A DNA stretch of 64,000 nt, taken from IMG/VR virus record IMGVR_UViG_3300017786_003484, positions 62,001-126,000 of that record. One strand, 5' to 3'. Under the pieces are notes generated by a model, which searched no databases, was not told where the DNA came from, and saw only the letters and a program-made list of their open reading frames with translations. Numbering within the stretch: the first letter of the stretch is position 1; each line of letters starts with the position of its first letter. The position numbers were made by a program, and so were the translations under genes. This document shows, one piece after another, positions 1-64,000 of this stretch.

Positions 1-293
1 AATATAGGATTAAATTCTTCCTCGCATAAAACAGCATAACTTACATGCCTAAAATGTCGATTTCTTGTTGTGAATGTATAGATATGACTGATACCAATAG
101 TATCAGGAACTCCTGGATGTCCGAGTTCTTCGACTAGCTCTCTTTTAAGTCCTTCTAAGTCGCCTTCGTTGCCTATGAGTTTTCCTCCCCATAACCCCCA
201 ACACATACTATGACGCTCTTCTTCACTTCTTAATTGCATCATCGCTCTTTGTGTTTTCTGACATATAATTAATGCTCCTACTGCTCTTAACAT
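1..293 (-). CDS. Nudix hydrolase (runs off the left edge; not in ORF track)
   Basis: Manual translation from ATG at 293: MLRAVGALIICQKTQRAMMQLRSEEERHSMCWGLWGGKLIGNEGDLEGLKRELVEELGHP..., containing a perfect Nudix box G-x5-E-x7-RELVEELG. Confidence 0.85.
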   Translation of the reverse strand, partial: MLRAVGALIICQKTQRAMMQLRSEEERHSMCWGLWGGKLIGNEGDLEGLKRELVEELGHPGVPDTIGISHIYTFTTRNRHFRHVSYAVLCEEEFNPI

Positions 294-300
294 GATAAAA

Positions 301-1674
301 CTAGTTAACTATCCTCCAATAACCTTGTTCAAATATTCCTTCTATTGCTATTACCCAAGTTTCTCCGTCGTAATACAACTTCTCACCTGAGTTAGCATTA
401 GTAGTATACCCTATTGTGTTTACCGCCGTTGAGTCGAAACTGACTACCCAATCTGTACCATTATATTCAATAATATCGTCTTCTCCTGCTTCTAATAATC
501 CCCACGGACCTCCATCAAATGGGACAATATTATTAACTAGTAGATATCTCTGACCGGTTGCTTCTGCTGGTAAATTTCCAACTCCGGGTTGTGATTTCTG
601 TGGATTAATAATACCATTGATAGAAGTAATTGTATCATTTGGCAATGTATCTTGATTCAATGTAAAAGCAATTAGATTTTCGTTGCCACTTACAATAGCA
701 TCACATATTAATATAACTTCGTCGGCTTCGTCTGCAAAAGCTGAACTTGGACCTATTCTTAATCTAATTTCTGTAATACCCGGTTTGAATCCACCATGCA
801 AATTAAAATGGGTTGTCCAATTTAATAAATCTGTACCTTGTGTTCTATCAATATTAGTATTATCATTATTTAATAATTCAATATTATCTGAATTTACTTT
901 AATATGTCTATTTTCAAAAGTAAGCCATTGTCTTTGTGTATTTCCGTTAAAATTAATATTTAAACTTTCAATACTTACATTATCAATATCTTCATATGCA
1001 GATTGTAATATACTATGAATAAGAACTTGTCTTTTAATTTTTGCAGGTGGTGTTAAGTAGATTGGTAATTGATATATCAAACTTGAAACATCAATAATAT
1101 CATCTTGTCCATTTGGAATCTGTCTTGCTGTCCATGTGGTATTGATTAACTCAACAACTCCTAAACTTGTCCAATCAAATGGATTATCACTACTTTGTAA
1201 GTTAACACTTGGATTAAAGAGCAATAGTATTTGCTCTAGTAATTGTAACTTTTGTTCTGTATTACTAGTCCATATATCAACATTAAGAGTTAGGTCATAA
1301 GGAATAGGAGATATTCTTTCTAGTGTATAAGACTCGCCAAGTTCATCTAAAAACTCATTATTATTAGAATCAAACTTCTTTTCTAATACTTGAGCTCTAT
1401 CAATATGAGTTGGATTTAATCTTCTTTCCGGACTAGGAATTAATTCTGAGATATAAACAGATATAAACGGAACAGTATTGATTTTATTTTCTGAATTTTC
1501 TTTAATAATATGAGATGCCATTCTGCTAGTATCGCCATATCTAACCGGTACTAAATGAAAGTAATCTGCTCCATTGTCGTCTTTACCCATCTTAACAGAA
1601 AATCCGCCAAATACTCTCATAAATTGTACTAGCCATCTTCTTATTTGTTGATCATAAAAATATGTTTGTGCCAT
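301..1674 (-). CDS. gp15: Tail sheath stabilizer/tail terminator, T4 gp15-like
   Basis: N-terminal YFYDQQIRRWLVQF, VPVRYG and PIPYDLTLNVDIWTSNTEQKLQLLEQILLLFNP match the gp15 pattern; located with neck genes. Confidence 0.8.
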   Translation of the reverse strand: MAQTYFYDQQIRRWLVQFMRVFGGFSVKMGKDDNGADYFHLVPVRYGDTSRMASHIIKENSENKINTVPFISVYISELIPSPERRLNPTHIDRAQVLEKKFDSNNNEFLDELGESYTLERISPIPYDLTLNVDIWTSNTEQKLQLLEQILLLFNPSVNLQSSDNPFDWTSLGVVELINTTWTARQIPNGQDDIIDVSSLIYQLPIYLTPPAKIKRQVLIHSILQSAYEDIDNVSIESLNINFNGNTQRQWLTFENRHIKVNSDNIELLNNDNTNIDRTQGTDLLNWTTHFNLHGGFKPGITEIRLRIGPSSAFADEADEVILICDAIVSGNENLIAFTLNQDTLPNDTITSINGIINPQKSQPGVGNLPAEATGQRYLLVNNIVPFDGGPWGLLEAGEDDIIEYNGTDWVVSFDSTAVNTIGYTTNANSGEKLYYDGETWVIAIEGIFEQGYWRIVN

Positions 1675-1919
1675 TATTTTTTATCCTGTTTCAATATTTG
1701 TTTTTGCATTTCCTCAAGAGTTTCATTGTTTACACATTGTATATTTAACTCTGTTATGTTTGGAAAAGCCGATCTTAAACCTTTATCTAAACCGTCTGCA
1801 TATATTGTTTGGTATCCCTTGCAATCGTTAGCATTTTCAAATTTTAAAGACGTGTTTATTTTTAACTCAACCTCTTCAGATCCTGCAAACATTACTAAAG
1901 CCACTAGAAACCAAGTCAT
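1674..1919 (-). CDS. Small protein with hydrophobic N-terminus and a Cys pair
   Basis: 81 aa; abuts gp14-like and gp15-like genes; MTWFLVALVMFAG...FENANDC...IQC. Confidence 0.65.
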   Translation of the reverse strand: MTWFLVALVMFAGSEEVELKINTSLKFENANDCKGYQTIYADGLDKGLRSAFPNITELNIQCVNNETLEEMQKQILKQDKK

Positions 1920-3020
1920 CTAATCATCCGTCCTAGGTTTTTTAAATACTTTAGATAAAGTTTGCTTTTCGCTAGTAATACCTTTTTCGTCTGCTGGATT
2001 ACTAGATCTAGTTTTGTTATCATTATTAATAAATGCATTAGTTGGTGTTCTAGGTCGTAAGTCGCCTCCAAATCCTGCTTGTTCAACACTATCAAATATT
2101 CTAAGCCATTTTTTACCTATATACTGGAATAATCTATTAGGAACAAAATCACTTCTAATAAAATATTCTTGCTGGTCAGGATTGCTAGGAAAACTTAAAC
2201 CAGATGAAACTAAATTCTTATCTGGTAATCCACCTACTTTAATGTCTTTTACAGGTCCGCTATCCGGATCTGCTGTTGGCTCTTTTCCTTCTTTTTCTCC
2301 AAAGAAAGATGAATCGTCCCATAAGCCTGAGTCGGGTACAAGTACCTCTGACGAAGCAATAACTGCTTCAGAAATTTCAACTTCTTTTTGGTAGGTACTT
2401 AATGCATTCTTTAAACTATCTTCATCTTCTGGATCACCAAGTATTCCTCGATATTCCTGTGCATCCATCATTGGAGATGCTTTTATTCTCCATAAATGAG
2501 GCCACCATGTAGGACCAAAACCTTCTGCGGCCCTAGATGCATCATTAATAACATAAAATTTATTAATGCTCTTTGCACCAGCATCTAACAGTAAGTCATC
2601 ATTTAAGTGAGGTAATTCTATAACATCACCAGCCATAAGTTTTCTACCTAATATAGAAGCCATATCGTTTGTATGGAAAGTAATAAAAATAGTATCAGCA
2701 CTAAGGAATAAACCAAACTGGCTTAAATCAAAGTCAGTATCTGCAACATTATATGTTCCTCTTAATTCGTAAATTGTAGTATCATAAACACGATCTCTAT
2801 TTTCTAAAAATAGTAAATCTTGTATATCCAACTCAGATACATCACCTTTTGCTTGTAAATTTGGTTGTGCAGGATCATTTGTTTCTCCCTGCGACGCAGG
2901 TCCTAAATACTTGTGGATATAGATAGAGGTACCACCTGCATTAACAGCTTCTCGTATAATGCGGTCTTGGTAGTGATAATCCTTACCTTTATCGTTATTC
3001 CAGAGTTGAATTCTTGGCAT
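1920..3020 (-). CDS. gp14: Head closure/neck protein, T4 gp14-like
   Basis: IREAVNAGGTSIYIHKY, DLLFLENRDRVYD, FDLSQFGLFL..DTIFITFH, GDVIELPHL motifs; SD AGGAG upstream. Confidence 0.75.
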   Translation of the reverse strand: MPRIQLWNNDKGKDYHYQDRIIREAVNAGGTSIYIHKYLGPASQGETNDPAQPNLQAKGDVSELDIQDLLFLENRDRVYDTTIYELRGTYNVADTDFDLSQFGLFLSADTIFITFHTNDMASILGRKLMAGDVIELPHLNDDLLLDAGAKSINKFYVINDASRAAEGFGPTWWPHLWRIKASPMMDAQEYRGILGDPEDEDSLKNALSTYQKEVEISEAVIASSEVLVPDSGLWDDSSFFGEKEGKEPTADPDSGPVKDIKVGGLPDKNLVSSGLSFPSNPDQQEYFIRSDFVPNRLFQYIGKKWLRIFDSVEQAGFGGDLRPRTPTNAFINNDNKTRSSNPADEKGITSEKQTLSKVFKKPRTDD

Positions 3021-3045
3021 AAATGCTCCTTAATTACATATATTG

Positions 3046-3051
3046 TATTTA
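3046..3051 (-). promoter_or_regulatory. Late-type TAAATA promoter for gp14/gp15 operon
   Basis: TATTTA on + strand (TAAATA on -) 26 nt upstream of the 3020 start; T4 gp55-type late promoters are TATAAATA. Confidence 0.45.
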
Positions 3052-3068
3052 CCGTTCTTAGATTTAGG

Positions 3069-3097
3069 TTGACACCAAGGTAAGAATACTATATACT
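3069..3097 (+). promoter_or_regulatory. Sigma70-type early promoter
   Basis: TTGACA-17 nt-TATACT upstream of the 3131 ORF. Confidence 0.75.
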
Positions 3098-3130
3098 TAC
3101 TAGTAGTTAGTTAGAAATAGGAGAACATCT

Positions 3131-4345
3131 ATGGCTTTGCCAAAAGTAACAAAACGTAAAAAACCTCGTGCCGCTAGGCGTGTTAGCACAGGAGAGCCTA
3201 AGTTTGAAGGAATTGAATCTCTAAACGGACAAGAGTATTGTAAAACATACAGGCAGATGTCCGAGTATTATCGTTTAGACTGTAAGAGCTCTGACTATAA
3301 AGGTTGGGTTGTTGCATATTGCAAAGAACATGAAGAATTTAAAAGTAAATCAACTATAGTTAATAAAGTTCCAGATAGCAGATTTGGTCCTAGTCTGGGT
3401 TGTAGTGCTAGGTTGTTATCAAGAGGATGGCCAGACTATCATCCTGCATATGCAGAATATTGGGAAAATCTAGCAGGTACAATGGGAGAGGTTGCTCCTT
3501 TAAGTACATGGCTTGATAAAAACATAAAAGAGATAATTGAAGTTGGCGAGACAATCGTTGAGGAAAAGAAAGCGATTGAGAAAAAGAGTGCAGTTCCTAA
3601 ACAAACAATACAAGATAGATTGAAAGAACAACTTGATGATCTGCTAGGTGAAATTGAAGGTGCAGTAGATGACTTTACTGAGCAAGGTAAAGCATTTGAT
3701 GCATATAAATTTTTACAGTCAAATAACTTAGCGGCAAACTCTGCTCCTCAAATTGCTGAATTTTACAAGCCATTAATTGCTGAAATTGAAGAATACTTAA
3801 AAGGTGATTGCGAACAGTTAAACGAAGCATATGCTCACTTAGGAAAACGTGATGCTAAGAATTTTATTAAATTTTTGCAGTCTATTGTTGACGGAGCGAA
3901 TGCATATAAGGCAATGAAAATTTCTACTAGGGCAAAACCTAAGAGAAAACCAATTCCAGCAGAACGTATTGTTAGGAAACTAAAATATCTAAAAACATAT
4001 ACACTAGGAGGACTTGAATTCAAGAGTGTTGATCCAAGAGATATATTGCAATGCTCTGAACTTTGGACTTATAATACAAAGACAAGAAAACTTGGTAGAT
4101 TTGTTGCCGCAAAGCACGGTGATGTTGTAGTATCTCACCTAACAGTTAAGAGTACTAGTATTACAGGACATGATACTGATAAGAGTATTAGCAAAACACT
4201 TCGTAGGCCAGAAGAACAACTTACAGAATGGAAAAAGGCTAGTCGTCCTGAGTTACGGAAATTTTTAGGTAAAATTAAAGGAACAGAAGTTAAACTTCGT
4301 CCTAGGATATCAGAAGAGACGTTATTACTAAAAATTATAAAGTAG
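3131..4345 (+). CDS. Phage hypothetical protein
   Basis: 404 aa, SD AGGAG, basic N-terminus; no recognisable catalytic motif. Confidence 0.8.
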   Translation: MALPKVTKRKKPRAARRVSTGEPKFEGIESLNGQEYCKTYRQMSEYYRLDCKSSDYKGWVVAYCKEHEEFKSKSTIVNKVPDSRFGPSLGCSARLLSRGWPDYHPAYAEYWENLAGTMGEVAPLSTWLDKNIKEIIEVGETIVEEKKAIEKKSAVPKQTIQDRLKEQLDDLLGEIEGAVDDFTEQGKAFDAYKFLQSNNLAANSAPQIAEFYKPLIAEIEEYLKGDCEQLNEAYAHLGKRDAKNFIKFLQSIVDGANAYKAMKISTRAKPKRKPIPAERIVRKLKYLKTYTLGGLEFKSVDPRDILQCSELWTYNTKTRKLGRFVAAKHGDVVVSHLTVKSTSITGHDTDKSISKTLRRPEEQLTEWKKASRPELRKFLGKIKGTEVKLRPRISEETLLLKIIK

Positions 4346-4396
4346 CAACCTATATGTTCTAATATAATTGCCATAAATAATACGGAGACAAAATTT

Positions 4397-5143
4397 ATGG
4401 CAATTACTACAGAACGCAACAAAGTTATCAAATATATCGAGCTATCTCTTGGTGAAGGAATGGTTGATGTAGAATTAGACAAAGAACACTATGATATGGC
4501 TATTGATAAAGCGGTTGCCAAATACAGGCAACGTAGTACTCGTGCCGTTGAAGAAAGTTTTATGGTCTTAAAACTTAGTCCACAAGAGAGCACCTATATA
4601 TTACCAAGCGAGGTAATGGAAGTTAAGCAAGTATACAGAAGAAATGCCGGTGGTATCTCTGCTAGTGCAACTGACTTTGAACCTTTTGAAGCAGGTTACT
4701 TGAATATGTATATGCTAAATGCAGGACGAGGTGGCGGACTTGCTACATTTGAATTATATATGGGTTATAGAGAGCAAATGGGCAAAATGTTTGGAGCTCA
4801 TCTAATATTTAATTGGAATGAAGTAACAAAGAAAATCCATCTACATAGAAAAATTAGAAGTGATGAGGAATGTATTCTTCATATCTATAACCATAGACCA
4901 GACGAAATGTTACTAAGTGATTCACATTCCAATCCATGGTTAAAAGACTATGCTTTAGCAGTAGCAAAAATGTCTTTAGGACAAGCTCGTAGCAAATTTG
5001 GAGCCTTAGCTGGACCACAAGGTGGAGTACAGTTAAACGGTAACGACCTTATTGCACAATCTCAAGCTGAAATTGAAAAACTAGAAGCCGAACTTATTAA
5101 TTACGTTGACGGCGGAACTCCTATTAGCTTTATATTTGGTTAA
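4397..5143 (+). CDS. gp13: Neck protein, T4 gp13-like head-tail adaptor
   Basis: LGEGMVDVELD..HYDMAIDKA and WLKDYALAVAKMSLGQARSKF..LAGPQGGVQLNGNDLIAQSQAEIEKLE motifs; TAAATA at 4374-4379. Confidence 0.85.
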   Translation: MAITTERNKVIKYIELSLGEGMVDVELDKEHYDMAIDKAVAKYRQRSTRAVEESFMVLKLSPQESTYILPSEVMEVKQVYRRNAGGISASATDFEPFEAGYLNMYMLNAGRGGGLATFELYMGYREQMGKMFGAHLIFNWNEVTKKIHLHRKIRSDEECILHIYNHRPDEMLLSDSHSNPWLKDYALAVAKMSLGQARSKFGALAGPQGGVQLNGNDLIAQSQAEIEKLEAELINYVDGGTPISFIFG

Positions 5144-5151
5144 ACAATGTT

Positions 5152-5180
5152 TTGACAATACAGTCAAATAATGCTATAAT
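5152..5180 (+). promoter_or_regulatory. Consensus sigma70 promoter
   Basis: TTGACA-17 nt-TATAAT with an extended -10 TG. Confidence 0.8.
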
Positions 5181-5207
5181 AAATTATTATAGTTAGGATT
5201 TACCAAT

Positions 5208-5720
5208 ATGCAATTACCCAAATTACTAGTAGTAGGACACGGAAGACACGGCAAGGATACTGTATGTGAACTGCTGGCAAAATATGGTTATACTTTTCAA
5301 TCAAGTTCAAAGTTTTGCTCAGAACTGTTTATATTCAACGATACTAAAAACAAGTATGGATATAAGGACGAGGAAGAATGTTATGCTGACAGACATAACC
5401 ATAGAACTGAATGGTACGAAATGATACATGATTATTGTAAGGATGACTTGGCTAAACTTGGAAGAAATTTATTTGCAAAGCATGACATATACTGCGGTCT
5501 GAGAAACAAACGTGAATATTTTGCTATGCAAAACGAAATAATTTTTGATTATGCAATATGGGTAGATAGAGCAGATCACTTAGAATTAGAAGATCCAAGT
5601 AGTATGAGTATTGAACAATGGATGTGTGATTTTACTATTGATAATAATGGATCATTAGATAGATTAGTAAAAAATGTTGATATACTTGCACAACGACGCT
5701 TAAACTTAACGTTGTCCTAG
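5208..5720 (+). CDS. Deoxynucleoside monophosphate kinase-like P-loop protein
   Basis: VVGHGRHGKDTVCE P-loop, GLRNKRE, DFTIDNNGSLDRL: T4 gp1/dNMP kinase-like pattern. Confidence 0.7.
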   Translation: MQLPKLLVVGHGRHGKDTVCELLAKYGYTFQSSSKFCSELFIFNDTKNKYGYKDEEECYADRHNHRTEWYEMIHDYCKDDLAKLGRNLFAKHDIYCGLRNKREYFAMQNEIIFDYAIWVDRADHLELEDPSSMSIEQWMCDFTIDNNGSLDRLVKNVDILAQRRLNLTLS

Positions 5721-5828
5721 AAATCTATAAATTAACTACCCTAATAAATAGCCGGTTTTACTGGTCCTTTAGCTAAATACATCTGAGAAGGGCAGACGCC
5801 CTGTAAACTAAACTCGGAGAAAAAAATT

Positions 5829-8195
5829 ATGGCAACTTTAGTTTCCCCAGGTGTATCGGTTTCCGTCATTGACGAATCCGCTTATGCATCGGCCGGTAAT
5901 GGAACAGTTCCTGCGATTTTCATTGTAACGCGATCTAATAAATTAGCACCAGATGGAACTATTGCAGAATATACAAAATCCAAATATGCTGGTTTACCTC
6001 TAACTATCACTAGTCAGAGAGAATTAGTTCAGCTATATGGAGAACCAGAATTTACAATCGTAGATGGTACCCCAGTACACGGACATGAATTAAACGAATA
6101 CGGTCTTCTAGCCGCATACTATTATTTAGGTGTTGCAAACAGAGCAATCGTAACTCGTGCAGATTTAAACGTAGAAGAAATGGAACCGTTAGATGTAGCA
6201 CCAACAGGAGATCCAGTAAATGGAACTTATTGGTTTGATACAGCAAGTACTTCCTTTGGAATTTTTGAAGGTAACGGTACAGCATGGATTGCAAAAAGTG
6301 TAACACTTTTTGATGGAACACCAACAGGTGGTTCAGATGGTGATTATGCTCTTGACATTTCAGCAGATTTAAAAGAATTTTATAAAAACGAGTCAGGAGT
6401 ATGGAACAAACTTACAACCGCAGATATTGCAGGTACAGTTAACATTGCTCCTCACTATAACTTTCCAACACCAACATCAGGAGATGTATGGTTTAAAACA
6501 ACTTCACCAAATAGCGGATTTAGTCCAGTTATCAAAAAGTATAGCAGTTCAACTGGCTCATTTGCACAACAAATTATTGGTCCAAATTTACCAGATCAAC
6601 TTGTTGCTTATGTTGATGATACTGCCGCCGCAACGGCATTTGGTACATCATTAGATGGAAACGATCTTTATATTAAGATTGCTGATCCTAGTGAAGCAAA
6701 CTTTGAGGTTCGTAGATATGACGGATCTTCTTTTGCCGCTAATGTACAAGAAGTTAAAGCAACTGCTCCAGTAGGTGCTATTGTTGACGGAACACTATGG
6801 TATGACGCAGGAACCACAGCTGACGTTTACAGAAAAGCATCATCAGGATGGGAGCCAGTAGGTGCTGGTAACATTACAGTTGATACTATTGAGCCATCAG
6901 GTCCAACAACTGGAGATGTTTGGGTTGATACTAATGACCTTGTAAATTATCCTTTGCTTAAAGTATATGATGGCGCAGAATTTGTTGCTTTTGATAATGC
7001 AGATCAAACTACTCCAACCGGTGTATTGTTTGCTGACTTAACTGCTACTCCACAAGATTCAACAGGAGCAGGCGGTGTTGCTACTGCAATGGACAGCGAA
7101 GCACCAGATCCAGCTTTTTACCCTGAAGGAATGCTTCTTTTCAATACAGCAGTAAGTTCAGGTAACGTTAAAAAATGGAACGATACTGCAGGACATTTCC
7201 AAAGTGAATCAGGCAATAGAGACTCCGGTCCTAAAGCAGGATCCATGTATGCATTTGATAAAGCTCAACGTAGAGTTGTTGCTAAAAGATTGCAGGCAGT
7301 ACTAACAAGCGGAGAAGAATTAAGAGAAGAAACACTTAACTTTAACTTAATTGCAACTCCAGGATATCCTGAGTGTATTGATGAAATGTTAACACTAAAC
7401 ATTGATCGTAAGGAAACAGCATTTATTATTGCTGATACTCCAATGAAACTTGGAACTAATACAGCAGAAGTTAATGCTTGGGCACTTGGAACCAATGCTG
7501 GTACTAACGGAGAAGACGGATTGACAACAAGAAATGCGTCAATTGGACTTTATTATCCATCAGCACTATCAACTGATTTATCAGGTAATGATGTTGCAGT
7601 TCCAGGAAGTCATGCAGTACTAAGAGCTTATGCTTATAATGACGAAGTAGCTTATCCATGGTTTGCTCCAGCTGGTTTAACCAGAGGACAGGCAAGTGGT
7701 GTTAGTAACTTTGGTGTTGTTACAGCAGAAAATGAGTTCAAGAACGTTGCATTAAACAATGGTCAACGTGATGCACTTTATACGAAGAATATTAATCCAC
7801 TATGTAACTTTCCAGGAACTGGACTTTACCTTTGGGGACAAAAGACACTTCATCCATTTGCATCAGCACTTGATCGTGTAAACGTTGCACGTCTATTAGC
7901 GTTCTTACGTGAAAGATTTGACGTTGTTGCTCGTCCGTTCATTTTTGAGCCAAACGACAAGATTACAAGAGATCGTGTATTATTAGTATTCAATGCTTTC
8001 ATGGAAGACATGGTTGCTAAGAGAGCTGTTTATGATTTCTTAGTAGTATGTGACGAAACTAATAACACTAATGCAAGAATCGATCGAAACGAATTGTACA
8101 TTGATATAGCAATTGAGCCAGTTAAAGCGGCTGAATTTATCTATATTCCAATTCGTGTAGTTAACACTGGCGCGATAGCCGGTGCAAATGCATAA
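5829..8195 (+). CDS. gp18: Tail sheath protein
   Basis: LVSPGVSVSVIDES start, FNLIATPGYP, YAYNDEVAYPWFAPAGLTRG, RDALYTKNINP, WGQKTL..SALDRVNVARLL, FIFEPND, IEPVKAAEFIYI. Confidence 0.95.
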   Translation: MATLVSPGVSVSVIDESAYASAGNGTVPAIFIVTRSNKLAPDGTIAEYTKSKYAGLPLTITSQRELVQLYGEPEFTIVDGTPVHGHELNEYGLLAAYYYLGVANRAIVTRADLNVEEMEPLDVAPTGDPVNGTYWFDTASTSFGIFEGNGTAWIAKSVTLFDGTPTGGSDGDYALDISADLKEFYKNESGVWNKLTTADIAGTVNIAPHYNFPTPTSGDVWFKTTSPNSGFSPVIKKYSSSTGSFAQQIIGPNLPDQLVAYVDDTAAATAFGTSLDGNDLYIKIADPSEANFEVRRYDGSSFAANVQEVKATAPVGAIVDGTLWYDAGTTADVYRKASSGWEPVGAGNITVDTIEPSGPTTGDVWVDTNDLVNYPLLKVYDGAEFVAFDNADQTTPTGVLFADLTATPQDSTGAGGVATAMDSEAPDPAFYPEGMLLFNTAVSSGNVKKWNDTAGHFQSESGNRDSGPKAGSMYAFDKAQRRVVAKRLQAVLTSGEELREETLNFNLIATPGYPECIDEMLTLNIDRKETAFIIADTPMKLGTNTAEVNAWALGTNAGTNGEDGLTTRNASIGLYYPSALSTDLSGNDVAVPGSHAVLRAYAYNDEVAYPWFAPAGLTRGQASGVSNFGVVTAENEFKNVALNNGQRDALYTKNINPLCNFPGTGLYLWGQKTLHPFASALDRVNVARLLAFLRERFDVVARPFIFEPNDKITRDRVLLVFNAFMEDMVAKRAVYDFLVVCDETNNTNARIDRNELYIDIAIEPVKAAEFIYIPIRVVNTGAIAGANA

Positions 8196-8217
8196 ATAAA
8201 CGTAAGGAGATAAGAAA

Positions 8218-8814
8218 ATGGCAGTTTCAGTAAGTAAATTTAATGTACCTGGTACAACAGATGCCGCACTTGTTAGCCCTAAGTTATCTTACAGATTTAG
8301 AGTTACTTTCACACAATTAGGTGAAGGAGACACAGTAAGTTTAACTAGTCAGGTTGTAAGTGTTAGTCGTCCTTCCGTTACACACGACGACATAACAATC
8401 GACGTTTATAACTCCAGGATTTATATGGCTGGTAAGCATACTTGGGATCCAATTACATTAACAGTTCGTGACGATGTCACAGGTGCTGTTGGTAATTCGT
8501 TAGCCCAACAGCTTCAAAAGCAAATGGATCACGGAGGACAAACTGGACAAACAGCAGGCGGCCAATACAAGTTCACTACAGTTATTGAGAACTTAGATGG
8601 TAGCGAAGGCGCTGAAGTACTTGATGCTTGGGAGTTAGCAGGTTGCTATATCCAAAACATTAACTATGGTGAAAACAATTATGCTACAAGTGATCCATTA
8701 CAAATTACTGTAATGATCAAGTTTGATAATGCTAATCATACTGTTGCAGGAACGGAAGTTCTAACAGGAGCGGTCGCAGGTAACTCAACTGACAACGCAA
8801 CGGCATCTAATTAA
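8218..8814 (+). CDS. gp19: Tail tube protein
   Basis: PKLSYRFRVTF, YMAGKHTWDPITLTVRDD, WELAGCYIQNINYG; directly after the sheath gene. Confidence 0.9.
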   Translation: MAVSVSKFNVPGTTDAALVSPKLSYRFRVTFTQLGEGDTVSLTSQVVSVSRPSVTHDDITIDVYNSRIYMAGKHTWDPITLTVRDDVTGAVGNSLAQQLQKQMDHGGQTGQTAGGQYKFTTVIENLDGSEGAEVLDAWELAGCYIQNINYGENNYATSDPLQITVMIKFDNANHTVAGTEVLTGAVAGNSTDNATASN

Positions 8815-8881
8815 ACTAGTGGTTAATTAAAACGATAAATATAAGTGAGACGGAAACGTATTGCTTATATAAGAATAAAGC

Positions 8882-8903
8882 AAAAGGGCCGTTAGGCCCT
8901 TTT
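8882..8903 (+). terminator. Intrinsic terminator
   Basis: AAAAGGGCC-GTTA-GGCCCTTTT after the tube gene. Confidence 0.75.
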
Positions 8904-8926
8904 GTTGCGACAACGGAGAATAATAC

Positions 8927-10123
8927 ATGCCTTTTAATTCATATGCTTTTAAGCAAATAGGAAATCTTGGTAACTCAGGAGACTTTGTTGCTGACAGATC
9001 TCCTTACCTTAAGTATCAATTTATTGCTGAGTTTTCTTTAGATGATGCTAATAGAGATGCACCTCCAGGCGAAGATACGTTTCAAGGTAATGATAGCTCC
9101 AGAGAAGATACATCACAACAATTTACTTTAAAAACATTTGAACTACCACGTTGGACAATAGATAGCCAGGTTATTAATCAGTACAATCATAAATCAGTTA
9201 TCCAAACTAAAATGAATTTTGAACCTATTACCATATCATTTTATGATCAACAAAATGATGCAGTAGAAACATTTATCAGTGATGTTGTAAAAGGACAGTT
9301 TGATGCAACTGACGGTTCTAAAAATTTATCTAATAGGCCAATGACAATAAAAGTTCATATGCAACAAACATCAGATGGAGCTCTAAGAAACGACTTAGAC
9401 GAAACTGAATTTACAGGAAAAACATATGAATTATATAATGCTTATATTGTTGATGCACAACACGATACATTAGACTATTCGGCAAGTGATGCGGTATTGT
9501 GGACACTTTCCATTAGATACGAATTTATGTCCTGGCACGAAGATGCAGGAAAGAACTTTAGTAACGTTGATATAGACAAAGACGGAAATTATATTAGACA
9601 ATTTCCAGCAAATAAAGCACCTGAAGCTATTCCAGATACAAAGAAAAAAGCAGATCCTCCTCCAAAGACAGTAGTAAAGTCAGTGGTAAAAGAAAGAGAA
9701 GTAGTGTTTAACAAGAAGTCACTAACTGGTAGCGAATCTCAAGAAATAATAGATGCTAGGAAAGATAAAATTAAGACCAGTCAAGCAGTTAATCAAAGAG
9801 ACTTAAAACCTAATGCTCCTGTTGAAGAAGTATTTCTAAAACGTCTTGATAACTCAAATGGAAAACAAATTCTTCAAGCAGTTAATAGAAAAACTAGAAG
9901 ATCTCTTTCACCATCGGAAGCCGCCGATGTTGCTAGAATTGTAAGACAGCAAGATGATAAATTAGGAGCAGGAGTACTTGAAGCTCAAAGAAATAAACTA
10001 AGCCCTGATGCTAGAAAAGCATTACAGCAAATTAACTCGTCACAAAATACTAAGGTAAGAGAAGATATCCAACGTAAGGATAACATACTTAGAACACAAC
10101 GAGATGCATCTAGGAGAGGTTAA
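8927..10123 (+). CDS. Tail tube-like baseplate/tube initiator (gp54/gp48-like N-domain) with charged C-terminal extension
   Basis: KTFELPRWTIDSQVINQYNHK..QTKMNFEPITISFYD and LDYSASDAVLWTLSIRYE resemble the tube fold. Confidence 0.6.
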   Translation: MPFNSYAFKQIGNLGNSGDFVADRSPYLKYQFIAEFSLDDANRDAPPGEDTFQGNDSSREDTSQQFTLKTFELPRWTIDSQVINQYNHKSVIQTKMNFEPITISFYDQQNDAVETFISDVVKGQFDATDGSKNLSNRPMTIKVHMQQTSDGALRNDLDETEFTGKTYELYNAYIVDAQHDTLDYSASDAVLWTLSIRYEFMSWHEDAGKNFSNVDIDKDGNYIRQFPANKAPEAIPDTKKKADPPPKTVVKSVVKEREVVFNKKSLTGSESQEIIDARKDKIKTSQAVNQRDLKPNAPVEEVFLKRLDNSNGKQILQAVNRKTRRSLSPSEAADVARIVRQQDDKLGAGVLEAQRNKLSPDARKALQQINSSQNTKVREDIQRKDNILRTQRDASRRG

Positions 10124-10506
10124 TGAGTGATATTATACCACAAGTAAAATTTGATCAAGCAGTACAGAAAGTCTTAAACTTGGGCTTAGGAAGAACACCA
10201 GCAGAAAATGTTGTTCAGAATCTATGGAAAGCAAGTATTGACTTAGGACTTGAGTTTAATAACTTAATTACTCAAGCAACTAAGACTGGAAAGTTAGTGG
10301 TTACTCAAGATGTTTTAAATAATATTAATACCAATAATAATCCAGACGGTATCTCGTATAATGTAAAACAGCCTCTTAACATTCCACCGGTTGTATTAAG
10401 AGAGTTTCGTGTTAATAATTATGATTATGCTTATACAACACAACTTGGAGAATTAATTACTACACAAGATCCAAACGAGGCGTTATTAACTGAAGCCGGT
10501 ACATAA
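10123..10506 (+). CDS. Hypothetical protein (late operon)
   Basis: 127 aa, translationally coupled. Confidence 0.65.
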   Translation: MSDIIPQVKFDQAVQKVLNLGLGRTPAENVVQNLWKASIDLGLEFNNLITQATKTGKLVVTQDVLNNINTNNNPDGISYNVKQPLNIPPVVLREFRVNNYDYAYTTQLGELITTQDPNEALLTEAGT

Positions 10507-10508
10507 AA

Positions 10509-10961
10509 ATGGCCAACAATTTTAAAAAAGGAACCTATTCGGTTCTCAACCCAAACAAGTACACAGGTAAAGGAGCTCCAACATATAGAAGTGGTTGGGA
10601 GTTAACCTTTATGAGATTCTGTGATAATAATCCTAATATTATATCTTGGGCAAGTGAAGCAGTTAGAATACCTTACAGAAATCCATTTACTGGAAAACAA
10701 ACAACTTATGTCCCAGACTTTTTAATAACTTATATGGGAAAAAATAATCAACGTAGAGCAGAACTAATCGAAGTTAAACCTAGAGCTCAAGTTACTTTAG
10801 AAGTAGCTCGTAGCCAGAAAGAAAAAGCGTCAGTAATACTTAATATGGCAAAGTGGGAAGCCGCTAGAGCCTGGTGCAAAGGAATGGGTTGTCAATTCCG
10901 TATTATAACAGAGGAAGATCTTTTTAATAAGGCTAGTCCTAACAGAACACGTCGTAAATAA
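10509..10961 (+). CDS. gp4: Head completion nuclease, T4 gp4-like (TnsA-N fold)
   Basis: YRSGWELTFMRFCDNNPNIISWASE..IPYRNP, YVPDF, LIEVKP, NMAKWEAARAWC...FRIITEEDL. Confidence 0.9.
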   Translation: MANNFKKGTYSVLNPNKYTGKGAPTYRSGWELTFMRFCDNNPNIISWASEAVRIPYRNPFTGKQTTYVPDFLITYMGKNNQRRAELIEVKPRAQVTLEVARSQKEKASVILNMAKWEAARAWCKGMGCQFRIITEEDLFNKASPNRTRRK

Positions 10962-11017
10962 CCTAATTTTTGGTTCAAAGTGAACACCCGTATGGTATTA
11001 AGATCATAAGTATATAC

Positions 11018-11539
11018 ATGACTAAGAAATTAGAAGAGGTATTTGGATTTTCTCCCGAAAGTGATGATGAAAACGATAGTACCGACCTAAACAACACAAT
11101 TGACGCAGAAGTCAATATCGAGCCAGTAGTAGTGGATGAAATAAGATCTGCTCAGGCAGTAATAGATATGGCGAGTCGTATAGATACGGCTTTACCAACT
11201 GTTACAGATATGGCTAGTGCTGAAAGAGAATTAGATAACCTTGCACAAAAGGCAGAAGGTCAAAGCGATAGATTAATGGATTTAGGCTTTAATGTTGATG
11301 ACAGAAATGCCGGTAAAGTATTTGAAGTAGGAGCCACATTACTTAAAGTAGCAGTAGACGCCAAAGTATCTAAGTTAGAAAAGAAACTTAAAATGGTAGA
11401 ATTACAGCTAAGAAAAGCAAAACTTAACCAGTCAGACGATAAGGATGATACAAATGTCATAGACGCAGATTCAACTACCTTGGCTAGTAGGAATGACTTA
11501 GTGCAAGCAATACTAAATCGTGTGGGTCAGAATAAATAA
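11018..11539 (+). CDS. Probable terminase small subunit (gp16-like)
   Basis: LMDLG...GKVFEVGATLLK and TTLASRNDLVQAIL resemble T4-like gp16 PRAYEVAGQLIK and FVGSTAELQK; start moved to ATG 11018. Confidence 0.55.
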   Translation: MTKKLEEVFGFSPESDDENDSTDLNNTIDAEVNIEPVVVDEIRSAQAVIDMASRIDTALPTVTDMASAERELDNLAQKAEGQSDRLMDLGFNVDDRNAGKVFEVGATLLKVAVDAKVSKLEKKLKMVELQLRKAKLNQSDDKDDTNVIDADSTTLASRNDLVQAILNRVGQNK

Positions 11540-11559
11540 GAGTATGAGGAGATATAATT

Positions 11560-12156
11560 ATGCCCACTTTATTAGAATATATTAACCAATTACAACGGGA
11601 ACACAAATACCGTGTAAAAATGGTTTTTTCGCCTAGCGAAAAACAGCTCGAGACTTTAGAAAGACATATGAAAAAATATGATGCTCTTGAAGTTGGAAGA
11701 CCTGAAAAACTTATGCTACAAGCAATCCCTGCAGACTTTCCTAACTATGGAGGTCACGAGGTTGTGGTAATGGACGTTACTACAAGATTGCCAATTCAGC
11801 CTGTTATGTTAGAGACAGAACTTAGAGAACTTTGTAGAGTACCAGAAGGAACTTTAAAAGTATTTGGTGCTGACGAGCCATTGGAAAAGCAAACTCAAAA
11901 ATCAATGGAAGAAACAGATGAAGAATACGAAGCAATTACAGGAACAGAATACCAAGACAAAGAAGCAAATGAAGTTTCTGCTAAAGATGTAGCAGGCGAC
12001 GAATATGTTTCTAAACTTGTAGACTCTGCATCAGAAGATGACAGCAGAAAAGTAGTATTATCTAAAGAATCAGATGCTACTACATCTGGACCAATCCTAA
12101 ACGACAAGACAGTTTCTGATAGTCCACTAACAAAAGCAAACAAAGGAGCAAACTAA
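11560..12156 (+). CDS. Hypothetical late protein
   Basis: 198 aa, SD GAGGAG, TAAATA at 11533-11538. Confidence 0.75.
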   Translation: MPTLLEYINQLQREHKYRVKMVFSPSEKQLETLERHMKKYDALEVGRPEKLMLQAIPADFPNYGGHEVVVMDVTTRLPIQPVMLETELRELCRVPEGTLKVFGADEPLEKQTQKSMEETDEEYEAITGTEYQDKEANEVSAKDVAGDEYVSKLVDSASEDDSRKVVLSKESDATTSGPILNDKTVSDSPLTKANKGAN

Positions 12157-12157
12157 A

Positions 12158-14185
12158 ATGGCAAATAATAATGATGACATTAAAAATGTATTATTAGCAC
12201 TTAATCAATTTACTCCTGCTGATGCAGTATTAACTGTCGATAGTGAAACTAAGAATACTGATATTGTGCAGGAAGGAATTAGAGTTACCAAAGAAGGTAT
12301 TGAAGAAGCATGGGACACGTTAGAGTCTCCTAAGGCTAAAGAAGCTACTGCTGAAGCAGATACAGAGGTTACAGAGCATAACAGCGGTGAAGATGTTACT
12401 TTAACAGTTAACACTCCAACTGAAATCAAAGTACCAGCAGAGCAAGCAGATATGATTGCTAATATGCTTAAATTAGCAGGAGTTGAAGTTGGCGACAAAC
12501 CAGCTATGGACCAACCAGATATGGATATGGACAGCGGTGACGGAGAAGACTTACCTATGGTAATTCCAACTGATGACGAAGAAGCACCATTAATGGGTGC
12601 CTGTGCATCAGAAGGAAATGAATTCTCAGGTAAACGCCAAGATGCTATTGATGCTGGAGAAGACGAGTTTGAAGTTGACGGTAAAACTCATAAAGTTAAA
12701 GGCGACAAAAGCAAAACTGAATCAGAAGAAGTTCAAGAAGCCAAAGATAAGATGGTTTGTAAGCATTGTGGAGATGAAATTTATAAACCTAAATCAGATT
12801 GTGAATGTGATTGCAATGATCCAAAAGGTGATAATTGGGTCAAAGAAACATATGAAATGGCTGAAGTTGAAGAATCAATTGAAAAGGCATGGAACGAAAA
12901 TGTTACATCTGAAGCAGTTGGACAGTATGCAGATCCACTATACGATTTAATTGAAGAATTAGGAAGTCATCAGGTAGTAATGGATGAACTTATTCGTTAT
13001 TTAGATGCTGATCAAATTAAAGAGTTTGTTTCAGACTTCCGCAGACATCATGAAATGCCAGCAGATGGTCCTATTGATGATGACGATCCAAGGTACATGG
13101 ATGATGAAAATCTTCCAAAAGAAGGAGTTGAAATGAAAAAAGAATCAGACACAGCTTGGTCTACAGGAAATGCAATAATGTATAAAGGCAAAGAAATTGA
13201 TTTGCGTAAACTAGATTATGACATGCAAGACATAAGCGATGGCATATGGGAAATCAATGCTCCTGCGTATTACACAGACGGTACAGAAGTAGCAGATGGT
13301 GATTATGATGGTTTATATGATCTGCCAGAATTAAATGATTGGATATATCAAGATTATACGTCCGAGTCTATAGAAGGAGAACAACCAATGCAAGAAGCTT
13401 TTGACAAAGTAGATAGAATTACAGATATGGAAGAACTCAATCTTTACGATCCTGCAGAAATAGAAGCCGCTAAGTCAATGAGTGCAGAACAACTTAAAGA
13501 CGAGCTAATGGGCGACATCTATCATGTAATGGATAAAGCATCAGATGATTTTACTGACAATGATTATATTGTGGATGAAATGGGTGATAACTTTGCCTCT
13601 ATGCATTTAAACGCAGATGATGCAACATTGTCTTGTTATGCCGCAATGAGAGATTTAGTTGATGAAGATCCAGCAGACGTTTTACAAACAGGTCAAATGT
13701 GCCTTAAAATATTAGGTGCTCAACCATATGAAGCTAATGAGTCTAAAGATAATTTAGATCCTCAAGTAAATCGTATTGCTGAGTTATCAGGTATAACAAA
13801 CCCAGTAGCACAAGCAAACCCAGTAGCAGAAGCAGTTTCAACAACAGACCTTATTACAAAGTACCAAGGTGCAGAGGTTGATATTAACGATATGAATAGA
13901 TTGTTAAAACTATCTGGAATGGGCGAACTAGACGAGTCTAAACTAGCAAATGCACCAGCAGGAACTAGTATGGATGAGCCAACTGAATTTGACAAATTGC
14001 CAAGTGAAGTAGGTAAAGGTGCTGGTAACTCAGATTACATTAACCGTGCAGATGGCCAAGGAGAAAATCCAATGGGTATGCATAGTAGTGATGTTGAAGA
14101 GTCGTTTAATACAGCTTTAGGTGAATACCGCAAGTTTGTAGCAGAAGGCATTATGGGAAAAAAGACTAAAAAAGCTAAGAAGTAG
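12158..14185 (+). CDS. Large acidic, modular probable head core/scaffold-associated protein
   Basis: 675 aa, very D/E-rich, multiple [ILV]xE-[SA] sites, a Cys module CKHC..CECDC. Confidence 0.55.
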   Translation: MANNNDDIKNVLLALNQFTPADAVLTVDSETKNTDIVQEGIRVTKEGIEEAWDTLESPKAKEATAEADTEVTEHNSGEDVTLTVNTPTEIKVPAEQADMIANMLKLAGVEVGDKPAMDQPDMDMDSGDGEDLPMVIPTDDEEAPLMGACASEGNEFSGKRQDAIDAGEDEFEVDGKTHKVKGDKSKTESEEVQEAKDKMVCKHCGDEIYKPKSDCECDCNDPKGDNWVKETYEMAEVEESIEKAWNENVTSEAVGQYADPLYDLIEELGSHQVVMDELIRYLDADQIKEFVSDFRRHHEMPADGPIDDDDPRYMDDENLPKEGVEMKKESDTAWSTGNAIMYKGKEIDLRKLDYDMQDISDGIWEINAPAYYTDGTEVADGDYDGLYDLPELNDWIYQDYTSESIEGEQPMQEAFDKVDRITDMEELNLYDPAEIEAAKSMSAEQLKDELMGDIYHVMDKASDDFTDNDYIVDEMGDNFASMHLNADDATLSCYAAMRDLVDEDPADVLQTGQMCLKILGAQPYEANESKDNLDPQVNRIAELSGITNPVAQANPVAEAVSTTDLITKYQGAEVDINDMNRLLKLSGMGELDESKLANAPAGTSMDEPTEFDKLPSEVGKGAGNSDYINRADGQGENPMGMHSSDVEESFNTALGEYRKFVAEGIMGKKTKKAKK

Positions 14186-14194
14186 GAGTAGCTA

Positions 14195-15754
14195 ATGGCA
14201 AACAGACCTAATTTTAGTTTTGTTAAATCGCCTTATCAATTAGAGAGATTCACGGACGAACAAATCCGTGAACTCTCCCTTTGTGCAAACGATCCAATTT
14301 ATTTTATCGATACTCATTGTTGGGTACAACATGCAGTTCGAGGTAAAATACCTTTCAAACTTTATCGTTATCAACGTGATTTATTAAAATGCTATCATGA
14401 AAACAGATATAGTATTAATATGCTTGGAAGACAGATGGGCAAAACTGCCTGTGCGGCCGCATACCTAGTATGGAGAGCATTATTTGTTGCTGATAGTACA
14501 ATACTTATTGCGGCACATAAATTTGCTGGTGCTCAAGAAATTATGCAAAGGGTTCGTTATACATATGAAACACTTCCAGAATTTCTAAAAGCAGGCGCAA
14601 CTAGTTATAATAAAGGTAGTATAGATTTTGACAACGGAAGTCGTATCATGTCAGCAACAACCACAGACAATACCGGACGTGGTATGTCTATATCTTTATT
14701 ATATGCTGATGAGTTTGCCTTTGTTAAGCCTAGAATTGCAACTGAATTTTGGACATCAATTTCACCTACACTAGCAACAGGTGGTAAATGTATTATTACA
14801 AGTACTCCAAACCAAGATGACGACCAATTTGCTCGTATATGGAAAGAAGCGGAAAAGAAGATTGATGACTTTGGAAATCCTAATACTGACCCTACACTAG
14901 GACAAAACGGATTTGCAAATATACAATTTAAATGGGACAGACATCCAGAAAGAGATAAAGATTGGGCAATGGAAGAACGTTCTAAAATTGGAGAAGAAAG
15001 ATTTAGAAGAGAACACGAATGTGAATTTATTATTGCAGATGAAACATTAATTAATCCTTTAAAATTAGTAAACATGAAAAGCCAAGATGCAAAATTTAAT
15101 TTAGGACAAGTCCGTGTTTACGAACAGCCTAATGCTACAGCATTTGTAATAGGATGGGATCCTTCATTAGGAACAGGCGGAGATATGGCCGCAATCGAAA
15201 TATATCGTTTACCAGATGTTGTACAAGTAGCAGAATGGCAACATAATAAAACAGATATACAAGGCCAGTTAAGACAACTTGTTAGTATGTTACGTTGGCT
15301 AGAAACCGAATGCCCTGACGCAGAACTATATTGGTCAGTAGAGAATAATAGTATTGGTGAAGCATCGTTAGTTTCAATTAAAGAATTTGGAGAAGAAAAC
15401 ATTCCTGGTAACTTTGTACAAGAAGTAAGAAAGCCCGGACAAACAAAAGGAAGAAGAGGATTTAATACAACGCATAAAAGTAAAATTACTTCTTGTATGC
15501 GTTTGAAGAGCTATATTGAAGGCGACAAAATGACAGTAAGAAGTCATAACTTGTTAAGAGAAATGAAAAATTTTATTGCTAAAGGTTCTAGTTTTTCTGC
15601 TAAAGAAGGGGAAACTGATGATTTAGTAATGTCTACAATATTAGCATTAAGAATTATTGAGGTAGTAATGGCATGGGATATGCCAACATATGAATATCTC
15701 ATAAATAGTGATACAGAAGAAGCAATTAAGCCTATGCCTATTGGCTTCTTATAA
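14195..15754 (+). CDS. gp17: Terminase large subunit
   Basis: GKIPFKLYRYQ, MLGRQMGKT (Walker A), LYADEFAFV (Walker B), ITSTPN, FRREHECEF, GWDPSLGTGGD, GETDDLVMS. Confidence 0.97.
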   Translation: MANRPNFSFVKSPYQLERFTDEQIRELSLCANDPIYFIDTHCWVQHAVRGKIPFKLYRYQRDLLKCYHENRYSINMLGRQMGKTACAAAYLVWRALFVADSTILIAAHKFAGAQEIMQRVRYTYETLPEFLKAGATSYNKGSIDFDNGSRIMSATTTDNTGRGMSISLLYADEFAFVKPRIATEFWTSISPTLATGGKCIITSTPNQDDDQFARIWKEAEKKIDDFGNPNTDPTLGQNGFANIQFKWDRHPERDKDWAMEERSKIGEERFRREHECEFIIADETLINPLKLVNMKSQDAKFNLGQVRVYEQPNATAFVIGWDPSLGTGGDMAAIEIYRLPDVVQVAEWQHNKTDIQGQLRQLVSMLRWLETECPDAELYWSVENNSIGEASLVSIKEFGEENIPGNFVQEVRKPGQTKGRRGFNTTHKSKITSCMRLKSYIEGDKMTVRSHNLLREMKNFIAKGSSFSAKEGETDDLVMSTILALRIIEVVMAWDMPTYEYLINSDTEEAIKPMPIGFL

Positions 15755-15767
15755 GGTAAATAACAGT

Positions 15768-16679
15768 ATGGCAAATAAAGAAAATATATCATCTGACTTA
15801 GTTGGAACTTTAACAGGGCTTAGTCATAGTGTAGCACTTCGAGATGACGAAGGTAGAGCAACTGTTAATGCAGATGCTTCTATATACCTATACATTAAAG
15901 ATAAAGGTATTCTTGTATTAGTTAAGAATGATGTCAAAGAAGTTGAAATTTGGTACGATCCTGCTTCAGCAGATATGGAATTTGTTAAAAACGAAATTAA
16001 ACCACGGGTAACTACTACAGCTAGAAGATATCTTTATAGCACAACAACTAGAAGTTATGACGGAGAAATTAGACCTAAAGATTTTGTACACAGAACACAA
16101 ACAAATGAAAGTAGGAATACAAGTAAATCCAGTTATCATCCGTTGGGCGAAACAAGAATTATTATTCGACACAATAAAAAAGTAGACGAAGAAAAACGCG
16201 GAGCTCGTAGCCGTAATATACAGGATGTTTTTATTGAACATAAAGGCGAAAGATTTAGATATCCGCACAAACATTTACTTGGTGCTAGAGTCATGGCATT
16301 ACACGTTGATCAAGGTGGAAAGCCTTGGGATCAACTAGGCGAAAAAATTAACGAAATTAGCAGACGTAGAAAAGACATTATGGAATTATTGCGTTGGAGC
16401 AAGAAAATTGAACCGTCATCGCAACTTGAAGAAATTAAAAGTCGTGCAAAAAGTGAAGTATTATTGCTTCGTAGAATAATGGATAGTGCCGCTAGAACTG
16501 GTAAATTAGATCGTATTATTGAACATAAACTAGTAATTAGACAGCCAGTATCAGAATCAAATTTAAATATTATACGAAATACAAATGTTAAACTTAAATT
16601 AATCCCCGGGTTAGAAATTATTAGGCCAGAGGGGTTAGTTACTGAAGAACTTAATATACTAACTAATAAATTATTATGA
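15768..16679 (+). CDS. Hypothetical late protein
   Basis: Likely start ATG 15768 just after TAAATA 15757-15762; ARSRNIQDVFIE..GERFRYPHKHLLGARVMALHV. Confidence 0.7.
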   Translation: MANKENISSDLVGTLTGLSHSVALRDDEGRATVNADASIYLYIKDKGILVLVKNDVKEVEIWYDPASADMEFVKNEIKPRVTTTARRYLYSTTTRSYDGEIRPKDFVHRTQTNESRNTSKSSYHPLGETRIIIRHNKKVDEEKRGARSRNIQDVFIEHKGERFRYPHKHLLGARVMALHVDQGGKPWDQLGEKINEISRRRKDIMELLRWSKKIEPSSQLEEIKSRAKSEVLLLRRIMDSAARTGKLDRIIEHKLVIRQPVSESNLNIIRNTNVKLKLIPGLEIIRPEGLVTEELNILTNKLL

Positions 16680-17410
16680 TCAATTGGCAGAATGCCTATA
16701 ATACACCTGGATGGATGCTTTGGAGAGATTTAATACTTTTAGGCATCATTGCTAAACATACATCAGAAAATTCAAATTTTATAGAAATTGGTAGTTTTGT
16801 CGGACGTAGCACTATGGCTATTAAAGACAATTTACCAAAAAGCACTTGTTTAACAAGTATCGATCCATTATCAACGCAGATTTGGTCTGCGTATAAAATG
16901 GGTCCAGGTTGTTTAGGAGATCAAAAGAATAAAGAAGATTCTAAGATATACAACAACTGGAAAGAAATGGTAAAAATAGCACAAGAGCATGACAGCTGGA
17001 TTCCTAGTTTTAAGTATTGTACAAATTTTGTTGAAAGTGATAAATGGAAGCTAATAACAAAAAGAAGTGACGAATACGAAATCCCACATGATATGAATAT
17101 TGATGCAGTTTTTATAGATGGTGACCATTCCACCGAACAAGTTGAACGTGATATCTGTAAGTTTATAGATGCAGATCCAAATGATGAGATGTTAATGCTA
17201 GGGCATGACTTAAACCTAGATCACCATGACGACATATATCCAGCATTAGTTAGAACACAACGACACCCACATTATAGACATAGAAGGCGCATATTAGTAC
17301 AGATGCAATTATCTGAAATATGGTTTCTTTGGCCTACAAAAGGCAAGTGGGCAACCCTTTTACCACAAATTATAAACGAAGTCAACCACGAAAGTGAATA
17401 TTTCTCCTAA
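16676..17410 (+). CDS. Class I SAM-dependent methyltransferase (Methyltransf_24-like)
   Basis: FIEIGSFVGRST motif I, AVFIDGDHS, MLGHD. Confidence 0.8.
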   Translation: MINWQNAYNTPGWMLWRDLILLGIIAKHTSENSNFIEIGSFVGRSTMAIKDNLPKSTCLTSIDPLSTQIWSAYKMGPGCLGDQKNKEDSKIYNNWKEMVKIAQEHDSWIPSFKYCTNFVESDKWKLITKRSDEYEIPHDMNIDAVFIDGDHSTEQVERDICKFIDADPNDEMLMLGHDLNLDHHDDIYPALVRTQRHPHYRHRRRILVQMQLSEIWFLWPTKGKWATLLPQIINEVNHESEYFS

Positions 17411-17438
17411 ATACCGTCTAAAACGGATAAATGGACAC

Positions 17439-17467
17439 TTGACTTTAACTAAGAAGATAAGTATAAT
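17439..17467 (+). promoter_or_regulatory. Sigma70 promoter of ssb-uvsX operon
   Basis: TTGACT-17 nt-TATAAT. Confidence 0.7.
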
Positions 17468-17549
17468 TACAATGTAGGCCGGGAAGGTTTACGTTGTTTG
17501 GCTCATAAGATATGAACAAATTAAGGCTCATAATAAGGAGAAAATAATT

Positions 17550-18572
17550 ATGGCAACTTTAGCAGAAATACGAGCTCGTCTAACCGAGCAAGCCGCAAAA
17601 TCGGGCGGTTCAACTCAATCCGGTGATAACGGGCTTTTCGCCCATTGGAACATTCCAGAAGGAACATCCGCAGTAATTCGCTTTCTACCAGACGGCGACG
17701 AATCCAATACATTCTTTTGGAGAGAACGTTTAATGATGCGTTTTGAATTTCCAGGCATTAAAGGCCAGGATGAAAATCGCAAATGCATTGTTCAAGTACC
17801 TTGTGTAGATATGTGGGGAGAGTCATGTCCAATTCATGCTCAATTACGTCCTTGGTTTAATGATCCAAGCATGGAGCAATTGGCTAGGAAATATTGGAAG
17901 AAACGTAGTTACGTTTTTCAAGGACTTATCGTATCTAGTCCAATGGATGAAGAAAATGTTCCAGATAATCCAGTTCGTAGAATGATTATTAGCCCTCAGA
18001 TTTTTACAATCATTAAGAGTGCATTAATGGACGTTGAGATGGAAGAGATCCCAACTGATTACGAACGTGGTACAGACTTCCGTATCAATAAAACCCAAAA
18101 AGGTGGTTATGCTGATTATAGTACCTCATCTTGGGCTCGAAAGGAACGTAGTTTAAACGAGGAAGAACTAGAAGCAGTTTCTAAGCATGGACTGTTTAAC
18201 TTAGATCAGTTTATGCCTAAACGTCCTGGTAAGGAAGAAGTTGATATTCAACTAGAAATGTTTGAAGCGTCAGTAGACGGCAAATTGTATGATCCAGAAC
18301 GTTGGGGCAATTACTATCGCCCTAATGGAGCAACCTTTGCTACTTCTACTTCAGCAACTAATCCAGCTCCGGCTACTCCGGTAGCAACACCTGCACCAGT
18401 AGCAGAAACGGCACCAGCACCCGTTGCAACACCTGAAGAAATGGGAGCAACCCCTTCTCCGGTAGCAGAAGCGGCTCCAGCGGCAGAACCAGCCGAAGCA
18501 TCTGGTGAGAAGAAACCTAGTGTTGACGATATCTTAAGCATGATTCGTAACAGGGAAACTACAGGTCAGTAA
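17550..18572 (+). CDS. gp32: Single-stranded DNA-binding protein, gp32-like
   Basis: MATLAEIRARL, AVIRFLPDGDE, CPIH, KYWKKRSYVFQG, DYERGTDFRINKTQKGGYADYSTS, acidic Pro/Ala tail. Confidence 0.9.
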   Translation: MATLAEIRARLTEQAAKSGGSTQSGDNGLFAHWNIPEGTSAVIRFLPDGDESNTFFWRERLMMRFEFPGIKGQDENRKCIVQVPCVDMWGESCPIHAQLRPWFNDPSMEQLARKYWKKRSYVFQGLIVSSPMDEENVPDNPVRRMIISPQIFTIIKSALMDVEMEEIPTDYERGTDFRINKTQKGGYADYSTSSWARKERSLNEEELEAVSKHGLFNLDQFMPKRPGKEEVDIQLEMFEASVDGKLYDPERWGNYYRPNGATFATSTSATNPAPATPVATPAPVAETAPAPVATPEEMGATPSPVAEAAPAAEPAEASGEKKPSVDDILSMIRNRETTGQ

Positions 18573-18651
18573 AGTAATATAGGAAGTTCCGGCAAAAACC
18601 TCCGTTACGGTAACCAGCGAGGTCTTCCTAATTACATATATAGGAGAAGAT

Positions 18652-19770
18652 ATGACAAATAAAGCATTTGACGTTTCTAAGTTTCGTAAAAACTTAACAA
18701 AAGCCGTGCCTGGTATGAGTACCGGTTTTAATGATCCAAGAGATTGGATTAGTACAGGCAATTATTGCTTAAATTACCTTATGTCAGGTGATTTTACAAG
18801 AGCAGTACCCCTTGGCAAAGTAACTATGTTTGCAGGAGAATCCGGAGCAGGTAAATCTTTTATTGCTTCTGGCAACCTTGTAAAAAATGCCCAAGAACAG
18901 GATATTTTACCAGTTATCCTAGATACTGAGAACGCATTAGACGAAGATTGGTTAAAAGCATTAGGCATTAACACAGACCCAGAAAAATTAATGAGGTTTG
19001 GAGTTTCAATGGTTGATGAAGTTGCTAAATTTATCTCAGAGTTTATGAAAGCATATAAGGATGAGTATGGAGATCTTCCGTATGAAGAGCAAAAGAAGAT
19101 TATGTTTGTTGTTGATAGTGTTGGTATGCTATTAACACCCACAGATATTAATCAGTTCGAAGGCGGAGATTTAAAAGGTGATATGGGTCGTAAAGCAAAA
19201 GCACTTACGGCATTGATTAAAAATACTGTAAACCGTATTGCTCCGCATCCTGTAGGTTTAGTAGTTACTAACCATACCTATGCAAGTCAAGATATGTTTG
19301 ATCCGGACGATAAAATTACTGGTGGTGCAGGATTTGTTTATGCAAGTTCTATGGTTGTAGCAATGAAGAAGCTAAAACTTAAGGTAGATGCAGACGGCAA
19401 CAAAACATCACAAGTACATGGTATTAGAGCCGCATGTAAAATTATGAAAACAAGATATTCTAAACCTTTTGAAAGTGTACAAGTAGAAATACCGTACACA
19501 ACTGGTATGAATCCATATAGTGGACTTGTTGAATTATTTGAAGCACGTGGTTTTCTTAAGAAGGAAGGTAACAAATTAGCATACACTATGTTAAATGGTG
19601 ATATTGTTAAGGAGTTCCGTAAGCAATATACCGGAGAAGTACTAGATAAAGTAATGCAAGACGTTATCGCTCGTGGACAAGAACTAGCATATAGTGGTAC
19701 CGAGGAAGATATTATTGATCCTGATACAGGTGAGGTACTAGAAGAAGCCAACGCAGTAGCAACAGAGTAG
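18652..19770 (+). CDS. uvsX: RecA-like recombinase UvsX
   Basis: WISTGNYCLNYLMSG, FAGESGAGKS, LDTENALD, FVVDSVGML, GDMGRKAKAL, VVTNHTY, GGAGFVYASS. Confidence 0.95.
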   Translation: MTNKAFDVSKFRKNLTKAVPGMSTGFNDPRDWISTGNYCLNYLMSGDFTRAVPLGKVTMFAGESGAGKSFIASGNLVKNAQEQDILPVILDTENALDEDWLKALGINTDPEKLMRFGVSMVDEVAKFISEFMKAYKDEYGDLPYEEQKKIMFVVDSVGMLLTPTDINQFEGGDLKGDMGRKAKALTALIKNTVNRIAPHPVGLVVTNHTYASQDMFDPDDKITGGAGFVYASSMVVAMKKLKLKVDADGNKTSQVHGIRAACKIMKTRYSKPFESVQVEIPYTTGMNPYSGLVELFEARGFLKKEGNKLAYTMLNGDIVKEFRKQYTGEVLDKVMQDVIARGQELAYSGTEEDIIDPDTGEVLEEANAVATE

Positions 19771-19773
19771 AAA

Positions 19774-20202
19774 ATGAAGGATTTGATGAAAAGAATAGGT
19801 CGTTATAGACTTATTTTAGATAGAAATAGTAACGAACCTTACCTGGAAAGATACTATCTATTCTTAAAGGATCGTGTAAACTTTCCTTTTAACATCTTCC
19901 TTCATAAGTTTCTTAGAAGTGACCCGGATGATTTACACGATCATCCGTGGTCATACTTCACTCTTATTCTTAGAGGCGGATATTGGGAGCATACGTTAGA
20001 CGGAAAGTACTGGCGAGGACCAGGACACTTTAGAGTATGCAAGGCAAATAGCTATCATAGAATTGAAATAGATCCTAATGTTGATGTATGGACATTGTTT
20101 ATGCCATTTAAGCAAAAACGAGAATGGGGATTTTTAGAAAAAGGTAAGAAATGGGTGCATCACAAGACATACTTGGATAAACTTGCTAAAAAAATTAACT
20201 AA
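19774..20202 (+). CDS. Cupin-fold protein
   Basis: LHKFLRSDPDDLHDHPWSYFTLILRGGYWE ... SYHRIEI, VWTLF: metal-binding cupin H-x-H...E...H. Confidence 0.7.
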   Translation: MKDLMKRIGRYRLILDRNSNEPYLERYYLFLKDRVNFPFNIFLHKFLRSDPDDLHDHPWSYFTLILRGGYWEHTLDGKYWRGPGHFRVCKANSYHRIEIDPNVDVWTLFMPFKQKREWGFLEKGKKWVHHKTYLDKLAKKIN

Positions 20203-20244
20203 GTATAGCGACTTGGTACCAAGTTTATTATGGAGAAAAAAAAT

Positions 20245-20475
20245 ATGAGTGATAATTCAGGAGAAATGTTAGCAGAAATATGGGTAGCATTAAAACCTTA
20301 CCTTGATAAAAAAGATAGACCAGATGCCGCACAGGCATTTGTACGAGTTTCAGAAGAGTATATTAACCTAGAAATTCATAGAGAAGAACTAAACGAAGCA
20401 GGAACAGAAATTAATCATGCATTAAATGAATTACTAGGCGAAGATGATGAGGATTTTGAAGAAGAGGACTACTAA
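20245..20475 (+). CDS. Small acidic hypothetical protein
   Basis: 76 aa from ATG 20245; acidic C-terminus. Confidence 0.7.
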   Translation: MSDNSGEMLAEIWVALKPYLDKKDRPDAAQAFVRVSEEYINLEIHREELNEAGTEINHALNELLGEDDEDFEEEDY

Positions 20476-20937
20476 ATGAGTACATGGTATAGAAAAGTTC
20501 AGTCAGATATCACACATTTACCAAATTGCATAGGGCATTTTGAGAATGAGATAGCTGAAGCCCGTAAAGAGCTAAAAATGAACGGAAGTCTCGAAAAAGC
20601 AAGTAGGGAAATGCCAGGACAGGTAGAATGGAGGTTTAATCAGCTACAAGAAATTGAAGCAATTCTCGAACATTTGAATATTGAGCTTAGGAAAGTACGA
20701 TCTGCTAAATTTAGGCAGTTTACAGAGCATTACAACCGTACATTAAGCAGTCGAGACGCAGAAAAGTACACAGATGGGGAGCCAGAAGTAGCACAGATGG
20801 AGAATCTCATCAATGAATTTGCATTGTTGAGGAATAAGTTCATAGGACTTACAAAAGCCTTAGATGCAAAGTCGTTTCAGATCAATAATATTACTAAATT
20901 ACGGGTTGCTGGACTAGAAGATGTGGAATTACGTTAA
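20476..20937 (+). CDS. uvsY: Recombination mediator UvsY
   Basis: FNQLQEIEAILEHL, YNRTLSSRDAEKYTDGE, ALLRNKFIGLTKALDAKSFQINNITKLRVAGLED. Confidence 0.85.
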   Translation: MSTWYRKVQSDITHLPNCIGHFENEIAEARKELKMNGSLEKASREMPGQVEWRFNQLQEIEAILEHLNIELRKVRSAKFRQFTEHYNRTLSSRDAEKYTDGEPEVAQMENLINEFALLRNKFIGLTKALDAKSFQINNITKLRVAGLEDVELR

Positions 20938-20993
20938 GTCATTGAATAATAACACAAATCTTTTTTTCAAAATCGTTTAAAATCAATGACTTA
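20935..20993. repeat. 11-bp inverted repeat upstream of tandem early promoters
   Basis: TAAGTCATTGA (20935-20945) and TCAATGACTTA (20983-20993). Confidence 0.75.
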
Positions 20994-21009
20994 GTGGTCC
21001 ATAAAAAGG

Positions 21010-21137
21010 TTGACCTTATGGTCCTTTTGTCTTATACTGTATAGACAATGAGGAAACAGATGGTACATACAGTAATAAAAAAAAGTTACAAAAAAGACAA
21101 AATAAAGGTTGACCTTTGGTCCGTTTTGTCTTATACT
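21010..21137 (+). promoter_or_regulatory. Two near-identical tandem sigma70-type early promoters
   Basis: TTGACC-17-TATACT at 21010-21038 and at 21109-21137; both read AAAGGTTGACCTT(A)TGGTCC(G)TTTTGTCTTATACTGTA. Confidence 0.8.
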
Positions 21138-21181
21138 GTAAGTACAATAAGAGTTCAACCACGCGAAACGAAGGAAAATTA

Positions 21182-22213
21182 ATGTCAGCTTTTATAAAAA
21201 TTACAAATGGTAAGTATCGCACTTTTACAGTACATAACAAGGTACTGCAATTGGTAGCAGATTACAACGAAAAAGGCGGTTATGTAACTGTCGTTGCAGA
21301 TGACTCCTTTGGTGAGTTTGCAGATAAACAAATCCGTGTTAAAGTTAAAAGCATGGAAGATATTACTCCTGCTAATGCTGGTGAAGCATTTAACAAGGAT
21401 GATACTCCTATTAAAGAAGTACATGATGCAGAATATGATGCAAAACGTTTAGAAGAAATTGCAGAACGTTTTGAGATTCTAGAAGATATGACTGATGCCG
21501 CTATTGAAGGTACAGTTCGTGCAATGATTGTTGTAGGACCTCCAGGTGTTGGTAAGTCTTTTGGTGTTGAACGTACTCTTGAAAAAGCGGCTATGTTTGA
21601 TAAAATTGCAAATATGGCTCCTCGTTTTGAGGTTGTTAAAGGTGCAATGAGTCCGATCGGTTTGTATTGTAAATTGTATCAGTATTCAGGTGCTGGTAAT
21701 GTGCTAGTATTTGATGACTGTGATAGTGTTTTAATGGACGATTTGTCCTTGAACATTCTTAAAGCGGCTTTGGATAGTTCTAAGAAACGTATTATTTGCT
21801 GGAATACAGATTCTGCAATGTTACGTCGTGAAGGTGTTCCAGATCGTTTTGAATTTAAAGGTAGTGCTATCTTTATTACTAACATTAAATTTGATAATGT
21901 ACGAAGTGCAAAACTTAAAGATCACCTTAGTGCTCTTGAGTCACGTTGTCACTATTTGGATCTTACACTTGATTCAGCATATGACAAGATGCTTCGTATC
22001 AAGCAAATAATGAGAGATGGTATGCTTAACTCATACAACTTCTCAGAAGAAGAAAACAAAATCATTTATGATTATGTTGAAACCAACCAGGACAGGCTCC
22101 GTGAGCTTTCACTTCGTACAGTGATTAAGGTTGCAGACCTTTGCAAGATGACTGGTATAGATGGTAAATGGAAAAGGCTTGCAGAAACCACAGTAATGAA
22201 ACGAAGCTTCTAA
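21182..22213 (+). CDS. AAA+ ATPase with N-terminal accessory domain
   Basis: IVVGPPGVGKS Walker A, LVFDDCD Walker B, IFITN sensor, ALESRCH Arg finger; start at ATG 21182. Confidence 0.85.
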   Translation: MSAFIKITNGKYRTFTVHNKVLQLVADYNEKGGYVTVVADDSFGEFADKQIRVKVKSMEDITPANAGEAFNKDDTPIKEVHDAEYDAKRLEEIAERFEILEDMTDAAIEGTVRAMIVVGPPGVGKSFGVERTLEKAAMFDKIANMAPRFEVVKGAMSPIGLYCKLYQYSGAGNVLVFDDCDSVLMDDLSLNILKAALDSSKKRIICWNTDSAMLRREGVPDRFEFKGSAIFITNIKFDNVRSAKLKDHLSALESRCHYLDLTLDSAYDKMLRIKQIMRDGMLNSYNFSEEENKIIYDYVETNQDRLRELSLRTVIKVADLCKMTGIDGKWKRLAETTVMKRSF

Positions 22214-22224
22214 AGGAGGTATAA

Positions 22225-22662
22225 ATGTTTAAGAAATCACTTTTAACTATTGCTACACTAGCCCTTGTAAGTACAGGTGCTAGTGCGGCTGAGAAAATGG
22301 AGGTAAAGTACAAGGATAAGGTTTGGAAAACTGTAGTCGCTACTGATTCGATGTCCGATTCTTCTTATTGTAAAGTTACCTCGGTTAAGCGAAAACATAT
22401 TACTGCAAATCCTAGTATGGTTTATGTTAACACAAAAACCAATGGAATTGTAAGTTATCAGATACGTTTAGATAGTAATCCGGCACTACCAAAGCAGACT
22501 TCTACGGTGCTAGAACGTGATACTGGATTTATTATGATCCCGTCTACCACTTATATTGGTAAGAGTAGAATGAGGATTGTAGGTACTTCGGTTAAAGGTA
22601 AGTCTATATTCGAAGATGTAGATTTGCAGTCATTGAATATGGCAACAAAGGCTTGCCTATAA
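22225..22662 (+). CDS. Exported hypothetical protein
   Basis: Signal peptide MFKKSLLTIATLALVSTGASA; SD AGGAGG. Confidence 0.7.
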   Translation: MFKKSLLTIATLALVSTGASAAEKMEVKYKDKVWKTVVATDSMSDSSYCKVTSVKRKHITANPSMVYVNTKTNGIVSYQIRLDSNPALPKQTSTVLERDTGFIMIPSTTYIGKSRMRIVGTSVKGKSIFEDVDLQSLNMATKACL

Positions 22663-22701
22663 AGAATATAGGTGTTGACATTCGCGTGGTGGCACCTATT
22701 A

Positions 22702-22729
22702 GTACCCTCCTTCGGGAGGGTACCTTTTT
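22702..22729 (+). terminator. Intrinsic terminator with UUCG tetraloop
   Basis: GTACCCTCC-TTCG-GGAGGGTAC followed by a T-tract. Confidence 0.9.
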
Positions 22730-22748
22730 AATTCGGTAAACAAGAACA

Positions 22749-22777
22749 TTGACTTTTAAGTCGTTTGAAAGTATACT
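22749..22777 (+). promoter_or_regulatory. Sigma70 promoter giving a probably leaderless uvsW mRNA
   Basis: TTGACT-17-TATACT, then 6 nt, then ATG 22784; no SD. Confidence 0.7.
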
Positions 22778-22783
22778 ATTAAT

Positions 22784-24238
22784 ATGTCAGGAATATGTAC
22801 ATTAGAAATAAGAGATGAGGTAAACGTTCGTTTTCACGAGCTATCGCCGAGTACTCGACGATCGTGTGAAGCAAAATTAAAATATATGTTGCCTTATGCA
22901 TATCATGTACCAGCCTACAGGCTAGGAAGATGGGATGGTAAGATTGGATTTTTTACAGCCGCTGGATCAACGTATTTGAATTTGCTTGATCGAGTTTTAC
23001 CTATATTAGATAACGAAGGCTGGAGTGTTGAGCTTGTTGATAACAGAATTAAACATAGTTTCGAGTTTGAGCAAGTTACCGAAGACACTTTTTCTGGCAT
23101 TACTTGGCCTAAAGGACATGTTGCAGAAGGACAATCTATTAAACTTAGAGATTACCAGATAGAATGTATTAATAGGTTCCTTGCTAACCCGCATGGTGTA
23201 CAAGAAATAGCAACAGGTGCAGGTAAGACATTAATGACAGCCGCATTGAGCTTAATGTGCGAGCCTTACGGTAGAACGTTGGTAATTGTACCTAACAAAG
23301 ATTTAGTTAAGCAGACTCAAGAAGATTATATTAATTTAGGTTTAGATGTTGGTGTATTTTTTGGTGATGAAAAGGATGCAAATCATAAACATGTTATTGC
23401 TACATGGCAAAGCATAAATTCTTTAATTAAAAGATATAAAGATGGTAAGAGTAATGTTAGTATTGATATCTTAACAGATGATTTAATTTGTGTTATGGTA
23501 GACGAAGTACACATGGCAAAAGCAGATGTACTTCGTACAATGCTAACAGGTCCTTTTGCAAATATTCCTATTAGGTGGGGTTTAACAGGTACAATACCTA
23601 AAGAAGAACACGAATATATTAGTTTAATTTGTAGCCTAGGTGGAGTATTACATAGGCTACAGGCAAGCGAACTTCAAGATAAAGGTGTTCTGTCAAATTG
23701 CAATGTTAAGATATTGCAATATCAAGATAGTGTTGAATATAATAACTATCAAGAAGAACTGTCGTTTCTTACTACTAACAAGGAACGTATGACAGAGATA
23801 GCAAAGAAGATGGATACGATTAGTGATACAGGAAATACGTTGATATTAGTAGATCGGATTAAAACAGGTCAGATGCTAGAAGAAATGCTACCTGATTGTG
23901 TATTTGTATCTGGATCAATGAAAAGTAAAGATCGTAAAGCAGAATATAATGAAGTGCAGACACTAGACAATAAGATTATTGTTGCAACATACGGAGTTGC
24001 AAGTGTAGGCATTAATATACCTCGTATTTTTAACCTAGTATTAGTAGAACCGGGTAAGAGCTTTGTAAGAACTATTCAAAGTATAGGTAGAGGTATAAGA
24101 AAAGCAGAAGACAAGGACTTTGTACAGATATGGGATATTACTAGCAATGCAAAGTTCTCAAAAAGGCATCTAGGAAAACGAAAGAAGTTTTACGACGAAG
24201 CAAATTACCCACACGAAACACAGAAGGTAAAATATTAA
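22784..24238 (+). CDS. uvsW: SF2 DNA helicase UvsW
   Basis: LRDYQ Q-motif, ATGAGKT, MVDEVH, GLTGT, ATYGVASVGINIPRI, QSIGRGIRK. Confidence 0.92.
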   Translation: MSGICTLEIRDEVNVRFHELSPSTRRSCEAKLKYMLPYAYHVPAYRLGRWDGKIGFFTAAGSTYLNLLDRVLPILDNEGWSVELVDNRIKHSFEFEQVTEDTFSGITWPKGHVAEGQSIKLRDYQIECINRFLANPHGVQEIATGAGKTLMTAALSLMCEPYGRTLVIVPNKDLVKQTQEDYINLGLDVGVFFGDEKDANHKHVIATWQSINSLIKRYKDGKSNVSIDILTDDLICVMVDEVHMAKADVLRTMLTGPFANIPIRWGLTGTIPKEEHEYISLICSLGGVLHRLQASELQDKGVLSNCNVKILQYQDSVEYNNYQEELSFLTTNKERMTEIAKKMDTISDTGNTLILVDRIKTGQMLEEMLPDCVFVSGSMKSKDRKAEYNEVQTLDNKIIVATYGVASVGINIPRIFNLVLVEPGKSFVRTIQSIGRGIRKAEDKDFVQIWDITSNAKFSKRHLGKRKKFYDEANYPHETQKVKY

Positions 24239-24744
24239 TGAACATTTTAACAGTAGACAATGAAACATATGATTTAGATAGACTTCCAACTGAAGTAGAC
24301 GGAGATTTAAGGTATAGTGTATTAGATTATAGCAATGCCCAGGATGTAGACTATCTCTTTATACCTTTGGTATTCTTAGAAAGTTTTTCTTGCCCAGCCG
24401 CCGTGCTAAGGATTGGAGAAGCTGAAATTAAAATGCCATTAGACTGGAGTCTAATTATAGGAGAACCAGATCACGGAGAACCTGAGATTGTAAATATAAT
24501 GAGTTTGAATGACAGAGGCTTTAATGCATTTGAGTTTAATCCAGTAACTGGGTATAAGGCAAATTGGGTTCCGGTAGAAATTGTAAATGTATACCAAGAA
24601 GTAAAATGGTATGTTCCTAAATTAAAGTTTGGTCATATTTTGACTGTACCATTGAACTCTGGTAAAGGATCTCCTTGTACATTTTTTCTCAAAGAGTCAA
24701 CAAAGGTTCCTGAAGTACTTGACCTTAACAAGATTTGGTTTTAA
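24238..24744 (+). CDS. Hypothetical beta-rich protein, possible degenerate Hint-like fold
   Basis: 168 aa coupled to uvsW; strand pattern IKMPLDWSLII...EIVNIMSL...VEIVNVYQEVKWYVPKL. Confidence 0.55.
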   Translation: MNILTVDNETYDLDRLPTEVDGDLRYSVLDYSNAQDVDYLFIPLVFLESFSCPAAVLRIGEAEIKMPLDWSLIIGEPDHGEPEIVNIMSLNDRGFNAFEFNPVTGYKANWVPVEIVNVYQEVKWYVPKLKFGHILTVPLNSGKGSPCTFFLKESTKVPEVLDLNKIWF

Positions 24745-24752
24745 ATAGTATT

Positions 24753-25238
24753 ATGCCAGCAAAGAAAAAAGCATCAGCAGTACATAAAGTTAATATACAT
24801 GAGATAATGAATGCAATTGATTATCGTAATGGCAATTATTATACTGACTTAGATGATGAAAGTAAGAAGTCTGTTAGTACATATATGGCACAACGTTGGG
24901 CGAGCCAGGTACAAGGATCGCAGGAAATACAGGAACATTACTTGCTAATGGTTAACGATTTAAGCAATATTGATTATATTGCAACTACTAGCGGACATGA
25001 AGAATTACGTTATAGAGTTTTAGCATTGATTGGATTGGGACAAAAATTAAGGCATGAATTTGTTCCGCCTAAAGGAGCAAAAAAAGATAAACTCAGAGAA
25101 TGGCTTTTAGAGTTATTGCCTCATTGTAATGATGACGAGGTAGAATTGTTTAGAGAAATTAACGACTCATCGGTTCTACAGGATATTGCAACGGCTAAAA
25201 ACACGCCAGATAAAAAGTTAAAGGATTTGTTTAAATAA
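24753..25238 (+). CDS. Possible clamp-loader small subunit (gp62-like)
   Basis: IMNAIDY..YMAQRWAS..LLMVND..RYRVLALIG.GQKLRHEF helical pattern resembles T4 gp62; replication context. Confidence 0.45.
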   Translation: MPAKKKASAVHKVNIHEIMNAIDYRNGNYYTDLDDESKKSVSTYMAQRWASQVQGSQEIQEHYLLMVNDLSNIDYIATTSGHEELRYRVLALIGLGQKLRHEFVPPKGAKKDKLREWLLELLPHCNDDEVELFREINDSSVLQDIATAKNTPDKKLKDLFK

Positions 25239-25240
25239 GC

Positions 25241-25912
25241 ATGGGAAACGAATATCAGTGTAAATACTGTATGAAGAAGTTTGCTAGGGAACGTACTCTA
25301 TCAAGCCATATGTGTGAAAAGAAAAGAAGGTGGATGTCAATAGATGAACCTTCATCTAGAATTGCTTTTCAAGTTTGGTACGACTTCATGAAGTATGTTG
25401 CTCCACAGACAAAGAAGGAAAGAAGCACAGACGATTTTATTCGTAGCCCAGATTATATAGGTTTTGTAAAGTTTGCTAATTACATTATAGAACTTAGACC
25501 CAATGAAACAAATAAATTTATTAAATGGTTGTTTAAGCATAGTGTTAAACTTAGTAACTGGAATAAGAGAGAAACGTATTCTCTTTATATACAAGAAAGT
25601 AGTAAGACTGAAACGGTTGAACGAGCAGTAGAACGCATGGTGTTGTTAATGAAGTCATGGAGCGAAGAAACCGGAAATTCTTGGGAACAATACTTCCAGG
25701 AGGTACCAACAGCAACAGCCGTGAATTCGATAGTCATGGGAAGAATTAGTCCTTGGATCATATATTCGTCTAAGTCTGCACAAGATTTATTAGATAGAAT
25801 GGAACCAGGACAATTAGAGACGATAACAGGGAGCATAGACACAGAATGGTGGACAAGAAAAATCCAAAAGAGCCAGACGGAAGTGACTTGGTGCAACAAA
25901 ATTTTGAATTAA
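25241..25912 (+). CDS. Zinc-finger-containing hypothetical protein
   Basis: N-terminal YQCKYCMKKFARERTLSSHMC C2H/C motif. Confidence 0.7.
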   Translation: MGNEYQCKYCMKKFARERTLSSHMCEKKRRWMSIDEPSSRIAFQVWYDFMKYVAPQTKKERSTDDFIRSPDYIGFVKFANYIIELRPNETNKFIKWLFKHSVKLSNWNKRETYSLYIQESSKTETVERAVERMVLLMKSWSEETGNSWEQYFQEVPTATAVNSIVMGRISPWIIYSSKSAQDLLDRMEPGQLETITGSIDTEWWTRKIQKSQTEVTWCNKILN

Positions 25913-26055
25913 AACAACATGTTGATAATTTAGAAAAGCTAGAAACTAGAATTATGCTTTTTGACGAAAAACTTAGTTTATTAGCAAAAGAAATGATTGA
26001 TATGAAGAACAGACAAGAAGAGCTAATACAGATTATTAAGCAGGGATTAAGATGA
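25846..26055 (+). CDS. Small coiled-coil hypothetical protein
   Basis: 69 aa, heptad-like, overlaps flanking genes. Confidence 0.45.
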   Translation: MVDKKNPKEPDGSDLVQQNFELKQHVDNLEKLETRIMLFDEKLSLLAKEMIDMKNRQEELIQIIKQGLR

Positions 26056-26636
26056 GTAGGCCAGACGTAGATATCGACTTTGGTAACCGAGAAGAATTAT
26101 TGCATATACTAGATGGAGTTCCTGCGATGATTTCTACTAACCAAGGTGCAACTAAACATAAGACTGGAGTATACTTTCATCCAGTTTCAGTTGATCCATT
26201 TACTGGTTGGTGCAACCTAGATCATAAAGAAGCAGAAGATGTAGGGTTCTTTAAGTTAGACTTGCTTAATGTAAGTTTTTATTCTAAAGTAAAAGATAAA
26301 GAACAGTTAGATAAATTAATTGCTAAGGAGCCTATTTGGGAGTTATTAACACATGATGATTTTTCTAGTCAGCTCTTGCATGTCAACGGACACGGAGATA
26401 TACTTCGTGCAACAACTCCAACTTCTATTGAACAATTAGCCGCAGTATTAGCAATGATACGTCCTGCAAAACGTTATCTTATAAACAAGAATTGGGATAC
26501 TATAATGAAAGAGGTTTGGGTAAAACCTAAAACCGATGAATATTTCTTTAAGAAATCTCATGCAACAGCCTATGCTATTATGATTGTAGCACAGATGAAT
26601 CTACTATGCGAAGAACTAACTAATCCATCTTCTTAA
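26052..26636 (+). CDS. dnaE: Miniature family C DNA polymerase (DnaE palm/finger core only)
   Basis: PDVDIDF, HKTGVY, FFKLDLLNV, LAMIRPA and YFFKKSHATAYA are DnaE motifs, all within 194 aa. Confidence 0.85.
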   Translation: MSRPDVDIDFGNREELLHILDGVPAMISTNQGATKHKTGVYFHPVSVDPFTGWCNLDHKEAEDVGFFKLDLLNVSFYSKVKDKEQLDKLIAKEPIWELLTHDDFSSQLLHVNGHGDILRATTPTSIEQLAAVLAMIRPAKRYLINKNWDTIMKEVWVKPKTDEYFFKKSHATAYAIMIVAQMNLLCEELTNPSS

Positions 26637-26994
26637 CAAGACTAATTTGACGTCTTTTAGTTCTTTTTACAATTACATTTTCTAAACTAGTTAAATGTCC
26701 AGCCAACATTTCAAAATCTTTGGTGGCATATGTTTGTAAGCAATATGAAAAGTTTTTCATTGTAGTTCTAAGAACAATATTAATTGGTAGTAACCGATTA
26801 CTTCCCCACCACCATTCTTCACCTGCTTCAATAAATGCTAATTTCTCTTCTGATGTTTTTAAAAGGTCATACCGGTATACTGTAACAACAGTATTATCGC
26901 TATTTTGTATGATTCCGACAATTTCCTTATCTGCATAGCGAACTAAACTCATAAAAGGGAATTCTTCTAAAAATTGCTGTATTTTTGTATCCAT
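26620..26994 (-). CDS. Hypothetical protein
   Basis: Likely start ATG 26994 (MDTKIQQFLEEFPF), TAAATA on - strand at 27006-27011. Confidence 0.7.
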   Translation of the reverse strand: MDTKIQQFLEEFPFMSLVRYADKEIVGIIQNSDNTVVTVYRYDLLKTSEEKLAFIEAGEEWWWGSNRLLPINIVLRTTMKNFSYCLQTYATKDFEMLAGHLTSLENVIVKRTKRRQISLVKKMD

Positions 26995-27056
26995 ATTACT
27001 ACTTCTATTTAGTAGGAGGACCAGCCGGTTGTTTGTCGTAACTGATAAATAAACAT

Positions 27057-27863
27057 ATGGGAACATTAAACTCAACAGTCGCGAAAGCAAACTTAAACTA
27101 TGCAGGTGCTGGAACCGGTGCTTCGTTAACAAGACATCATGCTTCTTATACAGATAGAACTATTAGGTGGTTTCAAGGAGTTGATAATCTATTAGATTTA
27201 ACAATTTCTGGTAGTGATAGACGACCATTAAGTCTGCTACACAAAGAAGTCATGCTTATCCTATGGGATAACTACACCAGCACAACTATATTTAAAAGAC
27301 GTGCAATTCCAACAGTAGCAGAAAACGGAGAAGCAAGATTAACCATTTATGCAAGAGATTTAATGACCTCACCACCAGGACGTTATATGTTAAGTGCTAC
27401 AATAGTAGACGGTAGAGGTCTTGAAACAGCATTAACATGGGATCGTTCACAACGGGCTCATTGGGACGTTGAAATTATGGAGGCAGTAGTGCCAATAGGT
27501 AGATCTACCTTTGAAATTACAGAATGGCCTCAAGCAGTAACAGGAACAGATTCGTTTGCAAGTTCATCTACAAACGGTCCATCATATTATAGAAAAGATA
27601 CCAGTCTATTTTCATCAGCAATATATGCAAGTAACTTTACTGGAACAGTTATACTTCAAGGTACTTTAGATGATGTAATCACTGAAGATACTTTATGGGC
27701 AGATTTGGTTCCTCAAGATTCAAACACTCCGATAATTACATATACAGGATTCACAGGAATTGATCCATTCAATTATTATGCAGGCGTAAGATGGCTTCGT
27801 ACAATAATCACAACAGATGTCACTAATGCTGGTACATTAGATAAAATCCTAATTAGAGTATAA
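27057..27863 (+). CDS. Probable virion structural protein (Ig/BppU-like beta domains)
   Basis: Beta-rich, NLLDLTI..D..PL.L ... GEARLTI...L....GRY pattern; TAAATA at 27046-27051. Confidence 0.5.
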   Translation: MGTLNSTVAKANLNYAGAGTGASLTRHHASYTDRTIRWFQGVDNLLDLTISGSDRRPLSLLHKEVMLILWDNYTSTTIFKRRAIPTVAENGEARLTIYARDLMTSPPGRYMLSATIVDGRGLETALTWDRSQRAHWDVEIMEAVVPIGRSTFEITEWPQAVTGTDSFASSSTNGPSYYRKDTSLFSSAIYASNFTGTVILQGTLDDVITEDTLWADLVPQDSNTPIITYTGFTGIDPFNYYAGVRWLRTIITTDVTNAGTLDKILIRV

Positions 27864-27864
27864 A

Positions 27865-28053
27865 ATGAAATTTAAAAAACGTGAATTAACAGACCTCGAG
27901 AACCGTCTGGTGGCTTTAGCTACGATACCTACATCTTTAGGAATATATTATCTATTTCTTTTGTATATAATACCTTGGTTGTATGAACAATGGCCTATAT
28001 TACAACATTACTTTTCAATGAAAATAGATCAAAACGGAATACATTTCTCTTGA
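27865..28053 (+). CDS. Small single-pass membrane protein
   Basis: 62 aa with hydrophobic LVALATIPTSLGIYYLFLLYIIPWL. Confidence 0.55.
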   Translation: MKFKKRELTDLENRLVALATIPTSLGIYYLFLLYIIPWLYEQWPILQHYFSMKIDQNGIHFS

Positions 28054-28078
28054 CATTCACCCAATAATATACTATAAT
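28050..28078 (+). promoter_or_regulatory. Consensus sigma70 promoter, probably leaderless primase mRNA
   Basis: TTGACA-17-TATAAT, 6 nt, ATG 28085. Confidence 0.75.
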
Positions 28079-28084
28079 AGTATT

Positions 28085-29044
28085 ATGAATGTTGTAGAGT
28101 CTACACTCCGAGGTAATCTTCCTCCTTTAAAAACAAATAGTAGCGGTTGGCTGACTATGAATTGTCCTATGTGCATTCACAACGGAGAAAGCCGTCCTGA
28201 TTCAAAAGGAAGAGGCGGTTGGCGTTTTGATAATGACAAAACAGCATACCATTGTTTTAACTGTGGGTATACAACTGGTTGGCGACCTGGAAGTAAGTTA
28301 GGTTTCAAGTTAATTAAGTTGATGCGAATATTAGGCATTGACGAAGCTGAAATACAACGACTTAAAATTTTGTTATGGGATCAAGTTATTGAGGAAGTAG
28401 CAGAAGAAGAACAAGAAGTGTTTAATAAGGAATGGCCAGAAATTCCATATCCTTTTGAACTAACAGATTTAAGAGACGAGGCTGTTGAGTACCTAACAGG
28501 TAGAGGTATATTTGAATTAGCAAAGTGGGAGCAAACAGATCAAATAGGAATGAAACAACGTATTATTTTACCTTATACAGATAATTCAAAAGTAGTTGGT
28601 TATATGGCACGTTGGATAGGCGATCCTCCTAAAGGAACTGCTAAGATGTTAAGAAAGTCTCCAGATGAATTTGTTTTTAATTTAGATAAGCAACCAAAGA
28701 AACGTAAATATACAATAGTATGCGAAGGTGAATATGATGCCTTAGCAATAGGCGGTGTTGCCATACTATCTAATAAAATTAGCAAATATCAAGCACAACT
28801 AATTGAGGATTTAGATACAGAACCGGTAATGTTAGCAGACAAAGATCCAGGTGGCAAGTCGTTAGTTGAAGATGCAATTAACTTAGGATGGAATGTTAGT
28901 TTTCCAGACTGGCCAGCAGGAATAAAAGATGCAAATGAGGCAATATTGCATTTTGGAAGAGTAGCAACCTTGCAAAGTATATTAATGGCGATTGAACACT
29001 CGCCTTTGAAGGTTAAATTATTAATGAGGAGATGGTGTGTATAG
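28085..29044 (+). CDS. DNA primase (Zn ribbon + TOPRIM), gp61/DnaG-like
   Basis: CPMC...HCFNCG zinc ribbon; IVCEGEYDALAI, LADKDPGG, KDANE TOPRIM motifs. Confidence 0.9.
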   Translation: MNVVESTLRGNLPPLKTNSSGWLTMNCPMCIHNGESRPDSKGRGGWRFDNDKTAYHCFNCGYTTGWRPGSKLGFKLIKLMRILGIDEAEIQRLKILLWDQVIEEVAEEEQEVFNKEWPEIPYPFELTDLRDEAVEYLTGRGIFELAKWEQTDQIGMKQRIILPYTDNSKVVGYMARWIGDPPKGTAKMLRKSPDEFVFNLDKQPKKRKYTIVCEGEYDALAIGGVAILSNKISKYQAQLIEDLDTEPVMLADKDPGGKSLVEDAINLGWNVSFPDWPAGIKDANEAILHFGRVATLQSILMAIEHSPLKVKLLMRRWCV

Positions 29045-29270
29045 TTTAACGTTGATCTGGAAAGAAGGACAAAATGATAATGCCTTTTGGGAAGAGGTAA
29101 TCTTATGGATGACTACAGAATTTGGGTTACCCTCATATAAAGTAAGTAATTGGAAGGCTAGACCAATAACACGTTGGGCATATCAATCATCGCTAGACGA
29201 GATGAGATTTAAATTCCGTAATAAAGAAGACCAAATGTTAGCAAAACTTAGATGGGGCAATGATGGCTGA
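29037..29270 (+). CDS. Small hypothetical protein
   Basis: 77 aa; RFKFRNKEDQMLAKLRW; coupled between primase and helicase. Confidence 0.65.
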   Translation: MYSLTLIWKEGQNDNAFWEEVILWMTTEFGLPSYKVSNWKARPITRWAYQSSLDEMRFKFRNKEDQMLAKLRWGNDG

Positions 29271-30657
29271 AGATGAAATTAAAGAATATAGTTACGAATT
29301 ACAGAAACTTTTTTTAGAGTTTCTTATTTCTAGCAGGGACTTGGCGGCTAGGTGTAATAATGTATTAGATCCAGAATACTTTGATCGTAGATTGCGACCA
29401 GCGGCAAAATTTATTAAAGAATACATTACAGAACATAGTAACGTACCTGATGCAAAACAACTTTCAGCAATTACTACTATAGAAATACAGGAAATTGGCG
29501 ATAAAGCAGAAGAACATAAAAATTGGTTCTTAGATGAGTTTGAAGGATTTTCTAGACATAAAGCACTAGAAGGTGCAATTTTAACTAGTGCTGATTTGCT
29601 TGAAAAAAGTAATTATGGAGAGGTTGAAAATTTAATTAAGTCCGCAGTACAGGTTGGCCTTCCAAAAACATTTGGCACAAATTACTTTGAAAATCCTAAG
29701 TCCAGATTAGAAGGGCTTAAAGATGCAAATGGACAGTTAACAACCGGTTGGGCAACTGTTGATAATAAGCTATATGGTGGATTTAATAGAGGAGAACTAA
29801 ACATTTTTGCAGGTGCATCTGGTGCTGGTAAGAGTTTGTTTCTGCAGAACTTAGGATTAAACTGGGCAAAAGCAGGATTGAATACTGTCTACTTTAGTTT
29901 GGAGTTAAGTGAGGGGTTGTGTTCTATGAGAATGGATGCAATGCTAACCGGAACATCTACTAGAGATGTTTACAAGAAAATTGATGATATTGATTTAAAA
30001 GTTCGCATGATTGGAAAGAAAGCAGGATGTTTACAGATTGTACAGTTACCAAATAGTGTTACTGCCAACGATCTATTAGCATGGATTAGAGAGTTTCAAA
30101 CACAAAGGAAAGTACAAGTTGATGCAATACTTGTAGATTACTTAGACTTAATGATGCCAGCAGGACAAAAAATTAGTGTTGCTGATTTATATATTAAAGA
30201 TAAGATTGTTAGTGAGGAATTGAGAAACTTAGCAGTTACTGAAAATCTATTATTTGCAACTGCATCGCAGTTAAACAGAAGTGCAGTAGAAAGTGTTGAA
30301 TTTGACCATAGTATGATTGCTGGTGGTTTAAGTAAGATACAAACAGCAGATAATGTGTTTGGTATCTATAGCACTCCTAGTATGCGAGAAAGAAATAGAG
30401 TACAACTACAGTTTATGAAGACAAGAAGCAGTAGTGCAGTAGGACAAAAACTTGAATTAGACTTTGATCCAACAACATTACTAATTTCTGATTTAGCAGA
30501 AGATGCTGAACCGGTTGCAAGTTCAGCAACTACGGTGTTTAATAAATTGCATAAAACATCTAGTACAATAGTTTCGCCAGCAGAGCAACCACAAGCAACA
30601 TCTTCTTCTGTTAATAGGGATAAACTTAGAGGATTAGGATTAACGAGAGATGTCTAA
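29260..30657 (+). CDS. Replicative DnaB-like helicase (gp41-like)
   Basis: FAGASGAGKS, YFSLELSE, ILVDYLDLM, ELRNLA, ATASQLNRSA, GGLSKIQTADNVF, MKTRSS. Confidence 0.93.
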   Translation: MMAEDEIKEYSYELQKLFLEFLISSRDLAARCNNVLDPEYFDRRLRPAAKFIKEYITEHSNVPDAKQLSAITTIEIQEIGDKAEEHKNWFLDEFEGFSRHKALEGAILTSADLLEKSNYGEVENLIKSAVQVGLPKTFGTNYFENPKSRLEGLKDANGQLTTGWATVDNKLYGGFNRGELNIFAGASGAGKSLFLQNLGLNWAKAGLNTVYFSLELSEGLCSMRMDAMLTGTSTRDVYKKIDDIDLKVRMIGKKAGCLQIVQLPNSVTANDLLAWIREFQTQRKVQVDAILVDYLDLMMPAGQKISVADLYIKDKIVSEELRNLAVTENLLFATASQLNRSAVESVEFDHSMIAGGLSKIQTADNVFGIYSTPSMRERNRVQLQFMKTRSSSAVGQKLELDFDPTTLLISDLAEDAEPVASSATTVFNKLHKTSSTIVSPAEQPQATSSSVNRDKLRGLGLTRDV

Positions 30658-31140
30658 ATTTTCTTTTTCATCTCTTGGCGGAATAACATCTGGAGTTTCT
30701 TCAGCAGTCTCACCGTCATCAAATTCTACATTTGGATCGTCTTTAGCATCTGATGTTGCAGATAGGTTATAATTCTGAATGGTATTTCTTAATCTAATAG
30801 TTAATGCGGCATCATCAGCAATAATATCAGCCATTGCTATAAAAGCAACTGTAATTAATTTCATTTCGCTTGTTCCCATAGGAGCACCACTTCGCATTTT
30901 GTTTAGTGCTTGTACAAACCTAGATTGTAATTCATCACTAACTAAAGGTCTTAATGTAATTTTTAAGCGATTTAATTCAGTAGTAGTAATGTCATGGGAT
31001 ACATTGCCTGTTGTTTTTGATACTTTTTCCTTAGGAGGATTGTTACCAACTGATCCGTCAGCACCTGGTGTTGACGAAAAATCTTCGTTAATAACAGATA
31101 AACGATTAATAAATTCACGTATTTCTTGGGCAGATGTCAT
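30640..31140 (-). CDS. Hypothetical late protein, probable internal head protein
   Basis: SD TAGGAG, TAAATA on - strand at 31165-31170, VINE-D site near N-terminus. Confidence 0.65.
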   Translation of the reverse strand: MTSAQEIREFINRLSVINEDFSSTPGADGSVGNNPPKEKVSKTTGNVSHDITTTELNRLKITLRPLVSDELQSRFVQALNKMRSGAPMGTSEMKLITVAFIAMADIIADDAALTIRLRNTIQNYNLSATSDAKDDPNVEFDDGETAEETPDVIPPRDEKENLDISR

Positions 31141-31164
31141 GTTTTCAAATGTCTCCTATGAATG

Positions 31165-31179
31165 TATTTACCATAAATA
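31165..31179. promoter_or_regulatory. Back-to-back late-type promoters
   Basis: TATTTA-CCA-TAAATA between divergent genes starting at 31140 (-) and 31188 (+). Confidence 0.55.
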
Positions 31180-31187
31180 GAGTTACT

Positions 31188-31442
31188 ATGCAAATAAAAA
31201 CTAAATCAATTCTAGAAGAAATTACAACGATTGTTCCTAAAAAGGACAAGCATTTAATGGTAGAAGGTCTTGCAGTACAAGCTCTTGCTAGAATATCAAA
31301 CTTGATGAGGGTCATTGAAACTTCATATCCGCCGGATCAAGCACAAGATTTAACTAGACGTTTGCAACTAGCTATTAAAAATGGAGATCCTAAGAAGTTC
31401 ACTCGAGGTGTTAGGATAATTAAAGAAAACGAAAATAAATAA
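31188..31442 (+). CDS. Hypothetical protein
   Basis: Likely start ATG 31188 (MQIKTKSILEEI). Confidence 0.65.
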   Translation: MQIKTKSILEEITTIVPKKDKHLMVEGLAVQALARISNLMRVIETSYPPDQAQDLTRRLQLAIKNGDPKKFTRGVRIIKENENK

Positions 31443-31447
31443 ACAAA

Positions 31448-32728
31448 ATGAAGATTAAAGACTTAAATGAAAATGATAACTTTCAGATTGACGAAGGCGT
31501 ATTTGGCGATTTAGCAAAACGAGTAGTTAACAAAACAAAAGATGTTGCTAACGGTGTTGGACTTGCTGTTCGCGGACAAGGAGCCAACGAGTTTGCTAAA
31601 CTTACTAACCTAATTGATCAAAAAGCAGTACAGATGTTTAATACTGCTAGACCAGGCGAAAAAGATGCAACTGGTAAAGACTTACCTTTAGGTGATATCG
31701 TAAAGATGGTTGGTAAAGCAATTATGCAGGCAACTAACAATGCAGTTGGTACAAAACAGTTATTAGTTTATATCAAAGAAAATAAAAGAGAAATTATTAA
31801 GAACGTTAATGTAGCAGATAGAGGCGCCGCTGGAGCAGATCAAATGATTCAGTTAATGTTACAAGGTGGTAGTGCTACAGCACCTGAAGGCTTTGGTGTT
31901 GAAGAATGTGTTAGATCAATTTCATTGATTTTTTCTGTTACATTTTTACATATGCAAATCGAAATGGGACAACCTGGACAAGATCAACAGGCAGGCGGAC
32001 CTACACAAACACCAAGTGAAGCTGAAAAGGCAATGGATGATAACCCAGAGTACCAAACAGAATTAAAAACATTCGAACAATTAACTACTAAACTTGCCGG
32101 AGAGTTATATACACCTGGTAATGCATTCTTAGCAAACATACAAGCAAATAATGAATTTCCTGCAAAGCAAGAAGCATTTATTGTTGGATATGCAACAGCC
32201 GTTAAAGCAAAATACTTTAATGCAGATTTAAAAGCATTGGAAACTGCCGCAAACTCAACTACACCAGAATCAGTTATTGACGACAACCAATGGAGAGCAT
32301 CTTTCTTTGGACATATTTCTCCGCAAGTAGCTCAGCAAGTACAACAAAATGCAGACGTTACATCAGCAATACAAACTTTTAAAAATGATTTAGATTCTAT
32401 TACTACTTCTTTTGCTAAATTAGCATTTATTGAAAAGACAGCAAACGAAGTAGCAAATGTTGACGCAACAATGAAAAAATTAATTGACTGGGTTGAAAAA
32501 GCAATTTCGCTTATTAAGACATTACAATTAGGTAAAGCAGGCGGAGGAGCAACAAGTGCTACAACACCACAAGCTGGTAAACCTGATGACGAAGAAGTTT
32601 CTAGTACTACTCAAGGTGGTCCAATGGACGATCCAAATCTACCTAACTGGGAAAAGGTTAAAATGGGATATGATGCATTAGATGCACAAGGGCAAGAAGC
32701 ATTAGTAAAGGCATTGTTTAACAAATGA
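31448..32728 (+). CDS. Hypothetical, probable internal head protein
   Basis: Starts MKIKDLNEND...IDEG; Ala/Gln-rich. Confidence 0.7.
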   Translation: MKIKDLNENDNFQIDEGVFGDLAKRVVNKTKDVANGVGLAVRGQGANEFAKLTNLIDQKAVQMFNTARPGEKDATGKDLPLGDIVKMVGKAIMQATNNAVGTKQLLVYIKENKREIIKNVNVADRGAAGADQMIQLMLQGGSATAPEGFGVEECVRSISLIFSVTFLHMQIEMGQPGQDQQAGGPTQTPSEAEKAMDDNPEYQTELKTFEQLTTKLAGELYTPGNAFLANIQANNEFPAKQEAFIVGYATAVKAKYFNADLKALETAANSTTPESVIDDNQWRASFFGHISPQVAQQVQQNADVTSAIQTFKNDLDSITTSFAKLAFIEKTANEVANVDATMKKLIDWVEKAISLIKTLQLGKAGGGATSATTPQAGKPDDEEVSSTTQGGPMDDPNLPNWEKVKMGYDALDAQGQEALVKALFNK

Positions 32729-34344
32729 AAATAAAAAATATAAACAAAAGAACAGCATTACTTGAAAGTGTATGTTATGATTTAGATAAAGAGCAACGAT
32801 ATATTGTTGAAGGAGTAGTATCAGCCTGGGACGATTTACTTGAGGTTGAGTTAAGACAAGATCAAATCAATAACTTATTTCCTTTAGTACAAAAGTTATC
32901 AGACGAAACAGGTAAAAATAGAACGGCAGTAGGATTAACAAAAGATAAAATTGTAGATACAACAAAAGCCGCCAATGAATATTTAAATAAAGTTGGAAAA
33001 TTATTACAAGATACAAAACCAGTAGAAAATTTTGATAATAAATTTGAAAAATTAAAAACAGATATTAAAACTAAACTAGGTGCAGATAGCAAAATTACTA
33101 CTGGGATAGAAAATTTAGGCAAATATGCTAAAATGAACCCTGGTAAAACAGCATTCGCTATTGGTGTTATGACTGCCTTAGTTGGTATTTCAACTGGTGG
33201 AAGTGCAATAGCTATTGGTGTTGCCGCTACACTCTTAAAAGGTTCTGTTGAAGTACTCAAAGGAGAGAAATTATCTACCGCTGTTGGAAAAGGATTAAAG
33301 ACAGGTGTTATTTCTGGACTTGCCGCAGGTGCATTTAATGCAGTTGGCGATTGGTTGTCAGGTTTACAGGCAGAGGTTGTACCATTTGAAGGATTAGATC
33401 AAATTACTTTTGATGTATCAGGTACAGATGTAATGCCAGGATTTGAATGGAAAGGCTCTATGAGTTTTGAGAATCTAACCGTTCTTCCTTCTGATGCAGA
33501 TTTAGCTGGACAGTTAGTAGCAGAGTTTGCTAAAGGAGATGCATCAGCATTTGATGCCTTAGCAGAATTGGCAAAGAAGTCGTTTACACCAGAGTATACA
33601 GAGCAAATGGCACAATTTGTATCAAATGCAAAAGACATTGCTTTACAAAATGATGCAACTTATCAAGCCATTGTACAAATTCAACAAGGAATAGCATCAG
33701 CCGCCGGCGGTGCAGTAGCAGGTAAGAGTGTAAGTGATGATAGAGGAGAAGATCAACAAGAGTTATTTCAATCGTATACTAATAATGGAATTTTATTAAC
33801 AGAAAGAAGAATTGAAAGATTGTTTGATACTGTAGGGTATTACAATACAAATCCAAATATTGAATTTTTAGGCGAAGGACCAGTTTGGGATACCATTAAG
33901 AAAGATGCTATTGCAAAAGCAAAAGAACTTGCTAAGCCAACTGTAGATAAAGCTAAAACAGTTAGCGGAAATACAATGAATGTTGTTACAGCAGATAAAC
34001 TTAAAAAAGCATGGAAGACAGCAGGAAGTCCAACTGACAGTGAAGTGCTTGCAAGGTTCTTAGAAAAAAATAAAGTATCTCCTGACGTTATTGCAAGTGC
34101 CTATAAAGATTTAAAACTTCCAGATCCAAATGACGATTCGTCACCAGAAGAAAAAGAAGAGAAGGAGTTAGCACTCCGTAAAACTCCACAGATGAAAGAC
34201 GGACAATATGAGTTAGATCTTGCTTCATTGCCACCAGCAGTAAGGCAAGCAACAAGCAATTTATGGGACGAGTTTAATAAACTTACTCCACAGGAACAAG
34301 AAAAGTTTAAAGCAGATCTAAAGAAATCGGAAAATATAACATGA
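32725..34344 (+). CDS. Hypothetical protein with central hydrophobic Gly/Ala segment, probable ejected head protein
   Basis: MKIKNINK..LLES start; FAIGVMTALVGISTGGSAIAIGVAATLL potential membrane hairpin. Confidence 0.7.
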   Translation: MKIKNINKRTALLESVCYDLDKEQRYIVEGVVSAWDDLLEVELRQDQINNLFPLVQKLSDETGKNRTAVGLTKDKIVDTTKAANEYLNKVGKLLQDTKPVENFDNKFEKLKTDIKTKLGADSKITTGIENLGKYAKMNPGKTAFAIGVMTALVGISTGGSAIAIGVAATLLKGSVEVLKGEKLSTAVGKGLKTGVISGLAAGAFNAVGDWLSGLQAEVVPFEGLDQITFDVSGTDVMPGFEWKGSMSFENLTVLPSDADLAGQLVAEFAKGDASAFDALAELAKKSFTPEYTEQMAQFVSNAKDIALQNDATYQAIVQIQQGIASAAGGAVAGKSVSDDRGEDQQELFQSYTNNGILLTERRIERLFDTVGYYNTNPNIEFLGEGPVWDTIKKDAIAKAKELAKPTVDKAKTVSGNTMNVVTADKLKKAWKTAGSPTDSEVLARFLEKNKVSPDVIASAYKDLKLPDPNDDSSPEEKEEKELALRKTPQMKDGQYELDLASLPPAVRQATSNLWDEFNKLTPQEQEKFKADLKKSENIT

Positions 34345-35513
34345 AGATAAATGAAGTTATAATACAACATAAAAAAGTAATAACAGAAGCAAAAGCAAGA
34401 ATTGATCATCCTGAAGATATTATCTTTGATGACAACGGAACACAAGGTGCAATGAGAGCTCTTGATGCGATGGTACATGCTTCGCAAAATCACGGAGAGA
34501 CAACTTCAATCAAATGGGACGGAAGCCCAGCAGTAATTTTTGGATGGATGGATAAAAATTCTTTTATTGTAACAGATAAAGCAGGCATGGGTGCAAAGAA
34601 ATATAACGGAAAGCCTACTAGTGCCGCAGATGTACAGTCTATGATTTTTAACAGAAGGCCAGACGAAGAAGGTAGGCAGTATTATGCAAATAAGTTTGCA
34701 AGCATATATGAACTGTTAAAGAAGGCAACTCCAAAGAGTCTAGTTGGCCAAATGATACAAGGTGATTTACTTTATATGAGTGCTGATGATATTGTTCATA
34801 CAGACGAAGATGTTACATTTGGTCCAGTTAAAGTTAGATATACAATTGACAAAGATAATCCAGTAGGTGCTAGAATTGCCAAAAGCCAATGTGGTATAGC
34901 AGTACATAGTGTTTATGATTCTGTTGAATCTGCTAGTGCCGCAGACGGAGAACCATCACCGGTAACTCCTAAATCTTTAGGATTGAAGGATAGTCCAAAA
35001 TTAGTAATATTTGGTCCAGAAACACAGATACCAACAGATACTGAAATTTCATTACCGATGTCAGAAGTAGAATCCTTAAGAAACTTAATTAAAAGCGGTC
35101 CAGCACAACTAATTGATGATATGTTAGATCCGTTTACTATGGGTAGTCTTAAAATAGCAAACTTACCAGAATTATTTAAAAAGTTTGTAAACTTTAAAGC
35201 CAGAGGCGGAGAAGATATTGGCTCTGCACCTGAATTAGCAAATGAATTTATCAAATGGATCGAAGGTCCAGCAGGATTAACAGACAATAAGAAGAAAAAT
35301 GTGTTATCGCACCTAGAACAATATAAAGCACCTTTTGAAATGGCTTGGCGTATTGTTTCTGCACTAAGTAATATAAAGCATACAATTAAGGATCAGTTAG
35401 ATACTCATGTAACTGGAATTAGAACAAACAAAGGCCACGAAGGTTTTGTATCTGCTACACCGCATGGTAAGATTAAATTTGTTAATCGACCAAACTTTAT
35501 GAAGAAGGACTAA
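34341..35513 (+). CDS. RNA-ligase-like covalent nucleotidyltransferase (DUF6267-like)
   Basis: ARIDHPED, SIKWDGSPAVIFG (motif I KxDG), IQGDLLY, HEGFV (motif IV), KIKFVNR (motif V). Confidence 0.65.
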   Translation: MKINEVIIQHKKVITEAKARIDHPEDIIFDDNGTQGAMRALDAMVHASQNHGETTSIKWDGSPAVIFGWMDKNSFIVTDKAGMGAKKYNGKPTSAADVQSMIFNRRPDEEGRQYYANKFASIYELLKKATPKSLVGQMIQGDLLYMSADDIVHTDEDVTFGPVKVRYTIDKDNPVGARIAKSQCGIAVHSVYDSVESASAADGEPSPVTPKSLGLKDSPKLVIFGPETQIPTDTEISLPMSEVESLRNLIKSGPAQLIDDMLDPFTMGSLKIANLPELFKKFVNFKARGGEDIGSAPELANEFIKWIEGPAGLTDNKKKNVLSHLEQYKAPFEMAWRIVSALSNIKHTIKDQLDTHVTGIRTNKGHEGFVSATPHGKIKFVNRPNFMKKD

Positions 35514-35517
35514 AGAC

Positions 35518-36351
35518 ATGGCTGAAAAGTATACAGCAACTGAATGGGCAACAATGGAAGGTGGGCATACCGTAGAACCTCTTACAGAAGATTCGTTTTC
35601 TTTTATCAAAGATAATTGTAACGAAAGTAAAATGTTTCGAAACACACATCTTAATTCTTTGACATTAAGAGATGCAGTTGATGCCGCCTTTTTAAATATG
35701 ACAACATTGTATATGTTATCATGTGAATTTGAAACTGCTCCGTTTGCTCAAGATTATGCTAGAAAAAGTATGATATTTGGAAACTTTAGTCAAAGTCGTG
35801 TTAGTTCAACTGATTTATACCAAGCATTACATATGTCAATATACAAAGACACTACACAGGGAGGAAAACTTAAAGCACCTGAGCAAAATGCCGCTTTAAG
35901 AGTTAGACTTCATATCAACGAAAAGATGGTTAAAGACTTTTTAAGAGGTATTGCATCCGGACGTTTAGATAAAACAACTGCAAAAAGACTTATGTATAGG
36001 CTTGAAAGCCAAATGAATATTACTATTAGTAACTATAAAAGTTTACGCAGGTTAATTACAGATTGGGAGCATCTTACTACCTTCCAAAAGCAAACCTGTG
36101 TAACTAGATTACTACAGTATTATAGAACAAGAGGCAGACGTAGTGATATATTTGCAACTCTTTCAACCTTTGCTAATCATAAGTCATGGGAATTAAAAGC
36201 AAAAGATAATGCAGAAGTTAAAGCAGTAGGACCGGCAAACGCAGTACACGGTACTAGTTCTTCTAAAAACTTTATATCAAGTATTGCAAAGGTAGGCGGT
36301 GCTGGAGTAGCAGGTTATGCCGCGGCGAGATTACTTGGCCGACTAAGGTAG
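35518..36351 (+). CDS. Hypothetical protein
   Basis: 277 aa, CNES site, Gly/Ala-rich C-terminus. Confidence 0.7.
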   Translation: MAEKYTATEWATMEGGHTVEPLTEDSFSFIKDNCNESKMFRNTHLNSLTLRDAVDAAFLNMTTLYMLSCEFETAPFAQDYARKSMIFGNFSQSRVSSTDLYQALHMSIYKDTTQGGKLKAPEQNAALRVRLHINEKMVKDFLRGIASGRLDKTTAKRLMYRLESQMNITISNYKSLRRLITDWEHLTTFQKQTCVTRLLQYYRTRGRRSDIFATLSTFANHKSWELKAKDNAEVKAVGPANAVHGTSSSKNFISSIAKVGGAGVAGYAAARLLGRLR

Positions 36352-36355
36352 TAAA

Positions 36356-36781
36356 ATGACAGCAGTTAGTAAAAGATCTTGGAGTATTCCTGGCTCTCAT
36401 TTTGGTGGAGACCCAGAATTCTATTCTTGTTGGACGTTATATGATATAAGCAATGACGAAGGACAATCATCAGAAAATTTAGAAAAACTTATGGGTATTG
36501 CAACAGTAAGATCTCAGCCTATTCTTGCTGGAGTAGAAATGATTATTGACCAAGATATCACAAACGGGCTATTTGGCAGTAAGTTTTCAGGAAAACATAA
36601 TGTATGGACTTACAAATGGATTGTCGACAAAGTAGGTATCATGACAGAAGACACACTTAACAAAGAAGCACATGGACTTACTATGCATGTAGGGTTACAA
36701 GAAACTGCTAAGTTAACTAAGCAGATATATACCAGGGGTGTTAATACAAACATGTTCTTTGTCCGGCATGATTCCTTATAA
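36356..36781 (+). CDS. Hypothetical protein
   Basis: 141 aa in same operon. Confidence 0.65.
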   Translation: MTAVSKRSWSIPGSHFGGDPEFYSCWTLYDISNDEGQSSENLEKLMGIATVRSQPILAGVEMIIDQDITNGLFGSKFSGKHNVWTYKWIVDKVGIMTEDTLNKEAHGLTMHVGLQETAKLTKQIYTRGVNTNMFFVRHDSL

Positions 36782-36916
36782 AGTCATAAATATCTAGTAA
36801 ACAAAAACATAGAATCAAACAACTCATACTGGCTCACATTGGCACTTTACGGACACTAAGCAGACTAACCTGCAAGAGCAACCCAGTCTATATTGCACTC
36901 AGTAAAGATAACAATA

Positions 36917-37213
36917 ATGAATAAAAAAATTAAAGTAGTATCCGGTGAGGCCGAGAATTTACAACTTCATGTTGAGCTATGTGCTGAACGTTATAATCGT
37001 ATGGAAGAGAAATTCACTGGTTTAGAAAACAGATTAGATTATCTCCAAAACGACTTCACAGAATTAAAAGAAAAAGCCGATTCAAATTTTAATGACCTAA
37101 AAGACTTAATCCACCAAACTGCTAATAAGAGATTTAACACCATGGTTACAACTACTGGTACTGTAATTGTTGCCTTAATAGGTATGCTAGGTTATATAAT
37201 TATTAATAACTAG
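36917..37213 (+). CDS. Coiled-coil protein with C-terminal membrane anchor (XhlA/holin-like architecture)
   Basis: HVELCAERY..MEEKF..LENRLD..; C-terminal TGTVIVALIGMLGYIII. Confidence 0.6.
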   Translation: MNKKIKVVSGEAENLQLHVELCAERYNRMEEKFTGLENRLDYLQNDFTELKEKADSNFNDLKDLIHQTANKRFNTMVTTTGTVIVALIGMLGYIIINN

Positions 37214-37227
37214 TATTGGAGGCTTTA

Positions 37228-37548
37228 ATGGAGATTTTAGTAGAATCAAGAATAGTATGGGCAAGATCCGGTAACAAGGTAAAACGTAAAATACGTTGTA
37301 CTACCGGTAAACGTCGTGGCCGTATTGTCAGCACAGTCGGAGCCTGTAATAAAAGAATAGATATTAAAAAGAGGTATATCTTTAAACGTGCAAAGCAACG
37401 TTTTAAGTCTAGAATGTCTATTAAGCGTCAAAGAACAAAACGTTATAATCCAATTTCGAGAAGAGTCAGACGATTAAACAGGCAAAAAGGGCATCGTAAC
37501 CCTATTAGGCCAGGAATTGGACGTAAAACAACGATAAAAAGAAAATAG
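37228..37548 (+). CDS. Extremely basic Arg/Lys-rich protein
   Basis: About 40 R+K in 106 aa; SD GGAGG; ILVE-S site at N-terminus. Confidence 0.7.
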   Translation: MEILVESRIVWARSGNKVKRKIRCTTGKRRGRIVSTVGACNKRIDIKKRYIFKRAKQRFKSRMSIKRQRTKRYNPISRRVRRLNRQKGHRNPIRPGIGRKTTIKRK

Positions 37549-37603
37549 TTATATAGTCTTATTTGGCTAAATAAAACAATAAACAGATACCAGGAGGTTT
37601 AAT

Positions 37604-38254
37604 ATGAAGTTTAACGATATTTCCAATAATACAAGTCCAGCCCAAGCCGCTCGTGACGCATTATTGAAGCAAAGCATTGAGATCGATGAATCAGTTCAAG
37701 GATCCAAGCTAAGAGATCACTTAGGGGATCTACAAAAAGAACTTGATACATTATCAAGCAAAGGTGGAGAAGAATACACTCGTGCAGTTTTACATAAAGC
37801 AGTCTATGAAGATTTAGCAAATGTAGATGCGGAGCCTATTTTTGAAGCAGAGCTTGGTGACGAAGATATTGAGCAAGCAGAAATTATTATTGCCGCTAAC
37901 GGTCTTAGTAAAGAGTTCCAAGGCATGATTGAAGATTGTGCTGATATGCTCGGAAGTGACCTTATTACATTAGTTGATCAGATCAAATCTAAGTTTGGCG
38001 ATGGAGCTGGAGAACAATTTGGCACCTCAATTAGAGATTCATTGCAATCCGCAATGGACGTTCTTACTACAACTAAAGACGGCGTTGACTCTGCTATTAA
38101 TGGACTTAAAGATCCAATGTCTATACCAGCAACTGATGATGCAGGAATGGATGATATGGCAGACACAGGAATGGATGATGAGGCAGTTATGCCTGCTATG
38201 TCCGGACCAGAAGAAGAGCCAACCGGTAGGGAACTAAAGAGTGAACTTGAGTGA
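37604..38254 (+). CDS. Acidic helical protein, probable head core/scaffold component
   Basis: MKFNDI start, IDES and IFEA sites, acidic C-tail; TAAATA at 37568-37573. Confidence 0.65.
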   Translation: MKFNDISNNTSPAQAARDALLKQSIEIDESVQGSKLRDHLGDLQKELDTLSSKGGEEYTRAVLHKAVYEDLANVDAEPIFEAELGDEDIEQAEIIIAANGLSKEFQGMIEDCADMLGSDLITLVDQIKSKFGDGAGEQFGTSIRDSLQSAMDVLTTTKDGVDSAINGLKDPMSIPATDDAGMDDMADTGMDDEAVMPAMSGPEEEPTGRELKSELE

Positions 38255-38576
38255 GATAACATCAATTGATGGTGATTTTGCTAGTGCAATAAAAATGTTC
38301 TTGATAAGAGCATCATTAGATGGCAAAGATACCTTACCAATGGAAGAACTTGTTGGAATGTTAGCAAAACTTGGGTTTCAAGCCAATGGACAAGAAACTG
38401 GAATTAGGAATTACATTACTACATTAAAAGGCAAGAATCCTGATTTAGTTTCCGACGTTAATGATACAGATGTAATTTTAACAACAATGCCAAGCGATCC
38501 TGGTGACGCTGAAGACAATGAAGAAAAAGTTGATGACATGGCATTACAGAACGCAAAGGCAGACTTAGGAATATGA
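38241..38576 (+). CDS. Acidic hypothetical protein
   Basis: 111 aa, MNLSEI start. Confidence 0.65.
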   Translation: MNLSEITSIDGDFASAIKMFLIRASLDGKDTLPMEELVGMLAKLGFQANGQETGIRNYITTLKGKNPDLVSDVNDTDVILTTMPSDPGDAEDNEEKVDDMALQNAKADLGI

Positions 38577-38920
38577 GTAGAATATTTTATACAGCAACAG
38601 AAGCAAGATCTCAGGCACTTCAAGACCTGGTAATCTTAAACGAAGTAAGAGATCTAGAGATTGCAGTAATAACAGCAACCGGAACTGGTGCTGTTGAAAC
38701 CGAGGTGGTCACCACAACCACCATGGCCGCTCTTTCCACCGATGCAAATTTTGTTACAGCATCAGAATATTATGATACTTTACAAGGTACAAGAGATGAT
38801 AGACAAAAATCTTTACAAATAACTAAAGTTATAAAGTACTTTGAAGACTTAGGATATACTATAGATCCAGTAACTAACCAATCCACCAGTACTACCTTTA
38901 AATGGAAGATTTCCTGGTAA
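38573..38920 (+). CDS. Hypothetical protein
   Basis: 115 aa, coupled; VIKYFEDLGYTI..W terminus. Confidence 0.65.
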   Translation: MSRIFYTATEARSQALQDLVILNEVRDLEIAVITATGTGAVETEVVTTTTMAALSTDANFVTASEYYDTLQGTRDDRQKSLQITKVIKYFEDLGYTIDPVTNQSTSTTFKWKISW

Positions 38921-38928
38921 TTTTCTTC

Positions 38929-38957
38929 TTGACAATGTAGTAAAATCCTGTTATACT
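38929..38957 (+). promoter_or_regulatory. Sigma70 promoter, probably leaderless exonuclease mRNA
   Basis: TTGACA-17-TATACT, 6 nt, ATG 38964. Confidence 0.75.
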
Positions 38958-38963
38958 TAACAG

Positions 38964-39632
38964 ATGATAAAACATAATCTAATATACGACTATAAAAAAT
39001 TAAATAGAATAGACGGTAAGCAACGTTTATACGAAACACCTGCTGGTGATAAAGTACCAAGTGTTACAACTATCTTATCAAAAACAGGCGACAATAGTGG
39101 TCTTATTGCTTGGCGTAAACGTGTCGGAAATGAAGAAGCAAATAGGATTTCAAAAGAATCAACTGGCTTAGGAACACTAGTACACACTCATGTTGAAAAC
39201 TATCTACTAGGAAAAGAACGTCCGGGTGGTAAGAATCTTGTACATGAAATGGCTACAAGAATGGCAGATAAGATTATTAACGAAGGTTTGCCAAGTGTAA
39301 CAGAAGTATGGGGAATGGAAGTTCAGTTATACTTTCCAGGTTTATATGCAGGAACAACAGATCTAGTTGGAATGTACGAAGGTGTTCCTGCAATTATGGA
39401 TCATAAGACGTCTAAAGCATTAAAAAAAGAAGAGTGGATGGAAGACTATTTTATTCAGACTTGTGCATATGCTTTAGCACATAATGAATTGTACGGAACA
39501 GATATCAAAAAAGGTGTACTTTTCATGACCACAAGAAATGATAATTATAAAACTTACATTATAGAAGGTAGTAAGTTTAAACAATATACAGAAAAATGGC
39601 TCGAAAGAGTGGAAACTTTTTATAGCAGATAA
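38964..39632 (+). CDS. PD-(D/E)XK exonuclease
   Basis: PSVTTILS, AWRKRVG, GTLVH, YAGTTDLVG, IMDHKTS, QTCAYA. Confidence 0.88.
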   Translation: MIKHNLIYDYKKLNRIDGKQRLYETPAGDKVPSVTTILSKTGDNSGLIAWRKRVGNEEANRISKESTGLGTLVHTHVENYLLGKERPGGKNLVHEMATRMADKIINEGLPSVTEVWGMEVQLYFPGLYAGTTDLVGMYEGVPAIMDHKTSKALKKEEWMEDYFIQTCAYALAHNELYGTDIKKGVLFMTTRNDNYKTYIIEGSKFKQYTEKWLERVETFYSR

Positions 39633-39649
39633 ATAAGAGACTGGCGGTA

Positions 39650-40090
39650 ATGTACGATCAAACTTTTTGGGAGACAGATAAGCATAACAGAATGCTACTC
39701 TGGAGGAAATGGAGGAGAACTTTAGAAGACCTTCCCCAATCCACTCTATATAATACTATTGCTATGTGGTGGAAGATGGTTCCTATGTCAAATAATACTA
39801 TTGATATATGGGATCAGGAATCATGGCCATCACCGTGGGAATTAATAGTGTTTCCTAGTTTTTGTTACCCCAGTAGAGGACTAGGAATTTACTATACACT
39901 TGCTTTGATAGGTATACAAAGCAACTTAGTACTTGCCCAAAAGGATAGTGAAACAACTCTTCTGGTGACATTAGAAGATAAAAAACTGTTAAATTACTAT
40001 GAAGGAGAAGTTCTTGACACTTCTCAATATTCATATGAAGAATTAAAAATTTTCGCTCCGGCTGATATGTACAAGCTGGTTAAAGTATAA
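39650..40090 (+). CDS. Hypothetical protein
   Basis: 146 aa; WRKWRRTL, WPSPWELI. Confidence 0.65.
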   Translation: MYDQTFWETDKHNRMLLWRKWRRTLEDLPQSTLYNTIAMWWKMVPMSNNTIDIWDQESWPSPWELIVFPSFCYPSRGLGIYYTLALIGIQSNLVLAQKDSETTLLVTLEDKKLLNYYEGEVLDTSQYSYEELKIFAPADMYKLVKV

Positions 40091-40150
40091 CTGTATTGCA
40101 TGGTGTAATAGAAATAAGTACTCTACAAAGAAATATAAAAGGATAACAAA

Positions 40151-42460
40151 ATGAACGAAACGGTAAATGTAGTAAAAAGAAATGGATCAGTTGAACCATT
40201 AGATATCAACAAGATTCATGTAATGGTAGAAGAGGCATGTGAAGGACTAGCAGGAGTAAGTGTTTCCCAAGTAGAGATGAATGCAGATTTACAATTTACA
40301 GATAAGATTGCAACATCAGATATACAAGAAATTTTAGTAAGAAGTGCAAGTGACTTAATTAGTTTAGATCATCCAAACTATCAATATGTTGCGGCTAGAC
40401 TTTTATTATACGGTCTCCGCAAAGATGTATTTGGTAAGTTTGATTATGCTCCTCTTTATGACCTAGTAAAAGAAAATGTTAAACAAGGAGTATATGATGC
40501 TGAGTTATTAGAAATTTACTCAGAAGAAGATTGGAATCAACTTGATACATATATGAATCATACAAGAGACTTAGACTTTACATTCGCTGGAATGAGACAA
40601 GTAGCTGACAAATATCTAGTACAAGATAGAAGTTCAGGACATATATACGAAACACCACAATATATGTATATGTTAATTGCCGCAACTATTTTTGCAAGTT
40701 ATCCTGATAATAAAAGGTTATCATATATTCGCCGTTACTATGATGCTATTTCTACATTTAAAATTAATATTCCGACTCCAATTATGTCGGGTGTTCGCAC
40801 TCCAATAAGACAGTTTGCTTCTTGCGTTCTAGTTGACGTAGACGACACATTACCTTCGATCTTTAATAGTTCTTCTGCCGTTGGATATTACATTGCTCAA
40901 CGTGCTGGTATTGGACTTAATTTAGGTCGTGTTCGTAGTATTGGATCTAAGATTCGTGGTGGTGAAGTAGCACACACTGGAGTTATTCCTTTCCTAAAAG
41001 TTTTTGAATCAGTAGTGCGTTCATGTACACAAAATGGTGTTCGCGGTGGAAGTGCTACAGTACATTTTCCTATCTGGCATAAAGAGATTGAGGATATTAT
41101 TGTACTAAAGAATAATAAAGGAACGGAAGATAACAGAGTCCGTAAGCTCGACTATTCAATTCAGATCAGTAAGATCTTTTATGAAAGGCTAATTGAAAGT
41201 AAACCAATTAGTCTTTTTTCACCTCATGACTGCCCAGGATTATATGAGGCATTTGGTGATAATGATGCATTTGACGAATTATATTTAAAGTATGAAAAAG
41301 ACAAAAGTATTCCTAGGACTGAAATCCCAGCATATGAATTGTTTACAAGCATTTTAAAAGAACGTGCAGAGACAGGACGTATCTATATTATGAATATAGA
41401 TCATTGTAACCATCATAGTAGTTTTGATGCTAAAGTTAGAATGAGTAATCTATGTCAAGAAATTACTTTGCCAACAACACCTATTCAAGGTCTTGAGGAT
41501 GGTGCTGGAGAGATTGCATTATGTATCTTAAGTGCTATCAATGTTGGAACATTAAGAAACTATGATGATTTAGAAAATTTATGTGATTTAGCAGTTCGTG
41601 CTTTAGATCAGATAATTGATTACCAAAATTATCCGGTTAAAGCCGCAGAGCTATCCACTAAGGCAAGGCGTAGTTTAGGAATTGGATATATTGGACTAGC
41701 ACATTATCTAGCCAAAAGAGAATTACATTATAGTGATGACAAAGCCGCTCAAGAAGTTGGACGTTTAACAGAGGCTTTTCAGTATTATCTAATCTCGTCA
41801 AGTGTTGAATTAGCAAAAGAGAAAGGTGCTTGTTCTGCATATAATGAAACAAAATATAGTAGAGGTGTTTTACCTATTGATACATATAAAACTGACATTG
41901 ATGAGTTCTTAGGAACCAAGTTAGAGTTAGATTGGGAGGAGTTAAGAGCAAAAGTTAAAGAACATGGTATGAGACATAGTACATTATCAGCTCAGATGCC
42001 TTCAGAGAGTTCTTCTGTTGTTAGTAACGAAACAAATGGTATTGAACCACCAAGAGCATTTATGAATACTAAGAAAAGTAAGAAAGGTCCGTTAAAACAG
42101 ATCGTACCACAGTATAATAAACTTAAAAACAACTATAGTTTCTTGTGGGACGAAGGAGTCAATCAAGGCTATATTAAAATTGTTGCCGCAATGCAAAAGT
42201 TCTTTGATCAAGCAATTAGTGGCAACTGGAGTTATAACCCTAAGTTATATGAAAATAATGAAGTACCAATGAGTGTTATGTTTAATGACTTATTAACAAC
42301 TTACAAATATGGTTGGAAAACAAGTTACTATCAAAATACTTACGACTCAAAAGGAGAAGACGAAGAATTATTAGGTGAGGTTCCTGAGGAGTTTACCCAA
42401 CTTGCGGAGAACCCAAGTATTGTAATAGAAGAGGAAGAGTGTGAGGCATGCAACATTTAA
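40151..42460 (+). CDS. nrdA: Ribonucleotide reductase class Ia alpha subunit with ATP cone
   Basis: VVKRNG ATP cone, PTPIMSGVRTP..QFASCVL, TQNGVRGGSA, MSNLCQEI, CILSAIN, QMPSESSS, KTSYYQNT, CEACNI. Confidence 0.98.
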   Translation: MNETVNVVKRNGSVEPLDINKIHVMVEEACEGLAGVSVSQVEMNADLQFTDKIATSDIQEILVRSASDLISLDHPNYQYVAARLLLYGLRKDVFGKFDYAPLYDLVKENVKQGVYDAELLEIYSEEDWNQLDTYMNHTRDLDFTFAGMRQVADKYLVQDRSSGHIYETPQYMYMLIAATIFASYPDNKRLSYIRRYYDAISTFKINIPTPIMSGVRTPIRQFASCVLVDVDDTLPSIFNSSSAVGYYIAQRAGIGLNLGRVRSIGSKIRGGEVAHTGVIPFLKVFESVVRSCTQNGVRGGSATVHFPIWHKEIEDIIVLKNNKGTEDNRVRKLDYSIQISKIFYERLIESKPISLFSPHDCPGLYEAFGDNDAFDELYLKYEKDKSIPRTEIPAYELFTSILKERAETGRIYIMNIDHCNHHSSFDAKVRMSNLCQEITLPTTPIQGLEDGAGEIALCILSAINVGTLRNYDDLENLCDLAVRALDQIIDYQNYPVKAAELSTKARRSLGIGYIGLAHYLAKRELHYSDDKAAQEVGRLTEAFQYYLISSSVELAKEKGACSAYNETKYSRGVLPIDTYKTDIDEFLGTKLELDWEELRAKVKEHGMRHSTLSAQMPSESSSVVSNETNGIEPPRAFMNTKKSKKGPLKQIVPQYNKLKNNYSFLWDEGVNQGYIKIVAAMQKFFDQAISGNWSYNPKLYENNEVPMSVMFNDLLTTYKYGWKTSYYQNTYDSKGEDEELLGEVPEEFTQLAENPSIVIEEEECEACNI

Positions 42461-43557
42461 AGAAAACCGTATTTAATAAAAATAAAGTAGATTATACAAA
42501 ACAACCGATGTTTTTTGGTGAAGAATTAAACTCTCAACGTTTTGATGAGTTCCGTTATCCTGTGTTTGATAAGTTAACACAAACACAACTTGGATATTTC
42601 TGGAGACCAGAAGAAGTTAGTTTACAAAAAGATAGAAGTGATTATCTAAACTTTACTGATTCTCAGAAGTTTATTTTTACAAGTAACTTAAAGTATCAAA
42701 CGTTACTCGATAGTGTTCAAGGTAGAGGTCCGGCGATTGCATTTGTACCTTATTGTTCGTTACCCGAGCTAGAAGCATGTATGATTACTTGGGATTTCTT
42801 TGAAACTATTCATAGCCGCAGTTATACTCATATTATTAAAAACATATATCCTGATCCTAGCGAGGTTTTTGATACTATTCTTGACGATGAAAAAATTGTT
42901 GCTAGAGCAGAAAGTGTAACAAAAGCATATGATGATTATATCAATGATGCACAATATTACTCAGCCACAGGTAAAGGTGATTTACGAGAAATTAAGAAAA
43001 AATTATATCTAGCAATGGTTAATGTTAACGCATTAGAAGGTTTGCGTTTTTATGTATCTTTTGCATGTACCTTTGCATTTGGTGAATTAAAAACAATGGA
43101 AGGTTCTGCTAAGATTGTTAGTTTAATTGCTAGAGACGAAAGTCAGCATTTAGCAGTTAGTACACATATTATTAAGAATTGGATGAAAGGTGATGATCCA
43201 GAAATGGTTTCTATTGCTAAAGAATGTCAAGATGAAATTGGACTCATTTATGATAAAGTAGTAGAGGAAGAAAAGGAATGGGCAGATTATTTGTTTACAA
43301 ATGGTTCTATTGTTGGACTAAACGAAAAACTATTACATATGTTCATTGAGCATACTGCAAACAAAAGACTTAAGAGTTTAGGATTACCAATTCGTTATAA
43401 CCAGAGTCCAAACGATAATCCGTTACCTTGGACACAACATTGGCTTTCAAACAAAGGAGTACAAAATGCTCCGCAAGAAACAGAAATTGAAAGTTATGTT
43501 ATTGGTGGAATTAAACAAGACGTAGACAAAGACACATTTACAGGATTTAAATTATAA
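42448..43557 (+). CDS. nrdB: Ribonucleotide reductase class Ia beta subunit
   Basis: FWRPEEVSL, QTLLDSVQGR, FETIHSRSY, LEGLRFYVSF, IARDESQH, PQETEIESY. Confidence 0.98.
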   Translation: MQHLKKTVFNKNKVDYTKQPMFFGEELNSQRFDEFRYPVFDKLTQTQLGYFWRPEEVSLQKDRSDYLNFTDSQKFIFTSNLKYQTLLDSVQGRGPAIAFVPYCSLPELEACMITWDFFETIHSRSYTHIIKNIYPDPSEVFDTILDDEKIVARAESVTKAYDDYINDAQYYSATGKGDLREIKKKLYLAMVNVNALEGLRFYVSFACTFAFGELKTMEGSAKIVSLIARDESQHLAVSTHIIKNWMKGDDPEMVSIAKECQDEIGLIYDKVVEEEKEWADYLFTNGSIVGLNEKLLHMFIEHTANKRLKSLGLPIRYNQSPNDNPLPWTQHWLSNKGVQNAPQETEIESYVIGGIKQDVDKDTFTGFKL

Positions 43558-43883
43558 TGTTAGTATCAACTAAAACAAGAAAAAAAGGAGATGTGATCTC
43601 TATAAAACTATCAAATGGCGAAGAGCTTATTTCTAGTTTTGTCGAAGAACAGGATACACATCTCCTTATTGATAGGCCAGTAGTTTTACAATCTGGTCCC
43701 AAAGGAACTCCAGCTTTGATGCCGTTCTTTATGACAGCATCACCTGATGCTACAAGAGACATACAGTTAAGCAAAACTCATATTGTTATGATTGCTGATA
43801 CTGATGCTCCTTTAGCCAAGCAGTATACCTCAGCAATGTCAGGAATTATACAAACAGGAGCCATTCCAGGGTTGCAAGTTTAA
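43557..43883 (+). CDS. Small hypothetical protein (possible Sm/SH3-like beta fold)
   Basis: GDVISIKLSNGEELI...LLIDRPVVL. Confidence 0.65.
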   Translation: MLVSTKTRKKGDVISIKLSNGEELISSFVEEQDTHLLIDRPVVLQSGPKGTPALMPFFMTASPDATRDIQLSKTHIVMIADTDAPLAKQYTSAMSGIIQTGAIPGLQV

Positions 43884-43894
43884 TAAATACTTGT

Positions 43895-44179
43895 ATGACT
43901 GAAGTTCACAGAGATACAGATTCTAGAATATGCGGAGCACAAACCGTTGTTGCTGGTAACTCAACTGTCTTTGCAAATAATTTACTGGTAAGTGTTGATG
44001 CAGATCCTAATTCACACGGCTCCGGCAGTATTATTGCAAGTACAAAAAATGTTTATGCTCATAACAAACTAATTGTTGAGAACGGTGATGCCGCTAACCC
44101 GGATTCATTATGCCCAATACCACCTCATTGTGGCCCAGACACTAGTTCAGGGTCTCCTAATGTATTTGTAGGAAGTTAG
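43895..44179 (+). CDS. PAAR-like baseplate spike tip, T4 gp5.4-like
   Basis: VHRDTD..CG, TVFANN, NVYAHN..IVENGD, H/C metal ligands, GSPNVFVG end. Confidence 0.85.
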   Translation: MTEVHRDTDSRICGAQTVVAGNSTVFANNLLVSVDADPNSHGSGSIIASTKNVYAHNKLIVENGDAANPDSLCPIPPHCGPDTSSGSPNVFVGS

Positions 44180-44180
44180 C

Positions 44181-46043
44181 ATGGTTAATATTCCAGTAAT
44201 CCCAGGAGTCAATGTTCAAACACAAGGAATACTCAATAAGTCTATTAAAGACATAATTTGTGCGATACTCTTTGGCGGTATTGGAAACCTTTTAAAAGGA
44301 AATATCATATGTATTGAAGCAAATATAAACGAGATGCTTGAAGATGCTGGATATGCTAACTTATATGATATAAAAGACGAATTAAGATTACTACAAGATG
44401 AAGTTAAAGCATTTAACGACCATTTAGGTATAAATGATATAACGCAAAGGATTAATGATGCGTTAGCAGAAGTAAGATATCTACTAAGTCTAGGAGGATT
44501 ATGTCCTGTTCCAATTAAGATACCAAATATTAACGGAGATATATTAGATCAAGTCACTGATAATGTTTTTAATAACTTACAAGGTGTATTAAGTGCATTT
44601 GGTCCATTGCTAAAACCTAAAATTTGTATTGATGCACAAGGAAGAATAAACACAGGATCTTTTGATCCAGGTAGTATACTTGATAATATCAGGAAAGCAT
44701 CACAAAATGCGTTAAATGCTGGAAGTGTAATACCATCAAGTATTACATCAGGCTTTAATAACCAAATAAGCGGTGTTACAAGCAGTATTAAACAGGCAAG
44801 GGCAATAGAACTATTTCCAGACTTTAGACACAAGCATAACTTATTAACAGGAGCACCTGTTGTTGCTGGACAACCAGCGATAACTATTGCCGCTAGACCA
44901 TCAGATGCTGATATTGCCGCAGTAGCTGGACTTTCGACTACAAGTGGCCCAGCATTTGAGGCCGCAGGAGCCTCTTATCCTCCTCAAGGAAATCCTAATT
45001 TAACAGATGCAACTAAGCAAGCACAACAGTTGGTTGCCAATGTTGCAAATAGTGCAAACTATCCTATTAATGCTGATAAAAATCTATGGGCAAGAGCATT
45101 GGGACCTGAAGTATATGCATTAGCATTAGATGCTTTAAACGGAGATGACCCATTTGTAGGTCAATCTCAAGATGTCTATGATTATTGTGGAAGAGTAGTT
45201 TCGCAAGAAACACAAACTATTACCGGAGATCCATTAGGTGCAGGATTGTCAGATACTACAGATGCAAATCTAACACCAACACCAATAAACTATAGTTTAC
45301 TATGGATTGATGCACCAGCACAAAGTAGGGTTGGTTGGGCAGTTAGTGGAATTACAGAAGAAGCATTAGTACCAGATGACTATGGTTGCGAAGTACTAAC
45401 ACCAGCACTAGCATTAAACCCTGAAATTGAGTTATTTCAAGGCAAATCTCATATACTAAGTCTGCCACCAAGTAACCCAAATGTTAATTCTTTGGAAATA
45501 AGCAATTTTGGCTATAAAGATAACGGTTTAAGTGCCGTACGGACCCAAATTTCCTACGAAATGCCAGTTGGACAGGAATTTTACATATACGAAGCCAAAT
45601 TAGACGGTTCAGGTAATAGAGTACCCGATATAACGAAGAGATGGACAAATGGACTGGTTCGTTTTGAATTTTCTGAATACTTAGATGAAGCAAATGGCAG
45701 AAACGAAGATCAAATTACTTGGGCTCAATCATTTATTCCGGATTTAATTCCAGATCCAAATGATACCAATAAGCAATTTGATTCTCAAGGACGATTGTTA
45801 AAGAGTACTTTGATTCAGGCACCGCTACCTCCTGAACCTGGAGAAGTTTGGACTGATAATGGATCAGTAGTATACGATAGTCCTACAGGTGGCAATCCAA
45901 TCTTAGTAAAAACTTGGAAACGAGCAGTAGCAAATCTTGTACTTGGCGAGAATATGCTTATTGAAGTAGACAGTACCTTCCCTGATTACCTAACCTACAG
46001 TAATGAGGCTGGTACCGTATTTGGGCTACTAAAAATAACGTAG
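44181..46043 (+). CDS. Large hypothetical protein, probably baseplate-associated
   Basis: 620 aa immediately after the PAAR gene; IICAILFGG, LGGLCP motifs. Confidence 0.55.
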   Translation: MVNIPVIPGVNVQTQGILNKSIKDIICAILFGGIGNLLKGNIICIEANINEMLEDAGYANLYDIKDELRLLQDEVKAFNDHLGINDITQRINDALAEVRYLLSLGGLCPVPIKIPNINGDILDQVTDNVFNNLQGVLSAFGPLLKPKICIDAQGRINTGSFDPGSILDNIRKASQNALNAGSVIPSSITSGFNNQISGVTSSIKQARAIELFPDFRHKHNLLTGAPVVAGQPAITIAARPSDADIAAVAGLSTTSGPAFEAAGASYPPQGNPNLTDATKQAQQLVANVANSANYPINADKNLWARALGPEVYALALDALNGDDPFVGQSQDVYDYCGRVVSQETQTITGDPLGAGLSDTTDANLTPTPINYSLLWIDAPAQSRVGWAVSGITEEALVPDDYGCEVLTPALALNPEIELFQGKSHILSLPPSNPNVNSLEISNFGYKDNGLSAVRTQISYEMPVGQEFYIYEAKLDGSGNRVPDITKRWTNGLVRFEFSEYLDEANGRNEDQITWAQSFIPDLIPDPNDTNKQFDSQGRLLKSTLIQAPLPPEPGEVWTDNGSVVYDSPTGGNPILVKTWKRAVANLVLGENMLIEVDSTFPDYLTYSNEAGTVFGLLKIT

Positions 46044-46044
46044 G

Positions 46045-46224
46045 ATGGAGATATTTTTGATATGTTTGGTATTGTTCTTGCTCATTGTAGCAATTATGAG
46101 TATAGGCCTCCTAAAAGGCCGTTCTGTAAGAGGAACATGTGGTGGTGCAGGTTACGTTTGCTCCATGTGTGGAGAGGTAAGTGTACTCCCTCAGAAGAAA
46201 AAGGTTGACATTACGGACCTTTAG
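46045..46224 (+). CDS. nqrM: NqrM/DUF539-like Na+-NQR maturation peptide (59 aa; not in ORF track)
   Basis: MEIFLICLVLFLLIVAIMSIGLLKGRSVRGTCGGAGYVCSMCGEVSVLPQKKKVDITDL: one TM helix, M.IG, G[ST]CGG, CxxC. Confidence 0.75.
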   Translation: MEIFLICLVLFLLIVAIMSIGLLKGRSVRGTCGGAGYVCSMCGEVSVLPQKKKVDITDL

Positions 46225-46233
46225 TGCTATGTT
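46205..46233 (+). promoter_or_regulatory. Early promoter of the AAAGGTTGAC family
   Basis: AAAAAGG-TTGACA-17 nt (TTACGGACC...)-TATGTT. Confidence 0.6.
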
Positions 46234-46269
46234 ATACATAATAGTGTAATATATGAAAGGATTTAAGTG

Positions 46270-46650
46270 ATGCATGTTAGTAAATTGTCTATTGTTGCGG
46301 CGTTGTCGCTCATAATGATGTTAATAACATTTAACATAGCAACGGCTCACGAATATTCATACAAGCATTATCATAATTCTCATGATAGTTGGGACGTTGA
46401 CAGGTATGATGATTATAGTTACTATCACAGTGATTATTATAAACGTTATAAAAGAAATGATCGCGAAAGAGAACATTGGGATTGGTATTATGACGATAAG
46501 AGTGGCCCAGAAAGAGAGGACACATATTACATGCCAACACCTTCTCCAATAATCGTGCAACCTGTTCCTCCTATAGGTTATGAAAGAGTTATTGCATATG
46601 ATAACTTATGTCATTGCAATATATACGTTCTTGTACCTATCAGACAATAA
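46270..46650 (+). CDS. Exported His/Tyr/Asp-rich low-complexity protein
   Basis: Signal peptide ending ATA-HE; HEYSYKHYHNSHDSWDVDRYDDYSYYHSDYY; C-terminal CHC. Confidence 0.6.
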   Translation: MHVSKLSIVAALSLIMMLITFNIATAHEYSYKHYHNSHDSWDVDRYDDYSYYHSDYYKRYKRNDREREHWDWYYDDKSGPEREDTYYMPTPSPIIVQPVPPIGYERVIAYDNLCHCNIYVLVPIRQ

Positions 46651-46758
46651 TCTTAAAACCCTACCTATTAGGTAAATATTGGTAATATTGCTTTTATAAA
46701 TCTGATCGATACAGATTTTAGAATATTATTGACCTAGAAGGAAAGGAGAATTATACAA

Positions 46759-47838
46759 ATGGAGCCAATTAAATTAAAGTGGCTAATAGCTCACGAGCCA
46801 CAATACCTATTTGTCCGCACGGCAAAAGCATTCCAAGAAGAATTAGAAAAAAGATGTCCAGGAGAGTTTGATATTGAAATCCTAGACATGAAAACTTACA
46901 TTCAAAAGTACGATGAAGTACCAGAATTACATCTTAAACCAGCATCTATAAAAAACTTAGAGAAAGACTGGGAAAATAGCAATAATATGGGCGGCGGAAT
47001 TTTTAAATCTGTGGCACAATCAGAGATAGGCAAGAAATGGAAAGCATATTTTTCTGCAATTAAGGATGGACGTATTGACATTAGTCAAACACAAATTACA
47101 GTTATAGGATCTTTCTTATATAAGCCTTTTCACTCTTTAGACCTTCCATTCCTATTCAAGGATCATGACCATGTAACCAGAGCATTAGACGGATGGATTG
47201 GTAAAAAACTTCGCGGCGAGCTGGAAGATAGAACTGGAGTTAAATCTTTAGGTTTTACTTACTCAGGCGGATTTAGAATTATCGGTTCTAACCATGATAT
47301 TGAAGGAGTATCTGACTTAAAAGATACAACTGTACAGACTGTTCCGACTACTACTGCAATGTTTAATAGTCCAGAAATTGGCAGTACTGCTATTCCTAGA
47401 AGGTCAATGGATATTCAAGAAGCTAAAGATTTTGCTAAAGATAGTAACTCGGCTGTTGAAACAACTTACCTAAGATTTAAAGGAACAAATATTTTAAAGA
47501 CAAACCATTCTATGTTCTTAACTAGTATTTTAGCAGGATCAAAATTATTTGACAAGCTAACACCAGAACAACAAGAAGCTTTCAAAGAATCTGCTTATGC
47601 AGTATCAAAGATTGAAAGAAAATGGTCACTTGAAGACTGTGAAAAGTATGAAAGAGAAGCAGAAGAGAAAGGAATTCAGATAAGAGATATTACTCAAGAA
47701 GAATCTGATTTTCTTGCTTCTAATGCTCGTGTTTCGTACGAAGATTATTTTTCAACTGATCATCAAAACGGTGGTAAAGTGCCAGACGAGCTTTATCATA
47801 AACGTAAACGTATTGTTGACGATATTAAAGCAATATAA
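46759..47838 (+). CDS. dctP: Divergent TRAP substrate-binding protein (DctP fold) without signal peptide
   Basis: GRIDI, LDLPFLFKDHDH, LGFTYSGGFR, KLTPEQQEAFKESA; SD AAGGAG before the ATG and no hydrophobic leader. Confidence 0.8.
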   Translation: MEPIKLKWLIAHEPQYLFVRTAKAFQEELEKRCPGEFDIEILDMKTYIQKYDEVPELHLKPASIKNLEKDWENSNNMGGGIFKSVAQSEIGKKWKAYFSAIKDGRIDISQTQITVIGSFLYKPFHSLDLPFLFKDHDHVTRALDGWIGKKLRGELEDRTGVKSLGFTYSGGFRIIGSNHDIEGVSDLKDTTVQTVPTTTAMFNSPEIGSTAIPRRSMDIQEAKDFAKDSNSAVETTYLRFKGTNILKTNHSMFLTSILAGSKLFDKLTPEQQEAFKESAYAVSKIERKWSLEDCEKYEREAEEKGIQIRDITQEESDFLASNARVSYEDYFSTDHQNGGKVPDELYHKRKRIVDDIKAI

Positions 47839-47845
47839 GTAACAA

Positions 47846-47897
47846 AATAGACTAGATAGGTAATTCAATTTTAAAACCCTATCTAGTCTATTCTTTT
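47846..47897 (+). terminator. Long hairpin terminator
   Basis: AATAGACTAGATAGG / CCTATCTAGTCTATT 15-bp stem followed by CTTTT. Confidence 0.65.
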
Positions 47898-47957
47898 GAT
47901 AAATAAAGTTAACATGTGTATAGCACATGTTATTAATTAAAAAGGTACAAATAAAAT

Positions 47958-48176
47958 ATGGCAATAGAACTAACAGGCAAAGTAAAATGGTTTCAAGACG
48001 CAAAAGGATGGGGTTTTATTAAACCTGACGATGGTTCCGATGATGTTTTTGCACACTATTCAGCAATTAATTCGGATGGCTTTAAATCATTAAAAGAAGG
48101 TCAAGCAGTAACATTTGAAGTAATTCAAGGTGCTAAAGGACGTCAAGCCGCCAATATCAATTTAATTGAATCTTAA
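47958..48176 (+). CDS. cspA: Cold-shock protein
   Basis: GKVKWF..KGWGFI (RNP1), DVFAHYSAI (RNP2), [20 protein letters not shown]. Confidence 0.97.
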
Positions 48177-48309
48177 GACTAACTCTCCATAAATTATAAC
48201 AATAGTAATCTTAAAGACTAAATAGATTATGGTAGTACATGTATAGGAACATAGAGTAACTATGCATATAACATCTGTTTACAGAAAATAGATAAGGCAT
48301 TAGAGATTC

Positions 48310-48807
48310 ATGAGTTTAACTGACTTCATCGACAGAAGTATAAGTCGATTTGCAAAATATTATTCTTGGTTTGCATTACTAATGGTATTGTTCGTTGTGA
48401 TCAATGTCTTGGGAAGATATTTCTTTGACATTCGCAATGATTATGCAGTTGATTCAACATGGCAATTATACGGTATGCTTATTATGTTTGGTTGCAGTTA
48501 TTCATTAGGAAAAGAAGCACATATTAGAACAGATCTGTTCTGGAACAATTATAAAGATCGTACAAAAGCAATTATTGACTTTGTAAGTTATCTCTTACTA
48601 TTCTTTCCTTCATTTGCACTTATCACATACATCAGTTTCAATGATACATCAGCCGCTATTGAGATGAACGAACGTAGTTCTGAAACAATGGCCCAGCTTA
48701 TTATATGGCCTATGAAGATTGGTATCACACTTGGTTTAGTACTTTTGATGGTACAAGCATTGAGTCAAATGATCAAATGTTATAGAAGGATTTTTATCAA
48801 TGAGTAA
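48310..48807 (+). CDS. dctQ: TRAP transporter small permease
   Basis: Four TM segments; VLGRYFF, WQLYG, HIRTDLF. Confidence 0.92.
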   Translation: MSLTDFIDRSISRFAKYYSWFALLMVLFVVINVLGRYFFDIRNDYAVDSTWQLYGMLIMFGCSYSLGKEAHIRTDLFWNNYKDRTKAIIDFVSYLLLFFPSFALITYISFNDTSAAIEMNERSSETMAQLIIWPMKIGITLGLVLLMVQALSQMIKCYRRIFINE

Positions 48808-50194
48808 TGAATGGTTAGCAATGACAATGTTATTTACAATGATTGCTGGCATATTTGTTGGAGTTCCAGTTAGTTTTACACTAACATTCTTAGCATTAAT
48901 TTTTGGATTAATGGGATTAGGATTAAGTGTGTTTGATCTCACATATCTCAACCTATTAGGAGGACTTTCAGATGAAGTGCTGATGAGTATTCCTATGTTT
49001 ATCCTTATGGGTTATGTTGCTGAACGAGCCGGACTGGTAGAGAATTTATTTGAGAGCTTAAAAAAGGTACTTGCAGGAGTTCCAGGCAACTTATACATTG
49101 TTGTTATCTGTATTGCAGTATTAATTAGTTTAGCAACAGGAGTAGTCGGAGCATCAGTAACACTATTGGGCATTATGGCCGCTCCAAGTATGATTAAGCA
49201 AGGATACGATCCTAAACTATCAGCAGGAGTAATAGCAGGAGGCGGATCTCTTATCATGATCCCTCCATCCATTCCCCTTATTGTAATGGCGCCTACAATG
49301 AATCTTAATATCATTGACGTATATGCGGCCGCAATAGGACCAGGATTAGCGATTGCATTTATGTATCTAGTATACGTTATATTCCTTATAAAAACAAAGC
49401 CAGAGGTAGCACCTATGATACCTGTGGAAGAAAGAGTAAAAGTAGATTTCAAGTTAATTCTGTTAACGTTATGGCATATTGTGCCATTAGCATCATTGAT
49501 TCTTATTACATTAGGATCAATGTTATTTGGACTAGCAACTAGCACAGAAGCTGGTGCCTTTGGTGCCTTTGGTGCTTTATGTTTAGCCGCTATTAACAGA
49601 AGATTAACTTTAACAAATATTCAAGAAGCATTATTAAAAACTACCAATACGTCGGCAGTGGTAATGTTATTAGCAATTACGTCAACAATATTTGGTGCCG
49701 TATTTGCTTCCTTGGGTGGTGACAAAATCATTGTATCAGTACTAACTTCAATGCCTATACCCGGATGGGCAATAGTTGGAGCGATATTAGTGTTATGTCA
49801 TATTTTAGGCTGGCCCTTTGAGTGGCCAGTGGTAGTGCTAGTGTTCTTACCAATTTTCTTACCAGTATTAATTGATACTGGTGTTGACTTAATTTGGTTT
49901 GCGGCCGCTTTGGGTGTTATTTTACAAACAGCATATTTAACACCTCCTGTAGCCTTAACCGGATACTACCTAAAACAGGTGGTGCCTTCGTGGGATCTTA
50001 AATTAATATTCAAAGCAATGATGCCCTTTATGTATATTCAGGTTGTTTGTGTTGTAATATTGTTTATTACACCTGGCCTTGCAACATGGTTACCTAATTA
50101 CCTAGCAGAGCAAAGAAAAAATATAGTACAAGAAGTACTAGATGAGGATGTCAAAGGACAGGAAGTCGACTTCCTAGGTGTCCTTGGACAATAA
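48800..50194 (+). CDS. dctM: TRAP transporter large permease
   Basis: GVPVSF, IPMFILMG, GVVGASV, MIPPSIPLIV, ATSTEAG, AYLTPPV..GYYLK, PGLATWLP. Confidence 0.95.
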   Translation: MSNEWLAMTMLFTMIAGIFVGVPVSFTLTFLALIFGLMGLGLSVFDLTYLNLLGGLSDEVLMSIPMFILMGYVAERAGLVENLFESLKKVLAGVPGNLYIVVICIAVLISLATGVVGASVTLLGIMAAPSMIKQGYDPKLSAGVIAGGGSLIMIPPSIPLIVMAPTMNLNIIDVYAAAIGPGLAIAFMYLVYVIFLIKTKPEVAPMIPVEERVKVDFKLILLTLWHIVPLASLILITLGSMLFGLATSTEAGAFGAFGALCLAAINRRLTLTNIQEALLKTTNTSAVVMLLAITSTIFGAVFASLGGDKIIVSVLTSMPIPGWAIVGAILVLCHILGWPFEWPVVVLVFLPIFLPVLIDTGVDLIWFAAALGVILQTAYLTPPVALTGYYLKQVVPSWDLKLIFKAMMPFMYIQVVCVVILFITPGLATWLPNYLAEQRKNIVQEVLDEDVKGQEVDFLGVLGQ

Positions 50195-50213
50195 TATTTT
50201 GGAGAATAAAAAT

Positions 50214-51308
50214 ATGAAACGTTTCATCGGAGCGATATCAGCTATCGCAATGTCATTTGGCGTAGTGGCTTCAGTAGCAACTGCAAATGCCAAAGAACTA
50301 CAGATTGCATCTAGTTTTGGAGCAATCTCAACTTTTAACGAGCAAGCAAACTTTCTTGCCGAAAGAGTTAAAGTATTAACTGACGGAAAAATTGATATGA
50401 AAATCAGACCTTCCGGCGCATTAGTTCCTTCTTTTAAGGTTCTAGATGCTACGGCGTCAGGTGCAGTAGATGGTGCATGGACTCAGTCTTATTACTGGGT
50501 AGGAAAGTCAAAGACTCTTGCATTGTTTAATAGTCCGTTGGGAGGACCTTACGGTATGGACGGGATTGATTTCCTAGGTTGGATGTTCCACGGTGGTGGA
50601 CTTGAATTGTATAACGATTTTTATCAGAATGAGTTAAAAATGGATGTACAGGCACTTCCAGCAATGCCTACTCAGAATCAGCCATTAGGTTGGTTTCATA
50701 GACCAATTAAAGATCTAGCAGATCTTAAAAACTTTAAATGTCGTCAAACTGGCGCCAACGTAGAACTTTATGCTCGTATGGGTATGCAGACTATTGGTAT
50801 GCCAGGTGGTGAGATTATGGCCGCGGCCCAAAAGGGTGTTATTAATTGTGCTGAATTCGTTGGTGGTTTAGAAGACGAACGTCTTGGATTTCCAACTGTA
50901 TGGAAATACTACTACTTGAATTCATTGCATGAGCATTCAAATACTGGTGATCTATTGATTAACGGTAAAGTGTGGCGTTCAATGACTAAGCAACAGCAGA
51001 CCGCTGTTCGTTCTGCCGCTTATGAGTCATATCTATGGTGGTTAACTGATATTCAAGCAAAAAATGGTCAAGCACTTGCTAGAATGATCAAAGAGCATGG
51101 CGTTAGAGTTATGAAGACTCCAGCAGATATTTTGGTTGCTGAGTTAGAAACTATTGACGAAATGTTAGCAGAAAATGCCGCAAAGGATCCTTATTTTGCA
51201 AAAGTACTTGCTTCTCAGAAAGCATGGGCAAAGAAAGTAGTTCCATTTAAGAACGTAGCATTTACGCCTTATAACTATGCCGCAGATTACTACTGGAAGA
51301 AAAAGTAG
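50214..51308 (+). CDS. dctP: TRAP substrate-binding protein, TakP-like subfamily, with signal peptide
   Basis: MKRFIGAISAIAMSFGVVASVATANA signal; GALVPSFKVLDA..GAVDG, YYWVGK, WMFHGGGLEL, GWF.RPI..L.DLK..KCR, AEFVG, LGF. Confidence 0.93.
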   Translation: MKRFIGAISAIAMSFGVVASVATANAKELQIASSFGAISTFNEQANFLAERVKVLTDGKIDMKIRPSGALVPSFKVLDATASGAVDGAWTQSYYWVGKSKTLALFNSPLGGPYGMDGIDFLGWMFHGGGLELYNDFYQNELKMDVQALPAMPTQNQPLGWFHRPIKDLADLKNFKCRQTGANVELYARMGMQTIGMPGGEIMAAAQKGVINCAEFVGGLEDERLGFPTVWKYYYLNSLHEHSNTGDLLINGKVWRSMTKQQQTAVRSAAYESYLWWLTDIQAKNGQALARMIKEHGVRVMKTPADILVAELETIDEMLAENAAKDPYFAKVLASQKAWAKKVVPFKNVAFTPYNYAADYYWKKK

Positions 51309-51328
51309 TTTTAAAAGCATATAACGTT

Positions 51329-51361
51329 AAAAATAGGGTGCTTTATGCATCCTATTTTTTT
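51329..51361 (+). terminator. Intrinsic terminator
   Basis: AAAAATAGGGTGC-TTTAT-GCATCCTATTTTTT. Confidence 0.8.
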
Positions 51362-51502
51362 GGCTATAACTTCTATATTTGTTATAAATGTATAAATACA
51401 CTTGGATAGATACGGTTTAATACCTTATCGGAAAAAGCCAGTTTTCTATCTCAATGTTACTTGAAGTAATATTGTTTTCTTAAGAAAAAAAAGGAGTCAA
51501 TT

Positions 51503-52441
51503 ATGACACAGAAAATTAGATGGGTTCTAGCACATGAGCCAATTGAATTATTTCTAAGAGCGGCAAAAGTTTTCGCATCAGAAGTTAATGCAAAAGCAGA
51601 AGGCGCACTAGATATTGAAGTTATGACAATGAATGAGTATTCTGCAAAGTATAATAACGGTGTTGTTGTTACTAAGCACGAACTTGTTGATATGATTAAC
51701 AGAGGCGACATTGAAATGTCCCAAACATACACAGTAGACATTGGCGAATATGATCACGAATTCCGTGCATTAGATATGCCATTCCTATTTGAGTCACACG
51801 ACCACGCAACTAAAGTGTTCGAAGGCCCAATTGGTCAGTCACTACTAGACGGATTAACAGAATCAGCTGGTGTTAAAGGTTTAGCCTTTACATACTCCGG
51901 TGGATATAGAATTATTCCTGGACAAGAAGGAATTGATACTATTGAAGATATTAGAGATCTTAAACTTCGTACTTCTTTCTCACCTGTTGCTATTGAAACA
52001 TTCAAAGCAGTTGGTGCAAACGTAGTTCCAATGGAACTAGAAGAAATGACAGATGCAATCCAAGATGCAGACATTCAAGTTGGTGAGTCTACTTACCCAC
52101 GTATCTATGCATTAGGACAAGACAGAGTTTCTAAGGTTATTAACCACACAGAACACTCATTGTTCTTAACAAGCATCTTAATCAACCAAGACTTCTTTGC
52201 AACTCTTGGTGAAGAACTACAAGGTATTGTTGTAGACGCCGCTAAAACAGCCGCTAATTACGAACGTGTAATCAGCATTGAAGACGTTGCACTTACACAA
52301 GCTAAAGCTGAAAGCGATGGCATTGAAGTTCGTAGAATGTCAACAGAAGAAAAAGCTCGTTTCAAAGCCGCTACTGCTCATGTTTATGACATGTTCCCAG
52401 AGTTAGCTGGAACAGTTAAGAAGATCCAAGATACAAAATAA
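51503..52441 (+). CDS. dctP: Second signal-less DctP-fold protein
   Basis: RGDIEM, LDMPFLFESHDH, AFTYSGGYR, DLKLRT, GANVVPM, NHTEH; SD AAGGAG directly before MTQKIRW; TATAAATA at 51391-51398. Confidence 0.88.
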   Translation: MTQKIRWVLAHEPIELFLRAAKVFASEVNAKAEGALDIEVMTMNEYSAKYNNGVVVTKHELVDMINRGDIEMSQTYTVDIGEYDHEFRALDMPFLFESHDHATKVFEGPIGQSLLDGLTESAGVKGLAFTYSGGYRIIPGQEGIDTIEDIRDLKLRTSFSPVAIETFKAVGANVVPMELEEMTDAIQDADIQVGESTYPRIYALGQDRVSKVINHTEHSLFLTSILINQDFFATLGEELQGIVVDAAKTAANYERVISIEDVALTQAKAESDGIEVRRMSTEEKARFKAATAHVYDMFPELAGTVKKIQDTK

Positions 52442-52462
52442 GATATCTTAGAACTACTATGG

Positions 52463-52490
52463 AAAAGGCGCTAATGGCGCCTTTTCTTTT
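52463..52490 (+). terminator. Intrinsic terminator
   Basis: AAAAGGCGC-TAATG-GCGCCTTTT-CTTTT. Confidence 0.8.
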
Positions 52491-52546
52491 GGGTAAATTA
52501 TCAACCAAAAAGGATTATAAGTAGAAGTAACAAAGAAGGAAATATT

Positions 52547-52771
52547 ATGGATAAAGTTTTTGTTTTAGTAATTTCAATGTGGGGACACAATGGAACAGCA
52601 TGGGAATATATTGGAAACCAATCAGTTTTAAATCAAGACATGACATTACAACAATGTCAAGTTTTGTCAGACGAAGAAAAAACTTGGACTAAGCACGATA
52701 CAAACGAGTTTTATCGTATTCAAATGCAATGCTATCCTAAGAGATGCGCCGGTCAAAAAACCTGTAAATAA
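52547..52771 (+). CDS. Small Cys-containing hypothetical protein
   Basis: 74 aa; VFVLVISMWG...TLQQC...MQCYP. Confidence 0.65.
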   Translation: MDKVFVLVISMWGHNGTAWEYIGNQSVLNQDMTLQQCQVLSDEEKTWTKHDTNEFYRIQMQCYPKRCAGQKTCK

Positions 52772-52834
52772 CAACTAACGGATGTAAGTTCTTTAACACG
52801 TTAACTAAATATTAGCAATGGATAGGAGAACATT

Positions 52835-53920
52835 ATGCCGGCAAGAAATCATAGAAATTGGTTAAAGAAACCATTAGTAGAATATGTTAGTAGCGAAATA
52901 TATTCAAGTCAAGAAATATTTGAAGAAGAAATCGAAAGTATCTTTTCAAAGGTGTGGGTACCAGTATGCCACATCAGTGAAATGTATAACAAATTAGACT
53001 ATCGAACATCACAAATTGCTGGACATAATATTATTGTGTACAATACCGGAGATGGTGTACGAGCATATCGTAATTATGGCAGTTGGGCACCTACTGGAAC
53101 ATTGCAAGCACCTATTGTAACAGTTGAACCACAACTACATAGCGAAGTAAAGCACGGAGGTATGGTATGGGTAACACTTGATCCTAATCCTACACAGAGT
53201 GTTGAAGAGTGGACAGCAGGTGCATTTGATTGCATTGCTGATGCTATTGACACAGAAGAACTAGAAATTTTTCATTATCATAAAGCAATTATTCCTACCA
53301 ACTACAAACTATGGCATGATACTAACAGTGAATTCTATCATGACTTCATGCATTACTTTAATCGTGTAACTGGTTTCAACGATGAGTATTTTGCTAGAAA
53401 GAATATTCCCTTTGATAACGGGCATGTGAACGTTAGTAGTTTTACTGTAAATTATACAGAGTTTGATAAAGAAGGCGATAGAGGTGAACTAAGTTTTCCT
53501 AACTTACCTCCAAACCAATGGTATATGGTAGATTTGTTTCCTGGCTTTAACTTTAATTTACGTGGTAGTGCATATCGTTCAGATAGTGTTACGCCACTTG
53601 GACCAAATAGTGTACTAATAGAGTTTAGAGGATACGGTTTAAAGAAAGATACTCCAGAAGAAAGACAAACTCGTATTAAACATCATAATACTATCTGGGG
53701 ACCGTTTGGCAGAAACTTACATGAAGATCTTTTAGGTGTAACCGGGCAAGGAGCATCAATGTCTCCAGGCACAGAGAAAAGAAATATTTTACATGGAAGA
53801 CATGAAAATAGTACTATACATGATGAAGTTGGTATGCGTCACTACTATGCAGAATGGGGAAAATATATGGAGTTAGATCCTAGTAATCCAATAAAAGAGG
53901 TTGACAAAAAGGCCGCATAG
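52835..53920 (+). CDS. Ring-hydroxylating oxygenase alpha-subunit homolog lacking the Rieske cluster
   Basis: IFEEE.E.IFSKVWVPVCHISE, RAYRN, GGMVWVTL, NYKLWHDTNSEFYHDFMH, LFP, HEDL, RHYYAEW; no CxH/CxxH. Confidence 0.85.
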   Translation: MPARNHRNWLKKPLVEYVSSEIYSSQEIFEEEIESIFSKVWVPVCHISEMYNKLDYRTSQIAGHNIIVYNTGDGVRAYRNYGSWAPTGTLQAPIVTVEPQLHSEVKHGGMVWVTLDPNPTQSVEEWTAGAFDCIADAIDTEELEIFHYHKAIIPTNYKLWHDTNSEFYHDFMHYFNRVTGFNDEYFARKNIPFDNGHVNVSSFTVNYTEFDKEGDRGELSFPNLPPNQWYMVDLFPGFNFNLRGSAYRSDSVTPLGPNSVLIEFRGYGLKKDTPEERQTRIKHHNTIWGPFGRNLHEDLLGVTGQGASMSPGTEKRNILHGRHENSTIHDEVGMRHYYAEWGKYMELDPSNPIKEVDKKAA

Positions 53921-53929
53921 TGTTATAAA
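53901..53929 (+). promoter_or_regulatory. Promoter of tmRNA gene
   Basis: AAAGAGG-TTGACA-17 nt-TATAAA. Confidence 0.7.
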
Positions 53930-54023
53930 TATAATACAATGGTGAAGCATAACAAACGTTGTACAGGACTCGGGGGCAGTACCCGACGCCTCCACCATAA
54001 ACACACGAACGAGGAATGGAACT

Positions 54024-54209
54024 ATAAACAGTTTTAAAGATAAGTGTAGAATATTTTATATCGTTAAAGGTCATCTTAACGTATCTACACAAACAATAGA
54101 AGATTGTTACGATTATTATTTTAGAAGAATGTGGAATAATAACGAGTGTTACATATACGAAGAAGGTTTTGAAGAATCGTATCGTGTTTTTATGATGGGG
54201 GCGAAATAG
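54024..54209 (+). CDS. Putative 61-aa protein in the tmRNA intervening segment (not in ORF track)
   Basis: Stop-free frame (I/M)NSFKDKCRIFYIVKGHLNVSTQTIEDCYDYYFRRMWNNNECYIYEEGFEESYRVFMMGAK*; SD GAGGA 8 nt before an ATA; no in-frame ATG until codon 37. Confidence 0.55.
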   Translation: MNSFKDKCRIFYIVKGHLNVSTQTIEDCYDYYFRRMWNNNECYIYEEGFEESYRVFMMGAK

Positions 54210-54282
54210 GATCGACTGGCAAGTAGTAGGAATGTGGAGTTGTCCGGATGTAAGCTCGGTTAACGCGAACAAAACGATAATT

Positions 54283-54327
54283 GCAAACGATAATTTTGCA
54301 TCTGAGGATTTTGCCCTAGCGGCTTAG
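54283..54327 (+). other. tmRNA proteolysis-tag reading frame ANDNFASEDFALAA*
   Basis: GCA AAC GAT AAT TTT GCA TCT GAG GAT TTT GCC CTA GCG GCT TAG; ANDN start and ALAA end. Confidence 0.93.
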
Positions 54328-54381
54328 TTACTCTGGGCGGGTACTGCCTGGAAACAGAAGTGCCACTTAAAGTGAATAACA

Positions 54382-55107
54382 ATGATTGAAAATTTCTATA
54401 CAAGTGACTTTTTAAAGATTCGGTATATGTCTTCTCCGCAAGAACGATCCTCAAATAGAGTACTAATATGGTTTTCTGGAATAGCTGGAGCACTTGGCTC
54501 AAAAGCAAGACCAAGTGGATTTTTTAAAAGTTTAAACATTGATTCAATTATTTGGGTAGATGAGAAAGCACCTTTCTCTTGGGGCAATAGTATAGATATT
54601 GAAGAACTTTGTAAAACACTTCTGCCTCTAACAAAAAATAAAGAATTACTATTTTTTGGAAATTCAATGGGAGGTTTTCTAGCAATATTACTTTCTAAGT
54701 ATCTTAAACCTATAAAGGTTATTACAATGAATCCTCAATATAGTGTTCATCCTGATATAATATTAGAAAAGAGATGGCCTGAGTTTATCAATGTAATTAC
54801 ACAGTTTAAACACAAAGATCTGACTAACAGTTTTATTCCTGATACTGATTATGCAATAATGTTTGGCGTTGATGATCAGGACGAATTGCATTTTAGGTTA
54901 TTCAATACCCACCGTAATCTTCCAAATGTACAGATTATTAAATTTTTAGATTACAAAACTAACTTAGATAATGCCGCACATCAGGCAGGGGTATATCTTA
55001 ATAGACTTGGCATCTTCCGTGATGTTATTGCAAACTTTTATAATAGTAAATCACTGAAAGAAATTTTTATAAAAAACTCCGTTAGATATACAGGGCTGAA
55101 ACATTAA
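54382..55107 (+). CDS. Alpha/beta hydrolase-fold protein
   Basis: LIWFSG, FFGNSMGGFLA (GxSxG), MNPQYS. Confidence 0.7.
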   Translation: MIENFYTSDFLKIRYMSSPQERSSNRVLIWFSGIAGALGSKARPSGFFKSLNIDSIIWVDEKAPFSWGNSIDIEELCKTLLPLTKNKELLFFGNSMGGFLAILLSKYLKPIKVITMNPQYSVHPDIILEKRWPEFINVITQFKHKDLTNSFIPDTDYAIMFGVDDQDELHFRLFNTHRNLPNVQIIKFLDYKTNLDNAAHQAGVYLNRLGIFRDVIANFYNSKSLKEIFIKNSVRYTGLKH

Positions 55108-55156
55108 TACTAACTAGTATAAAGAAAACTTTTTGAAAAAATAGGAGAAGTAAGAT

Positions 55157-55924
55157 ATGAAAAAGACCATTGATGTGTATGACGGGCTTATTAGTAAAGA
55201 ACTACAACACGAAATACACGAATATGCACTTAATCATACATGGTATAGTGCATTACGTCATAACTGTGATTATGATGCTACAGTAGATCCACTAAACAAT
55301 GAATTAGGCGAAGGCGAACGAGGAATTATCCGACATCCGTATGGTAATAGTACTGATATGGTAAAAACTAGGCATCCGTTAATCTATAAACTGTTTCAAG
55401 AAATAAATGATAAAGTACTAGGAGGCAAAGCAGATATTGATGGTATAAAAGAAGATATTGGCGGACTTCGAAGTGGCAAGAACGTTTATAGTGACGGACA
55501 AAACTTCTTCCAAAAATACGATTATGACAATACTATTAAAGGTTGGACATGTTATATGAATGCAAAATGTCAGGCTCCAAAGAAATCATTGAAACCAGGA
55601 ATAGGATACATTCACAGAGATAGCGGCCCTGATTACGTTGATAAGACTAACTATGCAACTGTACTATTTGTTACTAATCCAAAATGGTTGCCAAGTTGGG
55701 GCGGAGAATATAACTTTTTTGGAGATGATTTAGATGGTGCTGAAATACATTCTAAGTACGGCTATCCCATAGGATTTCCAACAAACATTGTTGGTCATAA
55801 ACCAGGTAGAATAATTGTATATAGACACGATCAAAATCATATAAGTCTTCGTATAGCACCAGATGCTGAAGGAATGCCTGTTAGGGTGGCATTTAGGGTA
55901 AACTTGAATGATGATAATGAATAA
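55157..55924 (+). CDS. 2OG-Fe(II) oxygenase
   Basis: IHRDSG (HxD), TVLF..NPKW..SWGGE, KPGRIIVY....H, RVAF. Confidence 0.85.
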   Translation: MKKTIDVYDGLISKELQHEIHEYALNHTWYSALRHNCDYDATVDPLNNELGEGERGIIRHPYGNSTDMVKTRHPLIYKLFQEINDKVLGGKADIDGIKEDIGGLRSGKNVYSDGQNFFQKYDYDNTIKGWTCYMNAKCQAPKKSLKPGIGYIHRDSGPDYVDKTNYATVLFVTNPKWLPSWGGEYNFFGDDLDGAEIHSKYGYPIGFPTNIVGHKPGRIIVYRHDQNHISLRIAPDAEGMPVRVAFRVNLNDDNE

Positions 55925-55973
55925 TTAGAAAGTAACATTAGTTACATACACACACAGAAAAGGAGACATAACA

Positions 55974-56255
55974 ATGTCTGATACAATCAAAAACTATAAT
56001 GATGCTATGAGTGCATCATTCCCTAAGGTAACATTCAATAAGAATGGATACGAAATCCGCACACAAGTTCTTGAAATGGCAAAAGAACAAGAATGGAATG
56101 ACTTTCATGCTAAACTTCAAGCATGGGAACAAACAGTGGTGCGTGATCCAGACACATCAGAGGTAGTATCAACAACTTTATTACCTTCAGTCCCAGGCGT
56201 ATCCGCAATTCTTGAGACCGCTGAAGAGTTTTATAACTTCATTAATAAGAAATAA
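55974..56255 (+). CDS. Small phage hypothetical protein
   Basis: KNGYEIRTQVLEMAK...ILETAEEFYNFI; SD AGGAG. Confidence 0.75.
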   Translation: MSDTIKNYNDAMSASFPKVTFNKNGYEIRTQVLEMAKEQEWNDFHAKLQAWEQTVVRDPDTSEVVSTTLLPSVPGVSAILETAEEFYNFINKK

Positions 56256-56369
56256 AACTTTTAAAACAACTCTGCCATCTTTAGTAGATTAGCAGTAGAA
56301 ACTGACGGTAGCTAGAAATCCGATTACAAAAAAAGTAGCATTATAAAAGGGGTGGTTACCAAATAAACC

Positions 56370-56400
56370 CGAGGAGCCCAACGGTTAGGCTCCACTTTTC
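56370..56400 (+). terminator. Probable intrinsic terminator
   Basis: GGAGCC-CAACGGTTA-GGCTCC-ACTTTTC. Confidence 0.5.
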
Positions 56401-56419
56401 TTAACAGCTATATATTAAC

Positions 56420-57058
56420 ATGCTATCAACATATGCAAATAAACAAAATACTCATCTTGTAATAGATACAACAACTAATGGAATATTAATTGCAGTACAT
56501 AGCAACGTTGTTGCGAATGCAATATGTTTTAAAATATTGAATACAGAAGCAATGTCTATTAGGCTAGTAGATTTCAACGAGGAAATAAATCCATTGCTTA
56601 AACCACAGTTTAATGAGTCTAGTAATTTTATATTAACTAAAGTTGGACACAACTTAACACCTCAATCAACAGCAAATGTTGGACAACTTGTAAAAAGTAC
56701 AGATGGCAATGGCCGTTTTGGTGTAGCTAAAATGTCTGAAGTAACAGATGAGTGGATAGCATTAAGAAAGAAAGCACATAATATCAAAGAAGTTATAGCA
56801 AGTAGCGATCTTCGAGTTCTTAGATCAGCAACACCGAGCAAAAAGTTCTTTGGAGACACTATTACCTTTCCTTTTATTAAAAAAGAACTTGATAAATGTA
56901 ATCCACAGGAAGATCAATACACAGATGCTATTCGAGAATGGGCAAATATAGTAAATGTTCCTGTAAAAAAAGGATTTGAAATGCTATCAGCAGAAAGCAA
57001 TAATATTACTCATTTGGTTAATAATTCAAGAATATTTTGGAGTAAAAAATGTCTTTAA
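56420..57058 (+). CDS. Hypothetical protein, paralog of 58079-58798
   Basis: Shares ML.T..N..N..LID and EL.KC.P.EDQYT...EWA with the 58079 ORF. Confidence 0.7.
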   Translation: MLSTYANKQNTHLVIDTTTNGILIAVHSNVVANAICFKILNTEAMSIRLVDFNEEINPLLKPQFNESSNFILTKVGHNLTPQSTANVGQLVKSTDGNGRFGVAKMSEVTDEWIALRKKAHNIKEVIASSDLRVLRSATPSKKFFGDTITFPFIKKELDKCNPQEDQYTDAIREWANIVNVPVKKGFEMLSAESNNITHLVNNSRIFWSKKCL

Positions 57059-58086
57059 ATTATGCTTTTAGTACTAAATTAAAACATGGTAGTGAATATG
57101 CTAAGAAAGACATTGCTGTTTTTCGTTCTCTTTATCATATGGATCCAGATCCATTTTTAGTTGATAGAACTGACTCTGTGGTCTTTCCTTTCTCAGAAAA
57201 CAATTATTTTCCAATGATACAACCGTTATCTAATGTTATGAGTTGGGAAGAATGTACAAAAGAGAGAGTTGAAGAACTAATATCCTTTGACAAAGAACTT
57301 TATGTTATGTGGAGCGGAGGAATAGATAGTACATTAATGCTTTTATCTTTTATGAAATATAGTAATATGAATAATGTTACAATAGTTTTAAACATGGACT
57401 CAATTAAAGAATATCCTTATTTTTATAAAAGGTTTATAGCTCAATGTAATTATAAATTACTGTCAACTGAACAATTAATGAATAATGCATTGCTAAATGA
57501 CATCAATGGATTAATAGTATCAGCCGAACATGCTGATCAGTTAGTTGGATCTCCTTTGGCTCAGTTACTTGCAACAACATCAGGTAGAACAATGCTTGGT
57601 CTTCCATTTGATGAAGAAAATTTCAGCAAATTTTTAACAAACTTAAATGTTCCAGTACATCATATTGATACAATAATGGAACTCTATAACATTAGTATTA
57701 AAAACAGTCCTCGTCCAATTAAGAATATGTGGGATCTCTGTTGGTGGCATGGATTTAACTTTAAATGGCAAACCATCTACATGAAACTGGCTATTAGAAT
57801 AAAAAATCCTTTGAATCTTTTAACTTTCTACTCTTCGGTAAACTTTCAAAATACCAGTATACACCAAGAAGGTAATACACTTGATCTAAAGAAAGTTTTT
57901 AAAGATATAATCGTTAATTATACCGAAGATACTGAATACCTAAGAAAAGAAAAATTTGCATCTTCAACATTATATTATGGACTAACCTCTTCGACAGGAT
58001 TAGACAAAAATTGGAATAAAATTAATGTTGATATGATTGAATACTATAATAAAGATAACACTATAAAGGAAATAATGAATGCTTGA
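57049..58086 (+). CDS. PP-loop ATP pyrophosphatase (asparagine-synthetase C-domain-like, no glutaminase domain)
   Basis: VMWSGGIDST PP-loop; IVSAEHADQLVG resembles AsnB GeGaDelFgG. Confidence 0.8.
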   Translation: MSLNYAFSTKLKHGSEYAKKDIAVFRSLYHMDPDPFLVDRTDSVVFPFSENNYFPMIQPLSNVMSWEECTKERVEELISFDKELYVMWSGGIDSTLMLLSFMKYSNMNNVTIVLNMDSIKEYPYFYKRFIAQCNYKLLSTEQLMNNALLNDINGLIVSAEHADQLVGSPLAQLLATTSGRTMLGLPFDEENFSKFLTNLNVPVHHIDTIMELYNISIKNSPRPIKNMWDLCWWHGFNFKWQTIYMKLAIRIKNPLNLLTFYSSVNFQNTSIHQEGNTLDLKKVFKDIIVNYTEDTEYLRKEKFASSTLYYGLTSSTGLDKNWNKINVDMIEYYNKDNTIKEIMNA

Positions 58087-58798
58087 TACTTTTAGCAATA
58101 GAAAAAATGTTACAATGATGCTTATAGACCAAGAAGATTTCAGTATATTAACTGTTACATCAAGTGTCTCGGTACTTAATGCATTGTCAGAAGGTTTTGA
58201 TAACTCTGTACCTGTACTTGGAAGAATAACAAATCCTGATGCGTTAAAAGCACTAAGAACTTATAATCAATCAGCTTCTCAAGCTCTGTTAGCAAATGTT
58301 GGACTTGATGATCTAACTCAAGAAATTGAAACCAAAGCAAATTGGGACACGATTGGACTAACACCAATTAGCTTTGGCTTAAAGCCAATGAACGAAAAAA
58401 CAGAAGGGTTTGTATTAAAAAGAAAGATTGCAAATAGAAGACAAAATGTACTGTCTCAAATTGAATCTAAATTAGAACGTTATGCTAGTCGAGTTATTAA
58501 TTCTTCTCTTGATGATATTTTTATTCCTTATATGTCAAACGAACTTAGTAAATGTAAACCAGATGAAGACCAATATACCAATCCTGTAATTGAATGGGCA
58601 ATAGCATCAGGTTTAGATGTAAAACAAGCATATCATGAGTTAAGCATGGTAACAAGTTCTGCTAATTTAACTACTATGCGTCTTCATGCTCATTGGAGGT
58701 TCTTTGTAAATCAAGTTAATAAGCTCGACTTTCAAGTTGACGGAATACTAGAAAAAGTTATTGCTGATGCTGAACTAAAACTTAGGTCTGGGCTATAA
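58079..58798 (+). CDS. Hypothetical protein, paralog of 56420-57058
   Basis: ELSKCKPDEDQYTNPVIEWA vs ELDKCNPQEDQYTDAIREWA. Confidence 0.7.
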   Translation: MLDTFSNRKNVTMMLIDQEDFSILTVTSSVSVLNALSEGFDNSVPVLGRITNPDALKALRTYNQSASQALLANVGLDDLTQEIETKANWDTIGLTPISFGLKPMNEKTEGFVLKRKIANRRQNVLSQIESKLERYASRVINSSLDDIFIPYMSNELSKCKPDEDQYTNPVIEWAIASGLDVKQAYHELSMVTSSANLTTMRLHAHWRFFVNQVNKLDFQVDGILEKVIADAELKLRSGL

Positions 58799-58823
58799 AC
58801 GGATAAAAATCACAAAAAAAAGG

Positions 58824-58852
58824 TTGACTATTGGATACAGTTATGTTATATT
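58824..58852 (+). promoter_or_regulatory. Early promoter of the AAAGGTTGAC family
   Basis: A-tract-GG-TTGACT-17 nt-TATATT. Confidence 0.65.
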
Positions 58853-58901
58853 AGTAACATAGTTAGAAAGACTCTAACTACTTTTGATAAAAGGAAATTA
58901 A

Positions 58902-59198
58902 ATGTCAAAATCTACAACGTCAATCAGATCATTCGATCTAGAAACGAAGCAAGGCAAACTTTTTAACGCATTGGTTATTGAAAAGCAGGCCCTAACAAAG
59001 TCAGCAATTAAGAATAGATTCGGTATTGCTAATCCAACAGCGACTGTTTCTAACATTCGTCAAAGAGGATATGCTATCTATGCAAACCAACGTAAAGCCG
59101 GTAATGGCGTACATGTAACTGAGTATTCACACGGTGCTCCGTCACGTCGTATGGTTGCTTTGGCCTATAAGGCTCAGGGAATGGGTATTACTGTTTAA
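58902..59198 (+). CDS. Winged-helix DNA-binding protein
   Basis: LTKSAIKNRFGIANPTATVSNIRQRGYAIY HTH-wing pattern. Confidence 0.65.
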   Translation: MSKSTTSIRSFDLETKQGKLFNALVIEKQALTKSAIKNRFGIANPTATVSNIRQRGYAIYANQRKAGNGVHVTEYSHGAPSRRMVALAYKAQGMGITV

Positions 59199-59221
59199 TC
59201 AGTAGTTTCTAAAACTGACTA

Positions 59222-59249
59222 AAAATAGGGGGAGAAATCCCCCTATTTT
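59222..59249 (+). terminator. Intrinsic (possibly bidirectional) terminator
   Basis: AAAATAGGGGGA-GAAA-TCCCCCTATTTT. Confidence 0.88.
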
Positions 59250-59295
59250 CTTGACATAAATATCAGGCATTGAATGCAAGAAAGAGAGTATACAC

Positions 59296-60156
59296 ATGTC
59301 AAAACGTATCCTAATTATGGGATTACCAGGATCTGGAAAAACAACTTTAGCTGAGAAGTTAAAAACTTATATAGAGGCAGAAGCCGGTATAAGTTCAGCA
59401 CCATTAGATAAACAAATTAGAGTAATTGAATCTCCTAAACTAGACGAATATAAATGTACAGTAGATTGGTTCAACGCAGACGAAATCCGTAAGAAGTTTG
59501 ACGACTGGGATTTTAGTCATACTGGACGCATTAGACAAAGTATTCGTATGTTTGATTTATCTCAAGAATCAGATGCTGATTTTGTTATTTGCGACTTTGT
59601 TGCACCGTTAGTAGAAATGAGAAACAATTTTAAAGCAGATTGGACAATTTGGATTGATACAATTAAAGAAGGTAGATATGAAGATACCAATAAAGCATTT
59701 ATTGAACCTGAGGTATATGACTTCCGTGTACCAGAACAAGATTGTGAAAAATGGGCTAGATATATTTGCGACAGAATTGTAAAAGATGAAAGAAGACCTA
59801 TGTTTGACTGGAGGAAAGAAACAGTACAGATGCTAGGCCGTTGGCAACCATGGCATGATGGACATCGTGCATTATTTGAAAGACTAATTCAACGTACAGG
59901 ACAGGTTGTAATACAAATTAGAGATGTACAAGGATGGGAAGGTTCTAATCCTTTTGAAATTGATCAAGTTAAACGTTTTATTAAAGCAGACTTAGATCCA
60001 TTGTACCAAGGACAATATGAAATTCAGATTGTTCCTAATATTGTACATATTGGCTGGGGTAGAGGTGTAGGTTATACGTCAGGAGAAGAAACCTTTGACG
60101 AATCAGTAACAGAAATTTCTGCAACTAATATTAGAAAAGGAATGGGACTAAAGTAG
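59296..60156 (+). CDS. Adenylylsulfate-kinase-like P-loop domain fused to a HIGH-motif nucleotidyltransferase domain
   Basis: IMGLPGSGKTT, NADEIR, DFS..GR.RQ, ICDFVAP (CysC-like); C-terminal GRWQPWHDGH. Confidence 0.8.
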   Translation: MSKRILIMGLPGSGKTTLAEKLKTYIEAEAGISSAPLDKQIRVIESPKLDEYKCTVDWFNADEIRKKFDDWDFSHTGRIRQSIRMFDLSQESDADFVICDFVAPLVEMRNNFKADWTIWIDTIKEGRYEDTNKAFIEPEVYDFRVPEQDCEKWARYICDRIVKDERRPMFDWRKETVQMLGRWQPWHDGHRALFERLIQRTGQVVIQIRDVQGWEGSNPFEIDQVKRFIKADLDPLYQGQYEIQIVPNIVHIGWGRGVGYTSGEETFDESVTEISATNIRKGMGLK

Positions 60157-60157
60157 A

Positions 60158-60412
60158 CTAACGTCTTTTCTTTTTATTAGAAACTAAGGCGTGTTGTTCT
60201 AGTGCCTCACGTCTTAGTTTTTCTATATCATCTTCTTTTGAAAATTTAGGCTTTTCTCTCATGCTTAATTGAGCATGAAATTTCTTTTTAACTGGTTCAG
60301 GGTCCTCTACGTTTCTTATAAGCATGGTTATGGCTTTGTAGCCGTCGCCCATAAAGATTAATTTATTATCTTTGTATAATAATGTTTTAGAAGAGGTTTC
60401 TTGGTTTATCAT
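60158..60412 (-). CDS. Hypothetical protein
   Basis: Likely start ATG 60412 (MINQETS); the longer track start overlaps the Cys-rich ORF. Confidence 0.6.
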   Translation of the reverse strand: MINQETSSKTLLYKDNKLIFMGDGYKAITMLIRNVEDPEPVKKKFHAQLSMREKPKFSKEDDIEKLRREALEQHALVSNKKKRR

Positions 60413-60419
60413 AAAATTT

Positions 60420-60551
60420 TCATGTACGAATATTGTCATCTTTACACTCGCATTTTTGGCATACATCATTAGGACAAGTTTGACATTCTGGTGAATAGCA
60501 ATGACACCTGCATTTACATTTACTACAATATCTTTCTGGACTACCTGTCAT
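60420..60551 (-). CDS. Metallothionein-like Cys-rich peptide (43 aa; not in ORF track)
   Basis: MTGSPERYCSKCKCRCHCYSPECQTCPNDVCQKCECKDDNIRT: 10 Cys + 1 His; SD GGAGAG; fills the gap in the - strand operon. Confidence 0.75.
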   Translation of the reverse strand: MTGSPERYCSKCKCRCHCYSPECQTCPNDVCQKCECKDDNIRT

Positions 60552-60559
60552 GTACTCTC

Positions 60560-60889
60560 CTACTTTTTGCCTATTGAATTTAAACTATCCATAACATTAT
60601 CGATATTTGGCTCCTTGCTATTTGGATTATACACACATTTATATTGCTTTGGACAATTCTGATCAAACATTAATTCGTAAGTTTTGTTACCGCCTTTGTA
60701 TATACATGCTTGTTGTCCACTTCTTGACTGGATAATCTTTGCTAGTCGGCAGGTTGTCATACTAGGCGGTATTATATCTCCTCTTTGAATCTTTTGTTGA
60801 CGAGTATAATCTTTTTTACTACCATATGTTTTTGCTCCTGCGATTGCAATACTTGGAATCAACAATAACATTACTATATATTTAATCAT
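60560..60889 (-). CDS. Exported small protein with four Cys
   Basis: Signal MIKYIVMLLLIPSIAIA; TCRL...ACIY...CPKQYKC. Confidence 0.7.
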   Translation of the reverse strand: MIKYIVMLLLIPSIAIAGAKTYGSKKDYTRQQKIQRGDIIPPSMTTCRLAKIIQSRSGQQACIYKGGNKTYELMFDQNCPKQYKCVYNPNSKEPNIDNVMDSLNSIGKK

Positions 60890-61106
60890 ATAATTTTACT
60901 CTCTTTGGGTCAATTAAAGAAGGTTCGCATACAGCAGTATATGATCTTCTTTTTGGTACATCTTCACCAGCAGTTCTATTAGGAACTGCTGGTTGTTGAT
61001 TCAATCTACTTGCAAAATATTTGCAATCGTCTATGTTGCGAAAGTACATATCATTGCTAACTATTTGAGTACCTAAGTAAACAGTTAACAAGAATGCATG
61101 AATCAT
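60882..61106 (-). CDS. Small Cys-pair protein
   Basis: MIHAFLLTVYLG...FRNIDDC...AVCEP. Confidence 0.65.
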   Translation of the reverse strand: MIHAFLLTVYLGTQIVSNDMYFRNIDDCKYFASRLNQQPAVPNRTAGEDVPKRRSYTAVCEPSLIDPKRVKLYD

Positions 61107-61573
61107 TATAAGTTTATCACCGCAACAACAAGTATGCCAATGACAACCATAGCAGATAATATAACAAATCCAATTAACTTTAGATTTTCAAGTAGCTCTG
61201 CACTTTCTTTTGCCTTCTTTTTACGTCTAACTAATTCTGCTTCTTTTGCGGCCTGTATTCTATTTGCTCGTTCCTGAATGATACCTGCCCATGTTCCAGG
61301 ACCAAATCTTAAATTAATCATATTTGCTACCTCTTGCATCTGCTCTTGTGCAATTTTAGCATCTATTGTTTCTCTTGCTATATTACTTGTACTAAATTGG
61401 TCTGCTATAGAGATGTTTCCACTTCTTTTGGAATTCATCTGACTATTTCCTTCGAACATTTTGTCAATGGCATCAGCTATATCGCCTATGTCTTTACATG
61501 TTTCTATTTGGTCCTTAATGAATGATACACTCTGTTTGACCAAAGCGATGCCTGCTAGTGTTTCCGCTATCAT
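61106..61573 (-). CDS. Membrane-anchored hypothetical protein
   Basis: ETLAGIALVK N-terminus, FGPGTW, C-terminal TM IGFVILSAMVVIGILVVAVI; TAAATA on - strand at 61631-61636. Confidence 0.7.
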   Translation of the reverse strand: MIAETLAGIALVKQSVSFIKDQIETCKDIGDIADAIDKMFEGNSQMNSKRSGNISIADQFSTSNIARETIDAKIAQEQMQEVANMINLRFGPGTWAGIIQERANRIQAAKEAELVRRKKKAKESAELLENLKLIGFVILSAMVVIGILVVAVINL

Positions 61574-61780
61574 TACAACTCTCCTTTCTATTGAGAAGAG
61601 ACATTTTACAAACTGTCTGGATATTACATGTATTTAACAAAACAGGCCCAATTTTTATACTTTAGGTACGACAATACCTGTTATAAACTTATAAGTATAT
61701 GGTTGGTTAAGCAAACTGGCGAGCAGTTTTGTATTTTAACTAATACTCAAATCCTATAATAGGAAATAAAGGAAAAATCA

Positions 61781-62683
61781 ATGAAGATATTACCCTTAGC
61801 CACGATCGCAGTATTCGTGGGCATCTTTACGGCGAATGCTGGTGAAAAACTAGCACTTCCGTCTACAGAAGGTGTAGACATTACAACATATGGTGAAGTC
61901 CGAGCATATGTTGAAACTTCGACTGTTAATGATGTTGATACAGCAATTAAAACATCAGACAGTAAAATAGGACTAAAATTTAAGACTAAAGAACCAGTAT
62001 ATGTCTTTGGAGAAATGTCAGCTAATGTTGATCTATCCTCAGACGGAGCAGACGATGTAACAACTCGGTTTGGTTATATTGGCGTAGGTACCAATGCATT
62101 GGGAGAAATTTCACTTGGACGTACAATGAGCATTATGGATTCATTTGTTGATAAAGCAGATGTGTTTATGGGTGCAGGAAATCAAGGAGTTCAGAAGACT
62201 CCTTTTACTATGAATAACAGTTTGAAGTATACTGGTAGTTTTAGCGGAGTCGATGTTGGCTTTCAAACACAAATGACTGATGATGCACAAGACCATGACT
62301 TGGATTTATATCAAATTGGTTTAGGCTACAAAGGCATTGGTGTTGCATATGCAAGAGATGAAATTAATTCATCTGACTACTATGGCTTGGGTGTTTCTCA
62401 AAAGTTTGGAAAAATTGGAGCATATGCTAGTGTATCGGTATTAGATGATGATACACAAGCAAATGATGCAGTTGGATATGAACTTGCTGGTTCATATGAT
62501 TTAAACGAAAAACTAACACTACAAGGCGGTTGGCAAGATACTGATGTTACATCAGATGACGGTAACTTGACAATTGAATCACAGTATGAGATTGCAACTC
62601 AATCAGTATTTTTTACTAATATTGATTATGACTTAACAACAGAAGATGCAACTCTTCGAACAGGTCTTAGCTTTACATTCTAA
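61781..62683 (+). CDS. Gram-negative outer-membrane porin
   Basis: Signal peptide, ITTYGEVR, SKIGLK, RFGYIG..T..LGEISLGR, NSLKYTGSFSG, alternating beta strands, C-terminal Phe (LSFTF). Confidence 0.9.
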   Translation: MKILPLATIAVFVGIFTANAGEKLALPSTEGVDITTYGEVRAYVETSTVNDVDTAIKTSDSKIGLKFKTKEPVYVFGEMSANVDLSSDGADDVTTRFGYIGVGTNALGEISLGRTMSIMDSFVDKADVFMGAGNQGVQKTPFTMNNSLKYTGSFSGVDVGFQTQMTDDAQDHDLDLYQIGLGYKGIGVAYARDEINSSDYYGLGVSQKFGKIGAYASVSVLDDDTQANDAVGYELAGSYDLNEKLTLQGGWQDTDVTSDDGNLTIESQYEIATQSVFFTNIDYDLTTEDATLRTGLSFTF

Positions 62684-62748
62684 GCTAGTTTTGAATACTT
62701 ACCCTCCTCTAGTAATGATATATAATATTATATAGAGGAGGGTAAAGT

Positions 62749-63471
62749 TTGCCACTAATAGAGCAATATCCTAATTATAAATTCTTAGAAACCGTGTTTA
62801 GACTCGGACATCTAGATAAACTCAAAAAAGCATTTTATGACAGCAAGCCAGTATGGAACCAAAGAGCAACAAAAACATTCTTTGCTGATTGCGGCTGGTA
62901 TAAGTATCCTTATTGTTGTTTCGTTCCTGGTTATGAAGAATTAAATGCTCCAAACGTTATTGGTTTACTGCAATCTGAGATATACAATGCAACAGTTAAC
63001 ATTGTTAAAGAACTGTGGGTAGCACTATATAAAGAAACTGACGAAGAATGGATGCCTTTCGGAGCAGAACTTAACTTAGTAAATCCTGGCAGGAAAATTC
63101 AACCTCACACAGATAATCATTTCTATAGCAATTATGCAACTAGATGTCATGTTGTATTAGAAACTAATAGTAATGTAGAATTTACATTTGGAAACAACGA
63201 ATCACCAACATTTAATGTAGGACATTCTTTTATTTTCAACAATAAAAGAAGGCACGAAATATGCAATTTTGGAAGCACAAACAGAGTTCATTTAGTAGTA
63301 GATTTTTTACCCAAGAACATATTTCCTTATACAGAAAGAACTCTTGCTCCGTTTGGTACTGACAACTCGTGTCATATCATTAATACTATACGTTCAAGAG
63401 ATCATCCTTTGCATAATAAATATGTAGACTATGTTGATAATATACCTATACCTAAAAGAAAAACTATATGA
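62749..63471 (+). CDS. Aspartyl/asparaginyl beta-hydroxylase-like 2OG-Fe(II) oxygenase
   Basis: PGRKIQPHTD, RCHVVL.TN, FNNKRRHEI.N.G...RVHLVVD; TTG start with SD GAGGAGG. Confidence 0.8.
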   Translation: MPLIEQYPNYKFLETVFRLGHLDKLKKAFYDSKPVWNQRATKTFFADCGWYKYPYCCFVPGYEELNAPNVIGLLQSEIYNATVNIVKELWVALYKETDEEWMPFGAELNLVNPGRKIQPHTDNHFYSNYATRCHVVLETNSNVEFTFGNNESPTFNVGHSFIFNNKRRHEICNFGSTNRVHLVVDFLPKNIFPYTERTLAPFGTDNSCHIINTIRSRDHPLHNKYVDYVDNIPIPKRKTI

Positions 63472-64000
63472 TTTCAGACAATGTTAATCAACCTGTTCAG
63501 GCACATCCTGAATATTTTATCCCTCTAAATTTAACACTACCTCAAGTAGATATCGAAGCACTTAAAGGCGGCATTATTGCTGATTTAAGCGTCAAGCACA
63601 AGGATAGCGATAGATTATGGTTTAATACTGCTATCGCATCTGGTAATCCATTAGAAGAAACGCAGAGAGTAGCAAATGATTTCTTAGAACAATATAATCT
63701 TGAGGCAAGTACTATGGGAATATTTGTTGTTAATGCTAATACATACGATTGGAATATACATAGCGATTCTCAACTTTTAGAAACTAGATTAAATTTTTAT
63801 GAGCTAACAACGGCACCTGGAATAGTAAGATGGTTTCCGGATACAAATGATGGGTATGAAGAGATACATAAAAATATAGAAGGCAATGAATTTGTTGACT
63901 ATGTATGGCCCTGGGTAATAGAATTCAAGCAACAACATAGAGATTGGAGCAAAGTACCACCGGCTATTTGGTCAACTTCTACATCTTGCACTAGTGCATT
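63468..64000 (+). CDS. Probable 2OG-Fe(II)/cupin-like protein (runs off right edge; not in ORF track)
   Basis: ATGA overlap with previous stop; frame open to the window end; WNIHSDSQLLETRLNFY (HxD...R.N). Confidence 0.65.
   Translation, partial: MISDNVNQPVQAHPEYFIPLNLTLPQVDIEALKGGIIADLSVKHKDSDRLWFNTAIASGNPLEETQRVANDFLEQYNLEASTMGIFVVNANTYDWNIHSDSQLLETRLNFYELTTAPGIVRWFPDTNDGYEEIHKNIEGNEFVDYVWPWVIEFKQQHRDWSKVPPAIWSTSTSCTSA

Follow-up and report, generated by a model that had tools for sequence, protein, structure and literature searches.

Can a lytic-type phage carry a complete multi-subunit organic-acid importer, rather than a single transport component? The question was raised by a stretch of 64,000 nucleotides (hereafter the window), bases 62001-126000 of the 244,432-bp IMG/VR virus record IMGVR_UViG_3300017786_003484, for which the original prediction proposed an intact TRAP (tripartite ATP-independent periplasmic) transporter of the order dctQ-dctM-dctP. 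We examined the integrity of the three genes, their phage origin, their relation to known TRAP systems and their probable function. The observation is confirmed, and it is extended by two additional binding-protein genes and a porin gene that had not been noticed.

Organization of the dctQ-dctM-dctP locus

Three open reading frames, dctQ (48310-48807), dctM (48800-50194) and dctP (50214-51308, here also DctP2), follow one another on the + strand. Profile searches matched them to Pfam DctQ (PF04290, E 2.5e-20, profile 1-131/132), DctM (PF06808, E 1.7e-60, 2-412/413) and DctP (PF03480, E 2.2e-32, 7-284/286), all far above the curated cut-offs. The small membrane subunit DctQ (165 aa) shows three hydrophobic segments by a strict window, and its gene overlaps dctM by 8 nt. 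The large permease DctM (464 aa) aligns over residues 12-435 with the solved TRAP permeases 9pym, 7qha and 7qe5, and its twin-proline motifs P155-P156 and P382-P383, which sit at the Na+ sites in SiaQM (PMC9971032), are invariant. The most likely dctP start is the ATG at 50214, 19 nt after the dctM stop. The GTG at 50178 used in the original prediction marks the maximal ORF, while homologues begin at the MKRF start. DctP has a hydrophobic N-terminal signal segment (residues 4-22, likely cleavage ANA|KE), giving a signal peptide of about residues 1-26 (50214-50291), and the carboxylate-binding arginine in FKCRQTG is R177.

Despite the Pfam matches, scores are below the curated NCBIfam subfamily cut-offs for dctM (TIGR00786, 212.3 against 268.45) and far below for dctP (TIGR00787, 33.4 against 175.05), although that of NF037995 TRAP_S1 is passed (54.6 against 50). 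The module is therefore a divergent member of TRAP transporters (TC 2.A.56).

A hairpin followed by a U-run lies after dctP at 51326-51364 (+) (-16.9 kcal/mol, z -5.65, 0 of 200 shuffles as good). It was missed in a simple consensus scan for terminators and promoters, but direct folding showed a strong terminator, and the scan result was set aside. RNA contigs end at 51137-51320. The same consensus scan indicated a possible internal promoter or RNA 5' boundary inside dctM (49593..49635, +), with a sigma70-like TTAACA-17-AATATT match at 49593-49621. RNA contigs begin at 49633, 49634 and 49635 in three independent metatranscriptomes, and at 49672 and 49690 in two more, although this is an inference and not a proof. 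The T4 late promoter motif TATAAATA occurs only twice in the window against 11.6 expected, once 105 nt upstream of the DctP3 gene described below. It is absent upstream of the structural genes, so late-promoter control is not claimed.

Six metatranscriptomes from six studies hold contigs of the dctM 3' end plus dctP2 and of DctP3. Their depth is very uneven (0 to 70), which argues against carry-over DNA, although Logan contigs cannot strictly exclude DNA in RNA libraries. Contigs of dctQ and of the 5' half of dctM are sparse, and expression of the membrane parts is thus only weakly documented.

Phage origin and distribution of the module

Flanking genes are of phage type, as had been stated in the original prediction. 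Ribonucleotide reductase and an exonuclease lie upstream, and tail sheath, T4-type terminase, gp32 and UvsX elsewhere in the window. The record represents a T4-like jumbo phage with no integrase detected, although it is a linear metagenome-assembled contig, only 74% complete by CheckV. The module is located mid-contig, 110 kb into 244 kb.

To test whether the arrangement could result from assembly, we searched for it in other data. The same synteny, from ribonucleotide reductase through DctP1, Csp, QMP and DctP3, occurs in 8 other IMG/VR contigs from different metagenomes. In addition, 93-98% of sampled words were found in 14 DNA runs from 13 studies (2018-2025). One 9.6-kb contig of a single run spans both borders, and a virome run covers the region. 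The third-position GC content (GC3) of the TRAP genes is 0.27-0.31, which is 1-2 SD above the window mean of 0.23, but far from the 0.77-0.94 of the nearest cellular genes. The three genes contain no stops or frameshifts and evolve under purifying selection, with dN/dS of 0.07-0.08 for dctQ, 0.075 for dctM and 0.08-0.11 for dctP2 (over dS 0.2-0.8), similar to ribonucleotide reductase (0.04-0.07).

Phylogenetic analysis separated 77 phage-type DctM proteins from 136 cellular ones with support of 100, and the split was obtained again in an IQ-TREE mixture-model tree. In a search of 185,579 cellular species genomes, limited in the number of rows reported, the best was only 46-50% identical. The nearest cellular TRAPs belong to high-GC soil and freshwater Alpha- and Betaproteobacteria, which are implausible hosts, and the host was not identified; there is no tRNA in the window and 7 elsewhere in the genome. 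The phage clade is shared by distantly related T4-like phages. In one of them, seen in 99 sample blocks, the module sits next to T4 gp13, gp14, gp15 and TerL, and the TerL of that phage is 67-68% identical to Melnitz and HTVC008M. The phages sharing the clade include relatives of pelagimyophages and of the phages of SAR11 and OM43. DctQ is 55-62% identical in distant phage loci and 33-43% in cellular operons. The order Q-M-P is kept in all phage loci, whereas most of the nearest cellular operons are P-Q-M.

No comparable module was found in the cultured phages searched. Among GenBank phages, blastn disclosed only Csp matches, and tblastn with DctM three short human-faecal contigs at 23-25% identity, which are unrelated TRAPs. 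No PHROGs family matches DctQ, DctM, DctP2 or the porin. The ESM Atlas returned only bacterial clusters for DctM, which says little since clusters of under 50 members are not searched, and a cluster look-up gave no organism names for the phage-type DctM clusters. The pelagimyophage survey PMC7029224 does not mention TRAP, and no description of a phage TRAP transporter was found in the literature searched, which was incomplete, so absence is not proof.

Similarity to TakP and putative function

The resemblance of DctP2 to TakP, suggested in the original prediction, is real. The best PDB matches by sequence and by fold are the keto-acid receptor of Synechococcus CC9311 (7ug8, 1.5e-42) and TakP of Rhodobacter sphaeroides (2hzk/2hzl, 9e-42), with about 30% identity. 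The AF2 model (pLDDT 86.3) has a Foldseek TM of 0.82/0.90 to 7ug8, and TM values for these structures are 0.80-0.82 by query and 0.87-0.90 by target. The long C-terminal helical extension is present and aligns to TakP residue 352, with helices 304-349 and 355-361 in the model. The ligand and cation residues of TakP, R177, Y100, Q156, E214, W215 (backbone) and E240 (PMC1839085), map to R177, Y94, Q156, E214, F215 and E240. Five of these positions are invariant in 32 sequences, while position 215 varies (F, Y or W), as expected for a backbone contact. In contrast, the hydrophobic pocket of TakP (F40, I47, V97, Y99, T153, A212, A213, P243, V245) is not conserved, and the phage clade has S34, F41, Q91, Y93, T153, C212, A213, N243 and G245. 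The polar signature (S34, F41, Q91, N243, G245, F215) is itself conserved in all 13 phage sequences examined. The substrate may therefore differ from that of TakP, and a 2-oxoacid is a guess at the class only.

Compared with SiaPQM (7qe5, 7qha, 8thi) and the isethionate transporter IsePQM (9pym), DctM aligns over its whole length and an elevator-type mechanism is presumed to be shared, although sequence similarity is only distant (E 1e-21 to 1e-26) and the binding protein is of the cation-mediated TakP type rather than the SiaP type. Cyanophage and pelagimyophage PstS is likewise a phage auxiliary gene, a periplasmic binding protein with a signal peptide that raises nutrient uptake by the infected cell (PMC12379486). 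However, PstS is a single component that plugs into the host ABC transporter, whereas here both membrane subunits of a secondary transporter accompany the binding protein. Prediction of the Q+M+P2 complex gave an ipSAE of 0.52 (0.51-0.54), against 0.00 for the best of 3 controls. Runs agreed in at least 70% of contacts, and the partner's pLDDT was at least 81. The mark, reached by 58 of 80 solved complexes and 2 of 110 mismatched pairs, corresponds to weak support only, and the result may reflect memory of solved SiaPQM complexes.

We consider it likely, on the basis of homology and without a transport or binding assay, that the region encodes a working TRAP importer made by the phage in its Gram-negative host during infection. 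In the proposed mechanism, DctP2 is exported by Sec, trimmed by signal peptidase, and captures a small monocarboxylic 2-oxo or 2-hydroxy acid together with a cation, as TakP does. It then docks on the DctQ-DctM permease, which moves the acid inward, driven by the Na+ gradient. Transport direction and Na+ coupling are inferred from SiaQM and TakPQM, and the substrate class and the benefit to the phage, which could be carbon and energy or a specific precursor for replication in a nutrient-poor ocean, are also inferences. If the system works in this way, infected cells of abundant marine bacteria take up a specific small organic acid at a phage-controlled rate, which bears on how viruses redirect the flow of labile dissolved organic carbon. 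The module is also a compact, naturally minimised TRAP system for structural and mechanistic work. The suggestion of the original prediction that imported 2-oxoacids feed several 2OG-dependent oxygenases nearby is not supported. TakP does not bind 2-oxoglutarate (PMC1839085), and only one confident 2OG-type oxygenase was found, 11 kb away (62749-63471, E 3e-13), plus one weak hit.

Other explanations were weighed against this one. TRAP genes are otherwise cellular, and the record is an incomplete metagenomic contig with somewhat raised GC3 in these genes, but a chimera or host contamination is effectively refuted by the recurrent synteny, the contigs bridging both borders, the phage-like codon composition and the absence of any cellular genome above 50% identity in the search described. 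A decaying passenger, to which the low NCBIfam scores and the diverged pocket could point, is also very unlikely in view of the intact frames, the purifying selection, the conserved pocket signature, the RNA contigs, and the catalytic and ligand motifs that are invariant across phage lineages whose TerL is only 33-36% identical. It is similarly improbable that only the binding protein matters, feeding a host QM permease as with cyanophage PstS. Phage transport genes are usually single binding proteins, RNA contigs are much better for dctP2 than for dctQ and the 5' half of dctM, and an internal start inside dctM is possible. However, an excess of SBP over permease is normal for SBP-dependent transporters, Q and M are as strongly constrained as P2, and they co-occur with it in every complete phage locus. 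Moreover, the three components have diverged from cellular operons in parallel (Q 33-43%, M 46-50%, P 44-52%), which points to a co-adapted set.

A less remote, though still doubtful, alternative is that the transporter works but imports a specific compound needed by the phage, such as a precursor for a phage pathway, a cofactor-like acid for its oxygenases, or a signal or osmolyte, which the signal-less DctP proteins then hold in the cytoplasm. The phage-specific polar pocket, which differs from the cellular relatives, is in accordance with this, as is the repeated presence of a signal-less DctP after QMP in at least three phage lineages. Oxygenase-like genes also lie nearby, Ring_hydroxyl_A-like at 52835-53920 and Asp/Arg hydroxylase-like at 62749-63471, with Asp_Arg_Hydrox near QMP in another locus (L106). 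On the other hand, no pathway link is demonstrated, neighbouring genes differ between lineages, TakP-type proteins bind simple 2-oxo or 2-hydroxy monocarboxylates, and DctP3-type proteins also occur in phages with no DctM, so their role need not be tied to the transporter.

Signal-less DctP paralogs and a phage porin

Two further DctP-family genes, not noticed in the original prediction, flank the operon on the + strand. DctP1 (46759..47838; PF03480, E 1.5e-26) has no signal peptide. It starts directly at the first beta-strand, and no upstream extension is possible. It has an insertion of ~36 residues, and Gln replaces the carboxylate Arg in all 4 family members. Its dN/dS is 0.14-0.18, and RNA contigs were found in two runs (X15 and X18). 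The gene is followed by a hairpin with a 15-bp stem and a U-rich tail (47846..47892, +; -19.8 kcal/mol, z -5.9, 0 of 200 shuffles as good), a likely terminator. Between it and dctQ lies a cold-shock protein (Csp) gene (47958..48176, +; phrog_729, E 2.9e-23; dN/dS 0.04-0.08), and a CSD gene is also found upstream of QMP in a distant locus (L108).

DctP3 (51503..52441; PF03480, E 3.1e-50; AF2 pLDDT 95.3) is a canonical DctP paralog that keeps the Arg. All 120 top homologues lack a signal peptide, and the corresponding Atlas clusters are 81-100% viral. The closest known proteins to DctP1 and DctP3 are canonical DctP-type binding proteins for sugar acids, isethionate and sialic acid (4p47, 8t9t, SiaP), with which a complete predicted DctP fold is shared (pLDDT 95, TM 0.85-0.90). 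The two paralogs are probably cytoplasmic ligand-binding proteins whose role is separate from the membrane parts. DctP3-type genes occur in jumbo phages that have no DctM.

A phage-encoded Gram-negative porin (61781..62683, +; PF13609 Porin_4, E 8.7e-20), with a signal peptide and a C-terminal Phe, lies 10 kb downstream, and its nearest Atlas clusters are mostly viral. It may form the outer-membrane part of the same uptake route, although the association is inferred only. A more speculative and rather unlikely possibility, but not an excluded one, is that marine T4-like and jumbo phages rebuild a whole uptake route of porin, TakP-like receptor and QM permease in the infected cell. Separately, they would deploy the large, almost purely viral family of signal-less DctP-fold proteins as metabolite sinks or sponges in the cytoplasm, or as binders of acidic sugars on the virion, a use of the TRAP binding-protein fold not described for cells. 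DctP3 has the highest RNA contig depth in the region (6-70), above its neighbours in all six metatranscriptomes, and its contigs end at 52422-52527, around a GC-rich hairpin and U-run terminator (52462..52486, +), the stem of which was seen in the centroid fold.

Organization of the TRAP genes and their phage context

Three genes on the + strand, dctQ (48310-48807, 165 aa), dctM (48800-50194, 464 aa) and dctP (stop at 51308), make up the TRAP unit. The maximal dctP ORF begins with the GTG at 50178, although the ATG at 50214 is the likely start. Each gene gives a full-length Pfam match, to PF04290 (2.5e-20), PF06808 (1.7e-60) and PF03480 (2.2e-32), respectively. dctQ and dctM overlap by 8 nt, while dctP follows dctM by 19 nt. 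The unit is closed by a hairpin plus U-run at 51326-51364 (-16.9 kcal/mol, z -5.65), which was missed in a consensus scan. DctP (hereafter DctP2) has one hydrophobic N-terminal segment ending in ANA|KE, and DctQ and DctM are strongly hydrophobic throughout. The original prediction of a complete and intact dctQ-dctM-dctP set in a lytic-type phage is therefore correct as written.

The IMG/VR virus record, of which bases 62001-126000 were studied, is 244,432 bp long, linear and 74% complete by CheckV. It encodes a tail sheath, a tail tube, a T4-type large terminase, gp32, a UvsX/RecA-like protein, a DnaB-type helicase, an exonuclease and class I ribonucleotide reductase. Its terminase is 43-49% identical to those of jumbo phages of Pseudomonas (PA5oct), Agrobacterium (Atu_ph07), Sinorhizobium and Vibrio. 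No integrase was found in this incomplete record. Overall GC is 35.6%, and seven tRNAs lie outside the window.

To address the possibility of a chimeric assembly, the arrangement was compared in independent datasets, and the module was found not to be a chimera. Eight other IMG/VR contigs from different metagenomes keep the same order, ribonucleotide reductase, orf620, DctP1, Csp, QMP, DctP3 and the downstream genes, and are 73-100% identical at protein level. Fourteen DNA runs from 13 studies (2018-2025; marine, seawater and viral metagenomes) hold 93-98% of the sampled words of 46000-53000. A single 9,588-nt contig of one sequencing run (X9) covers 43479-53066, which includes both borders, and a virome run (X1) also covers the region. 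GC3 of the TRAP genes (0.27-0.31) is close to the window mean (0.23 +/- 0.04) and far from that of the nearest cellular homologues (0.77-0.94). In comparison with the related phage contig L004, synonymous divergence is much lower for dctM, dctP2 and DctP3 (dS 0.28-0.36; 48800-52441) than for the flanking genes (0.8-1.6), suggesting recent recombination of that segment between related phages.

The module also appears not to be inactive, although its transport function is inferred from homology. Against close relatives, dN/dS is 0.07-0.08 for dctQ, 0.075 for dctM and 0.08-0.11 for dctP2, while ribonucleotide reductase gives 0.04-0.07. DctM aligns from residue 12 to 435 with solved TRAP permeases and keeps P155-P156 and P382-P383 as invariant columns; these twin-proline motifs lie beside the two Na+ sites in SiaQM (PMC9971032). 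Six metatranscriptomes from six studies contain contigs of the region in a consistent pattern, comprised of the dctM 3' end plus dctP2 (about 49634 to 51137-51320) and of DctP3 (51402-51486 to 52422-52527), the latter with the highest depth in every run. Depth ranges from 0 to 70 within 6 kb, and this unevenness argues for RNA rather than carried-over DNA, although assembler contigs cannot prove it. RNA contigs for dctQ and the 5' half of dctM are sparse. Contigs from three independent metatranscriptomes begin at 49633-49635 inside dctM, just downstream of a sigma70-like TTAACA-17-AATATT match (49593-49635 for the match and contig starts together), which may be an internal start that enriches dctP mRNA. 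The T4 late-promoter consensus TATAAATA occurs only twice in 64 kb (51391-51398 and 53924-53931), against 11.6 expected by chance; both copies are intergenic on the + strand, and one lies 105 nt upstream of DctP3.

Similarity of DctP2 to TakP-type receptors

By sequence, the best solved relatives of DctP2 are the Synechococcus CC9311 keto-acid receptor 7ug8 (1.5e-42) and TakP 2hzk/2hzl (9e-42), followed by pyruvate, lactate and cation-type receptors. An AlphaFold2 model (pLDDT 86.3) gives the same ranking by fold, with TM 0.82/0.90 to 7ug8. In TakP, pyruvate and its cation are held by Arg177, Tyr100, Gln156, Glu214, the Trp215 backbone and Glu240 (PMC1839085). The equivalent phage residues are R177, Y94, Q156, E214, F215 and E240. 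Five of these positions are invariant across 13 phage and 19 cellular sequences, while position 215 varies as F, Y or W.

In contrast, the residues lining the hydrophobic pocket of TakP are not conserved. All 13 phage proteins share S34, Q91, Y93, C212, A213, N243 and G245, and positions 41, 153 and 215 are F, T and F in most of them. The cellular relatives have W, V or I at position 91, T, V or S at 243, and W at 215. We therefore propose the substrate by class only, as a cation-assisted monocarboxylic 2-oxo or 2-hydroxy acid, and do not suggest a particular compound. A complex prediction of Q+M+P2 scored ipSAE 0.52 (0.51-0.54), while the best of 3 controls scored 0.00. This result is rated only as weak support, at a mark reached by 58 of 80 solved complexes and 2 of 110 mismatched pairs; the runs agree in at least 70% of contacts, and the partner's pLDDT is at least 81.

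The proposal that imported 2-oxoacids could feed several 2OG-dependent oxygenases nearby, made in the original prediction, is not supported. Only one confident 2OG-type oxygenase is near (62749-63471, Asp/Arg hydroxylase-like, 3e-13), plus one weak hit (55157-55924, E 0.12), and TakP does not bind 2-oxoglutarate (PMC1839085). In addition, a 361-aa protein (52835-53920) matches the catalytic domain of ring-hydroxylating oxygenase alpha subunits (PF00848, E 1.6e-6), but no Pfam match covers its N-terminal 140 residues, where a Rieske domain would be expected. It is present in the closest relatives (contigs L002, L003 and L007), while no match was found in the related phages L004-L006.

A phage clade of DctM

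A search of 5.8 billion proteins revealed about 60 clusters at 58-97% identity to DctM. Identity then drops to about 50%, where the first named proteins are Burkholderiales and Betaproteobacteria MAGs. Among one genome for each of 185,579 species, the best DctM is 46-50% identical, in Alpha- and Betaproteobacteria, Bradyrhizobium and a few others. In a tree of 213 sequences, the 77 phage-type proteins form one side of a branch with support 100. An IQ-TREE LG+C20 tree of 46 sequences gives the same split, with support 100 and branch lengths 0.72 + 1.05. Because the tree is unrooted, no donor can be named. The phage order is Q-M-P, while most of the nearest cellular operons are P-Q-M.

Every phage-type member whose context was inspected sits in phage DNA. 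These are the IMG/VR contigs of 154, 228, 116 and 88 kb and a contig with T4 gp13, gp14, gp15 and TerL immediately downstream, the DctM of which was seen in 99 sample blocks. Two further contexts are a 217-kb contig with PhoH, lysozyme, DnaJ and ClpB and a freshwater contig. In the 217-kb QMP-bearing phage-like contig (L143), DnaJ and a ClpB-type disaggregase are encoded a few kb downstream of the transporter (L143 15581-18681). A cold-shock protein gene sits just upstream of dctQ both here (47958-48176) and in a distant freshwater phage-like contig (L108 8915-9115) whose DctM is only 58% identical.

The terminases of three of these records are only 33-36% identical to that of the window, and one lineage has TerL 67-68% identical to those of the OM43 phage Melnitz and the Pelagibacter phage HTVC008M. 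Those isolates, and GenBank phages generally, have no such DctM, and PHROGs has no family for Q, M or P2. QMP is 55-81% identical across these lineages and is more conserved than the terminase, which suggests exchange among phages. No report of a phage-encoded TRAP transporter was found in the literature, although the incomplete coverage of the full-text search makes this absence of evidence only. While the transporter itself is an ordinary kind of system, what is new is a complete, co-adapted, phage-specific clade of it with a distinct pocket, its spread across marine T4-like and jumbo phages, and the accompanying signal-less binding proteins.

Signal-less DctP paralogs and other neighbouring genes

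The genome has three DctP genes, two of which were overlooked in the original prediction. DctP1 (46759-47838) and DctP3 (51503-52441) begin directly at the first beta-strand, have no hydrophobic segment and cannot be extended upstream. They resemble canonical DctP proteins for sugar acids, isethionate and sialic acid, and not TakP; the DctP3 model (pLDDT 95.3) gave the same ranking by fold. DctP3 keeps the Arg, while all four members of the DctP1 family have Gln at this position, plus a 36-residue insertion. Both paralogs are constrained (dN/dS 0.14-0.18).

All 120 best homologues of DctP3 also lack a signal peptide, and the nearest ESM Atlas clusters are 81-100% viral. This large, mostly viral family occurs in 31 IMG/VR loci, one of which is a 345-kb, 94%-complete phage that has no DctM at all; signal-less DctP is carried by loci L110, L111, L118 and L143. 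In other lineages, a signal-less DctP directly follows QMP (loci L018/L019 and L143) or lies about 1 kb downstream (L016/L020). We read DctP1 and DctP3 as cytoplasmic proteins binding an unknown ligand, while a role as a sink for the imported acid, as a sponge for another metabolite, or as a virion component is speculation. A jumbo-phage-like contig that carries the signal-less DctP (L110) also carries an orphan TctC, the binding protein of tripartite tricarboxylate transporters, next to two radical-SAM genes (L110 12894-13826).

Ten kb downstream, the phage also encodes a Gram-negative porin with a signal peptide and a C-terminal Phe (61781-62683; Porin_4, PF13609, 8.7e-20), likewise absent from the original prediction. 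Its nearest ESM Atlas clusters are again mostly viral, and PHROGs has no family for it. The porin supports a Gram-negative host and hints at a whole uptake route. Within 56420-58798, ORFs 56420-57058 and 58079-58798 are paralogs (28% identity), and ORF 57049-58086 has extra copies in the related phages L004-L006 and L023; none of them has a Pfam family.

What the first reader, a model, noticed from the sequence alone, without database searches (positions are those of the whole stretch)
52835..53920. Rieske-less ring-hydroxylating oxygenase alpha subunit
Between RAYRN and GGMVWVTL, canonical alpha subunits have roughly 60 residues carrying CxH...CxxH. Here there are about 25 residues with no ligands, a clean in-frame loss, while the mononuclear Fe site (EFYH-x3-H, distal EDL) is retained. 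In alpha3 oxygenases the Rieske centre of one subunit reduces the Fe of its neighbour. A phage subunit could therefore co-assemble with a host enzyme and borrow its electrons to change specificity, act as a dominant negative, or do non-Rieske chemistry on the TRAP substrate.
Basis: partly seen in the sequence, partly recalled or inferred. Interest (0 to 1): 0.78.

Follow-up and report, generated by a model that had tools for sequence, protein, structure and literature searches.

The report
Phage catalytic-only methanesulfonate monooxygenase subunit
This marine phage gene is an intact, strongly conserved copy of the iron-containing half of a 'split' methanesulfonate monooxygenase, whose missing Rieske iron-sulfur half sits on a separate reductase-fused protein in SAR116 bacteria, so the phage subunit most likely works only by plugging into the host's enzyme.

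Summary
ORF 52835-53920 (+, 361 aa) is a ring-hydroxylating-oxygenase alpha subunit. It lacks the CxH...CxxH Rieske fingers but keeps the mononuclear-iron site (E166, H169, H173, E297/D298).

It is not a one-off. At least 599 IMG/VR viral contigs carry it, none of 74 unique sequences has a Rieske motif, and dN/dS is about 0.08. Its closest full-length relative is genuine MsmA, the methanesulfonate monooxygenase alpha subunit with the CxH-X26-CxxH signature.

The missing Rieske motif in phage HMO-2011 'MsmA' and in ocean metagenomes was already noted in 2015 (PMC4433239). What I did not find in the searched literature is the likely explanation.

- In ten SAR116 loci with complete flanks, and in five partial ones, the same short subunit lies in an msm operon.
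- That operon also holds a beta subunit, a Rieske ferredoxin and a roughly 800-aa protein.
- The 800-aa protein is an MsmA paralog that keeps the Rieske site, has lost the iron site, and is fused to a ferredoxin-NAD reductase.

The two paralogs are reciprocally degenerate. The links to the TRAP genes, to altered specificity and to a dominant-negative role are not supported. No biochemistry exists for any of this.

The parts
52835..53920 (+). Gene for the Rieske-less, catalytic-only MsmA-like alpha subunit ('alpha-C'), 361 aa
   Evidence: ORF. PF00848 hit. 1203 homologs of 350-367 aa in the protein database. AF2 model matches RHO alpha subunits at Z up to 34.5.
52824..52828 (+). Shine-Dalgarno AGGAG, 6 nt before the ATG
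   Evidence: Read directly from the sequence.
52835..53074 (+). aa 1-80: N-terminal remnant of the Rieske-domain scaffold, up to RAYRN and ending just before the CxH position
   Evidence: phmmer alignments to CntA, IadD and NDO stop at aa 80. Beta strands 42-46, 55-61, 64-70 and 75-79 are present in the model. dN/dS 0.15.
53075..53158 (+). aa 81-108: short replacement loop where canonical MsmA carries CPH-X26-CMFH plus about 40 more residues. No Cys; H102 and H107 only; G88 of the old spacer retained
   Evidence: Alignments A1 and fus.aln. dN/dS 0.22.
53159..53884 (+). aa 109-350: catalytic (helix-grip) domain
   Evidence: PF00848. The SAR116 ortholog's aa 95-350 are 70-73% identical to canonical MsmA. 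dN/dS 0.046. 125 of 242 columns are at least 90% identical across phage, SAR116 and canonical groups.
53330..53353 (+). E166-F-Y-H169-D-F-M-H173: bridging carboxylate plus the two His iron ligands, with the same H-x3-H spacing as canonical MsmA
   Evidence: 100% conserved in 74 phage sequences. Identical to the canonical MsmA motif NYKLWHDTNSEFYHDFMH. Aligns to E205/H208/H213 of CntA with a one-residue shift.
53723..53728 (+). E297-D298 in FGRNLHEDL: the carboxylate iron ligand region
   Evidence: Nearly invariant across RHO relatives. 100% conserved in phage sequences. Lost in the SAR116 Rieske-only fusion paralog.
52547..52771 (+). 74-aa ORF immediately upstream, of unknown function. It travels with the gene in this phage lineage and in two related phage-like contigs
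   Evidence: tblastn finds it next to the gene in L010-L014, L095 (81%) and L112 (56%). No Pfam or NCBIfam hit.

Best explanation
The gene encodes the catalytic-only alpha subunit (alpha-C) of a split, SAR116-type methanesulfonate monooxygenase, carried by an uncultured marine jumbo myophage as an auxiliary metabolic gene.

An ancestral MsmA held both a Rieske [2Fe-2S] centre and a mononuclear Fe site. It was duplicated, and the two copies degenerated reciprocally.
- One copy (alpha-R) kept the MsmA-type CxH-X26-CxxH Rieske centre, lost the Fe ligands, and became fused to a ferredoxin-NAD(+) reductase.
- The other copy (alpha-C, the family of this gene) lost both Rieske fingers but kept the Fe site and the bridging glutamate.

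In alpha3-type Rieske oxygenases, electrons normally pass from the Rieske centre of one subunit to the Fe of its neighbour. A mixed alpha-R/alpha-C assembly with the beta subunit and the small Rieske ferredoxin can therefore be fully competent. The inferred path is NADH -> FAD (fused reductase) -> Rieske centre(s) -> Fe of alpha-C -> O2 + methanesulfonate -> formaldehyde + sulfite.

The phage carries only alpha-C. During infection it would supplement or replace the host's catalytic subunit and depend on host alpha-R-reductase, beta and ferredoxin.

Shown: homology, the deletions, conservation, the operon architecture in SAR116, and the absence of partner genes in all sampled phage loci. Inferred: co-assembly, the electron path, methanesulfonate as substrate, and a SAR116-like host for this phage.
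For: (1) The closest full-length relatives carry the MsmA-specific CxH-X26-CxxH. The window is 57% identical to Filomicrobium MsmA overall, and the SAR116 ortholog's catalytic part is 70-73% identical to canonical MsmA.

(2) All short forms are one clade (SH-aLRT 100) beside canonical MsmA. The fusion N-halves are one clade (99) nested inside canonical MsmA.

(3) Ten SAR116 loci with complete flanks (L097, L099, L100, L104-L106, L108-L110, L113), and five partial ones (L101-L103, L107, L111), share this order: sulfonate-type SBP | alpha-R~reductase (795-857 aa) | beta | Rieske ferredoxin | 274-aa ORF | alpha-C | LysR | TauE sulfite exporter | PanB-like | formate-THF ligase. It matches canonical msm loci except for the split.

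(4) All ten fusions keep the Rieske ligands. They lack WHDTNSEFYH (bridging Glu and first His), the second His, and NLHEDL. Database members carry Pfam Rieske and reductase domains but no PF00848.

(5) The constraint is reciprocal. In alpha-R the Rieske domain is 93% identical among SAR116 copies and the catalytic remnant 50%. In alpha-C the catalytic domain is 93% and the Rieske remnant 79%.

(6) alpha-C retains E166, the carboxylate that in canonical enzymes links a neighbour's Rieske His to the Fe ligand, at 100%.

(7) The alpha-R catalytic remnant is still predicted to fold (pLDDT 85-96 in core strands), which fits a scaffold role.

(8) The phage copies are under strong purifying selection: dN/dS 0.079 overall and 0.046 in the catalytic domain, across at least 599 viral contigs. 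There is one fixed difference from SAR116 alpha-C in the catalytic domain.

(9) The only cultured phage with the gene, HMO-2011, infects SAR116.

(10) There is biochemical precedent for a Rieske-less oxygenase served by a Rieske centre on its reductase: NdmCDE (PMC4408171).
Against: - No biochemistry exists for alpha-C, alpha-R or their complex. Co-assembly could not be modelled with the tools available, which predict single chains only.
- The host of this 244-kb phage is unknown. Its TerL is only 48-49% identical to jumbo phages of unrelated hosts, and neighbouring genes resemble pelagimyophage-type gene sets. If the host lacks alpha-R, the subunit would be orphaned.
- Two SAR116 loci (L096, L098) show alpha-C without partners in the 8 kb upstream.
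- According to PMC4433239, IMCC1322 has a Rieske-containing MsmA. I could not inspect whether it is the fusion or a canonical copy.
- Phage sequences (HMO-2011, L095) branch at the base of the short clade, so the direction of transfer is unresolved.
- Synonymous sites are saturated, so the dN/dS values are approximate.
Confidence: 0.6

Rival explanations
1. The Rieske centre acts in trans but without mixed alpha assembly. alpha-C forms its own alpha3 or alpha3beta3 hydroxylase. A stand-alone Rieske protein (the 133-aa ferredoxin), or the Rieske domain of the reductase fusion, docks transiently into the space vacated by the deleted fingers and reduces the Fe directly, in an NdmCD-like way. The alpha-like body of the fusion is then only a relic.
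For: A separate Rieske ferredoxin is conserved in the SAR116 operon. NdmD delivers electrons from a reductase-borne Rieske centre. The catalytic remnant of alpha-R evolves fast, at 50% identity.
Against: The alpha-R remnant is retained at full length in all ten loci and is predicted to fold. That is unexpected for a useless relic. alpha-C keeps the Rieske-domain scaffold that forms the inter-subunit contact in canonical trimers. A canonical msmC-type Rieske ferredoxin is also present in unsplit systems, so it does not by itself replace the alpha Rieske centre.
Confidence: 0.25
2. It is a redox-independent or self-sufficient enzyme with different chemistry, for example an oxidation in which the substrate supplies all the electrons. 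It might act on whatever the adjacent phage TRAP transporter imports.
For: No reductant-delivering cofactor is present in the polypeptide. TRAP genes lie directly upstream in the window.
Against: TRAP genes accompany the gene only in the window's own lineage: DctM in 5 and the adjacent DctP in 7 of 95 phage loci. The catalytic domain is almost unchanged from canonical MsmA, with 5 short-specific substitutions. The bridging Glu for Rieske-to-Fe transfer is invariant. In cells the gene sits in an msm operon with a sulfite exporter and C1-folate genes. The nearest solved relatives of the TRAP binding proteins bind keto acids, polyols and assorted other ligands, which gives no link to methanesulfonate.
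Confidence: 0.07
3. It is a non-catalytic decoy or dominant-negative subunit that the phage uses to poison the host's oxygenase, or a decaying pseudo-enzyme.
For: It lacks a cofactor that is essential in every characterised alpha subunit of this family.
Against: The same form is a vertically inherited operon member in SAR116 cells, and the alpha-R and alpha-C trees are congruent. The Fe ligands and the catalytic domain are the most constrained parts (dN/dS 0.046). No frameshifts or stops occur in 95 loci; three apparent cases were artefacts of my ORF extension.
Confidence: 0.05

Closest known systems
[quoted passage not shown]
   Same: Nearest full-length homolog. The window is 57% identical overall, and the SAR116 ortholog's catalytic part is 70-73% identical. 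The Fe-site motifs are the same (NYKLWHDTNSEFYHDFMH, FGRNLHEDL). A remnant of the MsmA-type inter-finger spacer is present. In SAR116 the short form sits in an msm-type locus with msmB, msmC, a sulfonate SBP, TauE and C1-folate genes.
   Different: Both Rieske fingers are deleted, a net loss of 47 residues. The defining CxH-X26-CxxH signature is therefore absent, and the subunit cannot carry out intramolecular or homotrimeric Rieske-to-Fe transfer. In phage it stands alone, without msmB, msmC or msmD.
'MsmA' auxiliary metabolic gene of Puniceispirillum (SAR116) phage HMO-2011, ORF61 (Kang et al. 2013; its missing Rieske motif was noted by Henriques & De Marco 2015, PMC4433239)
   Same: Same family: 67.8% identity over 98% of the length, also Rieske-less, also phage-borne without partners.
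   Different: HMO-2011 is a 55-kb podophage and the window is a 244-kb myophage. The two sit in different sub-branches of the short clade. The literature treats the gene simply as MsmA and does not explain how it could work.
NdmCDE N7-demethylase of Pseudomonas putida CBB5
   Same: The catalytic non-heme-iron subunit (NdmC) lacks a Rieske cluster, and the Rieske centre is carried by the reductase (NdmD). This shows biochemically that a split Rieske oxygenase can function (PMC4408171).
   Different: No specific sequence relationship, since the nearest relatives here are MsmA. As the review describes it, the Rieske domain is split off the oxygenase and fused to the reductase NdmD, which also holds a second [2Fe-2S] cluster, an FMN-binding domain and an NADH-binding domain. 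Here each paralog instead keeps a vestige of the lost half, and the fused reductase is of the Pyr_redox_2 + Reductase_C (putidaredoxin/BphA4 reductase-like) type. No GST-like NdmE equivalent was seen.
alpha3beta3 Rieske oxygenases with solved structures (TPADO 7q05/7q06, NDO 1ndo, BPDO, NagGH 7c8z) and alpha3 CntA (6y8j)
   Same: Same two-domain fold and relative domain orientation: Z 30-34.5, rmsd 2.4-2.9 A over about 290-328 residues.
   Different: 13-22% sequence identity. All of them bind a Rieske cluster, and this protein cannot.

Membership tests
Rieske non-heme iron oxygenase alpha subunit (RHO) | Rieske [2Fe-2S] ligands CxH-X(15-30)-CxxH in the N-terminal domain | tested here: not met
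   No such motif in the window protein or in any of 74 unique phage sequences. The Pfam Rieske model matches only positions 2-41 of 88, below cutoff. Alignments show both fingers deleted.
Rieske non-heme iron oxygenase alpha subunit (RHO) | C-terminal catalytic helix-grip domain (PF00848) with a 2-His-1-carboxylate Fe site | tested here: met
   PF00848 at E 1.6e-6, above the gathering score. H169, H173 and E297/D298 are invariant. Structural match at Z up to 34.5.
Rieske non-heme iron oxygenase alpha subunit (RHO) | Bridging carboxylate two residues before the first His ligand, which couples a neighbouring Rieske centre to the Fe | tested here: met
   E166 is 100% conserved. It aligns with E205 of CntA.
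Rieske non-heme iron oxygenase alpha subunit (RHO) | Head-to-tail alpha3 (or alpha3beta3) assembly | not testable with these tools
   Only single-chain prediction was available. The Rieske-domain scaffold that forms the contact is retained.
MsmA (methanesulfonate monooxygenase alpha) | Rieske motif with the 26-residue spacer (CxH-X26-CxxH), used in the literature as the MsmA signature | tested here: not met
   Absent here. It is present in canonical relatives and in the SAR116 alpha-R fusion. The criterion comes from PMC4433239.
MsmA (methanesulfonate monooxygenase alpha) | Closest phylogenetic affinity to proven MsmA and near-identical catalytic-site motifs | tested here: met
   The short clade lies beside the canonical MsmA group that contains Filomicrobium. 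125 of 242 catalytic columns are at least 90% identical in all groups, with only 5 short-specific changes.
MsmA (methanesulfonate monooxygenase alpha) | Encoded with msmB, msmC, msmD and sulfonate transport genes | tested here: not met
   None of these genes is in the window or in any of 95 phage loci. The condition is met, in modified split form, for the SAR116 cellular orthologs.
MsmA (methanesulfonate monooxygenase alpha) | Oxidises methanesulfonate to formaldehyde and sulfite | not testable with these tools
   Requires an enzyme assay.
Split Rieske oxygenase of the NdmCDE kind | Catalytic subunit without a Rieske cluster, plus a Rieske centre carried on the reductase polypeptide | tested here: met
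   Met for the SAR116 system, to which the phage protein is 72-75% identical. The partner is not encoded in the window.
Split Rieske oxygenase of the NdmCDE kind | Homology to NdmC/NdmD and dependence on a GST-like NdmE | not tested
   No Ndm sequence was compared. All the nearest homologs found are MsmA-type. No GST-like gene was seen in the SAR116 operon.
Phage auxiliary metabolic gene | Metabolic gene of cellular type inside a bona fide phage genome, intact and under purifying selection | tested here: met
   Tail sheath, TerL, helicases and RNR are in the same window. Cellular orthologs occur in SAR116. dN/dS is 0.079.

The most novel reading that the evidence does not exclude
SAR116 bacteria and their phages use an obligately heteromeric Rieske oxygenase made by reciprocal degeneration of a duplicated alpha subunit. 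One copy is a Rieske-only alpha fused to its reductase, and the other is an Fe-only alpha. Abundant marine phages carry just the Fe-only, turnover-bearing subunit and plug it into the host's electron-delivery scaffold. This would be analogous to cyanophage psbA replacing the damage-prone D1 subunit. It would be the first natural alpha/alpha' hetero-oligomeric Rieske oxygenase. It would also mean that marine methanesulfonate oxidation capacity is mis-counted by markers that require the Rieske spacer.
Probability: 0.45. Interest if true: 0.75.

Novelty: new variant of a known kind. Interest (0 to 1): 0.6.

Why it matters
Methanesulfonate is a major atmospheric and oceanic sulfur intermediate, and SAR116 is one of the most abundant surface-ocean clades. 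msmA surveys use the 26-residue Rieske spacer as the marker (PMC4433239). They would therefore miss the catalytic subunit of the SAR116/phage system. They would count instead a protein that, judged by its sequence, cannot bind the catalytic iron.

For enzymology, the paired alpha-R/alpha-C proteins are a natural experiment. They separate the electron-entry half of a Rieske oxygenase from its O2-activating half. They also give a second, independently evolved split design besides NdmCDE.

For phage biology, at least 599 viral contigs carry a subunit that can only work inside a host complex. That makes host-phage enzyme chimerism directly testable with the cultured pair HMO-2011 and IMCC1322.

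Tried and rejected
- PHROGs gave no family for the protein.
- NCBIfam gave only sub-threshold N-terminal matches to anthranilate, benzoate and GbcA alpha subunits.
- Alternative cluster ligands are rejected. The conserved Cys (C45, C103, C133) are all shared with canonical MsmA. C103 is Ser in the window, and only H102 and H107 are new.
- I looked for a conserved phage-encoded partner next to the gene. The HMO-2011 neighbours ORF60 and ORF62, the 151-aa ORF of L001 and the window's 74-, 241- and 255-aa ORFs are not shared across phage lineages. No beta subunit, Rieske ferredoxin, reductase, SBP, TauE, PanB or FTHFS gene occurs in any phage locus.
- The TRAP-substrate link is rejected.
- Three phage loci flagged with 'internal stops' were artefacts of my ORF extension. 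Those genes are intact.
- dN/dS among SAR116 copies could not be computed because synonymous sites are saturated, so I used amino-acid identity by domain instead.
- Host inference from DctM through the protein atlas reached only 'Pseudomonadota'.
- The first genome scan with the mixed alignment A1 failed for lack of conserved blocks. It worked with the short-form alignment A3.
- Kang et al. 2013 (PMC3725092) is not held in the library.
- The placement of P0121, a 358-aa short form on a phage-like contig, is unreliable because of its long branch.
Full report
**What is in the window**

ORF 52835-53920 (+) encodes 361 aa and has a good Shine-Dalgarno sequence, AGGAG, 6 nt upstream.

The window belongs to a phage. 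It holds a tail sheath gene (5829-8195), TerL (14195-15754), two helicases and class I RNR (40151-42460). The sequence is identical to part of a 244,432-bp JGI seawater contig. The nearest cultured TerL relatives are jumbo myophages (PA5oct-like, Phosso, Atu_ph07) at 48-49% identity, so the host is unknown.

**Checking the observation**

- Pfam finds the RHO catalytic domain (PF00848, aa 142-346). It matches only the first 41 of 88 positions of the Rieske model, at aa 41-80.
- Sequence matches to solved alpha subunits (CntA, IadD, NDO and others) cover aa 18-80 and end exactly where CxH should begin.
- In alignments with full-length relatives, the short protein lacks both ligand fingers. Canonical MsmA has 70 residues from the N of the RAFLN motif to EVK, and the window has 23. 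The invariant spacer glycine (G88) survives between the two deletions.
- E166-x2-H169-x3-H173 and E297-D298 are present.
- The AF2 model (pLDDT 88.6, pTM 0.89) superposes on alpha subunits of TPADO, NDO, BPDO, NagG and CntA at Z 30-34.5 and rmsd 2.4-2.9 A. The match runs over aa ~12-347, so it includes the beta-sandwich base of the former Rieske domain.

**Is it a one-off or decaying?**

No.
- The protein database holds 1203 relatives. The best 120 are all 350-367 aa long and 77-100% identical.
- IMG/VR holds at least 599 viral contigs with the gene.
- In 74 unique coding sequences, none has a Rieske motif.
- Nei-Gojobori dN/dS is 0.079 overall, 0.046 in the catalytic domain, 0.15 in the N-terminal remnant and 0.22 in the replacement loop. 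Synonymous sites are near saturation, so these values are approximate.
- The Fe ligands and E166 are invariant.
- No new cluster ligands have appeared. The conserved cysteines C45, C103 and C133 are all shared with canonical MsmA, and C103 is Ser in the window.

**What family it belongs to**

The closest full-length relatives carry CxH-X26-CxxH, the signature spacer of MsmA, the alpha subunit of methanesulfonate monooxygenase. The criterion comes from PMC4433239.

- The window protein is 57% identical to Filomicrobium MsmA over the full length.
- The SAR116 ortholog of the short form is 70-73% identical to canonical MsmA across aa 95-350.
- Of 242 catalytic-domain columns, 125 are at least 90% identical across phage, SAR116 and canonical groups. 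Only five substitutions are specific to the short forms, and one separates phage from SAR116.

This argues for the same substrate and against altered specificity.

**What was already known**

The only cultured phage with the gene is the SAR116 podophage HMO-2011, where ORF61 is 67.8% identical and annotated as the MsmA alpha subunit. Reviews cite it as a sulfur-cycle AMG.

Henriques & De Marco (2015) stated explicitly that the HMO-2011 protein, and many GOS and virome 'MsmA' sequences, lack all four Cys/His ligands. They also noted that Ca. P. marinum IMCC1322 has two 'MsmA' genes, only one of which has the motif. So the bare observation is published.

That paper contains neither 'fusion' nor 'fused', and it excluded the Rieske-less sequences from its tree. 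The SAR116 genomics papers I searched refer only to 'msmA'.

**The explanation from cellular genomes**

A scan of one genome per species returned two kinds of hit.
- Long forms, 54-58% identical, occur in Filomicrobium, Hyphomicrobiaceae and others. These are canonical msmA followed by msmB and a Rieske-type msmC.
- Short forms, 71-75% identical and about 353-358 aa, occur in SAR116/Puniceispirillum single-cell genomes and MAGs, on contigs up to 606 kb.

Ten SAR116 loci with complete flanks, and five partial ones, share this gene order:

sulfonate-type SBP (-) | a 795-857-aa protein | Ring_hydroxyl_B beta subunit | 133-aa Rieske protein | 274-aa ORF | short alpha | LysR (-) | TauE sulfite exporter | PanB-like | formate-THF ligase

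The N-terminal 385 or so residues of the large protein are an MsmA paralog.
- Its Rieske domain is almost identical to canonical MsmA, including CPH-X26-CMFH.
- Its catalytic domain lacks WHDTNSEFYH (bridging Glu and first His), the second His, and NLHEDL. This holds in all ten loci.
- Its C-terminal half is a putidaredoxin/BphA4-type ferredoxin-NAD reductase.
- Database members carry Pfam Rieske and reductase domains but not PF00848. NCBI names them only 'FAD-dependent oxidoreductase'.

The constraint is reciprocal. Among SAR116 copies the fusion's Rieske domain is 93% identical and its catalytic remnant 50%. The short alpha's catalytic domain is 93% identical and its Rieske remnant 79%. The fusion's catalytic remnant is still predicted to fold.

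In the tree, all short forms are one clade (SH-aLRT 100), and the fusions are one clade (99) nested within canonical MsmA. The two paralogs show congruent branching within SAR116, which indicates long co-residence.

**Mechanism**

In alpha3-type Rieske oxygenases the Rieske centre of one subunit reduces the Fe of its neighbour through a bridging carboxylate. This is established knowledge for NDO and CntA.

A Rieske-only alpha (alpha-R) and an Fe-only alpha (alpha-C) are therefore complementary. Each also keeps the vestigial domain that is needed for the inter-subunit contact.

I infer a mixed alpha-R/alpha-C (plus beta) hydroxylase with its reductase covalently attached. The inferred route is NADH -> FAD -> Rieske centre(s) -> alpha-C Fe, oxidising methanesulfonate to formaldehyde (handled by the folate genes) and sulfite (exported by TauE).

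NdmCDE shows biochemically that a Rieske-less oxygenase can be served by a Rieske centre on its reductase (PMC4408171). The SAR116 design is independent of it and differs from it, because each half keeps a relic of the other.

The main rival has alpha-C homo-oligomers reduced directly by the small Rieske ferredoxin, or by the fusion's Rieske domain, without mixed assembly. I cannot exclude this.

**The phage copy**

None of the 95 phage loci, including the window, encodes a beta subunit, a Rieske protein, a reductase or any other msm-locus gene in its flanks. The phage subunit must therefore rely on host partners.

Decoy or dominant-negative readings fit poorly with the extreme constraint on the catalytic residues.

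TRAP genes adjoin the gene only in the window's own near-identical lineage: DctM in 5 and the adjacent DctP in 7 of 95 loci. In other myophages the syntenic region runs RNR-Grx-...-CSD-[alpha-C] without TRAP genes. The nearest solved relatives of the TRAP binding proteins give no link to methanesulfonate.

**Caveats**

- There is no biochemistry for any component.
- The host of this phage is unassigned.
- Two SAR116 loci lack the partners within 8 kb upstream of alpha-C.
- Phage sequences (HMO-2011, L095) branch at the base of the short clade, so the direction of transfer between cell and phage is unresolved.
- I could not inspect the IMCC1322 genes.

**Verdict**

The window's gene is a new member of an abundant phage AMG family.

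The added value is a specific, testable mechanism: a reciprocally degenerate split MsmA whose partner is a reductase-fused, Rieske-only paralog in SAR116. I did not find this mechanism in the searched literature.

Noticed in passing
window 46759-52441 (+): A near-complete TRAP transporter cassette inside a phage genome. It comprises a DctP-like gene (46759-47838), a cold-shock-domain gene (~47958-48176), DctQ (48310-48807), DctM (48800-50194) and two further DctP binding proteins (50178-51308 and 51503-52441). It is found only in this phage lineage. The substrate is unresolved: the nearest solved relatives are a ketoacid-binding protein, SmoM and assorted DctPs including an isethionate binder.
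   Followed up: partly
L105:3243-5690 and the equivalent genes in L097, L099, L100, L104, L106, L108, L109, L110, L113: SAR116 proteins of about 800 aa consist of an MsmA-type Rieske domain, a catalytic domain stripped of its Fe ligands, and a ferredoxin-NAD reductase. Public annotation calls them only 'FAD-dependent oxidoreductase'. About 38 clusters exist in the protein database, some with hundreds of member sequences.
   Followed up: yes
L001-L004:11102-11482 and 7 further phage loci; L174:1072-1470: Fe-S cluster biogenesis genes sit directly beside the short alpha in two separate phage lineages. One lineage has a NifU_N/IscU scaffold immediately downstream (11 loci). The other (L174) has an IscA/HesB-like gene immediately upstream. 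This could reflect a need to supply Rieske clusters to host partners. No such gene is in the window.
   Followed up: partly
L094, L095, L112 (genome contigs): Contigs binned into Hellea, 'Rickettsiales' and 'Legionellales' MAGs carry phage-clade copies of the gene. L095 and L112 also carry homologs of phage neighbour ORFs. These are probably phage contigs mis-binned into MAGs.
   Followed up: partly
L096 and L098, 1-8000: Two SAR116 loci have the short alpha with the downstream LysR, TauE, PanB and FTHFS genes. Upstream, instead of alpha-R, beta and the Rieske ferredoxin, they have ABC-transporter genes, a GcvT-like aminomethyltransferase and a PTA_PTB gene. The partner genes may lie further away or be absent.
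   Followed up: partly
window 61781-62683 and 62749-63471 (+): The phage encodes a Porin_4-family outer-membrane porin and an Asp/Arg beta-hydroxylase-family protein. The Pfam marks come from the identical contig.
   Followed up: no
window 55157-55924 and 57049-58086 (+): A 255-aa ORF has a faint match to a 2OG-Fe(II) oxygenase (FlmC family, E 0.009). A 345-aa ORF has a weak PHROG match to PAPS reductase (E 2.6e-5). Both lie downstream of the gene, and the 255-aa ORF is restricted to this lineage.
   Followed up: no
L001-L008 (phage contigs with the gene): Related myophage contigs carry ribosomal protein S21, ClpS, heme oxygenase, HSP20, an IMPDH-like gene, several 2OG-Fe(II) oxygenases and a tryptophan-halogenase-like gene near the short alpha. 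This is a rich AMG island downstream of the RNR-glutaredoxin module.
   Followed up: no
P0121 / L174:1457-2533: A more divergent short form (358 aa, 60% identical) lies on a phage-like contig with an Mtd_N tail-fibre gene. It falls on a long branch among canonical MsmA rather than in the short clade. This is either a second, independent loss of the Rieske fingers or a long-branch artefact.
   Followed up: partly

What the first reader, a model, noticed from the sequence alone, without database searches (positions are those of the whole stretch)
56420..58798. A-B-A' module: PP-loop amide-forming enzyme flanked by two paralogous unknown proteins
B has SGGIDS and an AsnB-like motif but no glutaminase domain, the architecture of lasso cyclases and other adenylating amide ligases. 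A and A' align end to end (ML.T..N..N..LID, FG...M.E.T, P++..EL.KC.P.EDQYT...EWA) and B overlaps both neighbours, implying a heteromeric complex. It could be a protein- or peptide-modifying or tRNA/nucleotide-modifying system. No lasso precursor or peptidase is visible nearby.
Basis: partly seen in the sequence, partly recalled or inferred. Interest (0 to 1): 0.62.

Follow-up and report, generated by a model that had tools for sequence, protein, structure and literature searches.

The report
Phage amide-ligase gene paired with orphan partner
An abundant marine jumbo phage carries a stripped-down relative of asparagine synthetase that is almost always encoded right after a fast-evolving, phage-only partner protein of unknown fold. 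This two-gene unit is widespread, uncharacterised, and repeated several times in this one genome.

Summary
A (56420-57058), B (57049-58086) and A' (58079-58798) are intact, overlapping genes. A and A' are paralogues (BLASTP E 1e-17). B carries SGGIDS.

B matches no Pfam or NCBIfam family above cut-off. Its confident model (pLDDT 92) is closest to the synthetase domains of TsnB9, asparagine synthetase, beta-lactam synthetase and carbapenam synthetase (Z 10-12). It has no glutaminase domain and no conserved cysteine.

The conserved unit is an A->B pair, not A-B-A'. Of 63 A genes, 56 are followed directly by a B gene, usually with a 4-nt overlap. Three of three look-ups that started from distant A proteins found B next door. 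A and B distances co-vary (Mantel r 0.85).

Related phages carry A-B-A'-B'. This clade lost B' but keeps A' under purifying selection (dN/dS about 0.22).

A has no invariant residue and no known fold, and is confined to viruses. Bacterial B relatives pair with a cupin and an unrelated small protein instead. The genome holds at least five such partner plus PP-loop pairs.

Most likely this is a two-component, ATP-dependent amide ligase with A as the targeting partner or the substrate. The target is unknown, and a physical complex is not shown. It is not a lasso system.

The parts
56420..57058 (+). A: 212-aa member of a virus-restricted partner family. It is a divergent, C-terminally shorter member.
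   Evidence: ORF. Paralogue of A'. Its orthologue sits directly upstream of the B orthologue in L007, L015 and L179-L181. dN/dS is 0.40-0.42.
57049..58086 (+). B: 345-aa stand-alone AsnB-type (PP-loop) synthetase domain, the predicted catalytic subunit.
   Evidence: No Pfam or NCBIfam hit above cut-off. Model pLDDT 91.7. VIA Z 12.2 TsnB9, 11.2 human ASNS, 10.9 beta-lactam synthetase, 10.3 CarA, 10.0 AsnB. Twenty invariant residues in a 30-sequence alignment. dN/dS 0.09-0.17.
57313..57330 (+). PP-loop SGGIDS (B residues 89-94), the ATP pyrophosphatase signature.
   Evidence: S89-G-G-I-D-S-T95 is invariant across 30 family members.
57520..57540 (+). SAEHADQ (B residues 158-164). E160 is nearly invariant and D163 is invariant. 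It is probably the counterpart of the SGEGSDE acidic motif of AsnB; that equivalence rests on recall, not on a tool alignment.
58079..58798 (+). A': 239-aa paralogue of A. It is an orphan, because its cognate B' is absent in this clade.
   Evidence: ORF. Its orthologues in L007, L015 and L051 are followed by a 351-352-aa B'. Model pLDDT 87 with no known fold. dN/dS 0.21-0.23 in relatives that also lack B'.
58824..58852 (+). Conserved sigma-70-like promoter (TTGACT-17-TATATT with TG) that marks the downstream boundary of the module.
   Evidence: The same sequence follows the stop of B' in L007 and L051 but follows the stop of A' here, which shows a clean absence of B'. RNA-library contigs begin at 58869-58878 in four runs.
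55974..56255 (+). 93-aa gene conserved just upstream of A in 15 loci. A link to the module is not shown.
   Evidence: Cluster 5. It forms a separate RNA-library contig, 55947-56350, in four runs.
58902..60156 (+). Winged-helix gene (58902-59198) and a P-loop kinase fused to a nucleotidyltransferase-like domain (59296-60156). These are conserved downstream neighbours but form a separate unit.
   Evidence: Clusters 7 and 3 occur in 13 and 18 loci. A terminator-like hairpin lies at 59221-59250.

Best explanation
A->B is a translationally coupled two-gene module. B is a stand-alone AsnB-type synthetase domain. By inference from its fold and motifs, it binds ATP at the PP-loop, adenylates a carboxylate, and passes the acyl group to an amine or to free ammonia to form an amide. 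It does not hydrolyse glutamine. A and A' belong to a fast-evolving, phage-only, probably non-catalytic family that is inherited and diversifies together with B. I take A to be the partner that selects or presents the target. It occupies the gene position, and has roughly the size, of the N-terminal domain that AsnB-family enzymes carry and B lacks. The A-B-A' layout here derives from a tandem A-B-A'-B' by loss of B'. A' is kept under selection, so it either works with the remaining B or works alone. The target (a modified DNA base, a protein or a metabolite) is not identified.
For: B's fold is closest to AsnB-family synthetase domains. Z is 10-12.2 with 207-261 residues aligned, against Z 8.5 or less with about 150 aligned for other PP-loop enzymes (Foldseek agrees). 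The PP-loop and an acidic motif are invariant. No cysteine is invariant. Of 63 A genes, 56 have B as the next gene and 2 more have it second next; 27 pairs overlap by 4 nt. Three of three look-ups that started from distant A representatives found a B gene (E 1e-103 to 1e-111) immediately downstream. A and B pairwise distances correlate (Mantel r 0.85, 0 of 2000 permutations reach it, 33 pairs including paralogous pairs within one genome). In a 144-sequence alignment A has no residue conserved above 89%, which argues against A being an enzyme. A-B-A' without B' recurs in relatives with B at 73-87% identity, and A' there has dN/dS 0.21-0.23. The same genome has three further PP-loop paralogues, each preceded by a coupled 244-266-aa protein of a second partner family. 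Pieces of all three genes occur in contigs of four marine metatranscriptome libraries.
Against: No direct evidence of binding was obtained. A has no recognisable fold or motif that points to a role. No carboxylate or amine substrate can be named from the gene context. Bacterial B relatives lack A altogether (2 of 80 loci, both metagenome-assembled genomes) and use unrelated small upstream proteins, so A is not essential to the chemistry. Co-evolution and adjacency fit an enzyme-substrate pair equally well. B matches the Asn_synthase Pfam model only at the PP-loop.
Confidence: 0.5

Rival explanations
1. A (and A') is the protein substrate of B. B would adenylate either a small-molecule carboxylate that is then joined to A, or a carboxylate side chain of A (for example the commonly conserved Asp16/17). 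This would resemble QatC-QatB, Cap9-CdnD or lasso cyclases, with nearby cupin, 2OG-oxygenase-like and SET-domain genes adding further marks.
For: Precedent exists for a PP-loop enzyme whose unannotated neighbour is its amine substrate (PMC13376578). A evolves faster than B and co-varies with it. In this genome a SET-domain gene sits between A3 and B2, with a cupin directly upstream. Cupin or 2OG-oxygenase genes flank A-B in other loci. The best-conserved acidic position of A is Asp17, at a predicted hairpin turn.
Against: No residue of A is invariant: Asp17 is Asp in 77% and Ser in 13% of 144 sequences. The N-terminus is not conserved and lacks the Gly2 of QatB and CdnD. A is predicted to be a folded 200-240-aa protein, unlike a RiPP precursor. 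Orphan A' persists without its own B.
Confidence: 0.25
2. B is a DNA (or nucleotide) hypermodification ligase of the CmoY kind. It would amidate a carboxyl-bearing base in phage DNA, with A as the DNA-binding or targeting factor. This concerns the target and is compatible with the best explanation.
For: A phage asparagine-synthetase homologue, CmoY, ligates glycine to 5-carboxymethylcytosine in DNA, and diverse ligase clusters with unknown amines exist in phages (PMC12783734). In one lineage the A-B modules sit beside ribonucleotide reductase and a SegE-like homing endonuclease. Several paralogous ligases in one genome would fit several amine donors.
Against: The 244-kb record has no C5-methyltransferase (CmoX-like) or CmoA. 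None of the B-containing loci has a protein with C5-methyltransferase motifs. No TGT/DpdA was found for a 7-deazaguanine route. tblastn of B against 50,697 phage records found only one distant hit, so B is not close to any cultured-phage ligase. Bacterial homologues sit in cupin modules with no DNA-modification genes. The record is only 74% complete, so absences are not final.
Confidence: 0.15
3. The module is a lasso-peptide or other RiPP cyclase system.
For: Lasso cyclases are AsnB homologues, and B shares the synthetase fold.
Against: B is 345 aa, not about 600 aa. No transglutaminase-like peptidase, PqqD-like RRE or radical SAM gene lies next to it in this window. The context is a lytic T4-like jumbo phage.
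Confidence: 0.03
4. B is a tRNA/nucleotide sulfurtransferase or a QueC-like enzyme (MnmA, TtcA, LarE or QueC type), and A is unrelated to its function.
For: The weak sequence hits are to PAPS reductase, QueC and LarE. The only cultured-phage relative is annotated MnmA and lies next to tRNA genes.
Against: Those hits cover only the PP-loop. No cysteine is conserved in the family. Structural similarity to these enzymes (Z 4.8-7.4, about 130-160 residues aligned) is well below that to AsnB-type enzymes. The A-B linkage is too strict for unrelated genes.
Confidence: 0.05

Closest known systems
AsnB-family synthetase domains that form amides or lactams without using glutamine as nitrogen source: TsnB9 hydroxyamidotransferase (7ylz), beta-lactam synthetase (1jgt), carbapenam synthetase (1q15)
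   Same: B has the PP-loop and the whole synthetase-domain fold: Z 10.3-12.2 with 218-261 residues aligned. By inference it shares the chemistry of carboxylate adenylation followed by attack of a nitrogen nucleophile.
   Different: Those enzymes keep an N-terminal (often degenerate) Ntn domain in the same chain. B has only about 60 residues before the PP-loop domain. B fails the Pfam Asn_synthase threshold and is always paired with a separate A-family gene.
CmoY, the phage ATP-dependent amide ligase acting on 5-carboxymethylcytosine in DNA (PMC12783734)
   Same: It is a phage-encoded asparagine-synthetase homologue used as an amide ligase. Many paralogous clusters in phages have unknown amine substrates.
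   Different: CmoY co-occurs with CmoA and CmoX, and neither is found here. No partner like A is described. B shows no BLAST-level similarity to any cultured phage ligase.
QatC-QatB and Cap9-CdnD: a QueC-like PP-loop enzyme plus a partner protein that is its amine substrate (PMC13376578)
   Same: A PP-loop enzyme is encoded beside an unannotated partner with which it forms a functional pair.
   Different: B has the AsnB-type fold, not the QueC type (Z 4.8 to Cap9), and has no zinc cysteines. A lacks the conserved Gly2 N-terminal tail. PADLOC models do not match.
Lasso peptide cyclase (C protein)
   Same: It is an AsnB-derived ATP-dependent amide-forming enzyme.
   Different: There is no peptidase, RRE or precursor. 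B is half the size, and the context is a phage.
Bacterial module of cupin + small protein + B relative (Aquimarina, Tenacibaculum, Neolewinella, Bernardetia and others; uncharacterised)
   Same: It belongs to the same B family (25-31% identity). A small gene lies directly upstream of B in the same way. The cupin is homologous to the phage cupin that precedes A3 in this genome (E 8e-15).
   Different: The small upstream protein (127 or about 165 aa) shows no detectable homology to A (hhalign probability below 3%). A itself is essentially virus-only.

Membership tests
Asparagine synthetase B / AsnB superfamily | PP-loop SGGxDS ATP pyrophosphatase motif | tested here: met
   SGGIDS at residues 89-94, invariant in 30 relatives.
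Asparagine synthetase B / AsnB superfamily | Fold of the C-terminal synthetase domain | tested here: met
   VIA Z 10.0-12.2 to AsnB, ASNS, beta-LS, CarA and TsnB9 over 207-261 residues, clearly above other PP-loop enzymes. Foldseek's top hits are TsnB9, CarA and AsnB.
Asparagine synthetase B / AsnB superfamily | N-terminal Ntn glutaminase domain with catalytic Cys1 | tested here: not met
   B is 345 aa, and its model aligns only to the synthetase domain plus the linker just before it, chain residues about 132-155 onward. A and A' begin with Met-Leu, and their model gives no Ntn-fold hit.
Asparagine synthetase B / AsnB superfamily | Sequence match to Pfam PF00733 above the gathering score | tested here: not met
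   No Pfam hit at E 0.1 or better. The six-frame PF00733 search of the genome reported no match at the B locus (119049-120086). Its four sub-threshold hits (at most 16 bits, cut-off 21) fall on other PP-loop genes and cover only the PP-loop region, model positions 17-52.
Asparagine synthetase B / AsnB superfamily | Acidic motif after the third strand (SGEGSDE in E. coli AsnB, as recalled) | tested here: inconclusive
   The B family has VSGEHADQ / SAEHADQ, with E160 nearly invariant and D163 invariant. The equivalence to AsnB residues rests on recall, not on a tool alignment.
Lasso peptide cyclase system | Adjacent leader peptidase (transglutaminase-like) and RRE (PqqD-like) | tested here: not met
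   Pfam and PHROG scans of the neighbours found none. The gene tables of related loci show none.
Lasso peptide cyclase system | Short precursor peptide gene nearby | tested here: inconclusive
   Only ORFs of 50 aa or more were listed, and none looks like a precursor. Shorter ORFs were not surveyed.
CmoA/CmoX/CmoY DNA hypermodification | Co-occurrence with Cx-SAM synthase CmoA and C5-methyltransferase homologue CmoX | tested here: not met
   PF00145 and TIGR00740 are absent from the 244-kb record, which is 74% complete. No protein with C5-methyltransferase motifs occurs in the viral loci fetched up to then, L007-L091, or in the phage's own genome record.
QueC-like protein-conjugating enzymes (Cap9, QatC) | QueC fold with zinc-binding cysteines, and a partner with a conserved Gly2 N-terminal tail | tested here: not met
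   No invariant Cys. Z is only 4.8 to Cap9. The A N-termini are variable and begin Met-Leu here. No PADLOC match.
PP-loop sulfurtransferases (MnmA, TtcA/TtuA, LarE) | Catalytic or Fe-S-binding cysteines | tested here: not met
   B has three Cys (residues 69, 133, 231), and none is conserved in the family.
A-B pair as a physical heteromer | Direct or predicted interface between A and B | not testable with these tools
   No interface evidence was obtained. Only genetic linkage and co-variation are available. Pull-down or co-crystallisation is needed.

The most novel reading that the evidence does not exclude
Phages, and in a different form bacteria, may carry a previously undescribed class of modular amide ligases. 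A constant, minimal AsnB-type catalytic subunit would be paired with an interchangeable, rapidly diversifying partner protein that dictates what gets modified. Oxygenase, cupin or SET enzymes often accompany the pair. One marine jumbo phage deploys at least five such pairs from two partner families, which implies a whole repertoire of unknown covalent modifications of DNA, proteins or metabolites during infection.
Probability: 0.3. Interest if true: 0.8.

Novelty: new variant of a known kind. Interest (0 to 1): 0.57.

Why it matters
The B family is large. At least 472 IMG/VR loci encode a relative, ESM Atlas clusters nearest to B hold about 800 and 700 members, and about 96 bacterial loci from species-representative genomes carry one. 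The A family has 330 clusters at 50% identity. The phage itself is common in seawater: the 3.4-kb stretch is held in full by 14 DNA runs from 13 studies.

Neither family has a Pfam, NCBIfam, PHROG or PADLOC model, and among 50,697 cultured-phage records only one distant B relative exists, mis-annotated as MnmA. Showing what the pair makes would assign function to thousands of 'hypothetical' genes. Given the CmoY precedent, it could also reveal new DNA or protein modifications that phages use during infection.

Tried and rejected
- **Family scans.** Pfam, NCBIfam, PHROG and PADLOC scans of A, B and A' gave nothing for A and A', and only PP-loop-level hits for B.
- **PDB by sequence.** Searching with B alone and with a 30-sequence profile gave only PP-loop matches.
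- **Fold searches with the A' model.** Foldseek/PDB, VIA wide, ESM Atlas and BFVD returned only generic helical bundles or uncharacterised phage proteins. The Z 8.8 match to the PSTK C-terminal domain is a 61-residue three-helix match and I did not trust it.
- **Complex prediction on B + A.** The score was 0.00 and the tool gave no verdict. It is evidence neither for nor against binding.
- **A as a separated Ntn/glutaminase domain.** There is no Cys1 and no Ntn-fold match. Only the position and size analogy remains.
- **Homology of A to other partners.** hhalign of A against the bacterial small upstream proteins gave probability below 3%, and against the second partner family 4.8%.
- **CmoY route.** CmoA and CmoX are absent.
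- **7-deazaguanine DNA route.** QueC-like and QueD genes are present but TGT/DpdA and FolE are absent.
- **Fusions of A to B.** None among the top 150 A-family representatives, which are all 113-246 aa.
- **DNA-level similarity to cultured phages.** None.
- **RNA data.** The libraries are contigs only, so they show presence, not level or operon structure.
Full report
**Setting**

The window is bases 62001-126000 of a 244-kb IMG/VR virus record that CheckV estimates to be 74% complete. It encodes a tail sheath, large terminase, helicases and ribonucleotide reductase. Its terminase is closest, at about 49% identity, to PA5oct-like and other T4-related jumbo phages. GC content is about 35%. There is no DNA-level similarity to any cultured phage. 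The 3.4-kb stretch around the finding is held in full by 14 seawater or marine DNA runs from 13 studies, so this is a common marine phage.

**Observation**

Three intact + strand genes lie at the reported coordinates:
- A: 56420-57058, 212 aa
- B: 57049-58086, 345 aa
- A': 58079-58798, 239 aa

The genes overlap by 10 nt and 8 nt. B has SGGIDS at residues 89-94.

**What B is**

Sequence methods see only the PP-loop:
- Pfam gives no hit, and NCBIfam gives LarE at E 0.004.
- PHROG gives a PAPS-reductase family at E 2.6e-5.
- PDB sequence and profile searches match only 30-40 residues around the motif.
- A six-frame PF00733 search of the genome reported no match at B itself; its sub-threshold hits on other PP-loop paralogues cover only the PP-loop.

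A 30-sequence alignment of relatives gave a confident model: pLDDT 91.7, pTM 0.90. In an exhaustive structural comparison the top five chains are all AsnB-family synthetase domains:

| Chain | Z | Residues aligned |
|---|---|---|
| TsnB9 | 12.2 | 261 |
| Human asparagine synthetase | 11.2 | 207 |
| Beta-lactam synthetase | 10.9 | 218 |
| Carbapenam synthetase | 10.3 | 218 |
| E. coli AsnB | 10.0 | 225 |

All other PP-loop enzymes (FAD synthase, CysD, GMP and NAD synthetases, TilS, NcsA, LarE, Cap9) score Z 8.5 or less with about 125-165 residues aligned. Foldseek ranks the same families first.

The family has 20 invariant residues, including the PP-loop, D163 in a VSGEHADQ-type motif, and K300/K302. 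No cysteine is conserved, which argues against sulfurtransferase or QueC-type chemistry.

B is therefore a minimal AsnB-type adenylating domain without any glutaminase domain. The inferred chemistry, not shown here, is carboxylate adenylation followed by amide formation with an amine or free ammonia.

**What A is**

A and A' have no family hit in any library. The A' model is confident (pLDDT 87). It shows a small alpha/beta domain (residues about 11-105) followed by a helical bundle. It matches nothing informative in the PDB and matches only uncharacterised phage proteins in the ESM Atlas and BFVD.

A profile search over 1.84 billion representatives found 330 clusters. All of the top 150 are 113-246 aa, with no fusions. 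In a 144-sequence alignment no position exceeds 89% conservation, and the best acidic position, Asp17, is Asp in 77%. This is the profile of a non-catalytic protein.

**The real unit is an A->B pair**

Relatives of B were collected from metagenomes (53 proteins) and IMG/VR (at least 472 loci, 79 fetched). ORF calling and iterative HMM searches then defined 63 A-family and 123 B-family genes.
- Of the 63 A genes, 56 have B as the next gene on the same strand and 2 have it second next. Twenty-seven pairs overlap by exactly 4 nt.
- Apart from A' itself, the remaining A genes with no B after them are L025, L051 and L053; I did not work out why. In L025 the matching B gene is called in L026, which otherwise shows the same gene order.
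- To avoid ascertainment bias I also started from three distant A representatives. All three have a B-family gene (E 1e-103 to 1e-111) overlapping their stop codon.
- Pairwise distances of cognate A and B proteins correlate strongly: Mantel r 0.85, and none of 2000 permutations reaches it. The 33 pairs include paralogous pairs within one genome.
- In a few distant lineages a weak A-like gene lies just downstream of B instead.

**Origin of A-B-A'**

Phages with B at 58-68% identity (L007, L015) carry A-B-A'-B'. These are followed by the same winged-helix gene and kinase-nucleotidyltransferase gene as in the window. Other phages carry the A'-B' pair alone (L017-L021, L051).

In the window, a conserved promoter-like sequence (TTGACT-17-TATATT, 58824-58852) follows about 25 nt after the stop of A'. 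In L007 and L051 the same sequence follows the stop of B'. So B' is cleanly absent here.

This state is not a one-off. Contigs with B at 73-87% identity (L179-L182, including Tara Oceans data) have the same A-B-A' order with an intact A'. Across them, dN/dS is 0.21-0.23 for A', 0.09-0.17 for B and 0.40-0.42 for A. dS is near saturation, so these values are rough. The orphan A' is therefore maintained by selection. Whether it uses the remaining B or acts alone cannot be told from sequence.

**Wider pattern**

The genome has nine SGGxDS proteins. Beyond A-B it contains two further kinds of module.
- **A third A-B type.** A3 (234 aa) is followed by a 105-aa SET-domain protein and then B2 (363 aa), and a cupin lies directly upstream. 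This lies at genome positions 127212-129979.
- **A second partner family.** Three longer B paralogues (423-488 aa) are each preceded by a coupled 244-266-aa protein. These three upstream proteins are homologous to each other (E 1e-13 to 5e-29). They have no detectable homology to A.

Bacterial B relatives (25-31% identity; Aquimarina, Tenacibaculum, Neolewinella, Bernardetia, Xanthomonas and others) almost never have A: 2 of 80 loci, both MAGs. Instead they sit in a compact module. It consists of a cupin (present in 43 of 75 loci) plus a 127-aa or roughly 165-aa protein directly upstream of B. The bacterial cupin is homologous to the phage cupin (E 8e-15). The small proteins are not detectably related to A.

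The general design thus appears to be a conserved minimal ligase plus a variable upstream partner, often with a cupin or 2OG-type oxygenase nearby.

**Mechanism and rivals**

I commit to a two-component ATP-dependent amide ligase in which A is a non-catalytic targeting or presenting partner (confidence about 0.5).

| Reading | Confidence | Main points |
|---|---|---|
| A is the protein substrate | about 0.25 | Precedent in QatC-QatB and Cap9-CdnD (PMC13376578). But A lacks the conserved Gly2 tail and any invariant acceptor residue. |
| CmoY-like DNA hypermodification | about 0.15 | Suggested by PMC12783734. But the 244-kb record (74% complete) has no CmoA or CmoX and no DpdA. |
| Lasso or RiPP system | about 0.03 | Not supported. 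|
| Thiolation or QueC-like enzyme | about 0.05 | Not supported. |

**Expression**

Short contigs matching parts of A, B and A' occur in four marine metatranscriptome libraries from four studies. These are contigs only, so they do not prove transcription or operon structure. The flanking 93-aa gene and the winged-helix gene appear as discrete contigs with reproducible ends and adapter remnants. No contig bridges them to A-B-A', which is consistent with separate units.

**Novelty**

Within the literature library searched I found no description of this pair. The chemistry class is known. The minimal architecture with an obligatory orphan partner, and its multiplication within one phage, is a new variant.

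Noticed in passing
G000:C1:136790-138888, 149314-151474 and 196964-199002 (outside the window; L006, L004, L005): Three longer PP-loop paralogues (433, 488 and 423 aa) are each preceded by an overlapping 244-266-aa protein. These upstream proteins are homologous to each other (E 1e-13 to 5e-29) but not detectably to A. They form a second partner family built on the same two-gene design.
   Followed up: partly
G000:C1:127212-129979 (L092:1212-3979): A tightly packed run of cupin (217 aa), A3 (234 aa), SET-domain protein (105 aa, Pfam E 8e-11) and B2 (363 aa). A3-B2-type pairs in other phages lack the SET insertion.
   Followed up: partly
L107:4874-6921, L109:5400-7685 and about 40 other bacterial loci: An uncharacterised bacterial three-gene module of cupin, small protein (127 or about 165 aa) and B relative. 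It occurs in Bacteroidota and others, in variable genomic contexts, with no Pfam, NCBIfam or PADLOC assignment beyond the cupin.
   Followed up: partly
L121:3015-6888 (also L130, L145, L150): In Undibacterium, Comamonas and Xanthomonas genomes the B relative lies at the end of a Baseplate_J / short tail-gene block, probably a prophage or tailocin. It is again preceded by an overlapping gene of about 197 aa.
   Followed up: no
window 55947-56350 and 58869-59189: In four metatranscriptome libraries, the 93-aa gene and the winged-helix gene each form discrete contigs. Their ends are reproducible and carry sequencing-adapter remnants, which suggests short, defined and relatively abundant RNAs on either side of the module.
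   Followed up: partly
window 59296-60156: A fusion of a P-loop kinase (APS-kinase/KTI12-like) with a C-terminal nucleotidyltransferase-like domain carrying an HxGH motif (phrog_10255). It is conserved downstream of the module in 18 loci together with a 98-aa winged-helix protein, an arrangement reminiscent of NadR parts.
   Followed up: no
window 51503-52441, 61781-62683, 62749-63471; G000:C1:132269-133189: The phage encodes a DctP-type and a TctC-type solute-binding protein, a porin-like protein (Porin_4 on the L179 orthologue) and an Asp/Arg-hydroxylase-like protein near the module. These are unusual auxiliary genes.
   Followed up: no
G000:C1:183395-184021 and 202249-202629: QueC-like and QueD (PTPS) genes are present, but no TGT/DpdA or GTP cyclohydrolase I was found in the 74%-complete record.
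   Followed up: partly
L186 (Pseudomonas phage Cygsa01, PP179332.1 11421-13570): This is the only cultured phage among 50,697 records with a distant B relative. It has two PP-loop genes separated by a 90-aa gene, next to a tRNA gene, and both are annotated as MnmA. That annotation is doubtful, because the B family has no conserved cysteine.
   Followed up: no
window 55157-55924: A 255-aa gene just upstream (cluster 11) also sits next to A-B in other lineages (L024-L026). By eye it has an HxD...H pattern like 2OG-Fe(II) oxygenases, but no family model matched it.
   Followed up: no
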